From an uncultured Methanosarcinales archaeon (lineage in GTDB: Archaea > Halobacteriota > Methanosarcinia > Methanotrichales > Methanotrichaceae), in contig CAWJKV010000008.1 of NCBI GenBank assembly GCA_963843555.1, positions 1 to 51,710 of the forward strand: a DNA stretch of 51,710 bases, written 5' to 3'. The notes under the pieces are model-generated. The model did no database searches and was not told the DNA's origin. It worked only from the letters and a program-made list of their open reading frames with translations. Numbering within the stretch: position 1 is the stretch's first letter; every line of letters starts with the position of its first letter. Below are positions 1 through 51,710 of this stretch, one piece after another. The position numbers and the translations under genes were made by a program.

Positions 1-224
1 ATGGAATAGTCTGGATTGAGCGATTAGAAGGTTGAACCTGTTGCCAAAATGAAGCATCTCTTGAAAACATCAAAAAATGGATATATTCAGGAGTAGAGGA
101 GTCCCGGAGTGGAAGACAATTTGCGATAGGATGATGGAGCGTATAGCCGAGAATCCTGGGCTGAATGAGGCTATTTACCAAGTTAGGGCCAACCCAGATT
201 GCTGATGAATATTAAGTTGAAGGC

Positions 225-924
225 CTATTTCTTCATCGTCTTCTGCGCCTGATCCAACATCATCTGGGCGGCTTTATAATAGGCATCCCGGGGCATCAGC
301 TCCCGGCTTACTTCCTTTTGGAGCTCCTCGGATATCTTGCCCTCTCGTACCAGTTGCCGGCCAGCTTCTCTTGCCGCCCGGAAGATGCCTTCCACCAGAC
401 CCGTCTCCCCTGCTTTCATCATCTCTTTCATGCCTTCTGCCATGGGTCGGAGCAGTGCTCCAGCGAAATCGCTGCTTCCATCCGGCCTGTTGTAAAGAGC
501 TTTCATTTGAATGAGGAGGGGATCGAACATAGACAGCTCCCAGGCGCCGCAGGTGGAGACGAGAACGATCTTCCGTTTCTTGGATCCCAGCTCCCCTTGC
601 ATATGGAGAGGCAACTGCCTGTCCATCAGGTTCTTGAGAGGGCCAGTTATGCCCGCAGTAATAAACCGGACTCGCCCAGACGATGACATCGGCCTCTTTG
701 AGCTTGGGAAGAAGCATCTGCATGTCATCCTTCTGGCCGCAGGTTCCCGGATTTACGTACCAGCAGCTCATGTCTCCATTGCAGGGTCCTATCTTCATTT
801 TTCGCGTGTAAAAGACCTCCACATCAGCTCCCGCTTCCTTCATACCTTCCAGAAAGGGGTTGAGGATCAAGGCTGTGTTTCCCTCATCCACGTGAGGACT
901 ACCGTTTAGAGCTAGAACTTTCAT
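225..924 (-). pseudogene. Flavodoxin-fold iron-sulfur flavoprotein / NADPH-dependent FMN reductase family, one frameshift near 652
   Basis: ORF 274..924 gives MKVLALNGSP...GNT...C-x2-D-x2-C-x6-C...ADVIVWASPVY. The family continuation ITGPLKNLMDR lies in ORF 225..728. The frames join at TGCGGGCATA, which has one extra G and may be a sequencing indel. Confidence 0.8.
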
Positions 925-1039
925 GGGTTGCCTTTTTGGGTTCTATCAATAAATACTATCTCCTGGAAGATTATCCCTCGACGGCAAGTCTTATCGGTCA
1001 GGAACTTCTATTCAATGACTTTGTGGGAAGGCCTGAAAA

Positions 1040-1833
1040 TTGTCATCATATTCGGCATACAGCGGCACCGGTCGGGATCAGATAGACCCCTTTGACACCA
1101 GCGACTCCAACCTCTGGCGAAAGGCTGAGTACCTGGGTCGTTACCTCTTTGCCGCAGACTTTCTCCGCATGCAAAAACCTCGGTAATAGTAGCCGATATC
1201 TCCTGCGGCATGGGATACGGAGCGCTGGAGCTAAGCGGCATCGCCGGAAAGGTTATCGGAGTCGATGCCAGCCCGGAACTGATGGAATTGGCCTCTCAGA
1301 AGTGCAATAGACCCAATATCCATTTTCTCCATAATGACCTGGAAGAAGATGACCTGTCTGTGCATATCGGGGAGGGCTCGGTTGATGCTGTGGTCAGCTT
1401 CGAGACTCTTGAGCATCTGAATGATCCCAACCGAGCCATGGATCAATTCCAGAGAATCCTGCGGCCGGGCGGTTTTTTCATATGTTCCGTTCCCAACGTC
1501 CTTTCTGAGTCGGGTGATAGCGCCGGCCTTCCCAGGAACAGATCCCATAAGCAGTGGTTCAATTTTGCATCCCTTCGCCGGCTGGTGCAGGGAAATGATA
1601 TGCAGGTAATCTATAGACTGGGTCAGTCCTGGTCCAAAACGCTCTTTCGAAGAGAGCAGAAGCTAATAAATGCCAAGCGGATCGGGCGCAAGCTTTCTGA
1701 TGAGCCGATGATGCATTCGGCTGAGATGATTCGGTGGCTCTCTTATGTTGCTGCCTATCCCAACGTCGAAGATGTCGATGGCTCCTACTCTCTCATCATT
1801 GTGGCTCAAAAGAATGATGCTAAAGAATCTTAA
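1040..1833 (+). pseudogene. Class I SAM-dependent methyltransferase, apparent frameshift near 1182
   Basis: ORF 1210..1833 plus its in-frame upstream codons give VADISCGMGYG (motif I), VIGVD and SFETLEHL...LRPGG. An upstream frame from TTG 1040 reads MSSYSAY...AEYLGRYLFAADFL, a typical N-terminus, and joins by a 1-nt shift. Confidence 0.7.
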
Positions 1834-1968
1834 CTAACGAGCTGCCCCCCCCAACCATAGCGCCGGAGGCCAGCAGGCCGACTCGCAGCACCCCGGAAAA
1901 ATGTGCTGATGCTATCCTTGAAGTTTTATGTGAAAAAAATCTCTTCGAAAAAGAAGATGATTAAGGCT

Positions 1969-2402
1969 CTAAGCCTTCTTGTCCAGAGCCTTGACGACCT
2001 CGCCAAAGATAGCCTTGATATCGCCCACACCAAAGACGGTGACGACGAGTCCCCTCTTGTTGTAGTAGTCGATCAAAGGCTACGTCTGGGCGTGATCAGG
2101 CCTGAAGCCTCTGCTTGACTGTGGCTTCGGTGTCGTCTGCCCTCTGGTAGAGGTCAGCGCCGCAGGCATCGCATTTTCCTTCTACCTTGGGTTTATTGAC
2201 TGCATGTGGTAGGTATAGTCCCGCACTTGCACATCCTCCGTCCAGTGACGCGCTTGACGAGCTCCTCATCGGGAACGTCTATGTTCAAGACCACATCGAT
2301 CTTCTGGCCCAGAGCGGGCAGGATCTTATCCAGAGCCTCTGCCCGGTGCATGGTCCTGGGGAAGCCGTCCAGAATCCATCCGGCCTTGACATCATCCTTG
2401 GC
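1969..2402 (-). pseudogene. Degenerate partial duplicate of the 3' two-thirds of adk
   Basis: Near base-for-base match to 4523..~4954 (e.g. CTAAGCCTTCTTGTCCAGAGCCTTGACGACCTCGCCAAAGAT vs CTAAGCCTTCTTATCCAGAGCCTTGACGACCTCGCCAAAGAT) with substitutions and indels. The 5' end is absent. Confidence 0.9.
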
Positions 2403-2815
2403 AGCATCTATTTCAACCTCGTTTTCCGTGTATGACCTGAGGTTTATCTGATTATCCGGGTGGTAGCCCCTTCATGAGCAAAATTTTTCGCTAAACCGGA
2501 CGTCATAAGCTCCTACCTCTTTATAGCAGGAATGATGAGGGCGGGGAATTCTGCAATGAAACTCAACTGGTGGGCGTCCTCAACTGAGCTTGAAAATCAA
2601 AGCTGATGCTTCCACTGGGGCGATTTATATATTAAGAAGAGCCATTCGTGCCAATTGTGCTGTCCCAAGAGCTTCCGTTAATTATTGTTAATATTATCAA
2701 AGGAAGCAGCGTGATTGGAATTCTCTTTCAGCATTGCTGATGCATCAGGAAAATAAGATCTTACTTAAGTATAGCAAAAATATATGTCTTCTGATGACAT
2801 TTTCAGACTAACATA

Positions 2816-4445
2816 TTGGAGGAAGAAATGACCGCCTTGAAGAGCATGTTTTATGTGGCAACGTTATCATATATTTTGATAGCGATCGTAGATCCTTCGC
2901 AAGGCATTTCTGTGTCTTTCGGAGCGAACGGAGTATCATCGTCTTCGAACTACCACCTTGATACCTCTACGACTTTGAATGATATGGCCACATTGGGGGA
3001 TGGCACAGTAACTCGAACCAGCCAGATGATTGGCTCAGGAGATAATGAATATAGCATTCAGACATCTGCAAAAGGATCAATGGCAGAGAGTTCAGTGAAG
3101 AGTATTGGTGCAGTTCAGTGCCACTACTTCGACTACAGCATCTGATGTTGGTGCCAGTCTCAGCCATGATGTAGCTGGCACTGGCGACCTCAGGGTAGCA
3201 ATATCGGGCTCATCCGGCTCAGCAGCCGCGGACCAGAACGCAGGGGTGGCGAACGGTGTTCTATCGACGTCGCAAAACCTGGCAACAGGCGGCGACATAG
3301 TCTTAGCTAACCAGAATACGCAAATGAAAGGAGATGCTGCTGTAGTGGAATCCCGAGCATTCTCTGAGAAGAATTATATGGCATCTAAGGGAGGCTTTTC
3401 TGGGGGAGACGTAGACCTGAATGCACAGATTGATGTCAGCATCATATGACGGAGCGATTCTAGACGGCAAGGTATCTGTGGCCGGAATCCAATGCATGAG
3501 AGATGGGGATTTCAGGAAGATAGCAAATGCTGAATCTGGCGGAGCAATTGTATCCACAAATGGCCTTGTCCTGGATAAAGATGATAATCTTGTGGACTAC
3601 GGCTTCAAGGTCGTGAATATGAATATCAGGCCAGGGAATAAGCAAAGATCGGGAACCTTGACCGGTCAGAGCGACGTATCCGGGGCTGGATTTGGCTGTG
3701 CGCCGAAATCCATCGGACCATCAGATCGGGAAAAGAGCGTGGCAGGCGGAAAGCCCAATAACTACGTACTCTTCAATGAAATAGAAAATATGTATTATCC
3801 TGAATCCTGGCCCGATGATCTCTATCCCACCTGGAGGATCGATAGACCCATGCAGTTCTATCTGCAGGTGGATGATAACCTCCGCAACACAGGTATGGAT
3901 CCCCGTATTGTGCGCTCACAGGCGGATTTGGCTATGGGAACATGGGATTACTGGACTTCAAAACAGCTCTTCAAGCGCACGATCTCCATCACAAACGACT
4001 TGCTCAATACATGGGATGGAAAGAACGTAATCGGCTTCCTTGGTTATGATGATCCAGGCGTTGCATCAGCATGGACATATTACACAATTTCGAAGGCAGT
4101 GATGTATTCGTAACAGAATCGGACATATCCTTCAGCCAGCGCATATGGCCCGGTTACCTGGGTCCCGACTGGGGCGAATGGACAACCGATTACGCTACAG
4201 CAAACGATCCAAATAACCAGAAGGCTGATTTCCAGACAGTACTGCTGCACGAGCTTGGCCATACAAGCGGCCTGGCAGACCTGTATCTTCTGCCCGGTGA
4301 TGACCCCAGACATGGTGAACGCGAGATAATGAACGGCGGCGATCTATGGGATGATCACATCGCACAGCATAATCTCGGCAAGGGTGACATAACCGGACTC
4401 CGGAAGATCTATGGTGACGCGCCGATCAACTGGGGCTGGGGCTGA
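2816..4445 (+). pseudogene. Secreted metzincin (matrixin-like) zinc metalloprotease split over four ORFs by frameshifts
   Basis: Consecutive overlapping ORFs 2816..3145, 3105..3449, 3421..4113 and 4071..4445. Hydrophobic N-terminal signal, Ser/Thr/Gly-rich middle, and C-terminal HELGHTSGLAD zinc motif with downstream EIM Met-turn. Confidence 0.75.
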
Positions 4446-4522
4446 GCTTAAAAGCTTCGCAATCCGACTAAGGATCTCTATTTTTTTTGTAAAAAAATGT
4501 TCAAGAAAAGAGACTAAAGGTT

Positions 4523-5170
4523 CTAAGCCTTCTTATCCAGAGCCTTGACGACCTCGCCAAAGATGGCCTTGATATCGCCCACACCAAGGACGGTAGAGAC
4601 GAGTCCCCTCTTGTTGTAGTAGTCGATCAAAGGCTGGGTCTGGGCATGATAGGCCTGAAGCCTCTGCTTGACAGTGGCCTCAGTGTCGTCTTCCCTCTGA
4701 TAGAGAGGAGCGCCGCAGGCATCGCACTTTCCTTCTACCTTGGGCTTATTGAACTGCACATGGTAGGTGGTACCGCACTTGCACATCCGGCGGCCAGTGA
4801 CGCGCTTGACGAGCTCCTCATCGGGAACATCAATGTTCAATACCACATCGATCTTCTGGCCCAGAGCGGGCAGGATCTTATCCAGAGCCTCTGCCTGGGG
4901 CATGGTCCTGGGGAAGCCGTCCAGCATCCATCCGGCCTTGACATCGTCCTTGGCCAGGCGGTCCTTGATGATATCAATGAGAAGAGTATCTGGAACGAGC
5001 TTCCCGGCATCCATGAACTTCTTGGCCTCAACTCCCAGAGGAGTGCCGCTGCGAACATTCTCTCTGAGTATATCTCCGGTGGAGACGTGCTTTACATGGT
5101 ATTTGTCGACGATCATCTTGGCCTGTGTGCCCTTACCTGATCCCGGTGGACCTATTAGAATAATATCCAT
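4523..5170 (-). CDS. adk: Adenylate kinase (bacterial-type, zinc LID)
   Basis: GPPGSGKGTQA P-loop, STGDILR, LDGFPRT, and LID CKC...CDAC. Confidence 0.97.
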   Translation of the reverse strand: MDIILIGPPGSGKGTQAKMIVDKYHVKHVSTGDILRENVRSGTPLGVEAKKFMDAGKLVPDTLLIDIIKDRLAKDDVKAGWMLDGFPRTMPQAEALDKILPALGQKIDVVLNIDVPDEELVKRVTGRRMCKCGTTYHVQFNKPKVEGKCDACGAPLYQREDDTEATVKQRLQAYHAQTQPLIDYYNKRGLVSTVLGVGDIKAIFGEVVKALDKKA

Positions 5171-5277
5171 TTCCTTTCCTCCTTTTCCCATAACACGGCA
5201 GCTATTACCGCTTGTGAGCGCTGAATGGATACAATCCCATACTTTAAAAAACCTTTTCTAGCCAGCTAAATAGGCAG

Positions 5278-5907
5278 CTAAATTGCTGCGATGAAAGCAG
5301 CAGCGCTCATGAGGAGGCCCGCAAATATCGGTATGGATAAGTTGTCATCCAGACTTTGATTGCGGATGACTATGGCCACGCAATCGGCGAATGTAGCACC
5401 CACGGCTCCCGCAAAATAGACCGGAAAGGAGAGCTGGGTTATCCCGGAGGCGAAGTAGCCGATCAAAAGGCACGCGGTGAACATGGCGACGACTATGGGC
5501 ATGGGCTTGAGGCTCCACATCTCTTTCCTGCTTCGCACATCGGCTTTCGACAGAACGGAGCCAACGAGACCGCTTACTGCGTCGCCCAGCGAGAGAAGCA
5601 GCATGGCATTCACCGCAATCATTGTCGGAAATAGAAGAACGCATAGAAGGCTGCCCGTGATGTAATAGATGTAGCTGGCTACCTTGTGCTCCTCCTGGAC
5701 CCGCACCTCGGGAAGGCTGACCTTTCCTTTGAGCCTCTGCCATTCCAGCACCAGGGCAACAACCAGAGCCAGGGCGATCATAGTGGCTGTAAAAGTCCGG
5801 CCGAAGACGAGGAGGCCAAATGGGACAGATAGGCCTAAGAGGTGGATGGCCTTTCTTCGGATCTCTTTGACCAGCTTGGTTTGCCACTCCTCATCTATAT
5901 CAATCAC
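5278..5907 (-). CDS. Dolichol/phytol (polyprenol) kinase family membrane protein
   Basis: EIRRKAIH, GDAVSGLVG and DDNLSIP motifs with multiple TM segments. Confidence 0.8.
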   Translation of the reverse strand: MIDIDEEWQTKLVKEIRRKAIHLLGLSVPFGLLVFGRTFTATMIALALVVALVLEWQRLKGKVSLPEVRVQEEHKVASYIYYITGSLLCVLLFPTMIAVNAMLLLSLGDAVSGLVGSVLSKADVRSRKEMWSLKPMPIVVAMFTACLLIGYFASGITQLSFPVYFAGAVGATFADCVAIVIRNQSLDDNLSIPIFAGLLMSAAAFIAAI

Positions 5908-5942
5908 GGACTGTATACCTCATCATTCCTCTTCCTTGCCTC

Positions 5943-7700
5943 TCACTCTTTTTTCACAGGACCAACCAGGTCTCCTGCCTCATGAAACTTTATGATGCCG
6001 TTGAGCAGCGCCTGAAGCTTGTCTGCCACCTGCCACTCTGGAACCTTGATCTGCTGCATGGAGTCCCGATCCCGGATGGTGATTGTCCCCTGCTCCAGGG
6101 TCTCGTAATCCACGGTGACCTCGTAGGGCGTTCCCGCCTCATCGTTTCGCCGGTACCTGCGGCCGATGGACCCGGATGTGTCATAATCGACGCGCATGCC
6201 ACGCTGGCGCAGCTCCCCCAGGATCTTCTGGGCCGGCGCCACCAGCTCAATTCTATCCATCAGCGGCAGAACTGAAACCTCAATGGGGGCTACAGCCGGC
6301 TTGAACCTGAGCACGGCACGGGTTTCACCGTCTACAGCATCCTCATAGTAGGAGTGGTCCAGGACGGTGTAAAGTATCCTGTCGATGCCGAAGGACGGCT
6401 CGATGACATGGGGAACGACCTCAACGCCCCGAACCTCCTCCTCTATGCTCTCGAAGGAGACAAGATTCTTTTCGATCTCGATGGTCTCTCCGTCCACAAC
6501 CACTTTTATCTTGTCGTCCGTAGTGTTGCCCGTTAGCTCCTCGGCGGACATAGACCTGAGCGCCTCGGCCACCGCCCTGGCCCTGGCCTTGAACCTGGGT
6601 CCCAAAGCCTTGAAGTCCGGCTTGACCACAAGCTTCTGGCGTTTCACAGGCTGGTCGTAGTGAACGAAGACCTTGAGATCCACTTTGCTTACAGACGAGT
6701 GGGCCTTGAGGTCATAGTCCGTCCTATCAGCCACGCCCACGATCTCAATCCAGCCCAGACGGTCCAGGAAGACCTCGGCGTCCCAGCAGTCTGCAGCATA
6801 ATGAGCCATCTCATCTGATTTATGCTGGCGGAAACGGAGCTTATCCGGCGCCACGCCCACCGCCAGAAGGAACTGATAGGTTCTGGCCACATAGTAGGCC
6901 AGAGTCTGATGAGCCACGATGCTCCTTTCCACTGCCTCGGCAAAGGTCATCTCCTCTTCTTCCCCTATCTCCTGCGCTTGCTGGGAGTAGAACTTCATCT
7001 TGATGTCCTTGACTTCCGGGAAGCGAGGATGAGTCTTGTCCCGCGGATCTATGAAGATCTCCGCCTCAGCCTGAGTGAATTCCCGGAGCCTGATCACACC
7101 CTGGCGGGGCGAGATCTCATTTCGGAAGGACTTGCCGATCTGCACTGCCGCAAAAGGCAAAGAGTCCCGGAAGTAGCGCAAGAGCCGGGGGAAGTTGATG
7201 AACATGCCCTGCGCCGTCTCCGGCCGGAGATAGCCCGTCATCTTGTTTCCCGGACCGATCATGGTCTTGAACATGAGATTGAACTCGTAGACCTGGGCGA
7301 GCTCGCCTCCGCACTCCGGGCAGCCGATCTCGTTCTCCTGGATGCATTTGTAGATCTCTTCGTTGCTGAGTGCATCAGGGACCTCGACAATATGTTTGAT
7401 GAGGTGGTCTGCCCGGTAGACCTCTTTGCACTCCTTGCAGCTGGTGAGGGGATCAGAGAAGCCGCTCAGATGGCCACTTGCCTGGTAGATTCCCTCCACA
7501 CCGATGGTAGGCGCCTCGATCTCTGCAAAGCCCTCTGCAATAACGAAGTACTGCCGCCAGATGTCTTCAATGCGCCTCTTCAGGGGTGCGCCCAGTGGGC
7601 CGTAATCATAAAATCCCGCTGCTCCGCCGTAGAGCTCAAAGGCAGGCCAAAGGAAGCCGCGCCTGCGGGCAAGTTCGTTTACCTTATCGTTCTTGTCCAT
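5943..7700 (-). CDS. glyS: Glycine--tRNA ligase (archaeal/eukaryotic type)
   Basis: YDYGPLG, LRPETAQG, FRNEISPRQG, MAHYA, EPSFGIDR and SIGRRY motifs. Confidence 0.97.
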   Translation of the reverse strand: MDKNDKVNELARRRGFLWPAFELYGGAAGFYDYGPLGAPLKRRIEDIWRQYFVIAEGFAEIEAPTIGVEGIYQASGHLSGFSDPLTSCKECKEVYRADHLIKHIVEVPDALSNEEIYKCIQENEIGCPECGGELAQVYEFNLMFKTMIGPGNKMTGYLRPETAQGMFINFPRLLRYFRDSLPFAAVQIGKSFRNEISPRQGVIRLREFTQAEAEIFIDPRDKTHPRFPEVKDIKMKFYSQQAQEIGEEEEMTFAEAVERSIVAHQTLAYYVARTYQFLLAVGVAPDKLRFRQHKSDEMAHYAADCWDAEVFLDRLGWIEIVGVADRTDYDLKAHSSVSKVDLKVFVHYDQPVKRQKLVVKPDFKALGPRFKARARAVAEALRSMSAEELTGNTTDDKIKVVVDGETIEIEKNLVSFESIEEEVRGVEVVPHVIEPSFGIDRILYTVLDHSYYEDAVDGETRAVLRFKPAVAPIEVSVLPLMDRIELVAPAQKILGELRQRGMRVDYDTSGSIGRRYRRNDEAGTPYEVTVDYETLEQGTITIRDRDSMQQIKVPEWQVADKLQALLNGIIKFHEAGDLVGPVKKE

Positions 7701-8268
7701 GCCAATCCTCGTTATGGTTCTAAAACACCGAGGTGATTTAATCTTTGTTATGCAGATGGCACTCATCCGAAAACGCTTTGAGAATCAAGAGAGATAGGGC
7801 TGAGTCCAGCACGAATAGTAATGCACAGGAATTTATTAGGGGCTGAAATGAAGAGGGGCAGCGATCTCCTGCCTGTGACTCATCCCGTTGCCGAGAAGGC
7901 CAGAAGCATACAGAAGGCCGCTGTCAGGGAGCAGAGAAGAATTATGTCGCTGTATTTATAATGCATCAAACCTTTCAGGCCCGATAGGATGTTGTTTGCG
8001 TCTTCATCGCAAGCGTCACTCCCTTGCCCCCAGAATTCATTCACCCGCTGCATGTACTCCACTTGGACTGGGGGATTTAAGTAGCTATTTTTCACATTGG
8101 TGTTTTATCAGGGCTTAATCCCTATATTTTAGATCATGTGAATCCCATCTAGCCCTTATGTAGGTCAATGCAAGTGCAATCGAAAAATTGTATAAGATGA
8201 ACTGAATGAATTGAAGAAAGAAAAAGAGCCATTGGGCCGGACCGCATCCATCCTGCCCATCCTGTTTT

Positions 8269-8865
8269 TCACTCTATCTTGATCTCTTTGCCCTTTCTCT
8301 TTTCTTTCTTGTCCAGCTCCAGCGTCAGAATGCCATTCTTATAGGATGCTTTGGAGCTATCCGGGTCTACTGCCGAGTCGAGATAGATCATCTTGTAGAA
8401 CTTTTTCTCGTCTTCGGTCTTGATCTCAACGCTGTCTTCGGCCACATCCAATTTAACCATATCTTTGTCTACACCGGGCAGCTCGACGAAGATCCTGAAC
8501 TTGTCCTTCTCGCTCATGACGTCGACCAACGGCTCTCTGCCCTGGCTGGGCTCGATGCCCCGGTGCGACGGCTTGATATTGCCAAATTCCTGGAAGATGG
8601 GCTCCTTTCCCGGTTCTGCTGTATAGCTGAAGCCGTAAACAAAGGGGCCATACCGGCGTGATATGCCTCCTGGCGTATCCTCCTCGCGCACGAAACTCTT
8701 GAATTCCGCAGGCATGGATTCCTCAAACCTCTCGATCATGTCCTCGAAGGGCTCTTTGAACCAATCATCTTCGAACCTTTCCTTTCTCTCAAAAGGAAAA
8801 CCTTTGGCGAGATTTTCGAATATATCGAATATTGACGGATATTTCTTGTCCCACATTGATTTCAC
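8269..8865 (-). CDS. hsp20: Archaeal small heat shock protein Hsp20
   Basis: GPFVYGFS...EFGN, EPLVDV, ELPGV and ASYKNGIL alpha-crystallin signature. Confidence 0.92.
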   Translation of the reverse strand: MKSMWDKKYPSIFDIFENLAKGFPFERKERFEDDWFKEPFEDMIERFEESMPAEFKSFVREEDTPGGISRRYGPFVYGFSYTAEPGKEPIFQEFGNIKPSHRGIEPSQGREPLVDVMSEKDKFRIFVELPGVDKDMVKLDVAEDSVEIKTEDEKKFYKMIYLDSAVDPDSSKASYKNGILTLELDKKEKRKGKEIKIE

Positions 8866-9630
8866 CTCACGATCACTTCTACATACTAACCTAAGGATAG
8901 TGATAGGATATAAATTTTTGCTTCAGACTCTATTGAAGAGCGAAAAGAAGGCTTTCTGCCTAACTTCGGGTGTGGACGTGGTGGAAAATTCGCGATAGAA
9001 ATGAGGTATTGGTGTCGAGAAACATCAGCAGCAGGTGAAATAATGGCAGAACGAACGCCGATCCACAGCGCCCTTTCAGAGGGACGGCTCCGCACAATAC
9101 GGTCGCCTCATCCTGCCCATATCTGATGCGTGAGACTTAGGCCAAGGCAGCACTGGAATTTTGCACAGCGCCCGTTTTACAAGGACCCAATCACCGGTCG
9201 ATGAGGGATCTGCTCTTAGCTTTTCCTCGACACATTCCTGCACCGCGTTTTTCTTGCGGACCATGGCGATTTCTTGATGTTAACGCCCATAAGGCGTTTT
9301 TTCGCCCTTGCCGAAGACCTGCACCTGATAATTGAGTGGCGCCTTCCGGCTCATTGTATCAATCGATCTAGCCCTGATGGAGGATGAAAACAATCATCCA
9401 AGGCCAGTAGTATTGCCGGATTAGCTTAATCGGCCCCTTGGTCCAATACCCTTCAACCCAAGACGCGGTAAACTACCTATTTATCATTATCAATATATCT
9501 AGTTTTCGGGCAGCGGATTGCGTCTCGCATGGCAACCTTCAAGAAGAAAGAAGGCCTAAAGGAATATCATAACCGCAGGATAATTGTATCGAAATAGCAT
9601 GGCCAATATCGACTCTAACGTGATCCGGAT

Positions 9631-9966
9631 GTGATTCCTATGATTGATGGCTTAGTTCAGTTCGAAGCAGAGGTCCAGAACCTGAATCAGATCAGGTCCA
9701 GGGTGATCAGTCCCGACTCGGATGGCCCCTGGATTGAAGGCGGAATGGAAGACCTGATGGTTCATTTCACCTATGCAAGCTGGACCGCTTATAATCTGGG
9801 GTGCGCATTGTCCATGGCTCTGGCCAGCAAAGAGGAAGATCTGGGCAGGACGATCTCGGACATGATGACCAGGATGATCTCGACCATGGGTGCCATCCAG
9901 CTGGCCGAAATCAGGCTCTCGCGCGACGCCATGGATGAAATGAAGAGAGATCGCCTCGAACCCTGA
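9631..9966 (+). CDS. Hypothetical protein
   Basis: 111 aa ORF with coding-like composition and no recognised motif. Confidence 0.55.
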   Translation: MIPMIDGLVQFEAEVQNLNQIRSRVISPDSDGPWIEGGMEDLMVHFTYASWTAYNLGCALSMALASKEEDLGRTISDMMTRMISTMGAIQLAEIRLSRDAMDEMKRDRLEP

Positions 9967-10061
9967 ACGTGGCGACTTCAAGAATTCGCTTCCTTTTAGG
10001 TAGCACCTTAGGCGCTTAAAAGGATTGAAAAGCTCCGAAGAGTGATCTTGAAGATGGAAAG

Positions 10062-10134
10062 TAGCCCGGCCAGGATTCGAACCTAGGTAAGGAGGTCCAG
10101 AGCCTCCTGTGATTGACCGCTACACTACCGGGCT
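10062..10134 (-). tRNA. tRNA-Gln (anticodon CUG)
   Basis: Reverse complement AGCCCGGTAGTGTAGCGGTCAATCACAGGAGGCTCTGGACCTCCTTACCTAGGTTCGAATCCTGGCCGGGCTA folds as a cloverleaf, with stem GGAGG/CCTCC, loop CTCTGGA and T-loop GTTCGAAT. Confidence 0.95.
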
Positions 10135-11192
10135 TCGGCACTAACCTTGCAGCAGGTGGTTATTAATCTATCGATCCGGGCATCCACCACGGTGTGAACC
10201 ACTCCGGGGGAGTACTTCTTGACCCGAACGCACTGCAGGATCTCGGCTCGCCGTCCTAAGATTTTTGCCGCGTCCGTAACATCTCGCACCGCCTGGGCCG
10301 GATGCATCAGAGATGGAATGGTCTGATGATAGTGCAGTATGCCGCCAGGTCGCAGGGCCTGGATGCCCTTTTGCAGATACCTGTCGGTCACCTGGACCAT
10401 GCCCATCACCACCCTGTCAGCAACGCCTACGGGCGTCACCCTGGCGCAGTCTCCAAGAACTGGCTCCACTATATCTTCGACGCGGTTTTGCCTGATATTC
10501 TGGCAGAGATAACGGTAGGCGTTCGGGTTTAACTCAATGGCCATAACCTTCCGGGGCCGGGAATGAACCGCCATTGGCAACGTGAAATAACCAATTCCGG
10601 CAAACATATCCACAACGAACTCGTCCTTCCCAAAAAGGCTCATGCGCATGCGTTCCTTCAGGTTGCCTGCCGAGAACATCACCTTTCGGGCATCAAGATT
10701 GAAGATCACTCCATTCTCACGATGCACTGTTTCGGTCTTGGTCCCGGCAATCATCTCTCGCACAGGCTCCCGAAATTGGCCCTCGATGCCATAGTCGCGC
10801 AAGACCGTGCAACATCGAGGATAGAAGTCTAGAAGAGCCTGAGCGATACGGTATTGGTACCTTGACAGGTCGGGATGGATCTTTACAACTATTACATCTC
10901 CCTGGATATACCAGCCGCGAGGGAGAAGATCAATATCTTTCTTGGGCATCTCGCTTTGCAGTAATTCCGCAAGATCGGGCGTTCTCTTGTAGAAGGCCGG
11001 CCTCTCCTGGATCACCACCTCGCAGCCAGGGACTGGCTTGGTGACAGGGATCTCCACAAAGCACCCCTTTTCCAAGACCTTGCGGCTCCGATCGAGAAGG
11101 CCGAGGGAAGCCACCCTTTTCAGAGTTGCATCCGTATCCTTTCTCACGGCTCTTACAGCCAGCTTAACGTTTCCTGATGTAGCTCTGCTCAA
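10125..11192 (-). CDS. taw2: Trm5/Taw2 (Met-10) family SAM-dependent tRNA modification enzyme, likely Taw2
   Basis: VMFSAGNLKERMRM, VVDMFAGIGYF, ELNP and VKKYSPG motifs. Confidence 0.75.
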   Translation of the reverse strand: MSRATSGNVKLAVRAVRKDTDATLKRVASLGLLDRSRKVLEKGCFVEIPVTKPVPGCEVVIQERPAFYKRTPDLAELLQSEMPKKDIDLLPRGWYIQGDVIVVKIHPDLSRYQYRIAQALLDFYPRCCTVLRDYGIEGQFREPVREMIAGTKTETVHRENGVIFNLDARKVMFSAGNLKERMRMSLFGKDEFVVDMFAGIGYFTLPMAVHSRPRKVMAIELNPNAYRYLCQNIRQNRVEDIVEPVLGDCARVTPVGVADRVVMGMVQVTDRYLQKGIQALRPGGILHYHQTIPSLMHPAQAVRDVTDAAKILGRRAEILQCVRVKKYSPGVVHTVVDARIDRLITTCCKVSAEAR

Positions 11193-12342
11193 ATCGTACG
11201 CCTTCTCCTGTCAGGTTAAACATGAGGATCAGGGATTCATTCTTGCGCGTGACGAAGTAGTCCTGGCCGTGAACCTGAAGGCTGGTGTCATAACCATCTG
11301 GTTCGGCAAAGCTGAGGGCTACGGGAATCGTCGTCCAGTTGCCCTGCAGATAGATCTTCACGTTGGCATCGCCGCTGGAGTTCATTCGCACCATGGTATT
11401 GGCTCCATGAGAGATGGTCACAATGCCGCCTCTTGCACTTATGCTCTGGTCGATATTGGGCGGCAGCGTCATCTCCATGTCACCGGCCATCCCTTCAGGA
11501 TTGATGATATCCAGGCCAAGATAGCTCTCGTTACTGGTGTTGGAAAGGTAAGCTGAATAATCGACAAGAACCGGTGGCCCGATGGGCGAGGAATTTGTAA
11601 AGAATACAAGGGCGGCAATTGCCAGCAAAATGACAACCCCGAGCAAGGCAATAGCTCTGGATGGCACTCCCGTCTTCCTGGGCGTGGCAGGGATTTCAGG
11701 CTCTATTTTGGAAGGCGAGACCGCCGCCACCTTCTCTCTGGGAGGTTCCGGCGCCTCCTCAACCGTCGTCGCGACGGGTTCAGTTATCTTATCGAAGATC
11801 TGGGAGTACGATTCAGGTTTGGCCTCAGAGGAGTCTGGCGTCGCCGGTAATGCCTCTGGCTCCTGGACTTCGTGATTTGGCTCCAGTGCTTCTATCTCCT
11901 CTTCTCCTGGCGAAGGCGTCAGAGGCTCCGGCAGCGAGGGCGTTTTCCTGCGCGTGGGCAGCACAACTGTACCCTCCTCGAAGCTCAATATCAAATCTGA
12001 ATAGGTGCCAGTGGAATCCACAAACTTGAGCGCGCGCGGAACCAGATAGGAGACCCCTGAGATCTTGACCTCTTCGAAGAACTCGGTGTTCTTCATCAGA
12101 CGGTCCTTGAATGCATAGACAGCTCCGCTTTCCATCTTAGCATCTATCTCGCTGAGGCTCGGGAAGCGGTCCTCCTGCGCGGCCAGCTCTTTGGTGGCAA
12201 CGACATAGGCTTCGAAGAAAACACGACTCATTCTATTGAGCCGATTGGTGTAGCGCCTATCGAAGAGAAAAGAAAAGCTATCTCCTTTGAGCTGCAAACT
12301 TTCTTCGCGCGAGTTCCGCCAGGCCGAGAAAGAGACGTCCAT
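11164..12342 (-). CDS. Hypothetical membrane-anchored protein with Pro/Glu-rich linker
   Basis: 392 aa ORF with a single TM helix (AIALLGVVILLAIAALVFF). Confidence 0.7.
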   Translation of the reverse strand: MDVSFSAWRNSREESLQLKGDSFSFLFDRRYTNRLNRMSRVFFEAYVVATKELAAQEDRFPSLSEIDAKMESGAVYAFKDRLMKNTEFFEEVKISGVSYLVPRALKFVDSTGTYSDLILSFEEGTVVLPTRRKTPSLPEPLTPSPGEEEIEALEPNHEVQEPEALPATPDSSEAKPESYSQIFDKITEPVATTVEEAPEPPREKVAAVSPSKIEPEIPATPRKTGVPSRAIALLGVVILLAIAALVFFTNSSPIGPPVLVDYSAYLSNTSNESYLGLDIINPEGMAGDMEMTLPPNIDQSISARGGIVTISHGANTMVRMNSSGDANVKIYLQGNWTTIPVALSFAEPDGYDTSLQVHGQDYFVTRKNESLILMFNLTGEGVRFEQSYIRKR

Positions 12343-12501
12343 CAGATAAGCATATCTTCAAACCAAATAAGTATTTTATGTATGGCAATAGGCAGGATGT
12401 CCTGGCGTCGGAGAGAAAATGGGGATCAAAGCATCAAATAAATCTCATATCAACCTCGTATGACAGCTATCTTTAAATCTCGCTAGCTAGAGACAAGAGA
12501 G

Positions 12502-13245
12502 TTGATGAAGCATTTGGGATTGGTGCATATTCTTCTGCTCTTCATGGTGGCGGGGCTATTCCTTGGACCTGCAACGGCAGAACTGACGGCCAGCCAGAAC
12601 GTTCCCCCATCGGCGAATGTAGGCGAGAACGTAATGGTAACTGTAGTGCTGACCTACAGCGGCAGCAATGCCGCTCAGGCCATAATTACACCTGGGCTTA
12701 CTCCTGGCCTCGAGACCAATTATCCTGGAGGCCAGGCGATGGATCTGTATCCAGGGTTATCGGCACCCATCAGCTATCCTATAAGAGCCGTGCAGAGCGG
12801 TACATATCTGGTGACCTCTCTGGTATCGTATTCCGAAGAAGGAACTTGGCGAAACTTGCGTCTGGAATCACCCTTCACGGCCTCTGGCCAGCTTGAGCCA
12901 GGGCAGATGCAGCCCTTTCCAGGACAAGAAATACCCGGTGTTTTGCCCCAAGACGGCAACCCATACGGAACAAATCCATACGGAATAAATTCGAATGCAA
13001 CAAATCCATATGGGACAAATCAGAACGCGACATATCCGAATGCAACAAATCCATATGGGACAAATCCATATGGGACAAATCCTTATGGCACAAATCCGAA
13101 CGGATCCAATCCCGGCGATATGCCTCCCTCTAGTGGTTTCGGCCAGAATGAAGGAATGCCAAATGATTCGATAACCAACCGAGGCCAACCTGGGCAGTAT
13201 CCAACCGGTGATGCAGACCAAGGATCCTGGCCGGAAGGGCAGTAG
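12502..13245 (+). CDS. Secreted protein with N-terminal beta-rich (Ig-like) domain and TNPYG-repeat tail
   Basis: Signal peptide, beta-strand-rich segment, and low-complexity repeat tail. Confidence 0.75.
   Translation: MMKHLGLVHILLLFMVAGLFLGPATAELTASQNVPPSANVGENVMVTVVLTYSGSNAAQAIITPGLTPGLETNYPGGQAMDLYPGLSAPISYPIRAVQSGTYLVTSLVSYSEEGTWRNLRLESPFTASGQLEPGQMQPFPGQEIPGVLPQDGNPYGTNPYGINSNATNPYGTNQNATYPNATNPYGTNPYGTNPYGTNPNGSNPGDMPPSSGFGQNEGMPNDSITNRGQPGQYPTGDADQGSWPEGQ
12958..13116 (+). repeat. Imperfect 15-bp tandem repeat (ACAAATCCATAYGGR) encoding TNPYG-type pentapeptides
   Basis: About 10 units visible, e.g. acaaatccatatggg acaaatccatatggg acaaatccttatggc. Confidence 0.9.
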
Positions 13246-13334
13246 GTTCGAGCAAATCCCAAAACATTTTTCTCTTCACCCAGAAATATAAGATTCGAGA
13301 TGATTCTCGAACCGGCGCTGTAGGGAATCTTATC

Positions 13335-13883
13335 CTATTTATTGTCTAATTTTAGATCGTCGCGGGTGAAGAGGGCTTGCAGCGCGAATCCCCGCAACTC
13401 GATGGCTTCTCTTCCACCTTCCTGGCGATCCAGTATGGACAGGGCTTGTACAGGCTGGTAGCCCGCGGCCGCGATGCGATCTATGGCCCTGATGAGAGAG
13501 GCACCCGAGGTGACCACATCTTCCACCACGGCAACCTTTGCTCCTGTCTCCAGGGCAGGCCCTTCCACGTAATTCATGGTGCCATGCTTCTTGGGCTCTT
13601 TTCTAACAATCAGGGCTGCCAGCCCTCTGCCCTGTAAATGGCTTAAGACCGATATAGATGATACAATAGGGTCTGCACCCAGGGTAAGACCACCTACGGC
13701 TGACACATCCGGCCGGATCATCTCCAGCATAAGCCCGGCTGTTAAATAGGCCCCCTCCGGGCTTAAGGTAACACGCTTGCAGTCAATGTAGTAGTCGCTG
13801 GTCCTGCCAGAAGACAGGGTGACCGGCCTTACCTCCAGGGACTTCTCCACCAGCAGCTCCAAGAGTCTCTCTCTATCATTCAC
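13335..13883 (-). CDS. pyrE: Orotate phosphoribosyltransferase
   Basis: LSSGRTSDYYID, RKEPKKHG and PRPP-binding VVEDVVTSG. Likely GTG start at 13883. Confidence 0.95.
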   Translation of the reverse strand: MNDRERLLELLVEKSLEVRPVTLSSGRTSDYYIDCKRVTLSPEGAYLTAGLMLEMIRPDVSAVGGLTLGADPIVSSISVLSHLQGRGLAALIVRKEPKKHGTMNYVEGPALETGAKVAVVEDVVTSGASLIRAIDRIAAAGYQPVQALSILDRQEGGREAIELRGFALQALFTRDDLKLDNK

Positions 13884-13945
13884 TTTATCGCCCTCTGAAA
13901 TTATCCGGAAAAGCATGCGGAGGCCGAGCTAATAACTCTTGCTGC

Positions 13946-14707
13946 TCAAACCGGCATCTTTCGAGCCGCTTTTATCTCCCTCAGCAGACCGAGGTCGGTT
14001 CCATCCCGTAGATAAAGGCGCGCGTGCTCGCAATCCATCATTGTAAGGAGCGGGCCGCGCAGGTCATCGGAGGGCTCATTGAGGGGCAATCCGCCGCATA
14101 GATCATTGAAGGCGGGCATGATGATGATCTCGGCATCACTCGCAAAACCGTAATGCTCTTGCACCGACTCCGGCAGGAGAGGTGCTTTGGCCCAAACGGG
14201 TCGGGTCAGGGAGTATCCCAGAGGATCTTTCAGTCTCACCGCGGGGTGCAGGTGCCCCGCTACCAGTCGATCGGCATGCATGATCTCCTCATCAGGCCAG
14301 GTGTGGCCATGAAAATAGCCCACGCCGTCCAGCACAAAGCCAGAGGATGGTCGCAACCGTACGCCCAGAGGGGCCATGTCTGCCAGGTTGCTGTCATGAT
14401 TTCCCGGAACGATCTCCACCTTTACCTGATCCGACAGCCGGCGCAAAAAATCCGGTATCTCCCTTCTCTCTTGCCAACTCGTTTTGGGAACATTATGCTT
14501 CAGGTCTCCCAGAAGCAGGAGTCTGTCCGGAACAATCTCTGCCACATATCCCTGCAGTCGCGCCAGAATCTTCTCAGTCTGACTGGGAATAGAGACTCCG
14601 CCCAGCCACAGTTCGTGCTCAAGACCCAGATGGAGGTCGGCCGCAACCAGAACTCTCTCCCTTCCTTCCACCAGGAGTAGGGTTGTATCAAAGATGGGCG
14701 CGATCAA
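13946..14707 (-). CDS. Calcineurin-like metallophosphoesterase
   Basis: DLH, GD, GNHD, HGH and GHLHP motifs. Confidence 0.9.
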   Translation of the reverse strand: MIAPIFDTTLLLVEGRERVLVAADLHLGLEHELWLGGVSIPSQTEKILARLQGYVAEIVPDRLLLLGDLKHNVPKTSWQERREIPDFLRRLSDQVKVEIVPGNHDSNLADMAPLGVRLRPSSGFVLDGVGYFHGHTWPDEEIMHADRLVAGHLHPAVRLKDPLGYSLTRPVWAKAPLLPESVQEHYGFASDAEIIIMPAFNDLCGGLPLNEPSDDLRGPLLTMMDCEHARLYLRDGTDLGLLREIKAARKMPV

Positions 14708-15126
14708 TCCAGGAGCCTCTCGAGCTCGATATAAAGCTCATCCGTGCTAGATGCCACGGTCACGCAAGAGCGCTCGATCATGAGGTTGACCCTGGACCCA
14801 TCCGACTCGCCCGCGCGCCGAAAGTCCGTTCTGATCCCCAGGATTTTCTTGCCTTGACTGAAAAAGTAGCCGATCTCCCAGGCTGTGCCGTCGTCCACCT
14901 GCGCGCCATCCAGGACGGCAACCATCAGATCGCATTCGTCTAAAGCCTTAAGATTTGCCCGAAAGACCCCTTCTGGCAGCGCCCTGTCAGGGACAATCTC
15001 ATGAGGCCATATGACCTCCATATCCGTCAGATGTTCCCTCAGAAAGGCGGAAAATCGCTCTCCCCAGGCAATTTCGCCCGCGGAGAAGAGCGGGCCTGAG
15101 AGATAGATCTTGTGGACCGTCATCAT
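14704..15126 (-). CDS. Nucleoside 2-deoxyribosyltransferase family protein
   Basis: IYLSGPLF, DDGTAWEIGY and NLMI motifs. Confidence 0.9.
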   Translation of the reverse strand: MMTVHKIYLSGPLFSAGEIAWGERFSAFLREHLTDMEVIWPHEIVPDRALPEGVFRANLKALDECDLMVAVLDGAQVDDGTAWEIGYFFSQGKKILGIRTDFRRAGESDGSRVNLMIERSCVTVASSTDELYIELERLLD

Positions 15127-16625
15127 CCAGTAGAGGCGGCTGCTTCCATGAGCCTGGTCTTCACAAAATCTCTTTCCAGGCTGGCCAGGAACCATCCCAC
15201 TTTTGGGCCTTGCCGGTCGCCCAGGAACGCCAGGTAGATGGCCTGGAAAAACTTTTTGGAATCCAGGTTCTGCTCTTTGGCCACAGCATAAACCAGCTCG
15301 TGAATCTCGGCAGCGGTCTTTTCGTCGATCTGCTCGGCCAGAAGGCCCAGGCCCCGGCGTTCTGTGGGCGTGAGGTTGTTTATGGCCGAAGGGAGCGTCT
15401 CTTGAACCTGGAATTTGACATAGGCAGGTGCATGCTTATCCAGCCACGTCTGCACATTGTGAGCCCGTCCCAGGATCTCTTCTCGCCTGGAAATCACATC
15501 GTATCCGGATCTCTTCAGGGCCATGAAGAGGCTATCCTCGTCGCCCCGGGCGATCTGCACCGCTGTGACCATATGGCGGAAGGGTATCTCGAACGGGCCG
15601 CTGCGGCTGATGTTGGAGAGCTCAATGGCCCTCTCATCCCCTTTTCTCTGGTCATACTCATCGACCAGACTGAGCAGGGGCAGCCCGGGATCGAACTCGA
15701 TGTGCTTCTCGGGCTTATTTCTGATGATCAGGTAGCGCAGGACCTCTGGAGGCACGACATCGAGCATATCCTGGATGGTGACCACTATCCCTGTGGAGCT
15801 ATGCATGGCGCCCACGCCCTTGAGATGAATCCATTCGTAGACCATGGGGAAAGGAGCCGGGTAGCCATAGATCTCCTCGCTGATCCTCTTGCCTGTGTCG
15901 TATGAGCCGCCTGCAGTAGCATGATCCTTGCCGAAGGGCTCTACGGTGACTCGGAAGATGGGCCAGCGGGCTGGCCAGTCCACGCGCCAGACCAGTTTTC
16001 CTCCACCGCGGAATGAGACTTTGCCAACGCTTCCGCAGGAACATACATAGTCCACCGTCTCGGCATCCAGATCGAATCCCGTGACGTGCGTCGTGTTCGT
16101 CCGGCCGCATGAAGAGCAGATGGCATCAAATGGGCTCCAGCCCTCGGGGACGTCGCGGCCTGAGACCTCTTTCAGGATGCGGGCGATGTCGTCCTTACGC
16201 TGCAGGGCCGTCTTTATGGCATCGACATACTTGCCCTCTTTGTAGAGCACATCAGCCCGGAAGACCTCCGGCTTTATGCCCAGCCGCTCCATGCTTTTCA
16301 AGAAGGGATTGAGGAAGTGGTCGGCATAGCTGCCGCAGCATCCCGTGGGGCAGGGAATCTCGGAGAGAGGTTTGCCGATGTGCTCATTGAAGCTCTCCGG
16401 CAGGAATGGGTAGAGCCTGCGCAGCCGGTCGAAGGTATCGGCAATGTAAATCAGGCGCGCTTCCACACCCCGATCCAGGAGAGCGCGATAGACAGCTTCT
16501 GCCGTCATGACCTCGCGCATGTTTCCGATGTGGACCGGCCCGGAAGGGGTTATGCCTGTAGCGATGGTGTGGGGGCCAGAGCCTTCCAGCTTCTCGGCGA
16601 TGACATCAGCCCAGTGAATTGACAT
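15123..16625 (-). CDS. lysS: Lysine--tRNA ligase, class I
   Basis: [26 protein letters not shown] and MHSSTG (KMSKS-like) motifs. Confidence 0.96.
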
Positions 16626-16751
16626 GAAAGGGTTTCGATGCAAGAAGGGAATATTAAGCTTCCGTTGCGCCTTAAGGCAATCTGCATCAAGTCTTGCTGC
16701 CGGAGATCTCGTGGAGAGGTTTTTTTAAGCAGTACTGCAACTATCAGTCCG

Positions 16752-17210
16752 ATGCCTCTCATCGACCGCCCCGGTCTGGACGAGTATTTCATGGAGATTG
16801 CAACTGTGGTAGCGAAGCGGTCCACCTGTCTGCGTAACCAGGTGGGAGCGCTCTTCGTGAAGAACAAGAGAATTCTCACCACTGGTTACAACGGCGCGCC
16901 CGCTGGCCTCGACCACTGCGACATCGTGGGCTGCGCCCGTGAGAATGTGGAGAGCGGCACGCGCCACGAGCTCTGCCGGGCAGTGCATGCCGAGCAGAAC
17001 GCCATCATTCAGGCGGCAATGCACGGCATCAGCATCGAGGGGGCAACGCTCTATTGCACTCACCAGCCCTGCATCCTCTGCTCCAAGATGATGATCAACG
17101 CGCGGGTGAAAAAGATCGTCTATCAACAGAGCTACCCCGACCAGACGGCACTTGATTTCTTGCAGCAGGCGGGAATTGAGGTGGTGAGGGCAGAGGAAAG
17201 GGTATTGTGA
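16752..17210 (+). CDS. dCMP deaminase / cytidine-deoxycytidylate deaminase family
   Basis: RSTC...TGYNG, HAEQNA and PCILC zinc motifs. Confidence 0.92.
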
Positions 17211-17926
17211 GGGGAAAGCTCGCAATTGAGGGCCCATTCTCAGTGAATGATCAAAATCATATCGCGCAAATGCTCAAATCGCCAATTGATCACTCCCAGG
17301 CCAGAGCTCAGTTCCTTGAGGCAATTTCCTGACCCTCAACTTCTTCAGGAGCGCAGCCTTCGCCTCCTTTTCTGATACAGCCTATGCAAATCTCATATCC
17401 ACTGGACAATCCATCCCAGCATATCGAAAACGCCACAATGAGGATTTGGTCTTCATTCTATGCCTCATTGATGGATCATATAATAGCTTATAGAGTTTAT
17501 CTTACGGATAATGCGAGATTTGGCGGTTTAACTTGTTGGTCTGCCTGAGCTTGATTCATTTCGCAAATCTGCCCGGCACGAGACCTATCCTTGGTTGCAG
17601 ACTTACGCAATCTTCCTGTGGCCGACTCTTCGATAGTCTGGTCGCTTTGAGGCTTTTCAAAGGCTCCCGTAACCATCTTGGATAACAACTACCGCGGATA
17701 GTACCCAAAGATATAAATATAATGCTGAGAAAGAAGTAATGGAGGTTCCTCGCTGAATCACTGAATCATAACCAGTGGCCGACGACGTTTCAACTGCAGA
17801 ATTTCACAGAGGACGCACATAGACAAACTTAACGATTGGAGAACCATAGTAACCCAAGATTAGCACTGAAAATGCGAAGAGCCCATTAGGGACAGAAGTC
17901 CTAATACAGAAAGGAGAACGATCTCA

Positions 17927-18130
17927 ATGGAAGTAAGAATGCAACCAATGAAAATTGACGAGGAGCAAATTAAGCGTGCTAAAGTGAAGACGGATCCCGC
18001 CTACAGGCAAGTAGCAGAAGGTTTGGCGAGAGAAGTCACGGATATGTTCAATCATCCGGATGCACGACTGAAAATTGAATGTTGCATTGAAGGATGCTGT
18101 GTCAGCTGGTGCTGCATTCAAATATCTTAA
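17927..18130 (+). CDS. Putative RiPP precursor peptide with C-terminal core ECCIEGCCVSWCCIQIS
   Basis: AGGAG RBS at 17912-17916, charged Cys-free leader, six Cys clustered in the last 16 residues, directly upstream of a radical SAM/SPASM gene. Confidence 0.8.
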   Translation: MEVRMQPMKIDEEQIKRAKVKTDPAYRQVAEGLAREVTDMFNHPDARLKIECCIEGCCVSWCCIQIS

Positions 18131-18133
18131 GAC

Positions 18134-18162
18134 GATGAAGATCGTTTCATCTAATATTTTTT
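18134..18162 (+). terminator. Intergenic hairpin plus T-tract between precursor and maturase
   Basis: GATGAA-GATCGT-TTCATC stem-loop followed by TAATATTTTTT. Confidence 0.4.
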
Positions 18163-18178
18163 GGCAGCGGAGGACACT

Positions 18179-19594
18179 ATGTACTATCCTAGTCGTTACA
18201 ATCATCTTGTCGAACTAAAATCAAAGGACAATGGAACTATAAGGATTCTTAAAAACCTGCTCTTTGGAGCGACAGACATCGTTAATGAAGAGGTTTACAG
18301 GACTTTTCTGGAAGGAGAGAAAAATGGAGTGCTATCTGAAGACCAACTCTCTGATGACATTTGGAATCATTACATAGAACGTGGTCTTGTTTGGCTGGAT
18401 CCCGATGCAGAAGAATCGTTGGTCAGAACGGGAGGCAAATCCTACGGTCAGCGTGATGAAATCGCAGCCGGATTGAATGGTGGTTACTATGGCTTCATCA
18501 CTTCACTTCACTGCAACTTAGCCTGCCCGTATTGTTTCCAGAGAGCTAAGGCATCATCCTGTGGATTCCTCTCAAAGAAACAAGTGGATCTTGGCATAGA
18601 TGTCATCAATGAATGCGAAAATAGGTCAATGGAGCTGAATAAAGGGAAAAAGATGTTGCCCAAGATCTCCATCACGGGAGGCGAACCCCTGCTGAGACAC
18701 AAAGCGAATCTAGAAGTTCTTGATTATCTGATGAGCAGGTTATCGGAACTGCACTGGCCCTATAATATAACCACTAACGGCACTTATTTAGAGGAGTTTG
18801 TGGCCGAGCATGATCCACCAAAGAATTGCCGCAATGTACAAGTTACTCTGGACGGCCCTCGCGAAATTCATGATCAGCGTCGTCGCTATCGCAACAACAG
18901 TGATTCCTCATTTGATAAAATAATAAAAGGAGTGGATTCAGCACTATCTGATGGCTGGAAGATCACTCTGCGCGTAAATCTGGATATGAATAACGTAGAG
19001 CATTTGCCGAGGCTTGCCGAATTCGTGCAAGAACATGGTTGGCTTGAGTCCAAAGATTTCTCAGCATATGTGTCTCCGGTGACCGATCATGGGTCTCTTG
19101 GCAATTATGATACACCCAAGGACGAGGCAGATCTGCTCCTGGCGCTATTGCAGGTAGTTGAAAAAACGCCTTATATCCGTGAGGTATTCGACATTAAGCA
19201 TTTCAGGGGCTTCAATTACGTTGAGCGCATATTGTTGCACAATGATCCACGATATCCTGTGATCTATCGTTGTGAAGCAGTATTAGGGATGTACATCTTT
19301 GATCCTAAAGGAGATGTGCACGTCTGTCTGGAAGGGGCAGGAGATTCATCAATGAGAATTGGATCATACGATCCGAAATGGGAATTGAATGATGCTGCTG
19401 CAGCACGTTGGATGGAAAGGAACGTCCTAAAAATGGAGGAATGCGATAAATGCAAGGTTCGATTTATCTGCGCCGGCGGATGTACCATGGATGGTATCAA
19501 TCATGGAAATACTGCACGTTGCATGCCGTTTCTTAGAGAAATGGATATTGCATGGCAATACTATGCAAGAAACAGGCCAGAGTTATTCGCATAA
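18179..19594 (+). CDS. Radical SAM/SPASM domain peptide maturase
   Basis: GGAGGA RBS before ATG 18179, CNLACPYC cluster motif, GGEPLL, TTNG, QVTLDG, SPASM C-x17-C...C-x2-C-x5-C-x3-C-x12-C, and an ~80 aa N-terminal extension where an RRE would lie. Confidence 0.93.
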   Translation: MYYPSRYNHLVELKSKDNGTIRILKNLLFGATDIVNEEVYRTFLEGEKNGVLSEDQLSDDIWNHYIERGLVWLDPDAEESLVRTGGKSYGQRDEIAAGLNGGYYGFITSLHCNLACPYCFQRAKASSCGFLSKKQVDLGIDVINECENRSMELNKGKKMLPKISITGGEPLLRHKANLEVLDYLMSRLSELHWPYNITTNGTYLEEFVAEHDPPKNCRNVQVTLDGPREIHDQRRRYRNNSDSSFDKIIKGVDSALSDGWKITLRVNLDMNNVEHLPRLAEFVQEHGWLESKDFSAYVSPVTDHGSLGNYDTPKDEADLLLALLQVVEKTPYIREVFDIKHFRGFNYVERILLHNDPRYPVIYRCEAVLGMYIFDPKGDVHVCLEGAGDSSMRIGSYDPKWELNDAAAARWMERNVLKMEECDKCKVRFICAGGCTMDGINHGNTARCMPFLREMDIAWQYYARNRPELFA

Positions 19595-19785
19595 TTGACA
19601 GCGTATCTGATCCTGTTAATCCCCTGAAAACACTGTCAATTGCTGCCACGAGAGCAACAATCTCGGCAAACGCATTTGCAATGTTATCTAGAAGATTGTA
19701 TAAAAATGTGCGTGAAAAATGCACACTGCTAGATGATGAGGACCTGGAGATATTGAAGGGAGGCTCTCCAGGATGCCTCTTCGAT

Positions 19786-20157
19786 TTAGGCTTCTAAACG
19801 GATTTGTGAGATGGAATTGTCTGGAATGCGTTCTTTCGTCACATCTGAATAAACTCCGGGCCCGAGAGTGACACTTGGATTTGACACCCCTCCCGAACCA
19901 ACAGGATCCGCAAAGAAAGTCCAATTCCCGGAGATTATTACCATCGATGAGATTTGGTCGTTCCAAAATCTTCCATCCGAGTTAGTGGTCAAATCTGGGT
20001 CGCTCGCGAAATAATGTTTATGCTGGCCCTCCATATTAGTATTCTCAAAAACTATTACTTGCGGAATCGCCTCTTGGGCGACAGAGACCGCAATCATTGC
20101 AATCATCGCAACCGCTGCGATGAGTATGCTTGTGGCTAGTTTTCCTGCAAATTTCAT
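19786..20157 (-). CDS. Secreted beta/gamma-crystallin domain protein
   Basis: Signal peptide, VFENTNMEG Greek-key motif, and Ca-binding-type NDQISS and DNSISQ motifs. Confidence 0.85.
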   Translation of the reverse strand: MKFAGKLATSILIAAVAMIAMIAVSVAQEAIPQVIVFENTNMEGQHKHYFASDPDLTTNSDGRFWNDQISSMVIISGNWTFFADPVGSGGVSNPSVTLGPGVYSDVTKERIPDNSISQIRLEA

Positions 20158-20162
20158 TCTAT

Positions 20163-21588
20163 GTACGTGTTTAGCTCTCGCTTAAATTTCTAAAATTTCC
20201 ATCAAAATTCATTTAGACCAGAAAAATTAAGTAATATAATCGCAATATTCTTTTATTGGGAGTATGGACGAAGGAGAAATTAACAGGCAGCTTCGTGAGC
20301 TTGTTGAACAATTGAAGCATGAGAATGAGCTGCTTAAGGCAAAAGTTATCGAACTTGAAGCTCGACTAGCTCAATATGAGAATGCACATACTCCACCAAG
20401 TCTAAGACGTGGCCGCAATCGCAAAAAGGATCGGGAAAAAGACATCAAGGGAAAACCTGGTCAAAAAAGCGGGCACAAAGGCGTAACAAGGACTTATGTG
20501 GCTCCGGATAGGCAAGTGGAAGTCACAATGGATCACTGTCCCGATTGCGGGACAAAGCTTGGTTCTCCTTTTCGAATTGATTCGAAGATCATTGAGGAAA
20601 TTCCTGAACCTCAGCCGATCATCGTTACTGAATACAGAATCTCGCATTACAGATGTGCTTGCTGCCGGAAAGAAGTTGCTGCAAAAGATCCAGGCTGCCC
20701 ACATGAAGGCAAATTCGGAAACAACGTAATTGCGCAGGCGACACTGCTAAAATATGATGGTAGAATGCCTCACCGAAAGATCCACGACGCAATGATGAGA
20801 CTGTTCGGTCTGAAAATAAGTCCTGCTACGATACTCGATTTAACCCGTCGCGCTGCTGATGCGGTTCAATCGGAATACGATGCGATTCTAAAGAAGATTC
20901 GAGGCGCTCCGATCCTTTACGTGGATGAAACGTCAATCCATGTCCAGGGAGAAAGACATTGGATCTGGACCTTTTCCACACCATCTGAGTCTTTTTTCGT
21001 GATTCGGAAGAGCCGAGGCATGAAGGTTCTGACGGAAGTCTTGACGCGGAGATTCAAGGGAATAATCGTGTGCGACGGTTGGAAACCTTATGCCAGGTTC
21101 ACAAATCGCATTCAGCGATGTTGGGCACATCTGCTTCGAGAGTCAAAAGAGATTGCTGAGAAGTTCGAGGAAGCGATTCCACTACATAATGCACTCAAAG
21201 AGCTTTACGAGATACTAACCGAGGCTCTGGAAAACGATCCTCCGCCAAAAGTCAGAAAGAGACTATGGCAATTGGCGCGAGAAGCGCTTCGGCACTGGAT
21301 CATGAAAGAGTACTCTATCGAGAAAGTCCGGAAATTCATCGGGAAAATCAACAACGGGTTTGACTACTGGTTCACATTTATCATTAATCCAGGTGTAGAG
21401 CCGACCAATAATCGAGCCGAGAGAGCGTTGCGACCACACGTGGTTTTGAGAAAGATCTTGGGCACACTGCGCAATGACAAAGGAACTTCGATTCATGAGC
21501 GAATCATGACGACACTGGCAACATGGGGACAGAAAGGGTTGAATAGTCTCCAAATGCTAACCGCGAAGCTGGCCAGCTAAACACGTAC
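20163..21588 (+). mobile_element. IS66-family element (single-ORF, ISBst12-like)
   Basis: 14-bp TIRs GTACGTGTTTAGCT / AGCTAAACACGTAC and 8-bp target duplication CATTCTAT at 20155-20162 and 21589-21596. Confidence 0.95.
20264..21580 (+). CDS. IS66 family transposase
   Basis: Coiled coil, PPS..G.HKG, zinc finger CPDCG/CACC, DET, DGW, QRCWAHLLR and TNNRAERALR. Confidence 0.95.
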   Translation: MDEGEINRQLRELVEQLKHENELLKAKVIELEARLAQYENAHTPPSLRRGRNRKKDREKDIKGKPGQKSGHKGVTRTYVAPDRQVEVTMDHCPDCGTKLGSPFRIDSKIIEEIPEPQPIIVTEYRISHYRCACCRKEVAAKDPGCPHEGKFGNNVIAQATLLKYDGRMPHRKIHDAMMRLFGLKISPATILDLTRRAADAVQSEYDAILKKIRGAPILYVDETSIHVQGERHWIWTFSTPSESFFVIRKSRGMKVLTEVLTRRFKGIIVCDGWKPYARFTNRIQRCWAHLLRESKEIAEKFEEAIPLHNALKELYEILTEALENDPPPKVRKRLWQLAREALRHWIMKEYSIEKVRKFIGKINNGFDYWFTFIINPGVEPTNNRAERALRPHVVLRKILGTLRNDKGTSIHERIMTTLATWGQKGLNSLQMLTAKLAS

Positions 21589-21868
21589 CATTCTATCACC
21601 TAATTAAATCATTGGAATTCCATGAAATTAATACTTGTCGGAGAAGCATCTTAATTGACATGGAAAGTTGCGAACTATGATTAACAGCATAGTACCTTAA
21701 TCTGTATCCATCGATCTCCATGATCATGGAGGAAGGTCAGCGGCAACAAAACATATCGCGATGGGATAGCTTCTTGTAGTCTCCCTTACCATGCCTGCTA
21801 ACTATTCGACAGGGCCATCGAGATTTGTTCGCAGGATGCAACCATATGGATAAACAAGACAATGCTCC

Positions 21869-23055
21869 TAATGCGTTCGGTCGTATTAATTTTGCAGATT
21901 AAGATAATGCCTTTGGAGTTTTACTCTGGCGTTATCTTTATTGAACCTCCATCTTACTGTTGCGCCGATTGCATTCCGCTTTCGTTCCCAGCGCTAACCT
22001 CATCGGCAAGCTTCTTCACATCGGCAATCCTGCGATCCAAGCATTGCTTTGAAAGTGCAGAGAGTTCTATCTCCGCCATATTGAGCCAACTTCCCTTCTT
22101 GGGAGTATAGTGATACTCAAACCTCTTTGCGAGTTGGAAAGCATCATCTGGAGATAGGGCTTCATAAAATGAACCAGCCGTATGTGTGTTTAGGTTATCC
22201 TGGACCAAAATAATGGTTTCAGCTTCTGGATAATGGTGAGCGAGCAATTTCATAAAATCTGCATAATCGACTTTCGTCCGGCGTTCCTTAACACGAATAT
22301 CCTCTTACCTGCGCGAGGCTCAAAGGCCAAGAATATACAGCATGTGCCATTTCGGATATATTCATAATGCTCTTTCTTTGGGCTTCCTGGTTTCATGGGA
22401 ATCGGAATAATCGCATCGCCGATCAACTGGCATGGCCTCTCGTCGAAACAGATAACCGGGCGTTTCGGATCATAGGGTTGCTCATAAAGATCCAAGACAT
22501 CCTCCATGTGCCAGATGAAATCACTCGTCATCTTTCCTATGCACCAGCGAGTCTTTAGCCAAGGTTTAATTTCATTTTTTTCAATAGCCTTTGCACACTC
22601 ATATGGGAGATGGAATCTACGACCTCCATCTCAACAAGCTTATCTGCCAGAAGTCTGAACGTCCATTTTGATCTGCCATCAGGCGGCTCAGAACATGCAA
22701 GAAGGGTCAATTGTGCTTCGATCTTTCCATCTATTTTTGGAGGGGCACCACTGCGGGCTTTTTCATGCAGTGCAAAATCCAGACCACCCTCGCAATATCT
22801 CGTTCTTATTCGACTCACTGTCGACTTGCTCACCTTTAATGCTTCTGCGATCATTTCATCATCGCGCCCTTCATCCGCTAAGAGAAGTATCCTGGCCCGA
22901 GTCAGACTTCTTGCAGAAGACTTGCCTTTACGAAGATATTGTTTCAGCTCTTCTCGTTCTTCTTCTTTCAAGCTGACAATGTGCAATTTCTTCCTTGCCA
23001 TGATCTTTATTATATGGCAAGTTCTAAAATTTAAAACTTTTGTTACAGAGCACTA
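21869..23055 (-). mobile_element. IS630-family element with additional frameshifts
   Basis: TA-bounded ends (TAGTGCTCTGTAAC... at right, weaker TAATGCGTTCGG... at left) enclosing HTH and DDE transposase segments. Confidence 0.8.
21886..23001 (-). pseudogene. IS630 transposase: orfA plus -1 frameshifted orfB, with two extra breaks
   Basis: orfA HTH at 22555..23001. A7 slippery run near 22576-22582 leads in the -1 frame to KNEIKPWLK...MEDVLDLY, CFDE, QDNLNTH and SWLNMAEIE. Further frame breaks near 22290 and 21990. Confidence 0.85.
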
Positions 23056-23450
23056 GTGAGGATAATGCAGCTTTTCGCCAAAGCCAGGGAGCTGAGGTAC
23101 ATGGGCTAATCCCGTCTCTTAGCAGTATGCATAACTTGTTATCCTGCCCTTCTTTTTTCGGATTTAGTCCAATCTTGGGTGGTTGTACAGGCATTACGAA
23201 TAACCAGCAAAATTGGACTGCATCTACAGTGTGTAGCTCTCCTCCAGGATCTCGATGGTCCATCATAATTGCAGCCTGGCCTCTGCTCAAGGAACCTCGG
23301 CCAGCTTGTCTTGGCATGCCGCTTTTTGCACAAATCCATGGCGCTCGGGCCCGAGCACCAAAGCCGGATTTTGGTGAGAGCCAACTCTTGGCATTAATTA
23401 TTACCCCAGGCATAGAAACGATTTAGTAATGCGAGAGATCTGTTAAAATC

Positions 23451-24734
23451 ATGTTCGGACCTAAATCTCATCTCACCACTCGCAGCAATCACCTCTTTAT
23501 CGAAGACGTGGACTGTTTTCTGCTGGCACAGCAGCACGGCACGCCCCTTTATGTCACATCCGAAAAAAGACTTCGAGAGAACATTCGCGCCTACCACAGG
23601 GCTTTTCCCGATGCAGACAAGTACTTCGCAGTAAAGGCCAATGGCAATCTCACAATTTTGCGTATCGCCGCCCAGGAGGGCATGGGAGCAGACGTCTTCT
23701 CTGCCGGCGAGCTCTCTGTGGTTCGCATGGCCGGCATCCCCAGGGATAAGATCCTTTTTAACGGCAACTCCAAGAGCGAGAAGGATCATGAGATGGCGCT
23801 ACAAGCGGGGGTGCGATTGTCCGTGGACTCTCGTGAAGAACTGGAGCATCTGGCAAGAACTGCCCAGGCTCTTGGATTGGAGGCCGAGATCCTCTTCCGG
23901 GTCAACCCTGATGTCTCTGCCAAAACTCATCCCAAGATCGCCACTGGCCTTCGGTCTTCCAAGTTCGGCATTCCGGCTGAAGAGGTTGCTGAGACTTACC
24001 AGAGGGCCATGAGCCTGATAGGCATAAAGCCGGTGGGCCTGCACTGCCACATCGGCTCACAGATCCTGGATACATCTTCTTTTGCAGAAGCGGCAGATAA
24101 GATGATGGACATTGCCGGTGCAGTGGTGGAGAAGGGCGGCGAGGTCAAGAGGATAGACCTGGGTGGCGGCCTGGGCATCCAGTATCACCCCGACACTCCC
24201 TCTCCCGAGCCCGCAGACCTGGCTAAAGCCATCCTGCCCATCTTCCTGAATCGAAGCCGGGATTTGGGCATCGCTCCCCAGCTTATCCTGGAGCCGGGCC
24301 GGAGCATTGTGGCGGATACTACCATCATGCTGACGGGCGTAAACGAGGTCAAGAGGGCTCACGTCAACTTCGCTGCCATGGACGCCGGCTTCAATGTCCT
24401 GGCCCGTCCCATGCTTTACGACTCCTATCATCATGTCGTAGTGGCCAACCGGGCAGGTGCGCCTTTGGAGGAGACCTACACCGTTGTCGGGCCGATCTGC
24501 GAGACAGGTGATGTGCTGGCCCGCGACCGCCAGCTGCCGCGTCTGGAAAGGGGAGACGTGCTGGCCTTCCTGGATACCGGAGCATATGGCTTTTCCATGG
24601 CCTCGCAGTATAACGGTCAGCCCCGGCCGGCGGAATTGCTGATCTCGGGAGACGAGGCTGAGGTCACCCGCCGGGCAGAGGACTCGAGCGCTCTCCTGGC
24701 CGGTCAGAGGATTTTGCCCCGGCTTATGTGGTAG
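23451..24734 (+). CDS. lysA: Diaminopimelate decarboxylase
   Basis: YFAVKAN (PLP lysine), HCHIGSQ, DLGGG, EPGRS, GPICETGD and GAYG. Confidence 0.96.
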   Translation: MFGPKSHLTTRSNHLFIEDVDCFLLAQQHGTPLYVTSEKRLRENIRAYHRAFPDADKYFAVKANGNLTILRIAAQEGMGADVFSAGELSVVRMAGIPRDKILFNGNSKSEKDHEMALQAGVRLSVDSREELEHLARTAQALGLEAEILFRVNPDVSAKTHPKIATGLRSSKFGIPAEEVAETYQRAMSLIGIKPVGLHCHIGSQILDTSSFAEAADKMMDIAGAVVEKGGEVKRIDLGGGLGIQYHPDTPSPEPADLAKAILPIFLNRSRDLGIAPQLILEPGRSIVADTTIMLTGVNEVKRAHVNFAAMDAGFNVLARPMLYDSYHHVVVANRAGAPLEETYTVVGPICETGDVLARDRQLPRLERGDVLAFLDTGAYGFSMASQYNGQPRPAELLISGDEAEVTRRAEDSSALLAGQRILPRLMW

Positions 24735-24740
24735 GCTGGT

Positions 24741-25370
24741 ATGAAGACCGAACTGGAAAGCGCCATCGAGGCCGTGCAGAGCATGGTACTTCCCTTGCGG
24801 CAGGGCGAGTTCGCTGAATGCGCTGGCAAGATCTCAGTTTATGTGCAGTCCGTGGCAAAGAGCCGCGATTCATCTCGCACTGCTCTGCAGGCTTTGGAGC
24901 AAAGAATGGCCAAAGATTCCGAGGGGTACAGTAAGGCCAAAGAGACAATCAAGCTAAGCTTTCAGAAATCCCTGCAAAACTCGCTGCGTTTTGCCCGCCT
25001 CAACCTGGATCAACTACGGTTGCAGGCGCTGCAGGCGCTGGTCTGCAGACCCAGGAATCCCACCAAGACAGACGAGCAGAAGAAATCAATCGCCCTGCAG
25101 AAGACCTTCGACCGGCTGACGAGTCCCCAAGAGGCCATGCTGGAGCACTATCTCTCCAGCTCTGATCCACTCAATAAGTATCTAGTAGCCGGACCGTGGG
25201 GCCACCAGTACCTGCAGAGGAGAAAGATCGATCTGGAGGAGTACGATCGACGGCTCTGCGAGATGCTGGCCTGCCAGGATACATTGGCGGGTAGAGTCGT
25301 GCTTAGCTACACAGGGATTTGCCGGGCTTTCGATGTGGTGGAGGAGCAGGCGATGGAGGCTTTGGATTAA
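24741..25370 (+). CDS. Hypothetical helical protein, probably co-transcribed with lysA
   Basis: 209 aa ORF starting 6 nt after the lysA stop. Confidence 0.7.
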   Translation: MKTELESAIEAVQSMVLPLRQGEFAECAGKISVYVQSVAKSRDSSRTALQALEQRMAKDSEGYSKAKETIKLSFQKSLQNSLRFARLNLDQLRLQALQALVCRPRNPTKTDEQKKSIALQKTFDRLTSPQEAMLEHYLSSSDPLNKYLVAGPWGHQYLQRRKIDLEEYDRRLCEMLACQDTLAGRVVLSYTGICRAFDVVEEQAMEALD

Positions 25371-25448
25371 ATTATATCAATTCATGCCTCTGGTGATTCT
25401 TTACTTATCAAAAAAGGATTCTTGCCAAAGCCCGAGGGCACTGGCAAC

Positions 25449-26695
25449 TAGTTTATCAATTCTGAATTAAAGCCACAATACTTTTATTCCTGCAGCTCAT
25501 ATGTGTATTATGCCATTCGAGAGTACACGACCAAAGTTGAGCTTCAATTCTGAGGAGATCGCCATTTTAGTTGAAGTAAGCAGATCTAGAACCCATCCAC
25601 AAAGAGAAGTGGAGCGCGCAAAAATATTGCTTGCCAATATCGAAGGGTCAAATGATTCCCGCATCGCAAGAGATTTACATACTAATCGTTATAAAGTAAT
25701 TCGAACTATAAAAAAAGCTCTTGCCTATGGTTTAGAGGATGCTCTTAGAGATTTACCAAGATCAGGGCGTCCCAAAGAGATTTCATCGGAAGCACGCGCA
25801 TGGATCATATCTATTGCATGCATGAAACCAAAGGACCTCGGGTATCCTCATGAGCTATGGACCCAAAGATTATTGGTGGAATATATTAGAGCACATTGCC
25901 ATGAGAAAGGATTTGGAGAAGTCTCAAATATAACACAAGGGACCGTATCTAAAATTCTAAATGCAAGCAAAATTAAACCACATAAAATTATATCTTATAT
26001 AGAAAAGAAAGATCCAGATTTTGATTCCAAGAGTGCGGTAGTTCTGCATACATATAAGCAAGTAGAAATGATGAAGAAGAAAGTTGGATCTGGTGAAGAA
26101 GTCCTCTCTGCAATAGTATCATATGATGAAAAGCCTGGTATTAAGGCACTTGGAACAATAGCTCCAGACCTACCACCAAAGCCTGGAGAATATCCATCTA
26201 TTGCTCGTGATTACGAATATATTCGATATGGGACGATTTCTTTGCTTGCGGGTATCGATCTAATAACTGGTAATATACATCATAAGGTATTTGATAATCA
26301 TCGGAGTAAGGAATTTGTAGAATTTTTAAAATATCTAAATGAGGTATACCCGTCTTATATCAAGATTACTATCATTCTTGATAATTTGAAAGTCCATACA
26401 TCAAAAGAAACGAGAAAATATTTGATGTCTGTGCCAAATAGATTTCACTTTGTTTTCACGCCAAAACATGCATCTTGGCTGAATATCATTGAGACTCTAT
26501 TCAGCAAAATGACTCGAAGCATGTTGCGCGGAATCCGAGTGGGGTCAAAAAACGAGCTGATAGATAGGATCGACGAGTATTTTAATTATCTAAATAAAAC
26601 ACCAACGATCTTTACCTGGAAATATAAAATGGATGAGATGCCGGGAGATATATGACTCTATCTTATTGTTGTATCAATTCAGAATCGATATACTA
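25449..26695 (+). mobile_element. IS630-family element (single ORF)
   Basis: Imperfect ~30-bp TIRs TAGTTTATCAATTCTGAATTAAAGCCACAATA vs reverse-complement TAGTATATCGATTCTGAATTGATACAACAATA, with TA target duplication. Confidence 0.92.
25501..26655 (+). CDS. IS630 family transposase
   Basis: RSGRP HTH, SYDEKPG, ILDNLKVH and SWLNIIE DDE triad, intact 384 aa. Confidence 0.95.
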   Translation: MCIMPFESTRPKLSFNSEEIAILVEVSRSRTHPQREVERAKILLANIEGSNDSRIARDLHTNRYKVIRTIKKALAYGLEDALRDLPRSGRPKEISSEARAWIISIACMKPKDLGYPHELWTQRLLVEYIRAHCHEKGFGEVSNITQGTVSKILNASKIKPHKIISYIEKKDPDFDSKSAVVLHTYKQVEMMKKKVGSGEEVLSAIVSYDEKPGIKALGTIAPDLPPKPGEYPSIARDYEYIRYGTISLLAGIDLITGNIHHKVFDNHRSKEFVEFLKYLNEVYPSYIKITIILDNLKVHTSKETRKYLMSVPNRFHFVFTPKHASWLNIIETLFSKMTRSMLRGIRVGSKNELIDRIDEYFNYLNKTPTIFTWKYKMDEMPGDI

Positions 26696-27265
26696 GCTTA
26701 TCGCAACTGAATTGGATTTCAATACGATATCGCATCTGCGGTCATTCAGGGTTATGTAAACGCTCTTTGGAGGCACCTCTCCTTTGGGAACTGCGAACCA
26801 GAGGCCATCGAGGTCAGAAGGGCTGGATAATGCGCAAAAACCGTAGATGTAGCCTCCATCAAATGAATTGTAGATGTTCACCCAGGTCCGGGCGGAATTG
26901 GTGTTAAGCCCACAGGGCGGCAGGTCCGGGGCAGGCTTGAAGAGGCTGGCGGGATAGTCGTCTCTATTGGCAACAGAGAGCTTATACCGGGTATATGTAA
27001 CGCCGCCCACGGTGTAATCCTCCTTGCCGGTGTAGGTCAGCCTGGGCGCGGGCAGGCATTTGAAGCAGTAGCTGTATGAGGCGACTGGTCGCTCCAGGAC
27101 GGCGGAGGCAATCGGCACCTTCGAGCTGACTTGCGGGGTGTATGATGCCATAGTTTCGTCTGAAGTAGGCCCATAGTCATACTGAGCAATTGTCGTTCCC
27201 ATGAAGATCATGGTCATGGAAATGATCACAAGGAGGGTTCGAATATTCCTGTCGTTCGAATTCAT
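26693..27265 (-). CDS. Secreted hypothetical protein with Cys-containing beta domain
   Basis: Signal peptide and GGTGA RBS. Its TAG stop coincides with the IS630 TA target site. Confidence 0.75.
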   Translation of the reverse strand: MNSNDRNIRTLLVIISMTMIFMGTTIAQYDYGPTSDETMASYTPQVSSKVPIASAVLERPVASYSYCFKCLPAPRLTYTGKEDYTVGGVTYTRYKLSVANRDDYPASLFKPAPDLPPCGLNTNSARTWVNIYNSFDGGYIYGFCALSSPSDLDGLWFAVPKGEVPPKSVYITLNDRRCDIVLKSNSVAIS

Positions 27266-27622
27266 TTATCTCACCTGACTACTCATATGTTTAAATATTT
27301 TAGTTTCAAATAAGCTCTTATCATATAAACAATTTATGGTATCTTCAGATGAATTGTAGAGTCAGATGAATCGAGTTACATCGCCGAAGAAGTCCAGCGG
27401 ATTGATTGTGCCGTAAGAGAGATAGTCGAGACATAAGATCGAGCGCACTACAGATGATCGCAGTTGCTGATACGAATCGGATGAAGCATTCTTACGTCAT
27501 AGCTCAAATCAGATTAGATAATTTCTGTAAATGTGGTAATATCGGTGAGATTAGCTGGTTTTGGACGCTTCGGCAAAAGATATTATAATCCCTAAGTTAG
27601 ATTGATATAGTCATTGGAGGTG

Positions 27623-28357
27623 ATGCGGCTGCTGGAGATTGAAGATCTGTCGGTCAGCATCGGCAGTAAACAGGTTCTCAAAAACTTCGACCTTAGAATA
27701 AACCGTGGTGAGACCCATGCTCTCTTCGGACCCAATGGGACGGGCAAGACCACGCTCTTAAATGTTATCGCTGGAATTCCCAGGTACACAATCGATGGAG
27801 GGCGCATTGTATTCAAAGGAAAGGATATCACTCACATGTCCATGGATGAGCGGGCACGCCTGGGCATAGGCATGGCTTTTCAACGCCCGCCAGCCATCCG
27901 CGGTCTGAGGCTCAAAGACCTCATCAAGATCATCAATCCCAAGGCCGATGCTCCGACCATTCTGAAGAAGATGGATTTCGAGGCTTTCGGCGACCGGGAT
28001 GTCAACCGTGGTTTCTCAGGTGGCGAAGTAAAGCGTTCCGAGATGGTTCAGCTCCTGGCGCAGCAACCGGATTTGGTGATGCTGGACGAGCCCGACTCAG
28101 GCGTGGACCTGGAGAACATCAAGCTCATCGGTGAGGCCATCAACATGCTTACGCAAAAGGATCTGCGGCCCAGCTCCCGGACCAAGTCGGGGATAATAAT
28201 AACCCACTTCGGCCATATCCTGGAGTATATGAAAGCCGACAGGGCTCATGTCATGCTGGGTGGTGCCATCGTCTGCAGCGGAAACCCGACTGAGATCCTG
28301 GAACAGATCAAGAAGAGCGGATACGAAGGGTGTGTGGGATGCCTATGTCCAGCATAG
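27623..28357 (+). CDS. sufC: Fe-S assembly ABC ATPase SufC/SmsC
   Basis: GPNGTGKT, MAFQRP, FSGGEVKR and LDEPDSGVD. Confidence 0.92.
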   Translation: MRLLEIEDLSVSIGSKQVLKNFDLRINRGETHALFGPNGTGKTTLLNVIAGIPRYTIDGGRIVFKGKDITHMSMDERARLGIGMAFQRPPAIRGLRLKDLIKIINPKADAPTILKKMDFEAFGDRDVNRGFSGGEVKRSEMVQLLAQQPDLVMLDEPDSGVDLENIKLIGEAINMLTQKDLRPSSRTKSGIIITHFGHILEYMKADRAHVMLGGAIVCSGNPTEILEQIKKSGYEGCVGCLCPA

Positions 28358-29554
28358 AAGAAAAAGCCCTTAAGGCACGAGAAAAAAAAGCCCTCTACGG
28401 CACAGATGTGGACCTGGAGAGCTATGATACCGAGTCCAAACCCCAAAGCGTTGTAGAGGATGCCGAAGATCTTCCAAGTGCCGTGAAGAAGGCGGCATTG
28501 GACGTGGGCGTGAAGCTGGATTCAGAATCCTCCGGCGCTTATGTGCAGATGGATCAGACGCCGGTGGTGGCCAAGTCGCTTTATGATGGCGTGGAGATCA
28601 TGGATATGGCTTCCGCCCTGGAGAAGTACGACTATTTGCAGGACTACTGGTGGAAGCTGGTGGCACCGGATGCCGATAAGTACACGGCCGATGTGGCTAA
28701 TTCGCCTGCCGGCAGGTTACTTCATCCGCGCCAAGAAGGGCATGAAGACCGTCTTCCCTGTGAAGAGCTGCCTGTATCTCGGATCCACCAATCTCAACCA
28801 GCGTGTGCATAACATCATCATCGCTGAAGAGGGCTCGGAGCTGCACGTCATCACCGGCTGCACCACTCCGGCACATGTGCAGCGCGGACTGCATGCCGGA
28901 GTCTCGGAGTTCTTCATCCAGAAGAATGCCAAGGTGAGTTTTACCATGGTGCACAGCTGGGGAAAAGAGGTCGAGGTGCGACCGAGAACGGGAATCACCA
29001 TCGCAGAGGGCGGATCTCTCTCCAACAACTATATCCTGCTCAGGCCTGTGAAGACCCTCCAGACCTTCCCCACGGCCACGCTCGCCGGTCGGGGTGCGGT
29101 GGCCAGCTTCAACACGGTGATCTACGCCACTATGGGCAACATCGATGTGGGAAGCAATGTAAATCTCAATGCTCCCGATACCAGTGCTGAGTCCATCTCC
29201 CGGGTGGTCTGTGTGGGCGGAGAAGTCATCGCCCGGGGGAGGATGACGGGCAGAGTCCCTGGCGCCCGCGCTCATCTGGAGTGCGTTGGCCTTCTGTTAT
29301 CAGACAAGGGCAGAATCTACTCCATACCCGAGCTGGATGGCCAGAGCCGGGATCTGGATATGTCCCATGAGGCGGCGGTAGGCCGCATCTCAGAAGAAGA
29401 GCTGGAGTATCTCATGTCCCGCGGGCTGTCATCTGACGAGGCCACCAGCGTCATTGTGCGCGGCTTCCTGGATGTGGAGATCAAAGGGCTGCCCGAGGAG
29501 CTGAAACAGGAGATCAAGAACATCACCCAGAGAGAGGATCTGAAGGGTGCCTGA
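28345..29554 (+). CDS. sufB: Fe-S assembly scaffold SufB/SmsB, apparent 1-nt frameshift near 28712
   Basis: N-part in ORF 28330..28812 and C-part in 28541..29554 (ITGCT, ECVGLLL, HEAAVGRI, YLMSRG). The break is probably a sequencing error. Confidence 0.85.
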
Positions 29555-29615
29555 GGGCTCTCTTTTTCTTCTTTTTTTGGTGATCTGTCTGATAAGAAGT
29601 CACGGGTGAAGATGT

Positions 29616-30478
29616 TTGCCGCTTTCTTTGCGTCTGGAGACTATTTATAAGCACCTCAGGGAGGCCTTTTCCGAATGGCTCAAAGACGACGCATCGCTTC
29701 TCGCTGCAGCTCTGGCCTACTATGGCCTCTTCTCCTTTGTGTCGCTGTTCATTTTGATACTGATATCTATAAACTCTCTATTCCAGCAGGGACTTCTGGG
29801 ACGCGATATGGCGGTACTGGTGGAGAGGCTGGCCGGCCAGCAGCTGCCATCGGCGGCGGGTGAGCTGATCGATCAGGTCGGAACTCTGGCAGCATTCCTT
29901 CCCACTCACGCTATTGAGCATATTGCTCCTGTCGCTTGGTGCCGCCGGTCTCTTCGTGCAGACCAAGAAGGCCTTTCACATCATCTGGAACCTTTCGGAT
30001 GACGATATGCCGTTTCTGAATATGATCATCTCCTATCTACGATCTTATCTGCTCATTGGCCTGGTTGCCTTTTTGCTCCTGGTGACATCGGTCTTCACGG
30101 CCCTGCTCATTCCGGCAGCTTTGCAGATTGAAGATGCTTCTGCCGGTTCACCTGATCAGCCTTCTCACATTTGTTGTCTCATTCTCTTTTGTCACTATGC
30201 TGTTCGCTGCTACCTACAAGACCCTGGCCGGTGTGAGGCTGTCATGGAGTGATGTGCTTCCCGGCTCGGCCCTGGCGGCCCTTCTGTTTGCCATTGGAAA
30301 CTTCTGCATCGAGGCTTATGTGAAATTTGCCAACATCGGATCGCCCTATGGAGCGGCAGGCTCGCTGGTGGTCTTCCTGGTCTGGATTTATTACTCGGCG
30401 CAGATCTTCCTGTTTGGAGCGGAATGGATCAAGGTGCAAGGTAGAATCTCTGGGAGAGAAGATAAGGTGGCCGGGTGA
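29616..30478 (+). pseudogene. YihY/virulence factor BrkB family membrane protein with two frameshifts
   Basis: AAALAYYGLFS at the N-terminus and YGAAGSLVVFLVWIYYSAQIFLFGAE at the C-terminus, spread over three ORFs. Confidence 0.85.
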
Positions 30479-30765
30479 TCCCAGGCAGAAAAGGGGTCGA
30501 TCATGTTCCAGACGGGCAGACGTTACCTACTGACAGGAATTCATTCTCAACATCGGTTACAGATACCGATCAAGCCAGTCGACTGCCATGTCTTCTATCT
30601 CAGATGAGGCAGGGATTATTCTGGAGGAAGGCCAGGAGAGAAAATATCCTGAGCCTTTCCAGAGATTAAGAGAGGAGATGAGCTAGAGCTAAAGGCTGAT
30701 GGCAGTTCTAGAAATAGGCGAAAGGACATAAAATATGACATAGATGATCAAGGAGAACGAGAAAG

Positions 30766-31101
30766 ATGATATTTCGATATGCAGATGCTGCTTCAGTTGA
30801 GATGGTCCCGGGGCTGCTTCGTCGCACGCTTGTTGAAGGCAAATCAATGATGATTTGTGAATGCACATTTGCGCCCGGTGTTAAAGTTCCTGACCATTTC
30901 CACCCACATGAACAGGCGGGTTATGTAGTTTTGGGGAAGATACAAATCACCATCGGCGGCAAATGCTTTGAATTGGAGGCAGGAGATAGCTACTGCGCGC
31001 CCTCGAATGTGACCCATAGTGCATTTACTTTGGAGCGTTCGGTGGTTATAGACATATTTAGCCCACCTCGAGAAGATTACCGCTCGCCTGGAACAGCATA
31101 G
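30766..31101 (+). CDS. Cupin domain protein
   Basis: HFHPHEQ...H metal motif and DIFSPPREDY. Confidence 0.9.
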   Translation: MIFRYADAASVEMVPGLLRRTLVEGKSMMICECTFAPGVKVPDHFHPHEQAGYVVLGKIQITIGGKCFELEAGDSYCAPSNVTHSAFTLERSVVIDIFSPPREDYRSPGTA

Positions 31102-31541
31102 AACGCTCTGGAAACGATTGGGTCACAATTCGCACTTAAGCTCCCCAGCCTTGATAGGGAAAAAATGTTTTATCGCTGCCGTGAGGTAGCTTGAAAGTGG
31201 TTCGGCTTAAGTTGGAAGATAGTTTTTAATAGTTTCGAGACCCTATATACTTTGGGTGAAATATGTTATGCTAAAACTTATCAAGACGATTATAAAGATA
31301 CACCTTATCATGATTGGTTTGATAGCTCTCATTTGTTTCGTGAAAAAGAAGCATCACTGCAGTCATAATGAGAAAGAATAGATAAATCCGAAGGCTACTA
31401 CTCCGGAGACAAGCCCAACCCCAACCTGCTGGCCTGCATGGAGGTGCACCTGCAGGAGCAGCCTTACGATCCGGAGACTGACAAGTACAATGTACCGGCC
31501 TTCGACCACGCCATCGAATCTTAATTTGGTATGACTGATAA

Positions 31542-31830
31542 ATGAATGTCAACCTTGAACTTGAGGACTTAGAACCCATAATGTGCGAAAGCAAATCGTT
31601 AGCTGCAAAAATAGAGCAGTTGCCCAAAACAGAAGGTCAGACTCTGTAGACAGGCTCTACCTTCGAGCCACAGACTCCCCTGGGTAGGCGACTCTGGTCC
31701 ATCCGAAAAAGGATTGTCGCTTCAGAGGAGACTCTTCTCGGATGGAATGAGATCGAAAAAGAGGTCGCAGCACGCCAAGGAGAAGCTAATTGATCAGGAA
31801 GAGGACATTCATTGACACTGTCTCAGGGAG
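31542..31830 (+). pseudogene. Decayed toxin-antitoxin pair (antitoxin-like ORF with internal TAG, truncated PIN-like start)
   Basis: 31542..31793 reads ...QTL*TGSTFEPQTPLGRRLWSIRKRIVASEETLLGWNEIEKEVAARQG. An overlapping TTG start gives MIRKRTFIDT, resembling a PIN first strand. Family assignment is from recall. Confidence 0.45.
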
Positions 31831-31976
31831 ACCTTCTTCAAGCTCGTGATTTCACGTGTGCGAAAGATGATTATGGGCGGCCCGGATGCCGTCTGCAGTG
31901 TCATTGGACTTGATCCGGATGCAAGCCCCATCCTCTACCGGGCGTATTCATTCGGCCTCGAATAGATTAATGCCGG

Positions 31977-34900
31977 TCAACTCAAGACCGGATCGGGGTT
32001 TGCAGAGCTATTGGATGGCGAAAGTGCTTCATCTACTATTTTGATTTCGTCCTCAGTCAGCCCATAGAGTTCGTAGACCAAATTATCTATCTGTCTATCT
32101 GTTGCCTCGATTTGCCGTTGGATCGCTGTTCTCTCATGCCCGGCCCTCACATTTGCCAATTGCTTATGAAGAGCTAGCATCCCATCCACTAAGGCGATCA
32201 TTCGATCATGGAGTGCATTATCCTCTGCATTAGAGAAGTCAATAGTGCGGATTGGCGTCCTTTCGATGAAAATTGCAGAGAAATTGAAGCTGTTGCCCTG
32301 GAGATCGGTGCAAACACTATGGATAAAAAGGCGAAGTAACGAGGAGTTCAGAAGTCCTAATAGATATAAATCTGCCTTTGGTATAAGATATGTTTTATTG
32401 TTGGCATAATACCCATTCATATCTAATGCAAAACGGGCACTTCCTGCAATCTCGGGCCAAAAGAGTTTTGGCTTCTCGAACTCGGGGTAATAGTCACATG
32501 CTCTTAGCTCCCACCAATATTCTCCCTTATCATATCGCTTCTCAGCTGCCTCTGCGTATGGAAGCAAATGGTTTGATATTGCAGGATAATTTCTTTTGAG
32601 CCATCCCAATGCATCATGCCCTTCATCAAACCTCTCATAGGTCCAACCTTTCGGTATTAAAATAAGGTACTTATCGCTAGCTGGTAGTTCATAACGCTTA
32701 ATATCCCTGCCTGCAAGGAATGGCTTGATCAGCTCCACACTCTTTGCATCTTCCGCAATCAAACGTTCTCTTGTAGTTTTATCGATAACAAAAGCTTCGT
32801 TGAGGCCGGTTAGCACTCCTCGATAGATCTTTCCGCTCACGTACTCCTTTAGAGGTACGCCCTTCGCCTTGATCTTAGCGAGCAGAGTCGAAGTCTTCTC
32901 ATCAGCTAACGACCACCCGTTGTCATCAAGAGTTGATCGGCTTACATTGTATTGATGATCTTTGACATAGTTGCTTAAGCTCGTGAATTCCAGGGTTTTT
33001 ACTTGGGTTACCTTGAATCCGTCATTAGGTTGCTTATTGGTAATGCGAATGATGCAAGGATATGTAGTGGCTGTCTTAAAAACGGGAAGATCCCCAAAGT
33101 CGATTATTTCCTCAATGCACTGCTCTTTGAGCCATCGTCTTAGAGGTTCGCCGTAGTTGGCCCGGAGCCACTTATTGGCTACAATGTAGGAGAAGATGCC
33201 ACCATCTTTTAGGAGCGATACGCCACGTTCGATAAAGTAAGAATAGAGATCGGCTACCCCATGATAGACCTGGTAGTGCATCTTAAAGTAATCCTTGAAT
33301 TCCCCTAAAGCCTCCTGCCTGACGTAGGGTGGATTTCCGATCACCACATCGAATTTACCGCCTGGAAATTCGCTTTCCCAATCGAAGGCATTTAATTTCA
33401 GGCGTTCTTCCATATCGAAGGTAGTTCGGCCATCAAAGAATTCCGGCCCGATAAGGGAGTTGCCGCACTTGATGTTGTTGATCAAATCGGGCAGGACACG
33501 CTCTTGAATAAGTTTTTGTTGGGCCTCCATTGATTCCCTATTCTCTCCTTCCAGCACTTTGAGCAGCAAGGATAGCTTGGTAACTTCCACCGCTTGTGGA
33601 TCGATGTCCACCCCGTAGATGTTGTTGAGAAGAATGCGCTTCTTTTCAGCCGTCGTCAGCTTCCAATCAAAACCAGATTTCTGATCCGTTCCTGCCGCTC
33701 GGGAGAGGGGAAGATCCTGATCATTCCTCTTTCCCCTTGCACTGTTCCTTCCTCTTCCATTGTGCTCTTCAAAATCACGGGAAGGCGGAAGGAGCCTCTT
33801 GACCTTAGGAGACGTCGCCGGTTCACCGGCATCCAATAGCGGAGCCAAGTGCTTCGCATACCAATCAGAATGCCATTCCAGCAGATACTTATAAGCCCCT
33901 AAAAGGAACGACCCAGAACCGCAAGCAGGATCTAGTATTCTCAAATCGGACGCTTGAGCGGGCGTCTTGCCCTCCAGCACTCTCCCCACTGTGTTCAAAA
34001 CATTGTAGTCAACGATGAAGGTAGGCGTATAGAAGACGCCGCCCGCCTTCTTGACCTCTGGCTTATCTTCTACCTTTGCCTGATGGCCTTCGGTGAGCCT
34101 TATGATCTTTCCCAGGAATTGCTCATAGACTTGACCCAAAATCTCAGAAGGAAGGAACTTGAAGGCGTAAGGGCTGTCTGGATAGTAGAGGCCCTTTATG
34201 ACTTCTTTGAGGATCTTATCATCTATTTCCAACTTGAGGGTGAGATTGTCTGGGTCTTCCCTGCCGGACTCCTCTTCGAAATGGAAAAGCCCTGAATTAT
34301 ATCGCTCGTCAGCCCGCCGGAAAAGCTCACGAAGACGTCTGTAAACACCTTCCCCGCTTATGAGCGCCTGAAGTTGACCATAGCGTTCTATTCCTCGATC
34401 TTCGCAAATGCGTAAGAAGACTATGCGGTCTATAATCACCTGCACGGCATAGTTGAGATCCCTGATAGTGAGGTCAAGGTCTTTATTTCGAAGGGCTATA
34501 TTCTGAGCGAATTCCTTTCGCCATTTGCTGATCTCTTCCAGGAAGGCAGCATCAACTTCAGCCGTACCCCTCTTTGCTTTATTATCCTGGGCATACTTAT
34601 CAAAAGACCCTCTGAGTACAGACTCCTTCGAGAAGATCGATGCTATCTCATCCCATTTTTCGATATACTCTTTATAATCGTAATAGAAGACTCGGGCAGT
34701 AGATGACTTATCCGTCTTAACAGGCTTGATACGGCAATCATAGACTGCTAACTCCTCGAAGTCGGTAAGCACGCTTAGGGGTAGCTTTGCAGACCATCCA
34801 TATCTACGAAGCTGGAAGGCCGGGCTTATATCGCCCTTGAGGTTAACTGAGGGCTTTTTCGCTTCAACGAAGAATTTGGGAGTACCGCCAATACGGAAAC

Positions 34901-35156
34901 TGTAGTCAGGAGCTTTGGTGCCTCCTTCCTCCATCCGGAGAGACCTCTCACGAACTACATCCTTGTAATCCTCAGAATAGCGCATTTCATTGTAGAGATC
35001 CCAGCCTAGAGCTTTGAAAAAGGGATCTATGAACTCGGACCTAACATCTTCTTCATTATAACTGCCTGACTTGTAGCGTTCGATATTGCGGTCAAACTGC
35101 TCAATTAGCTCTATGATTTCCTTGGGAGCTGGCAAATTAATCTTCCTCCGATCCAA
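31977..35156 (-). CDS. Type IIG (Eco57I-like) fused restriction endonuclease / N6-adenine methyltransferase
   Basis: N-terminal PDY...VEAK nuclease, FYTP, DPACGSG, GNPPY and a TaqI_C-like specificity region. The start may be TTG 35135 (GGAGGA RBS). Confidence 0.92.
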   Translation of the reverse strand: MDRRKINLPAPKEIIELIEQFDRNIERYKSGSYNEEDVRSEFIDPFFKALGWDLYNEMRYSEDYKDVVRERSLRMEEGGTKAPDYSFRIGGTPKFFVEAKKPSVNLKGDISPAFQLRRYGWSAKLPLSVLTDFEELAVYDCRIKPVKTDKSSTARVFYYDYKEYIEKWDEIASIFSKESVLRGSFDKYAQDNKAKRGTAEVDAAFLEEISKWRKEFAQNIALRNKDLDLTIRDLNYAVQVIIDRIVFLRICEDRGIERYGQLQALISGEGVYRRLRELFRRADERYNSGLFHFEEESGREDPDNLTLKLEIDDKILKEVIKGLYYPDSPYAFKFLPSEILGQVYEQFLGKIIRLTEGHQAKVEDKPEVKKAGGVFYTPTFIVDYNVLNTVGRVLEGKTPAQASDLRILDPACGSGSFLLGAYKYLLEWHSDWYAKHLAPLLDAGEPATSPKVKRLLPPSRDFEEHNGRGRNSARGKRNDQDLPLSRAAGTDQKSGFDWKLTTAEKKRILLNNIYGVDIDPQAVEVTKLSLLLKVLEGENRESMEAQQKLIQERVLPDLINNIKCGNSLIGPEFFDGRTTFDMEERLKLNAFDWESEFPGGKFDVVIGNPPYVRQEALGEFKDYFKMHYQVYHGVADLYSYFIERGVSLLKDGGIFSYIVANKWLRANYGEPLRRWLKEQCIEEIIDFGDLPVFKTATTYPCIIRITNKQPNDGFKVTQVKTLEFTSLSNYVKDHQYNVSRSTLDDNGWSLADEKTSTLLAKIKAKGVPLKEYVSGKIYRGVLTGLNEAFVIDKTTRERLIAEDAKSVELIKPFLAGRDIKRYELPASDKYLILIPKGWTYERFDEGHDALGWLKRNYPAISNHLLPYAEAAEKRYDKGEYWWELRACDYYPEFEKPKLFWPEIAGSARFALDMNGYYANNKTYLIPKADLYLLGLLNSSLLRLFIHSVCTDLQGNSFNFSAIFIERTPIRTIDFSNAEDNALHDRMIALVDGMLALHKQLANVRAGHERTAIQRQIEATDRQIDNLVYELYGLTEDEIKIVDEALSPSNSSANPDPVLS

Positions 35157-36279
35157 AGTATTCCGCTGTATCCTTGAGGAATTCAGGATTTAGGGATTGA
35201 GCTAGCCCAAGTTTACGGATTCCCTCCACCTTCTCGATCAGCTTCGAAAAGGACAGGTAGCCGCAAATCTTATGCAAAGGCTTGGGCCGAAGTTGGAAAG
35301 TCGGACGTAGGATCTCTTGTTCTACCTTATCCCGACGCTCATCAGGTGCGACTAAATATAGATTGATATCGAGATTCGGCTGAAGTGCAAGTAGATCACT
35401 CATCCGAAGTAAGCCCGAATAAATGGATGTGGTAGATTCTACCTCGAAGGCTGATACAATAGAGTTGCCCTTTAACCATAGGACATCTATTAACTCGATA
35501 GTCCGTTGTGTGGCTGCATTGAATTGAGTAGGCAACTCTTGGGACATATGAGGAAGAGCACCTAAGGTCCGGTCTTGATAGTAGCGGGATCGATCATTGC
35601 GGGCAACCCATACATCTAGGCCCATTTCCGCCCCTAGAGTAAGTAGCTGATATTGGATTTCGGTGTGAACTCTAATCGATGGTGGCGATTCTTGCTCAAT
35701 AGTTTCTAAAGGCTTCAATTCATGGTTAGATTCTTCCGTCTCTGGTATGCTTACTAGGACTTCCTTCTTCTTATCGCCCACTTTGCCCTTTGTCCGATAT
35801 AATGGCCTTCGCGATAGCTTTCGTGAATCTATTGGGCGAATTACGGGGTTATAACCAGCTTCTTTTAATAAACCAATTATAAGCTCGCCATCTTCATGAT
35901 GTTCAAAAAGGGCGGGGCTGCCTCTTAAGAAGCCCTTGAATTTGCCGGCATCCTTTGGCCCGGAAAAAAAGGACACTTTACCCTTTAGCTGATCCATGGG
36001 CAATCCCTTTTCTGGATCAATCATTAATATAGGCTTTACATCTAAGCGGGCGGGGAAATCATCAACCTTCCATATCTGGCTAGTATCTTTGCTAGGGCCT
36101 ACCACTTCTAGAGCCCCGACCCATCGCATTACCCCTGTAAGATAGCAGAGAAGGATATCTCCCGGCTTAATCCTTTCAACCATTGAACGTCTTCGGTATC
36201 TGAAGCCGCTAACTTTAGCACCTGCTTTTCGAAATTCTTCCCAAGTCGTTCCTGTGAATAGATCAAGCCAATAGTCCAT
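35137..36279 (-). CDS. EVE domain fused to a restriction endonuclease-like PD-(D/E)xK domain
   Basis: N-terminal YWL...TW...IKPGDILLCY (EVE/PUA-like) and C-terminal HTEIQ...IDVLW...AFEVESTTSIYSGLLRM. Confidence 0.8.
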   Translation of the reverse strand: MDYWLDLFTGTTWEEFRKAGAKVSGFRYRRRSMVERIKPGDILLCYLTGVMRWVGALEVVGPSKDTSQIWKVDDFPARLDVKPILMIDPEKGLPMDQLKGKVSFFSGPKDAGKFKGFLRGSPALFEHHEDGELIIGLLKEAGYNPVIRPIDSRKLSRRPLYRTKGKVGDKKKEVLVSIPETEESNHELKPLETIEQESPPSIRVHTEIQYQLLTLGAEMGLDVWVARNDRSRYYQDRTLGALPHMSQELPTQFNAATQRTIELIDVLWLKGNSIVSAFEVESTTSIYSGLLRMSDLLALQPNLDINLYLVAPDERRDKVEQEILRPTFQLRPKPLHKICGYLSFSKLIEKVEGIRKLGLAQSLNPEFLKDTAEYFGSEED

Positions 36280-36397
36280 GTTTCCTCCTAATAGAGTCCT
36301 ATGAATGGTTCACTTTATAAGACCTTTTAGAGTAGAACCTTGCATATTTTTATTGAACCTAGCCGAATTCCAGCTCCTAAGCCCGGTCACGCCAAAC

Positions 36398-36620
36398 CCT
36401 AACGGTTTCATCGGCAACATTGGCGCAATCTTGGAATCGTTTTAAGTGTCATGATGCTGCAAAAAGGTTTTGGACTATTCAGAGGTCACATTATCACGGA
36501 TCATGATTGTAGCAGGGGTATGCCGAGCAAATAAATGATACACGACTGGCTCTTTGGACCGACTTGGACCTGTAACCGTGAAGATTTTGCATAGTTTCCG
36601 CTGGTCCAGTCGAGTTCGAG
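36398..36620 (-). pseudogene. Tyrosine recombinase (XerC-like integrase) C-terminal remnant
   Basis: HLFARHTPATIM (box II H-x-x-R), then across stops and shifts CDL*IVQNL...HHD...ANVADETVR, resembling the integrase catalytic C-terminus. Confidence 0.6.
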
Positions 36621-36699
36621 CCTTCAAACCCAATTCTTTGGAGAAAAAGGCTGCAAATCCTGCATCCCTTAAGAAATGAAACAAAAAAGAGATCCATAG

Positions 36700-36795
36700 C
36701 GCCGAGGGTGAGATTCGAACTCACGGGGCCCTTTCGAACCACGAGCTTTCAGGGATTCATTCCAGGCTCGCGCCATACCGCTAGACGACCTCGGC
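36700..36795 (-). tRNA. tRNA-Ser (anticodon GGA) with 12-nt intron at position 37/38 (36748..36759)
   Basis: Reverse complement GCCGAGGTCGTCTAGCGGTATGGCGCGAGCCTGGAA[TGAATCCCTGAA]AGCTCGTGGTTCGAAAGGGCCCCGTGAGTTCGAATCTCACCCTCGGCG, with long variable arm and 84 nt mature length. Confidence 0.93.
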
Positions 36796-36813
36796 ACATG
36801 TTTGATTAAGGTT

Positions 36814-37986
36814 CTATCGCTTGGCTACTGTTTCCTTCGCAGTGGAGCCATCCCTCTCGGCCAGCTTCCACGCCTTGGGATAGGTGCCCGGCTCCATTAT
36901 TACCCTTTCGGTCGCGGCCACAATTCCAGTCTTGGAGGCCAGCATCTCGTAGCTCGTCAGCTCCGCCCTGGCGATGGCCACAGCTTCTCCTTTCAGGGTA
37001 AAGAGGGCAACTCCGTCCCCTTTATTTATATCCGTCTCCAGGCTGAGCAGTCCCGGTGCCGCCAGCGGCGCCCCATGACAGATGGCATCCACGGCATTGT
37101 CGGCAATAATGAGATGTGGCAGATGCTTTAGCGCCGTCTCGACGGGCTGGATGACTCGCCGCAGACCGCTCTCATCGCCCGTTTCCTTATAGGCTACATA
37201 GGCATCGGTAAGCATATGCAGAGTGACGAGCGTCTCGTCCTCCCGGAAGGGTCCGGCCTTGGTCCTGCGCAGCTCCTCCATGTTGGCGCCGGTGCCAAGA
37301 GCCAGACCTATATCGAAGCATAGCTTGCGAATGTAGGTGCCCGCCTGGCAGCCCACGCGCATGAGCACATAGGGCCCATCGACCTCCAGAACCTCCAGGT
37401 AGTAAATGGTCCGAACCCGAAGCTCTTTGACCACGGACGACTTGAGGGGCGGCTTTTGGAAGATGGGGCCTGTGAACTCCTGGCAGACCTCAAGGATGCG
37501 TTTCCTGGGCTGCGGTTTATGGACATGCATGAGGCAGATGTACTCCTTTCCTGCCAGAAGAAGAGTATCCATCACACGAGTTGCATCTCCCAGGAGAACG
37601 GGCAATATTCCCGTCACCTTGGGGTCGAGAGTCCCGCTGTGCCCAGCTTTCTCGACTTCCAGAATCCTCTTTACCCAGGCCGCCACCTCATGGCTGGTCG
37701 GCCCGGAGGTCTTATCCAGATTGATGGCCCCCAAACGTAGATGGGCCTCCAGGCTGCGTTGCAAGGGAGGAGTGCCATAGGCGGGATCTGTCTTGCCGTT
37801 CCGCTTCAGAAGGACAGATCTGACCCTGTCTGAGGGGAGCATCCCAGGGGCAATATTAGCATTATTAGCATTCCTGCCACCGCTGGCTGGCGGAGATGAT
37901 GAGGACGATGTGGAAGGGTGCGATGAAGATGATAATGATGATGGAGAACGATCCTCCCTCTTTCCCGCACGATGAATCACGGACAT
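36814..37986 (-). CDS. cbf5: H/ACA RNA-guided pseudouridine synthase Cbf5
   Basis: GPTSHEV, GHSGTLDP, GTYIR and PUA domain. The N-terminal ~48 aa Ser-rich segment is uncertain. Confidence 0.95.
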   Translation of the reverse strand: MSVIHRAGKREDRSPSSLSSSSHPSTSSSSSPPASGGRNANNANIAPGMLPSDRVRSVLLKRNGKTDPAYGTPPLQRSLEAHLRLGAINLDKTSGPTSHEVAAWVKRILEVEKAGHSGTLDPKVTGILPVLLGDATRVMDTLLLAGKEYICLMHVHKPQPRKRILEVCQEFTGPIFQKPPLKSSVVKELRVRTIYYLEVLEVDGPYVLMRVGCQAGTYIRKLCFDIGLALGTGANMEELRRTKAGPFREDETLVTLHMLTDAYVAYKETGDESGLRRVIQPVETALKHLPHLIIADNAVDAICHGAPLAAPGLLSLETDINKGDGVALFTLKGEAVAIARAELTSYEMLASKTGIVAATERVIMEPGTYPKAWKLAERDGSTAKETVAKR

Positions 37987-38501
37987 GGTCGGGCCCTCAC
38001 TGCCGCCAGCACGACTGCAAGCGTTCCAGCCTCATCAAACCTGCCCGTATCCACTACCAGATCATAAGCAGAAAGATCATTAATGTCTATATTGTAGTAC
38101 ATCTTATACCGTCGCGCCTCGCTCTCCTCCCGGATGCGCGTCTCCTGCATGGCATCATCCAGCAGCTTCGACTCGCGCCTGGATATGCGCCCGGCTCTCG
38201 TCCGCAGATCCGTCTTTAAGAGCACCTTCAGATCGCCCTGGAGAAGATGTCCGGACAGCCTCCCCTCGAATACGCCCTGACCCTCTCTGGCCAGGGCCTT
38301 CTGAGCATCATCGATAAGATAGTCGATCTCCGGACCCTTCTCCGCCAGGCGGTTCATCTCCTTAACAGATATATTCTTCTCGCCAGCAATCTTACGAAAG
38401 AGCTCCCCGGAGTTGACCCACCGCAGGCAAAGCTGCGCCGCTAGGGCGCGGGCAAGAGTTGTGGTGCCAGTGCCCGGCGAGCCGCTTACGGTTATTATCA
38501 T
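37977..38501 (-). CDS. cmk: Cytidylate kinase (archaeal)
   Basis: SGSPGTGTTT, EGRLSG, RY..YY.ID and conserved position. Confidence 0.92.
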   Translation of the reverse strand: MIITVSGSPGTGTTTLARALAAQLCLRWVNSGELFRKIAGEKNISVKEMNRLAEKGPEIDYLIDDAQKALAREGQGVFEGRLSGHLLQGDLKVLLKTDLRTRAGRISRRESKLLDDAMQETRIREESEARRYKMYYNIDINDLSAYDLVVDTGRFDEAGTLAVVLAAVRARPCP

Positions 38502-38503
38502 CT

Positions 38504-39118
38504 TCAGGCCATGCTCCCAATGTTCAGAGCCTTGCGTACGATCTGCGATACGGGCAGAGAGCAGACGAAGTACCAGTAGAACCAGTAACTGACTGGCCCG
38601 ATCACCGATGCAGTGATCTCATACGGCCCCCCCCAGAAGGGAAAGGTCATCACAAGGGGAGCATGACTCGTTAATGGTATATAATAATAAACCCACATCA
38701 AGAGTGGAATGGAGATAATGCCGATGTAGAGCATGGGCTTGAACTGCATCTGCATCATCTTGCCCTGCTCCGAGACCTGTTTCATCTGTTCAGTTTGGAG
38801 GGCTTGAATTCTGGACTGATCACCAGATAGCTGCGCTTCTTTCATATTTCTTTGCAGCGTCTTCATCTTCTCCTGCTGGTTGCGCAGGAATTCCCAGTCC
38901 ATAGTGTACTTCTGAATCAGGCTGGCATACAGACCGGTAACTGCCGCCAATATGAAGAGAACCATGTGGAATGGAAGGATGCCAGGCATCCATCCCATGA
39001 CGTAGTTCATCCCCTCGCCCAGAGACTCTCTGGGTGCTTCCAACATTACTCCAAAAAAGAGAGCTAAGCCCAATATCAGGGCCACTCTGTCCAGAGATTT
39101 GTTCAATGATGCGTTCAT
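38504..39118 (-). CDS. DUF106 / EMC3-TMCO1 (Oxa1 superfamily) membrane protein
   Basis: TM, coiled coil, QFKPM and WYFVCS, downstream of secY. Confidence 0.88.
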   Translation of the reverse strand: MNASLNKSLDRVALILGLALFFGVMLEAPRESLGEGMNYVMGWMPGILPFHMVLFILAAVTGLYASLIQKYTMDWEFLRNQQEKMKTLQRNMKEAQLSGDQSRIQALQTEQMKQVSEQGKMMQMQFKPMLYIGIISIPLLMWVYYYIPLTSHAPLVMTFPFWGGPYEITASVIGPVSYWFYWYFVCSLPVSQIVRKALNIGSMA

Positions 39119-40725
39119 GCGGAAGCTCCGAAGAACTTCTGCATCGCGGGGTACATCTCCTGAATCTGCTCGCTGGCAATCTGCTCATAGAGCCGATAGA
39201 CTATGCTCACCGCCAGGAGTAGACCGGTACCGCCGGCTCCTCCCAAAGTTCCCAGGAGGCTGGCAATCACAGTCAGTAAGCCGATGATTACACCGCCAAT
39301 CACAGTCACCTTGGGGATATACCTCTCCATCAGCTTCTCAATGGAGGCCGGGTTTCTTCTGTATCCAGGAACTTGCAGCCCCGAATTGTGGATCTTCATG
39401 GCAACGCTTTTGGGTCCCATGCCTGTGGTCTCAATCCAGAAGATGGCGAAGAGAACGCCGCCAACAATCAGGAAGGTACAATCGGTCAACACATGCAGCA
39501 AGATCTGGAGGTTGGTAATCGGCGGGAAGCCCAGCTCTATCATTCCCGCCGTGGACGATACCATGCTCGGTATCCAGTCGCTCGGCCCGTAAATTGGCGA
39601 GAGATAGTACATCAAGCCGGAGACGGGCTGAGGCGACGATCCGCTAACAGCCGCGCCCGTGGCCGAATTGTAGCTTGCTTCGGAGATGAAGCTGCCAATC
39701 AGGCTGGAGTAGCCGGTATATACAGTAGTCACTCCCTCACCTGTTACCGAAGCCGTGGTTATCGTGCCAAGCTTGGATGTCAGCAATGCTCCTATCATCT
39801 CGATATTGGCCTGAATGGCCCTCACCAGAATCATGGGAAGAACTGATGCATAGACCAGCTTCACCGGGAATCGGCCTCTGGCACCGCGCACGCGGCTATG
39901 CGCCAGAGGTATCTCAATTCTCGTAGACTCCACCAAAACGACCAACAAAATGATCACTATGGTAGATATCAGAGCCAGAATTCCTCCTGTGATCAGGACG
40001 AACTGCATGCCTTCTGGTGTGAAGAGGGTATCGAAGCTGATGAGCCCCTGACTGATGATGGCAATCCATTTGGGTATGATGCCCACAGGCAGGCCGTTAG
40101 GGCCTATAGCCGGGTTGATGAGGCCTGTTACCAACTGTTGGCTTATTCCCGCTACGATGAAGAGGCCCACGCCTGAGCCCACGCCCCATTTGGACACGAC
40201 CTCATCCATGTAGACGATTAATGATCCGCCTATAAAGACCTGAATAAATATCAATAAGGATAGGAAGCCCACGGATACTCCCAAAGCAGTGGCTAAGTCT
40301 GTATCAGGAAGCAGATAACCACCCAATACCTGCGGCAAAGCCTCCACTACGATCATGACAAATACCAGAGCCTTTTGTGTGCCCTGATAGATGGCCTGAT
40401 CTCGGGGATCGCTCAGATTGAGCTTGATGATCTGTGCGCCCACGAGAAGCTGCAACACAATGGATGCCGTGACAATAGGACCGATGCCAAGGAGCATCAT
40501 TGTGCCGAAGGATCCGGCAAAGAAGGCACGATAAGAACTGAAAATATCTACGGAAGCCGCGGAAAGCCCAAAGAGAGGTATATTGCCCAGGATGAAGTAG
40601 AGGAGCAATATAGCCAGTGTCCAGCTTAGCTTTCTCTTAAAATGGACGTGCCCTGTGGGCCGCTCCACAGAAGGGAGCCGACGCACAAAAGGCTCTATCG
40701 CATAAAAGAAACTCTGCTGGTTCAT
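39115..40725 (-). CDS. secY: Preprotein translocase SecY
   Basis: LGIGPIVTASI, SKWGVGSG and GTGLLL. Confidence 0.97.
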   Translation of the reverse strand: MNQQSFFYAIEPFVRRLPSVERPTGHVHFKRKLSWTLAILLLYFILGNIPLFGLSAASVDIFSSYRAFFAGSFGTMMLLGIGPIVTASIVLQLLVGAQIIKLNLSDPRDQAIYQGTQKALVFVMIVVEALPQVLGGYLLPDTDLATALGVSVGFLSLLIFIQVFIGGSLIVYMDEVVSKWGVGSGVGLFIVAGISQQLVTGLINPAIGPNGLPVGIIPKWIAIISQGLISFDTLFTPEGMQFVLITGGILALISTIVIILLVVLVESTRIEIPLAHSRVRGARGRFPVKLVYASVLPMILVRAIQANIEMIGALLTSKLGTITTASVTGEGVTTVYTGYSSLIGSFISEASYNSATGAAVSGSSPQPVSGLMYYLSPIYGPSDWIPSMVSSTAGMIELGFPPITNLQILLHVLTDCTFLIVGGVLFAIFWIETTGMGPKSVAMKIHNSGLQVPGYRRNPASIEKLMERYIPKVTVIGGVIIGLLTVIASLLGTLGGAGGTGLLLAVSIVYRLYEQIASEQIQEMYPAMQKFFGASA

Positions 40726-41099
40726 ACTACTACTGCCTGACCACCAGCAGCCTCAATCTTGTTCTTAGCCAATGCTGTGAATCCCAAAGCACTAACTTCA
40801 AGCTTTCGGGTTACCCTGCCTCGACCAAGTACCTTCATCTCACTGATCTCAACCTTGCCGTCCGGGCCGGCCATCTGGTCCAGCACGTCCACGTTGACAA
40901 CATCGACCTCATCGCTAAGAGGCTGCCGGACGAAACCGTGCTTGCCCATCTGAGTTCCGAGAAGCATGGAGCGCATGAAGTGGTGTTTGCACTTGCCTAC
41001 ATCTCCACGGCCGCCGCGAGACCCGCCTCCACGCGCGTTCTTATGCTTTCCATGATAGGTTCTGTGCCCCCTCTTCTCCTTCGTCTTTGGTCTAACCAT
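40722..41099 (-). CDS. rpl15: 50S ribosomal protein uL15
   Basis: RGGGSRGGRG and KIEAAGG. Confidence 0.93.
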   Translation of the reverse strand: MVRPKTKEKRGHRTYHGKHKNARGGGSRGGRGDVGKCKHHFMRSMLLGTQMGKHGFVRQPLSDEVDVVNVDVLDQMAGPDGKVEISEMKVLGRGRVTRKLEVSALGFTALAKNKIEAAGGQAVVV

Positions 41100-41105
41100 T
41101 GCCGT

Positions 41106-41561
41106 CTACCTCATCCTCTTGATAAGATCTGCAAGATCGGGGCGGAATCCCAGATCTCCACCCTGTTGTGCAGTCTTCTTGGTAGTTCTTAAACCCTTGC
41201 GAGGCGGGTGCAACCTGAAGATGGGCTTGATTTCCAGATCTTTCAGGCTGGTTGAGCCGGAGTTGATGGCAGATGCCAATTCCTTGAAGGAGGTATAAGA
41301 TGTGCTATCCTTCAGGTACTGCTCTGTCAGACGTCGATTTGCGCTCAATCGTCCCCGCTTCTCCAGGAGCAAGGCCAATGTATCGTCATCGATCTTGCCC
41401 CAGGCCACATAATCCTTTATCTTCTGGATCATGCCGCGGTAATGGGGGTCTTCCTTGACCACGATGCAATGATTGACCCTATGCATATGCAGCATAGCCA
41501 GGGTGGCCTTGATCTCTGGCCTGACGTTCACCTCTCCTCTCAATCTCACTATGGCAAACAT
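41106..41561 (-). CDS. rpl30: 50S ribosomal protein uL30
   Basis: MFAIVRLRG...FRLHPPRKG, the C-terminal part of ORF 41106..41810. Confidence 0.94.
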   Translation of the reverse strand: MFAIVRLRGEVNVRPEIKATLAMLHMHRVNHCIVVKEDPHYRGMIQKIKDYVAWGKIDDDTLALLLEKRGRLSANRRLTEQYLKDSTSYTSFKELASAINSGSTSLKDLEIKPIFRLHPPRKGLRTTKKTAQQGGDLGFRPDLADLIKRMR

Positions 41562-41563
41562 CT

Positions 41564-42187
41564 TCAAGCCCTCACAGTTATGGTATTGATGAGTGCATTG
41601 TAGGTAGCCTTGGCGAAATTGATGGTGGTCCTGGTGGAGCCAGCCGTCCGGGTCCAGACATCCTTGATGCCGGCCATGTCCATGACCTTCTTGGACGTTT
41701 CGCCGGCAGCGATGCCGAGGCCCCGGGGCGCAGGAATAAGCACTACCCTGACGCTTCCTGACTCGCCTACCACTTGATATGGCACGGTGTGCGCCTGACC
41801 GCAGCCGCATTCCCAGCTGCCGCAGCCTCGCTTCACCTTCATAATGTTCCTCTTGGCGTTATCAATGCCCTTCTTGATGGCTTTGCCCACCTGGACATCC
41901 TTTCCTTCGCCAAGACCTATGTAGCCATCTCTGTTGCCTACTATTACCGTGGTTCTGAATTTGACTCTTCTTCCGGAGTCAGTCATCCTCTGAACCATGT
42001 TTATATCCAGAACCTCATCCTCTAGCCCTGGGATGAGCGCATCTATCAGACCTGCCTCTTTTATGGGCAGGCCTGATGCAATGGCCTCATCGAAAGTGGT
42101 TACTTGACCCTCATAAACGAGCTTGCCAAGCCTTGTCTTAGGGACCCACTCTTCCTGGTAGAAATCGCGTTTCTTTCTCTGATCCAT
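41564..42187 (-). CDS. rps5: 30S ribosomal protein uS5
   Basis: [17 protein letters not shown] and GCGSWEC. Confidence 0.96.
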
Positions 42188-42191
42188 AGTC

Positions 42192-42719
42192 TCACCCCAA
42201 TATCTTTTCCCTGGCAGCCTCGAATTGGGACACGATATCCGCTCCAGTGAATTTCTTTATGTGCTCGCCGCGAATCCTCTCCTCATCGGGGAAGATCTCT
42301 GCGCCGTGAGGCACATCTACGCCTGCATCCACGACGCCTTTGATGGCAGCATAGATCCTGTTTCCTTTGGTGGAGGCATGCAGCCCGATGTCTGCTACTC
42401 CCTCCTCAATGCCCAGGGCCAGCATCTTCTTGCCGAAGAGAAGGCCAGTGAGATAGGCTGCGGGCAGATTGCCGAGGCTTGAGGTGAATCCGAAGCTCTT
42501 GAGCTCCTGGGACTTTACCGTGAGGAGGGTTTTGTCTCCCATCTGCTCCGCCACCACCAGTTGCAATGTAGTGCTGGCGTTGCTTTTCCTGACAACGACA
42601 CGGGGTTTTTTCGAAAGTATCAGCTTATATCTGACGTGATAGTTGGTTTTGCCCTCTCTCCGCCTGCGGAAGGGCACTTTGTATCTAGGTCCTGTTGCCA
42701 AGTCACTCACCCCTGGCAA
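42192..42719 (-). CDS. rpl18: 50S ribosomal protein uL18
   Basis: [18 protein letters not shown]. The real start is probably TTG 42701. Confidence 0.95.
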
Positions 42720-43176
42720 GGCCCTTGGCCTTGATAAAGGAGTTCATATGCGCCGTGCTCCTGTACTCGCCGCCTTTGGATTTGCGATAGAGCAAACGGT
42801 AAGCATGGCGATCAATCTGGCCGCCTTCACGAAGCTCCCTGAGCTTCTTGCGCAGAGCGCGGATCTTGGTCATCCACTGCTCTTTGCGCGGGCTCCGGGC
42901 ACCTTTGGCACCTCTTCGGTGTCCTGCCCCTTTGCAGTGACCATAGGCGCGCTTGATGTTCCTGGCCCTAATTCTACCCCGGCTGTTACCCTTTTTGGGC
43001 TTGGCCTTGATATTTCCGTCCTTGATCTGAGAGCGGATATCCTCCCGGGTGATGGCATCGCTCAAATCGCCAGCCAGCTCTGGGTCAGGATTGATCCAGA
43101 CCCGGCTCTCGCCGATCTTAAGCTCCGATGCCGCCAGCCTGCGCTGAGTTGTGAAACCTGGCACTTCAGGCACCAC
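42703..43176 (-). CDS. rpl19e: 50S ribosomal protein eL19
   Basis: QRRLAA...RVWI...ITREDIR and KGGEY. Confidence 0.95.
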   Translation of the reverse strand: MVPEVPGFTTQRRLAASELKIGESRVWINPDPELAGDLSDAITREDIRSQIKDGNIKAKPKKGNSRGRIRARNIKRAYGHCKGAGHRRGAKGARSPRKEQWMTKIRALRKKLRELREGGQIDRHAYRLLYRKSKGGEYRSTAHMNSFIKAKGLARGE

Positions 43177-43540
43177 CCTTGGGGTTCAAAACCCTGAGGC
43201 CCATCTCGGCCGCTTTGGCCTGGATATCCAGGCGCTTCTTCATTCCCACCGCGGAAGCGATGCGCACTACGGAGCCCTGAGCCTTCAATAGCTCTGCCAC
43301 GTTATTCACCAGCACCTCAGGAAAGCCGCTGGGATGAAAACCGCGAACTGCCTTGGGGCTTCCAAAGCCAGGTCTAACCAGCTTGCCTTTAGCAGCTATC
43401 TGCTGCCGGAGCTTGTTGTGCAGGCCCTGAGGCTTCCGCCAGCTGGTGCCCAGCCGCTTCTTTTTATGTGAATCATGAAAGTTGAACTCAGGCTTCTTTG
43501 ACTTCTGCCGGGTTCTAACTCTCAGCAACCTCTCTGCCAT
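43166..43540 (-). CDS. rpl32e: 50S ribosomal protein eL32
   Basis: SWRKPQG, GFGSP, HPSG and VLNP. Confidence 0.94.
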   Translation of the reverse strand: MAERLLRVRTRQKSKKPEFNFHDSHKKKRLGTSWRKPQGLHNKLRQQIAAKGKLVRPGFGSPKAVRGFHPSGFPEVLVNNVAELLKAQGSVVRIASAVGMKKRLDIQAKAAEMGLRVLNPKGGA

Positions 43541-43547
43541 CCTAAAT

Positions 43548-44078
43548 TCACCTCTTGTCCACCAGATATATTCCATCCTGGAATATCCTGATATCGAAAC
43601 CATGCACCCTAGTCGCCTGCTCAATATTGGCCATGGTTTGGCCAACGTGCTCCTTATCGATGCCTGTAATCACTACTTCATCTTTGCCGATCTCGACCTT
43701 GGTTCCCGGTAGGATCTTAGCAGATCGAGACTTCCTTTCGCCAAGGAAGTTGTTTATGATGAGCTCGTCGGAAGCTGCCTTGAGCTGTATGGGAAAGTGT
43801 GAGTACACGACCTTCATCTTGTACTCATACCCTCTGGTTACGCCCGCAATCATATTGCTTATGTGCGAAGCCAAAGTTCCCACCATCGCTCTGTGGCGCT
43901 TGCGATCGACCCTGGAATTCACGACCAGTTGAGCATCCTCTGTGCGGATCTCTATCTCAGGATAAGAGAGAGTCCGGGAGACCTCACCTTTCGGTCCCTT
44001 CACCGTGACGAGATTTCTGTCTACGGATACATTAACTCCTTCCGGGATCTCTACCTGTCGTGCAATCTGTTTGACCAT
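43548..44078 (-). CDS. rpl6: 50S ribosomal protein uL6
   Basis: VKGPKG, YSHFP, NFLGE and FQDGIY. Confidence 0.96.
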   Translation of the reverse strand: MVKQIARQVEIPEGVNVSVDRNLVTVKGPKGEVSRTLSYPEIEIRTEDAQLVVNSRVDRKRHRAMVGTLASHISNMIAGVTRGYEYKMKVVYSHFPIQLKAASDELIINNFLGERKSRSAKILPGTKVEIGKDEVVITGIDKEHVGQTMANIEQATRVHGFDIRIFQDGIYLVDKR

Positions 44079-44086
44079 GAGACCAC

Positions 44087-44485
44087 CTAATACACGTACG
44101 CCAGTAGCTGGCCACCCAGGGACTGTGCCCTGGCATCAGAGTGGGCCATAACTCCCTTATTGGTGCTCAATATGAGCACTCCAAAGTTTCTGGCGGGGAG
44201 AAATCGCTTCTCCCACTTCTCCATCTCTGAAGCCTTGGTGGAGAACCGCGGCTTGATAACGCCGCAACGGTTGATCCTTCCCAGGAGCTTCACTCTGAAC
44301 ATTCCCGACTTTCCGTCGTCAATAAATTCGAACTCGCCGATGTATCCTCTATCCGCCATAACCTTCAAAGCCCTTCCTATGACCTTGGAGGCGGGATGGA
44401 TAATACATTCAGGCTTGCCTACGCTCTCCGCATTCTTTATTACGGACAGGGCATCGGCCAGTGGATCCAATAACAAAGCAACCAC
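44087..44485 (-). CDS. rps8: 30S ribosomal protein uS8
   Basis: DPLADAL...GYIGEFE...GGQLLAYVY. Confidence 0.96.
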
Positions 44486-44638
44486 CTACGAATACTTTTC
44501 AAAACCCATTTCAGGGGCGATCTCTCGGAAGCACTGCCTGCACAGGTATATCCCGTACTTTCTCACCAGTCCGCTCTTGCGGCTGCAACGCTTGCACTGG
44601 TTCGCACCTCTTCCGAAAATCTTCTTGCCTTTCTTCAT
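44486..44638 (-). CDS. rps14: 30S ribosomal protein uS14 (not in ORF track)
   Basis: Manual translation [50 protein letters not shown]. Confidence 0.95.
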
Positions 44639-45150
44639 GCTGCCTCCAAGATCTCAACGCCGAACTTCTGGTGGACGAACTCCATGGTATCGTCCTTGCC
44701 CAACCTCTGCCTACCTGGAAGCTTCTTTTGCGCCACACGTCTCCGGGCTATTCTGTAGCCGGCCCTCTTCAGGGCCACGGATACGTCCATGCCGAAGATG
44801 CCTATCTCCGGATCGTATCTCATGCCGGGAAAGTCGGTGTGCTCCTCAATGCCGAAAGAGAAGTTTCCCTGCTGATCGAACTGGCTCTTCTTCAGGCTAT
44901 TGCCGGCGGCTTTAAAGGCCAGGATAAGAAATTCCTCGGCAGCCTTTCCTCGCAGGGTCAGCTTTGCACCGATTGGCTCCTTCTTCTTGATGCTGAAGGT
45001 GGGCAGAGTCTTCTTGGCGATGGACCGGACGGGTTGCTGGTGGGTAATCGTCTTCATAATGGTTTCAGCGTTTACCAACCTCTGGCCGCTCTCTCCTACG
45101 CCCACATGCACGACAACCTTGTCGATACGGGGCTCAAGCATGACATTCAT
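44635..45150 (-). CDS. rpl5: 50S ribosomal protein uL5
   Basis: VGVGESG, GNFSFGI and YDPEIGIFG. Confidence 0.96.
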
Positions 45151-45851
45151 CTAACTGCCCCCAGCTTGATGACAGGCTGATCTGTTCCTATCATGTAGAC
45201 GTACTCCTCGATGGTCTCAAACTCCTTATCGCCGGATATTATCACACGATTGGGCTGAGAGCTCTTCACTTTTATGATCTCTTTGATCTTACCCATCTGC
45301 CCGGTGTGTTTTCCGCCCACGACCATGGCCAGGTTGCCGAGCTTGAACTCGATCCTTTCCTCGATATTCTTCTCGGGGATAGAGAGAACAAGGGAATCGC
45401 CAACTTTGAACTCGCCCTCTGCCAGCTTATTTGAGCCGTCGGAAAGGTTGAGCTGCAACTTCTTGCCGTTAATGATGGTCTTGTTCTCAATTCTTGCCAG
45501 CTTCCTGACATTTCCGGATTCAAGAAGGCTCAGATAGAACATTCCTTTCTCATCTTTCAGCATTCTGTATTGCTGGTCCAGAAGTGGAAGGGTTATGACA
45601 TCAAATATGCCTATGGGCAGCTTGTAATCCGTCTGGGCCTTTCCATCCACCAGCACCTTACCCTCGTACAGAATCCTCTTTGCCTCGCGGGCGTTATCCA
45701 CCAGCTTGAGCAGATCTCGGATTACCATCACGAGAGGCATGCTATCCGCAGAGGAATGAGGCCCGGGACTGGTCTTGGCAACCCATACATGGGTCTTTCT
45801 GGCAATGGGCCAGCTCACGGGAACAGTTACTCTCTTCTGATGTCGGCTCAA
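45147..45851 (-). CDS. rps4e: 30S ribosomal protein eS4
   Basis: HQKR...PGPH...VDGK...GGKHTG. Confidence 0.95.
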
Positions 45852-46207
45852 GTAGATCGCCTCGCAAAGATCTTCTCTCTCTCAGCGTCTTCTAGGTTGA
45901 GCTTGACTATCATGACGTTGGAGGGATGAATGGTTCTCGGCACTTCAGTTCCATCGGCGCGATAGTTGCTCACGCCTGCAACTTTTATAGTGCACCTCTT
46001 GAGGTCTACATCCTCGACGGCTCCTTCGGTGCCGGCGTGATCTCCACGCATAACCTTGACAGTATCGCCCTTGCGGAGCTGCGCACTGCGCTTCTTCAGC
46101 TCTTCACGGAGGGCCTTGCTCAAGGGTGCGTGCACGTACTTCTGACGCCTGTGCAGCGGCGCAGTATACCTTTCTTTCCGCTGCTTCCTTGGCTGTGTTG
46201 TAACCAT
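45848..46207 (-). CDS. rpl24: 50S ribosomal protein uL24
   Basis: [16 protein letters not shown] and IHPSNV. Confidence 0.95.
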
Positions 46208-46214
46208 ATAATCA

Positions 46215-46613
46215 TCACACAATGATGGACGCCGCGGAAGCAATCTTGCTGAACCGTTCAGCTACCTCGCGGGCCACTGGTCCCTTAACCTCGGAGCCCT
46301 TGGGAACGCCTTCGTCATCTACTATAACGGCGGCATTATCCTCGAATTTCACTCTGAGGCCATCGGGCCTTCTGAACTCCTTCCTCTGGCGGATGATGAC
46401 TGCCTTGAAGATCTGCTTGCGCATATCTGGAGTTCCTTTCTTCACAGATACGACTACTACGTCCCCGATTCCAGCGCAGGGCTGTCTATTTTTCACGCCG
46501 CGGTAATTCTTTACCGCGATAACGTGTAGCGTCCGCGCACCTGTATTGTCTACACAATCCAGGTATGCGCCAGTGTTGATCGCCCTTGGGATCTTGGCCT
46601 TTTGTCCTCTCAT
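46215..46613 (-). CDS. rpl14: 50S ribosomal protein uL14
   Basis: DNTGA, FEDNAAV and GPVAREVAE. Confidence 0.96.
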
Positions 46614-46930
46614 TTCAAGACCTCCACTACCACGTAGGATTTGGTCTTGGAAAGGGGCCGACACTCCGCTATCTTGACACGATCCCCAGCCTTGGCATCA
46701 ATGCAAGGGGGATTGTGCGCATGGATCTTGGACTGCCTCTTTTCAAATCGTTCATACTTCGTTGCTTTCTTCTCGAACTTGCGCATGACTACCACGGTAT
46801 TTTCCATCTTGTCGCTAACCACGGTGCAGCTAAAGACCTGGCCGCGTACAGGCAGGGTACCATGGAAGGGACATTTCGGATCGTTGCACTCCTTTTGCGG
46901 CGCGCTAACGTCCAGTCCGATATCCCTCAT
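46610..46930 (-). CDS. rps17: 30S ribosomal protein uS17
   Basis: [13 protein letters not shown] and ECRPLSKTK. Confidence 0.96.
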
Positions 46931-47220
46931 AACTTCCACCTCGTCCTCTGCATTCTCTTGCTTATTCTGTTCTCGGGCTGCGAGATCAAGATCGACCCCG
47001 CTACCCTTACTTTTTGTCCATTGGGTAATAAGAAGATCAGGTTCGCATTCTTTTTTGGAATGCGCAAGACTCTGCGCTCTGTCTCCAAGAGGAATGTGTT
47101 CCTGGTCTCGTCAACAACCAGGGCCCTGAGCCCGACGATCCCAGGTTCACTGCTTGTCTCAACCAGGACATCAAGGCCGATCAACTCGTGCCTCGCCAGG
47201 TTCTCAGGGTTAAGGTTCAT
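46927..47220 (-). CDS. rnp1: Ribonuclease P protein component 1 (Rpp29)
   Basis: [17 protein letters not shown] and conserved position. Confidence 0.92.
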
Positions 47221-47417
47221 TTCTTTCGCTCCGTTTGGACCGTCTTGATTCTGGCGACCGTTCTGCGGATGTCTTTGATTCTTCCCGGTTTTTCCGGAGC
47301 GCCACCCGCAGTGACGATGCCTCTCTCGCGGATGAGCTCGCTATTGAGCTTTCGCAGCTCTTCAGCAATCTCTTCTGCGTTCATGTTTCTGATCTCATCA
47401 ATCTTGAAGATAGCCAT
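47217..47417 (-). CDS. rpl29: 50S ribosomal protein uL29
   Basis: EIRNM...[16 protein letters not shown]. Confidence 0.95.
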
Positions 47418-47424
47418 TTTTGGA

Positions 47425-48261
47425 TCACTCCACCTTGGCGCAGGGCTCGCAATCTGCCTTCTCCTCTGGGAGTGGCGCGTCCTCTGCTACGCCCTCGTCT
47501 TTAGCCACAGGGGCCTCATCCAGGGGTGTCGGCTTGACCTCAGCCAGATTCGGCTCTGACTCCAGGAGCTGATCCAGATCGCTCTTCTTCTCCACAGCGG
47601 GCGCAGGAGCTGCAGCGGCTGGGGCCGGAGCGGGCGCTGCCACCGGTGTTGGTGCTGGGGGGGCCAGTGGCTTCTCAATCTGGAAATCGTCGGGAAGCCG
47701 TACGTCGGGCGGTATGATCCTTACCTGACAGCCGATTACTCCCAGCTTCTTGACAGCTACTGAGTAGCCTTTATCCACGAGATCGATGGCCGGCTTGCCG
47801 GAGTGCTTGATATATCCGGAGATAAATTTCTCCGTCCTGGATCTGGGGCCTGTTAACTTGCCGCTGATCACTATTTCGCACCCAAGGGCTCCTGCATCCA
47901 TAACTCTGCGCATCATAGACTGGCCTGCCTTTCGGAAGTACCAGCCGCGCTCCAGAGACGAAGCCAGGCGATTGGCCACAACTCTGCCGTTCAAGTCGCC
48001 CCGGCCCACGTCCTGCACATCTATCTGGGGGTTGTCCAGATGGAACTTGCGATCCAGGTCTCGGGTTATCTTGCGGATAAGTTTGCCGCCTTTTCCTATG
48101 ACCATGCCCGGCTTCTCAGCATAGACAGTTATCTGGGTGCCCATGGGCGTGCGGTTCATGAGCATGCCGCCATATCCCGCGCGCTCCAGCTCTTCAGCCA
48201 GATACTCATTGACGAGAGCTTTGGTGATGCCCTCTGCTACGAACTTCTTTTCAACGGACAT
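47425..48261 (-). CDS. rps3: 30S ribosomal protein uS3 with Pro/Ala-rich and acidic C-terminal tail
   Basis: KH domain PGMVIGKGG and [13 protein letters not shown]. Confidence 0.96.
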
Positions 48262-48728
48262 CAGCTCTTCACCTCTGTCAAAACCATCTCCACGGAGACG
48301 GTCTCTGTATTCTTGGGGGTGGCTCTTCCCATAGCGCGGGGCATCCATCCTCGAATGGTCCTGCCCTTCAGGGTACCGGCATGGAAGATCCTCATCTTGT
48401 CGGACTCCATTCCCTTGTACTCCGCATTGGCGAGGGCATTATCCAGGACAATCAAGACTGCCTTGGCTGCCTTCTCCGGATATCGGCCGGCGTCCCACCC
48501 CACAAGGTCATGCCTGTGGGCTACATTTCTCCTATAGCGCTTGAAAGGAATTGACCTCTTCAAGGCTATGACATCTTCCAGATAGGCGCGGGCCAGGTTT
48601 GCCCGCATGCCTCTTAGCGTCCTGCAGATCTCGCGGGCGTGCTTTGGTGAGATGTGAAGCTCCATCCCCATGGCCCTTGAAGAGCGTCCTGCAGGCGTAA
48701 GCGAATAATTCAATCTGCCCAATCTCAC
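48261..48728 (-). CDS. rpl22: 50S ribosomal protein uL22
   Basis: [13 protein letters not shown] and PRAMGRA. Confidence 0.95.
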
Positions 48729-48731
48729 ACC

Positions 48732-49151
48732 TCACTTCAGCGGCACATATTTGCTCGATCTGGTAGCGCCCACACCTGCGGCTCCGTGCTGAACGCGACC
48801 GCGCGTCATAGCGAACTCGCCGAAGAAGTGCCCGATCATCTCGGGCATGACCTCTACCTTCTCAAAGCTTTTGCCGTTGTAGATCTCGAGATTCTTGCCC
48901 ACCATATCCGGCAGAATTATCATGTTCCGGATGTGGGTTCGAACCGAGTCTTTGTTTTTCAGGTTCGCCAGGAGATTTTTGTTCTCCTTGGCAAGACCTC
49001 TCTTGATCGATCTGCGCTGCCGCGCTGGAAAGAGCCCGGCAAGCTCCTCTATACTTAACTTGGCGAGGTCGGCCATCTTCCGGCCCCGATACAAGAATTC
49101 TTCCTTCCTCTTCGGAAGCTTGGACCCTGCTTTTTTAGCCAAAACCATCAC
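48732..49151 (-). CDS. rps19: 30S ribosomal protein uS19
   Basis: RTHIRNM, YNGK, GEFA and GATRSS. Confidence 0.96.
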   Translation of the reverse strand: MMVLAKKAGSKLPKRKEEFLYRGRKMADLAKLSIEELAGLFPARQRRSIKRGLAKENKNLLANLKNKDSVRTHIRNMIILPDMVGKNLEIYNGKSFEKVEVMPEMIGHFFGEFAMTRGRVQHGAAGVGATRSSKYVPLK

Positions 49152-49865
49152 CTAACGCTTACCGGTTCTTCTTGCTGCAATTGAACCAACCTTTCGGCCG
49201 GGGGGCGTATTCCTGCTGACCGTCTTTGGCCGGCCGGGATGCTGGCGACCGCCGCCACCGAAGGGGTGGTCTACAGCGTTCATAGCTACGCCTCTGACGA
49301 TAGGCCACTTCTTGGCCTTGGACCGGAACTTGAAGAAGCTCTTTCCTGCCTTGACCAGAGGCTTGTCCAGACGGCCGCCTCCGGCAACGACTCCTATTGT
49401 CGCCATGCACTTCGGGCTGAGCCACTTCATCTCTCCGCTGGGGAGCTGGACGACTGTTTTGGGCCCATCATGAGCCACCAGAATGGCGCAGACTCCCGAA
49501 GACCGGGCGAACTGGCCGCCGTGACCTGGCTGCGATTCGACGTTGCAGATTGGTATGCCCTCAGGGATCTCCGCCAGGGGCAGAGTGTTTCCCGGTTCAA
49601 TGGGCGCCGATATGCCGCAGGCCACTTCCTGGCCCACGTACATGCCCTCGGGGACCAGGATGTATCTCATCTCACCATTGTCTAAGGCCATGAGAGCAAC
49701 CGGAGCGGTCCGGGCGGGGTCGCGCATTATCTCCTGGACCACGCCCTTGATAGTCTCGTCCTGGTCGACTTTGATGTGCTTGATGTCCGCCCTGTACCTG
49801 TGAGAGGGTGCCCTGTAAGTAGGACCTCCAGCGCCTCTATTTTGAGATATGATTCGATGTCCCAT
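49152..49865 (-). CDS. rpl2: 50S ribosomal protein uL2
   Basis: DPARTAP and VRGVAMNAVDHPFGGG. Confidence 0.97.
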   Translation of the reverse strand: MGHRIISQNRGAGGPTYRAPSHRYRADIKHIKVDQDETIKGVVQEIMRDPARTAPVALMALDNGEMRYILVPEGMYVGQEVACGISAPIEPGNTLPLAEIPEGIPICNVESQPGHGGQFARSSGVCAILVAHDGPKTVVQLPSGEMKWLSPKCMATIGVVAGGGRLDKPLVKAGKSFFKFRSKAKKWPIVRGVAMNAVDHPFGGGGRQHPGRPKTVSRNTPPGRKVGSIAARRTGKR

Positions 49866-49878
49866 AGTTTTACCCCGC

Positions 49879-50127
49879 CTACAGCAGTCCCAGCCTTGTG
49901 GCTAATTCGTTCGCACTGCCCTCTTTGGCCAGCTTCACGATGGCCTTCTTCTCTCCCCGGGAGGTTATCATGGTCCTGACTGTCAGGACATCTATGTCGT
50001 AGAGCTCCTCCAGGGCCTTCTTGATCTCCGGCTTGGTGGATCTTATGTTCACCAGAAACTCTATGGTATCGTTGGAGTCGATCATACTGGTGACTTTTTC
50101 TGTAACATAAGGACTTTTGATGATCAT
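49879..50127 (-). CDS. rpl23: 50S ribosomal protein uL23
   Basis: PYVTEK and KKAIVKL. Confidence 0.95.
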
Positions 50128-50897
50128 TGCTTTGCCTCCGGGGAGCCCTTCATAGCGAGCTTTTCCAGGGAAGATTCTGTCCAGACGGTCAGTCTGCCGG
50201 CCTTGGTTCCAGGGGCAAGCAATTCCGCGTTCAGCCTCTCGACGGTGACGAAGTCCACGCCGGGAAGATTTCGGGCTGCCTTTCCGAGGCCCCCGTCATT
50301 GCCGGCGACAATGAGCACGCTCTTTCGGCTTTTAAATTTCCTTCCCCGCAGTTTGCCCTTGCCGGCACGAATGTGTCTCCCATTCTTTGCTCTCATGACA
50401 TCATCCCAAAGGCCGGCTGCCATCAGGAATTTTATGACATCAGAGGTCTTGTCCAGGGATTCAAGATCATTCTTGGCGACGACGGGCAGCGCTCGGGAGA
50501 ACCTATGGCCCCGAGCCTCGACAAGTCCCTGTGACGCTGTGGCGGCTATGGCGGAGCGGATGGCTTTTCTCCTCTCCTTCTTGTTGACCTTCTCAGTATT
50601 GTCCTTATTGGGCTGAGGGGCATGAGACCTGCGACCGCCTACGGCCATGGGTATGCCGGCTGCTTTTCGGCCGTTCTTCAATCTTGGAACTCTGGAGACG
50701 CCGTGTCCTGGACCCCAGGACTGGGCCGAGGTGTTCATGCCTGCATAGAAGTGAGGTCCATAAGGCTGGAGACGGTTAGCTTGCGCGGCCAGCACTGCTC
50801 TCTTGATGATATCCGGCCGGTACTCCTCCTCGAAGACGGGAGGCAGCTCGATCTCAGCGCCTGCATTTCCCGATAGATCAATGACATTTATCTTCAT
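50124..50897 (-). CDS. rpl4: 50S ribosomal protein uL4
   Basis: [16 protein letters not shown] and LAPG..GRL. Confidence 0.96.
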
Positions 50898-50900
50898 TGC

Positions 50901-51710
50901 CTAGACCCCCTGCTTGGACTCTTGGCTTACATAGAGGAACTCGGGTGCCTTCACGAAGTTCTTTCCGGGTCTTATGGCGTGTCTGATCCTGACCAGCCGC
51001 TTGATGGGGCCGGGAACGCTTCCCTTGATCAGGACGTATTGATTGCGAACCAGGCCGTAGCCCGGGAATCCGCCTTCCGGAGTGATTTTTGCGCCGTCCG
51101 TTCCTATGAACATGAGCCTTTTATTGAATTCAGTCCTCTGGTGGTAGCCCATCTGGCCCAGTTGCGGAACGCGCCAGCTGATATGCGATGGATGCCAGGG
51201 ACCAAGGTTGCCCACGTGCCGCAATTTGCCCGTTCGCGCGTGCTTGCGCTTGGCGATGGCGATTCCCCAGCGCCTGACCGGGCCCTGGGTGCCTTTGCCC
51301 TTGGTGACGGCAGAAGCGTCCAGCAAATCGCCCAGCTCGAAGACGCTGGATACCGGGACCTGCTGGCCGAGCAGTGTTTGCGCAAAAGCGAGACGATCCA
51401 GCATGGATCCGCCGTTGATGGGCATCTCCATGAGCTCAGGAACCTTCTTGGGGATTCCGGATACGAGCGTAGGATTGGTGTGAACCAGGACCCGGACCTC
51501 CACGATGTCTTCGCCAATAGCCTTCAAGTCATCGGCTGAGGTTCCGCGGGTCTTCTTGGGAACCGTCAGAGCGCGGGTCAGATCCGGGCTCAGGTTCTCG
51601 GCCCAGGCCTCGCCTGCAGGGCGGAGCCCGCCGTTGTAATTCTCATAGGCGCGCACGGCCACCACGTTCATGGGGGGAACCTCAAGAACAGTCACGGGCA
51701 TGCTGATCTC
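50901..51710 (-). CDS. rpl3: 50S ribosomal protein uL3 (5' end outside window)
   Basis: TKGKGTQGPVRRWG, GQMGYHQRTE and KGSVPG. Confidence 0.96.
   Translation of the reverse strand, partial: EISMPVTVLEVPPMNVVAVRAYENYNGGLRPAGEAWAENLSPDLTRALTVPKKTRGTSADDLKAIGEDIVEVRVLVHTNPTLVSGIPKKVPELMEMPINGGSMLDRLAFAQTLLGQQVPVSSVFELGDLLDASAVTKGKGTQGPVRRWGIAIAKRKHARTGKLRHVGNLGPWHPSHISWRVPQLGQMGYHQRTEFNKRLMFIGTDGAKITPEGGFPGYGLVRNQYVLIKGSVPGPIKRLVRIRHAIRPGKNFVKAPEFLYVSQESKQGV

Follow-up and report, generated by a model that had tools for sequence, protein, structure and literature searches.

A recurring two-gene cassette pairs a peptide bearing three vicinal cysteine pairs with a radical SAM/SPASM enzyme in archaea and bacteria

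Introduction

Radical SAM/SPASM enzymes that cross-link cysteine-rich peptides are of a known kind. Few of them have been studied in archaea, and we found one tested example, CrpC, dated September 2026. A contig from an uncultured Methanosarcinales archaeon of the family Methanotrichaceae (assembly GCA_963843555.1, contig CAWJKV010000008.1) encodes a small peptide ending in three regularly spaced pairs of adjacent cysteines, followed closely by a gene for an enzyme of this class. The locus raises the question of whether the two genes encode a substrate and its maturase, and, if so, which reaction the paired cysteines undergo and what role the product plays. We addressed this question computationally for the whole stretch of 51,710 nucleotides, hereafter the window, and for homologous loci. 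The cassette consists of two genes only, which makes a direct co-expression test possible.

Results

The preliminary description of the window had singled out a short open reading frame with an AGGAG site, a charged leader free of cysteine and a triple CC core, located 48 nt upstream of a radical SAM gene. All of these elements are present in the sequence, and the gap between the genes has this length (Table 1). The peptide ends in CCIEGCCVSWCCIQIS, which reads as the pentads CC-I-E-G, CC-V-S-W and CC-I-Q-I-S, the last followed by the stop codon. Translated in six frames, the window contains the pattern CC-x3-CC-x3-CC a single time, and none of 200 shuffles contains it.

Table 1. Features of the cassette and of the surrounding island in the window.
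Feature	Coordinates	Strand	Remarks
Low-GC island with cassette, ~6 kb	17211..23450		Between dCMP deaminase and diaminopimelate decarboxylase (LysA-type) genes, identified by Pfam
AGGAG ribosome-binding site, precursor gene	17912..17916	+	Read from sequence; 10 nt ahead of ATG 17927
Precursor ORF, 67 aa	17927-18130	+	Own AGGAG site
Precursor leader, residues 1-51	17927..18079	+	Cys-free, charged; conserved K-T-D-P-A-Y-R-x-x-x-x-G-L at residues 21-33
Core CCIEGCCVSWCCIQIS and stop	18080..18130	+	Three C-C-hydrophobic-polar-x pentads; residues 52-67, nt 18080-18127
GGAGG ribosome-binding site, maturase gene	18169..18173	+	Within the 48-nt spacer (18131-18178)
Radical SAM/SPASM maturase, 471 aa and stop	18179..19594	+	ATG start at 18179
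Maturase residues 1-100, RRE-like leader-binding domain	18179..18478	+	Four strands, then three helices
CxxxCxxC, C112-x3-C116-x2-C119	18512..18535	+	Invariant in 24/24 aligned homologues
SPASM region, C365, C383, C422, C425, C431, C435, C448	19256..19528	+	Seven Cys, invariant in 24/24
Beta/gamma-crystallin-domain protein, 123 aa	19786..20157	-	Hydrophobic N-terminus; Pfam Crystall, E 9.5e-7
IS66-family transposase	20264..21580	+	Pfam DDE_Tnp_IS66, E 3.9e-43
Transposase helix-turn-helix fragment	22555..23001	-	Far island end; Pfam HTH_32, HTH_29, HTH_23

The maturase gene starts at the ATG; the TTG at 18161 that the ORF finder listed was rejected as its start because the homologues all begin at the methionine of 18179. 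About 100 residues precede the radical SAM core, for which the Pfam Radical_SAM model spans residues 108-283 (E 4.8e-14). The Pfam SPASM model PF13186 gave no match in the maturase at E<=1, so the SPASM assignment rests on the seven-cysteine pattern and on the profile alignment to CteB and anSME. Profile positions 362-443 align to CteB residues 345-425, the SPASM region of anSME is aligned as well, and the N-terminal part aligns from position 21 to CteB residue 15. CteB is also the best solved sequence match in the profile comparison (E 1.1e-24). The AlphaFold2 model of the maturase (pLDDT 88.3, pTM 0.87) found CteB (5wgg, E 5e-17), TigE and SuiB as top Foldseek matches over nearly the full length, SuiB and TigE taking ranks 4 and 5; all three are peptide maturases with RRE, radical SAM and SPASM domains. 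The maturase shares with the CteB-like class the CxxxCxxC motif, the seven SPASM cysteines in canonical spacing and a predicted N-terminal RRE, and, as in sacti- and ranthipeptide systems, a cysteine-containing precursor is encoded beside it. These observations support an RRE / radical SAM / SPASM build of the CteB type, and the three motifs noted at the outset, namely CxxxCxxC, a seven-Cys SPASM domain and an N-terminal extension, all hold up.

The pair recurs in other genomes. We found 11 peptide clusters, the window's own included, in a set of 5.8 billion proteins, and a profile search of a 1.84-billion representative set gave 30 matches, 29 of them motif peptides of 62-102 aa. The thirtieth (P0160, 421 aa) is an unrelated repetitive protein and was left out of the alignment. 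On the maturase side, the homologues found include roughly 48 orthologs and 7 members of a subgroup. Among eight peptide-bearing metagenome loci, which were retrieved via the peptide, the maturase lies directly downstream in seven, at a distance of 51-125 nt; at L093, which has the peptide, the last 213 nt of the contig show no start of a maturase. Another locus, L094, was not counted because its match covers 13 residues without the motif. The direction from maturase to peptide rests on one true ortholog among the matches listed in a contig scan with the maturase alignment, a Methanosarcina locus (L006) with the peptide 46 nt upstream. The check originally proposed, to look for the peptide upstream of maturase homologues, succeeded there and covered this one maturase-found locus. 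Since most loci were retrieved via the peptide, they do not bear on whether each maturase is accompanied by one. The peptide and maturase clusters also agree in the lengths of their longest contigs (53059, 2134, 65587 and 2955). Peptide and maturase are a real, dedicated, recurring and conserved two-gene cassette, which bears out the pairing first proposed from the window alone.

We compared the flanks of four loci (the window, L006, L088 and L092). No other candidate substrate is conserved nearby, and no transporter, immunity gene or protease is common to the four. At L092, a TldD/PmbA peptidase pair adjoins the cassette. Small ORFs with a CC pair adjoin three more distant relatives of the enzyme (L015, L034 and L007).

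The alignment of precursors revealed an exceptionally constrained core. All six core cysteines are invariant in the 38 aligned members, V59 and S60 are each retained in 37, and G56 in 36. Position 60 is glycine in one member, position 65 is Q, R or K, and the candidate acceptor positions of the core hold no aspartate, the usual PapB acceptor. Position 61 is tryptophan in 31 of the 38 members and F, H, Y or V in the other seven, with one non-aromatic residue (Val). A Trp-based crosslink, entertained in the preliminary description, is weakened because those seven members lack the tryptophan. For the leader, an alignment of 17 sequences shows G32 in every member and conservation of at least 90% at D23 and P24. 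The leader varies far more than the core, and this holds for maturases down to 39% identity. Codon differences in the core were 301 synonymous to 133 nonsynonymous over 45 pairs from 10 loci, and every synonymous codon of the invariant core residues is in use at these loci. This synonymous turnover indicates that selection acts on the protein. GGAG-type ribosome-binding sites precede the precursor starts at all nine homologous loci inspected.

The cassette lies in DNA of deviating composition: the GC content is 0.43-0.47 between about 17.0 and 23.5 kb, whereas the flanking housekeeping genes have 0.57-0.59. In a genome of the same genus (L113), both island-flanking genes are separated by about 25 nt, which marks an empty site. 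The IS66 transposase has an 82%-identical copy on contig C9 of the same genome. The crystallin-domain gene is convergent with the maturase gene; it belongs to the island and lies outside the conserved cassette, with no counterpart in L006, L088 or L092. A tRNA scan of 12-30 kb found none, hence no tRNA integration site. Repeats within 16800-24000 comprise a direct pair of 19 nt and an inverted pair of 16 nt, and neither is positioned as island ends would be. An Rfam scan of 17100-20300 at E<=0.1 gave no match, and a look-up of RNA sequencing runs listed none for 17500-19700. The data support a low-GC insertion, and horizontal acquisition of the cassette by the methanogen is the best explanation. 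The locus had been described as looking AT-richer than the flanking housekeeping genes, with acquisition suggested; composition, transposases and the empty site agree with that view.

The classification as an archaeal system, in contrast, did not stand. The names of homologue sources include Methanosarcina, Chloroflexi, Ilumatobacter, Ca. Thiodiazotropha and Roseofilum, and the cassette was not found in 104 other genomes of the host's family. No ortholog was found in 400 other genomes sampled from the phylum, nor in 401 genomes sampled around a cyanobacterial handle, a sample without a positive control. A tblastn search of a plasmid collection yielded no ortholog (best identity 29.9%), and the ESM Atlas returned generic radical SAM clusters only. 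The cassette family is not specifically archaeal; it is sporadic in distant bacteria and archaea.

Both proteins fall short of every curated family model in NCBIfam and Pfam. The best NCBIfam scores of the maturase were those of CefB (139 bits), Clo7bot (114), TIGR04463 (107) and PapB (99.5). Against NCBIfam at E<=0.1, the 38 precursors gave a single hit, unrelated and attributed to noise, and the core motif strings were not found in the searched literature or in two relevant supplement sets. No description was found of a precursor family with three vicinal cysteine pairs at a five-residue period. Membership in the SCIFF, subtilosin-type or mycofactocin families is rejected, as no model matches, and the score against PapB, the freyrasin maturase, stays below the cut-off; the core had not been recognised as any of these at the outset. 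The claim of novelty stands as far as curated models and the searched literature are concerned. CefB, the nearest curated model, had not been considered at the outset. Kinship to sulfatase maturases, which would have spoken against a peptide-modifying enzyme, was not seen: two anaerobic sulfatase maturase models scored 58 bits (TIGR03942; cut-off 349) and 50 bits (cut-off 441), and no sulfatase is among the neighbours.

Co-folding of the precursor with the maturase, suggested earlier for the leader and the N-terminal residues, gave scores of 0.81, 0.81 and 0.78, against 0.02 for the best of three controls. At the mark applied, 116 of 157 solved complexes pass, as do 2 of 215 mismatched pairs; run agreement is at least 57% and partner pLDDT at least 55. 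The alignments were those made within this analysis. In the predicted complex, leader residues 23-34 contact maturase residues 29-36, where the expected error is lowest, and peptide residues 50, 54 and 57 come near maturase residues 351-366 and 384. The model suggests that the conserved leader motif DPAYR..GL docks on the strand of the RRE. Leader-RRE complexes of this enzyme class have been solved (5v1t and 9gm3, among the fold matches), so the passing score may reflect likeness to them.

The available text of Precord et al. (PMC10288494) describes six 'catalytic site proximity' positions. Through the CteB profile alignment, these correspond to F120, T166, T198, T223, L384 and E385 of the maturase, to F, F, T, S, H and Q in CteB, and to Y, T, I, S, K and L in the sactisynthase StsB. 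Compared with these two references, the maturase has two identical and two similar residues with CteB, and one of each with StsB, which tilts this two-reference comparison toward CteB without deciding it.

Discussion

The conservation, adjacency and predicted docking make it very likely that peptide and maturase are a substrate-enzyme pair. We consider it probable that the locus as a whole is a self-contained peptide-modification cassette, in which an RRE captures the leader, repeated thioether rings are installed, the product has a conserved role, and the genes were acquired horizontally. In the proposed mechanism, the 67-aa product would be the precursor, and its leader at about residues 21-34 (KTDPAYR..GL) would add a strand to the RRE of the adjacent enzyme, feeding the C-terminal core into the active site. 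The enzyme would cleave SAM, take a hydrogen from an acceptor residue and join a cysteine sulfur to that carbon. One round per pentad would yield a row of three small in-line thioether rings, or possibly more. As the most plausible links we propose those from the first cysteine of each pair to the residue three positions on (E55, S60 and Q65), a pattern reminiscent of the C-X-X-Q/D sites of CrpA; the second cysteine of each pair may stay free or be linked in turn.

Our best guess is thioether chemistry, since cysteine thioethers are what CrpC/TIGR04463, PapB and CteB form, the closest families whose chemistry has been tested. Since no member reaches a family cut-off, this kinship argument spans only 25-30% identity to the characterised families, and by this reasoning we lean, with a modest preference, toward Cys thioethers in the peptide.

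For the role of the product, the balance is about even that it is conserved and other than that of a bacteriocin. A conserved job is favoured over a diversifying bacteriocin because the core is so much more conserved than the leader and because the pair is not accompanied by any gene for export, proteolysis or immunity; this job may be thiol, metal or redox chemistry, or the recognition of one conserved target. The frozen core and drifting leader suggest a conserved role, comparable to that of PQQ, mycofactocin or SCIFF, more than they suggest an arms race over an antibiotic. The foremost alternative is that the product is a sactipeptide or ranthipeptide of the classical antimicrobial kind, secreted as a bacteriocin or archaeocin, with unlinked host proteins taking care of processing and export. 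The architecture of the cassette is indeed that of sacti- and ranthipeptide clusters, its patchy horizontal spread and mobile-element context would fit an accessory competition trait, and the TldD/PmbA pair next to the cassette in L092 could point the same way. Antibiotic RiPPs, however, usually show the reverse of what we observed, with a core that varies more than the leader, and none of the genes expected for export, processing or self-protection is shared by the four flanked loci. We regard an antimicrobial as a real but minority prospect.

Somewhat less probable is that the same pair performs another chemistry: a C-C or C-O link to residue 61, joining of cysteine to cysteine, oxidation or epimerisation. 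Variants of this idea would attach sulfur to a cysteine carbon or form thiomorpholine-type rings, within or between neighbouring pairs. SPASM enzymes that share this fold, namely SuiB and TigE, catalyse other reactions, and the NCBIfam matches include DynA and YhhB; no other feature is conserved as strictly as the vicinal pairs (38 of 38), such a core was not found in the datasets searched, and CC-pair ORFs occur beside the distant enzyme relatives. The top-scoring curated family, CefB, is one for which no published chemistry was found. Against this, the highest-scoring characterised families are thioether formers, position 61 varies and even loses its aromatic ring in one member, and nothing speaks directly for any single alternative reaction.

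A bolder extension, which we hold to be improbable, is that the vicinal pairs are the recognition unit of a reaction new to SPASM enzymes, yielding an intracellular, cofactor-like product for metal or redox chemistry. The residues of each pair, or successive pairs, might for example be joined into a rigid ladder of sulfur rings. If true, the cofactor-like role would explain the near-frozen 16-residue core in a cassette that passes among archaea and four or more phyla of bacteria, and the enzyme relatives at L015, L034 and L007 would join a wider, unrecognised 'CC-peptide' class.

It is very unlikely that the small protein, rather than being the substrate, assists an enzyme that acts on something else, as its chaperone or as a partner that binds metal or iron-sulfur. 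Six invariant cysteines could bind metal, and peptide modification is here a prediction; the leader-core layout, on the other hand, fits a precursor, docking of a leader on the RRE is a known mode of substrate recognition, the core is predicted near the SPASM and active-site region, the flanks offer no other conserved candidate, and the sulfatase maturase models score far below their cut-offs. That the adjacency is due to chance, or that the ORF is not a gene, has nothing but its small size in its favour and can practically be dismissed in view of the conservation with synonymous turnover, the ribosome-binding sites at nine of nine loci and the repeated adjacency.

Among carriers as far apart as methanogens, cyanobacteria, actinobacteria, Chloroflexi and a sulfur-oxidising symbiont, the core shows unusually little variation. 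If the chemistry of the cysteine pairs is new, a much-studied class of enzymes would gain a further type of reaction; if ordinary thioethers are formed, the cassette represents another ranthi- or sactipeptide family with an unusual spread over two domains.

Several known systems can be compared with the favoured reading of a thioether-forming cassette. CefA/CefB ('Cys-every-fifth') offers the best-scoring curated model, and its name implies the five-residue cysteine period seen here. The maturase, however, scores 138.9 bits against CefB (NF038107; E 2e-40, residues 5-443), far under the cut-off of 600, nine other members of the maturase family score 97-126 bits, all below 600, and CefA could be compared by its model name alone. 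None of the distant loci reached the CefB cut-off (best L029, 315 of 600 bits), and we found no paper mentioning CefA/CefB or published chemistry for it.

CteB, the SCIFF maturase acting on CteA (PDB 5WGG/5WHY), is, among solved structures, the closest relative in both sequence and fold and shares domain order and SPASM cysteine pattern with the maturase. The identity in the fold matches is about 19%, the score against the SCIFF maturase model TIGR03974 is 78.2 bits (cut-off 425), and the precursor matches no curated precursor model. SCIFF is likewise a two-gene cassette with a highly conserved six-cysteine core and no exporter, but the cassette described here is sporadic and cross-domain rather than lineage-wide. 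PapB, which makes freyrasin, turns a repeated short cysteine motif into a row of small thioether rings, as proposed for the present peptide. The maturase scores 99.5 bits against PapB (NF047865; cut-off 340), and the core differs in its paired cysteines and in having neither an Asp acceptor nor the C-x3-D spacing, which is the PapA motif.

According to the available text of the CrpA study (PMC13692751), CrpC (TIGR04463) installs thioethers in a Cys-rich protein of Methanococcus voltae, with C-X-X-Q/D motifs described. Common to both systems are a methanogen RRE / radical SAM / SPASM enzyme, an adjacent Cys-rich product and a leader-like N-terminus, and, counted from the first cysteine, the pentads here read C-x-x-E, C-x-x-S and C-x-x-Q, next to the C-X-X-Q/D-type sites of CrpA. 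The maturase scores 107.4 bits against TIGR04463 (cut-off 525). CrpA carries ten 17-residue repeats in the same text, unlike the 67-aa peptide with its three vicinal pairs, and the Crp cluster has a third gene, CrpB, where the present cassette has two. That study considered proteins of at least 100 aa only, and the core motif was not found in its supplements (PMC13692751). It also states that sactionine links come apart under CID, unlike ranthionine links.

The maturase scores 73.7 bits against QhpD (TIGR03906; cut-off 453), and no amine dehydrogenase genes lie near the cassette. The same available text describes QhpD as an RRE SPASM enzyme that forms three Cys-to-Asp/Glu thioethers in QhpC, a small polypeptide that is kept in the cell as an enzyme subunit (PMC13692751). 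QhpD/QhpC is in this respect a precedent for a non-antibiotic role.

The precursor peptide and its conservation

A short ORF with an AGGAG ribosome-binding site, a charged leader devoid of Cys, and three vicinal Cys pairs at a 5-residue period had been proposed in the preliminary description, and such an ORF is indeed present. Residues 1-51 are charged and without Cys, and residues 52-67, CCIEGCCVSWCCIQIS, form three C-C-hydrophobic-polar-x units. Six-frame translation of the window contains this Cys pattern a single time, and none of 200 shuffles has it. A search of 5.8 billion proteins gave 11 peptide clusters, including the window's own. A profile search of 1.84 billion representatives returned 30 matches, 29 of which are motif-bearing (CC-x3-CC-x3-CC) peptides of 62-102 aa; the thirtieth, protein cluster P0160 (421 aa), is an unrelated protein and was left out.

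Position counts were taken from a 38-member precursor alignment, in which the six core Cys are invariant, V59 and S60 are retained in 37 members and G56 in 36. Position 55 is E (28) or Q (10), position 61 is W (31), F (4), H, Y or V (one each), and position 65 is Q (25), R (11) or K (2). The leader is far less conserved than the core, save for a K-T-D-P-A-[YF]-R-x-x-x-x-G-L motif. Across the 16 core codons of 10 loci, pairwise differences were 301 synonymous versus 133 nonsynonymous, with each invariant core residue using all its synonymous codons, and a GGAG-type site precedes a plausible start in all nine homologous loci inspected. Because of this synonymous turnover and these sites, we infer from sequence comparison that the ORF is translated and that strong purifying selection acts on its protein product. 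The Ser60 codon was AGC or AGT in all 10 loci and TCN in none. An A/T-rich TATA-like element, GATATAAATATAA, some 200 nt ahead of where the precursor starts, may serve as its archaeal promoter.

Coordinates of the cassette, its surroundings and related loci (window positions unless a locus is named)
Feature	Position	Strand	Remark
Gene-free region	17211-17926		apart from the TATA-like element
TATA-like element	17707-17727		putative promoter
AGGAG ribosome-binding site of precursor gene	17912-17916	+	sequence reading
Precursor ORF	17927-18130	+	67 residues; sequence reading
Codon of Ser60	18104-18106		core codon 9
Spacer between precursor and maturase, 48 nt		+	holds GGAGG at 18169-18173
Maturase gene	18179-19594	+	471 codons; ATG; start Met shared by all aligned homologues
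Beta/gamma-crystallin gene	19786-20157		adjoins the cassette
Second low-GC stretch	25000-27500		GC down to 0.37
Transposase	25501-26655		intact; DDE_3 and HTH_32 domains
L002, radical SAM/SPASM paralogue	1204-2700		host contig C10
L002, 353-aa protein	2737-3798		ricin-B lectin and beta/gamma-crystallin domains
L092, regions flanking the cassette	1-1424, 4601-7335		TldD/PmbA pair; second radical SAM gene on the opposite side
L015, CC-pair ORF	7854-7964		directly upstream; ends at enzyme start
L034, CC-pair ORF	7620-7724
L007, CC-pair ORF	6355-6693

Co-occurrence of precursor and maturase genes

A metagenome scan with the peptide profile yielded nine loci, eight of them with the motif. In seven of these eight, the maturase starts 51-125 nt downstream of the peptide on the same strand; in the eighth (L093), no maturase start is seen in the 213 nt between the peptide and the contig end. 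Having been retrieved with the peptide, these loci speak only to whether a peptide is accompanied by the enzyme, and the co-occurrence sample is biased that way. A CC-x3-CC-x3-CC ORF had also been expected upstream of maturase homologues, and a genome scan with the maturase alignment gave one such case, the single close ortholog among the matches listed, from a Methanosarcina barkeri MAG (L006), where the peptide lies 46 nt upstream. The largest contigs of the peptide and maturase clusters agree in size (53059, 2134, 65587 and 2955), lending indirect support to the pairing.

No third gene is common to the four loci with flanks. The neighbors are a beta/gamma-crystallin protein and an IS66 transposase in the window, another radical SAM protein and two ORFs in L006, which by eye we take to be lipid-synthesis genes, a flavin monooxygenase and a desaturase in L088, and a TldD/PmbA pair and a second radical SAM gene in L092. 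The conserved unit is two genes. In the Methanosarcina barkeri MAG (G497), the precursor was found with identical scores on contigs C211 and C348 (L095 and L096), reflecting either a true duplication or an assembly-duplicated contig.

Architecture and family placement of the maturase

The maturase described beforehand, with a CxxxCxxC motif, a seven-Cys SPASM domain and an N-terminal extension, was located 48 nt downstream of the precursor with all these features. The SAM-cluster motif is C112-x3-C116-x2-C119, about 100 residues precede the radical SAM core, and Cys 365, 383, 422, 425, 431, 435 and 448 are invariant in all 24 homologues. Because Pfam reported Radical_SAM and Fer4_12 and nothing else, the SPASM domain was assigned from the Cys pattern, together with a profile alignment that matches it to the SPASM parts of CteB and anSME. 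In an AlphaFold2 model built with 24 sequences (pLDDT 88.3, pTM 0.87), residues 1-98 form strands followed by three helices. Foldseek ranked CteB first (5wgg, E 5e-17), followed by TigE, SuiB and anSME, and the CteB, TigE and SuiB alignments cover nearly the full length. These three are peptide maturases built of a leader-binding RRE domain, a radical SAM core and a SPASM domain. CteB is also the best solved relative by sequence (E 2.7e-15 with a single sequence, 1.1e-24 with a profile).

No curated NCBIfam model reaches its cut-off with the window maturase: CefB, "Cys-every-fifth" (138.9 bits against 600), Clo7bot (113.6 against 600), TIGR04463 (107.4 against 525), PapB (99.5 against 340), the SCIFF maturase (78.2 against 425) and QhpD (73.7 against 453). 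The sulfatase maturase model, a kinship raised earlier as a case against a peptide maturase, scores 58 bits against 349. Nine further family maturases (30-66% identity to the window enzyme) fell below every NCBIfam cut-off, and the 38 precursors matched nothing in NCBIfam and Pfam at E<=0.1 beyond single noise hits. That the core was not recognized earlier as SCIFF, subtilosin, freyrasin or mycofactocin agrees with the curated models, which claim neither the maturase nor any precursor.

A quick maximum-likelihood tree was computed from 63 sequences: 32 chosen from the search clusters P0001-P0062, every fourth of P0064-P0120, and 16 translated from loci. Maturases of at least 49% identity lie on one side of one branch (SH-aLRT 100), sister to a subgroup of 39% identity (the subgroup itself has support 100, its join to the main group 90). 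Since identity to the query decided which sequences made up each group, part of their cohesion is built in. P0058, P0060 and P0061 come next outward, and then a Thiorhodococcus protein. Within the main group, the window enzyme is placed with the Methanosarcina sequence and other sequences, near those with Chloroflexi, Ilumatobacter, Ca. Thiodiazotropha and Roseofilum as source names. The label "archaeal" given to the system therefore holds for the window and Methanosarcina members and is too narrow for the family.

Predicted leader binding

Co-folding had been suggested beforehand for residues 1-90 with the leader; applied to the maturase and the peptide, with separate alignments for the two, it gave scores of 0.81, 0.81 and 0.78 against 0.02 for the best of three controls. 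Among solved complexes 116 of 157 reach this mark, among mismatched pairs 2 of 215. Contact agreement between runs was at least 57% and partner pLDDT at least 55. The lowest-error contacts join peptide residues 25-33, the conserved leader motif, to a strand of the N-terminal maturase domain (residues 29-36), which is the known mode by which RRE domains hold leaders. Core residues 50, 54 and 57 contact maturase residues 351-366 and 384, adjoining the auxiliary-cluster ligands C365 and C383. The model supports leader binding by the maturase as a prediction. As leader complexes of this maturase class have been solved (5v1t, 9gm3), the high score may partly reflect likeness to them.

Genomic island and distribution

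The host encodes an McrA scoring 958 bits against a curated cut-off of 768, and is therefore a methanogen or methane-metabolizing archaeon; completeness and contamination of its bin are 82% and 3%. A stretch of about 6.2 kb, of GC content 0.43-0.47, carries the cassette along with the IS66 transposase, part of a second transposase and the beta/gamma-crystallin gene. This stretch is bounded by dCMP deaminase and diaminopimelate decarboxylase-type genes (GC 0.57-0.59), and the genes that flank it on this contig are in synteny with same-genus relatives. In 11 same-genus loci (L104-L114) compared around the deaminase gene, the decarboxylase gene lies about 25 nt away in L113 and 900 nt away in L107, and is absent within 1.5 kb in the remaining nine. 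The junction is a variable spot for which an empty site exists. Four deaminase matches in these loci contain an internal stop codon.

At a threshold of E<=1e-60, no maturase ortholog was found in 104 other genomes of the host's family, in 400 others of a phylum sample, in 401 genomes sampled around a cyanobacterial genome (without a positive control), or on plasmids. Only 48 of the 120 maturase clusters listed are at least 49% identical to the window enzyme. The family is sparse and scattered, and its presence here is most simply read as horizontal acquisition; the impression of an AT-richer locus is borne out by the GC contrast, and its suggested acquisition agrees with the empty site in L113 and the absence from the 104 family genomes.

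A second low-GC stretch with an intact transposase implies at least two mobile-element insertions in the window. The host genome's second RRE-type radical SAM/SPASM gene (L002, 31% identical) is followed by a protein with a crystallin domain, just as a crystallin gene adjoins the cassette, which may be accidental or may point to a link; next to this paralogue, small Cys-rich ORFs were not seen.

Possible role of the product

Antibiotic RiPPs usually combine a conserved leader with a variable core; PqqA, MftA and SCIFF show the opposite pattern. Here, the core is better conserved than the leader across maturases of identity down to 39%, and the cassette has no linked exporter, protease or immunity gene. 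On these grounds we favor, at about even confidence, a conserved role, either in thiol, metal or redox chemistry or against a single fixed target, rather than that of a bacteriocin. Crp genes are described as induced on pyrite (PMC13692751), which hints at iron-sulfur links for the Crp family only. In the 39%-identity subgroup, the TldD/PmbA peptidase pair of L092 and a 91-aa ORF with a Cys-containing tail beside the second radical SAM gene may indicate, for that branch only, a larger cluster with a leader peptidase.

Novelty and likely chemistry

About 8.4 million full texts contain neither the four core-motif strings nor "Cys-every-fifth" or "NF038107", and the listed "CefB" matches are all unrelated acronyms. 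None of eight motif fragments turned up among the 3,421 predicted sacti- and ranthipeptides whose precursors Precord et al. tabulate, motif fragments are absent from the supplements of the CrpC paper (PMC13692751), and topic searches found no description of the cassette. The window maturase may be among the 14,550 accessions listed by Precord et al., and generic tools may label the locus "ranthipeptide". Such an architecture is familiar, and neither the precursor family nor its motif is described in the literature searched. The conservation pattern and the spread across two domains, archaea and bacteria, are unusual.

To our knowledge, no known system explains the strict Cys pairing. Small ORFs with a CC pair in their tails also adjoin more distant maturase relatives (25-31% identity; L015, L034 and L007) and may be precursors of sister families. 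A Trp-based crosslink, the alternative offered earlier, is weakened by the seven of 38 precursors without Trp, one of which carries Val.

Those of the best-scoring families that have tested chemistry form thioethers from Cys, and PapB, CteB and QhpD are so described in PMC13692751 and PMC10288494. By analogy, Cys thioether formation would be the somewhat likelier chemistry, and the favored reading is one thioether per pentad, which would place small rings in a row. Precord et al. (PMC10288494) define six "catalytic site proximity" positions; mapped through the CteB alignment, these are F120, T166, T198, T223, L384 and E385 in the window enzyme, F, F, T, S, H and Q in CteB, and Y, T, I, S, K and L in the sactisynthase StsB, slightly nearer CteB than StsB, which with two reference enzymes is not decisive. 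CrpC (TIGR04463) from Methanococcus voltae, reconstituted in 2026, installs thioethers in the Cys-rich protein CrpA, read by its authors as ranthionines at short C-x-x-acceptor sites (PMC13692751), who describe C-X-X-Q/D motifs. Taking the leading Cys of every pair as the start, the window pentads are C-x-x-E, C-x-x-S and C-x-x-Q, with E/Q, S (G once) and Q/R/K at these positions in the wider family.
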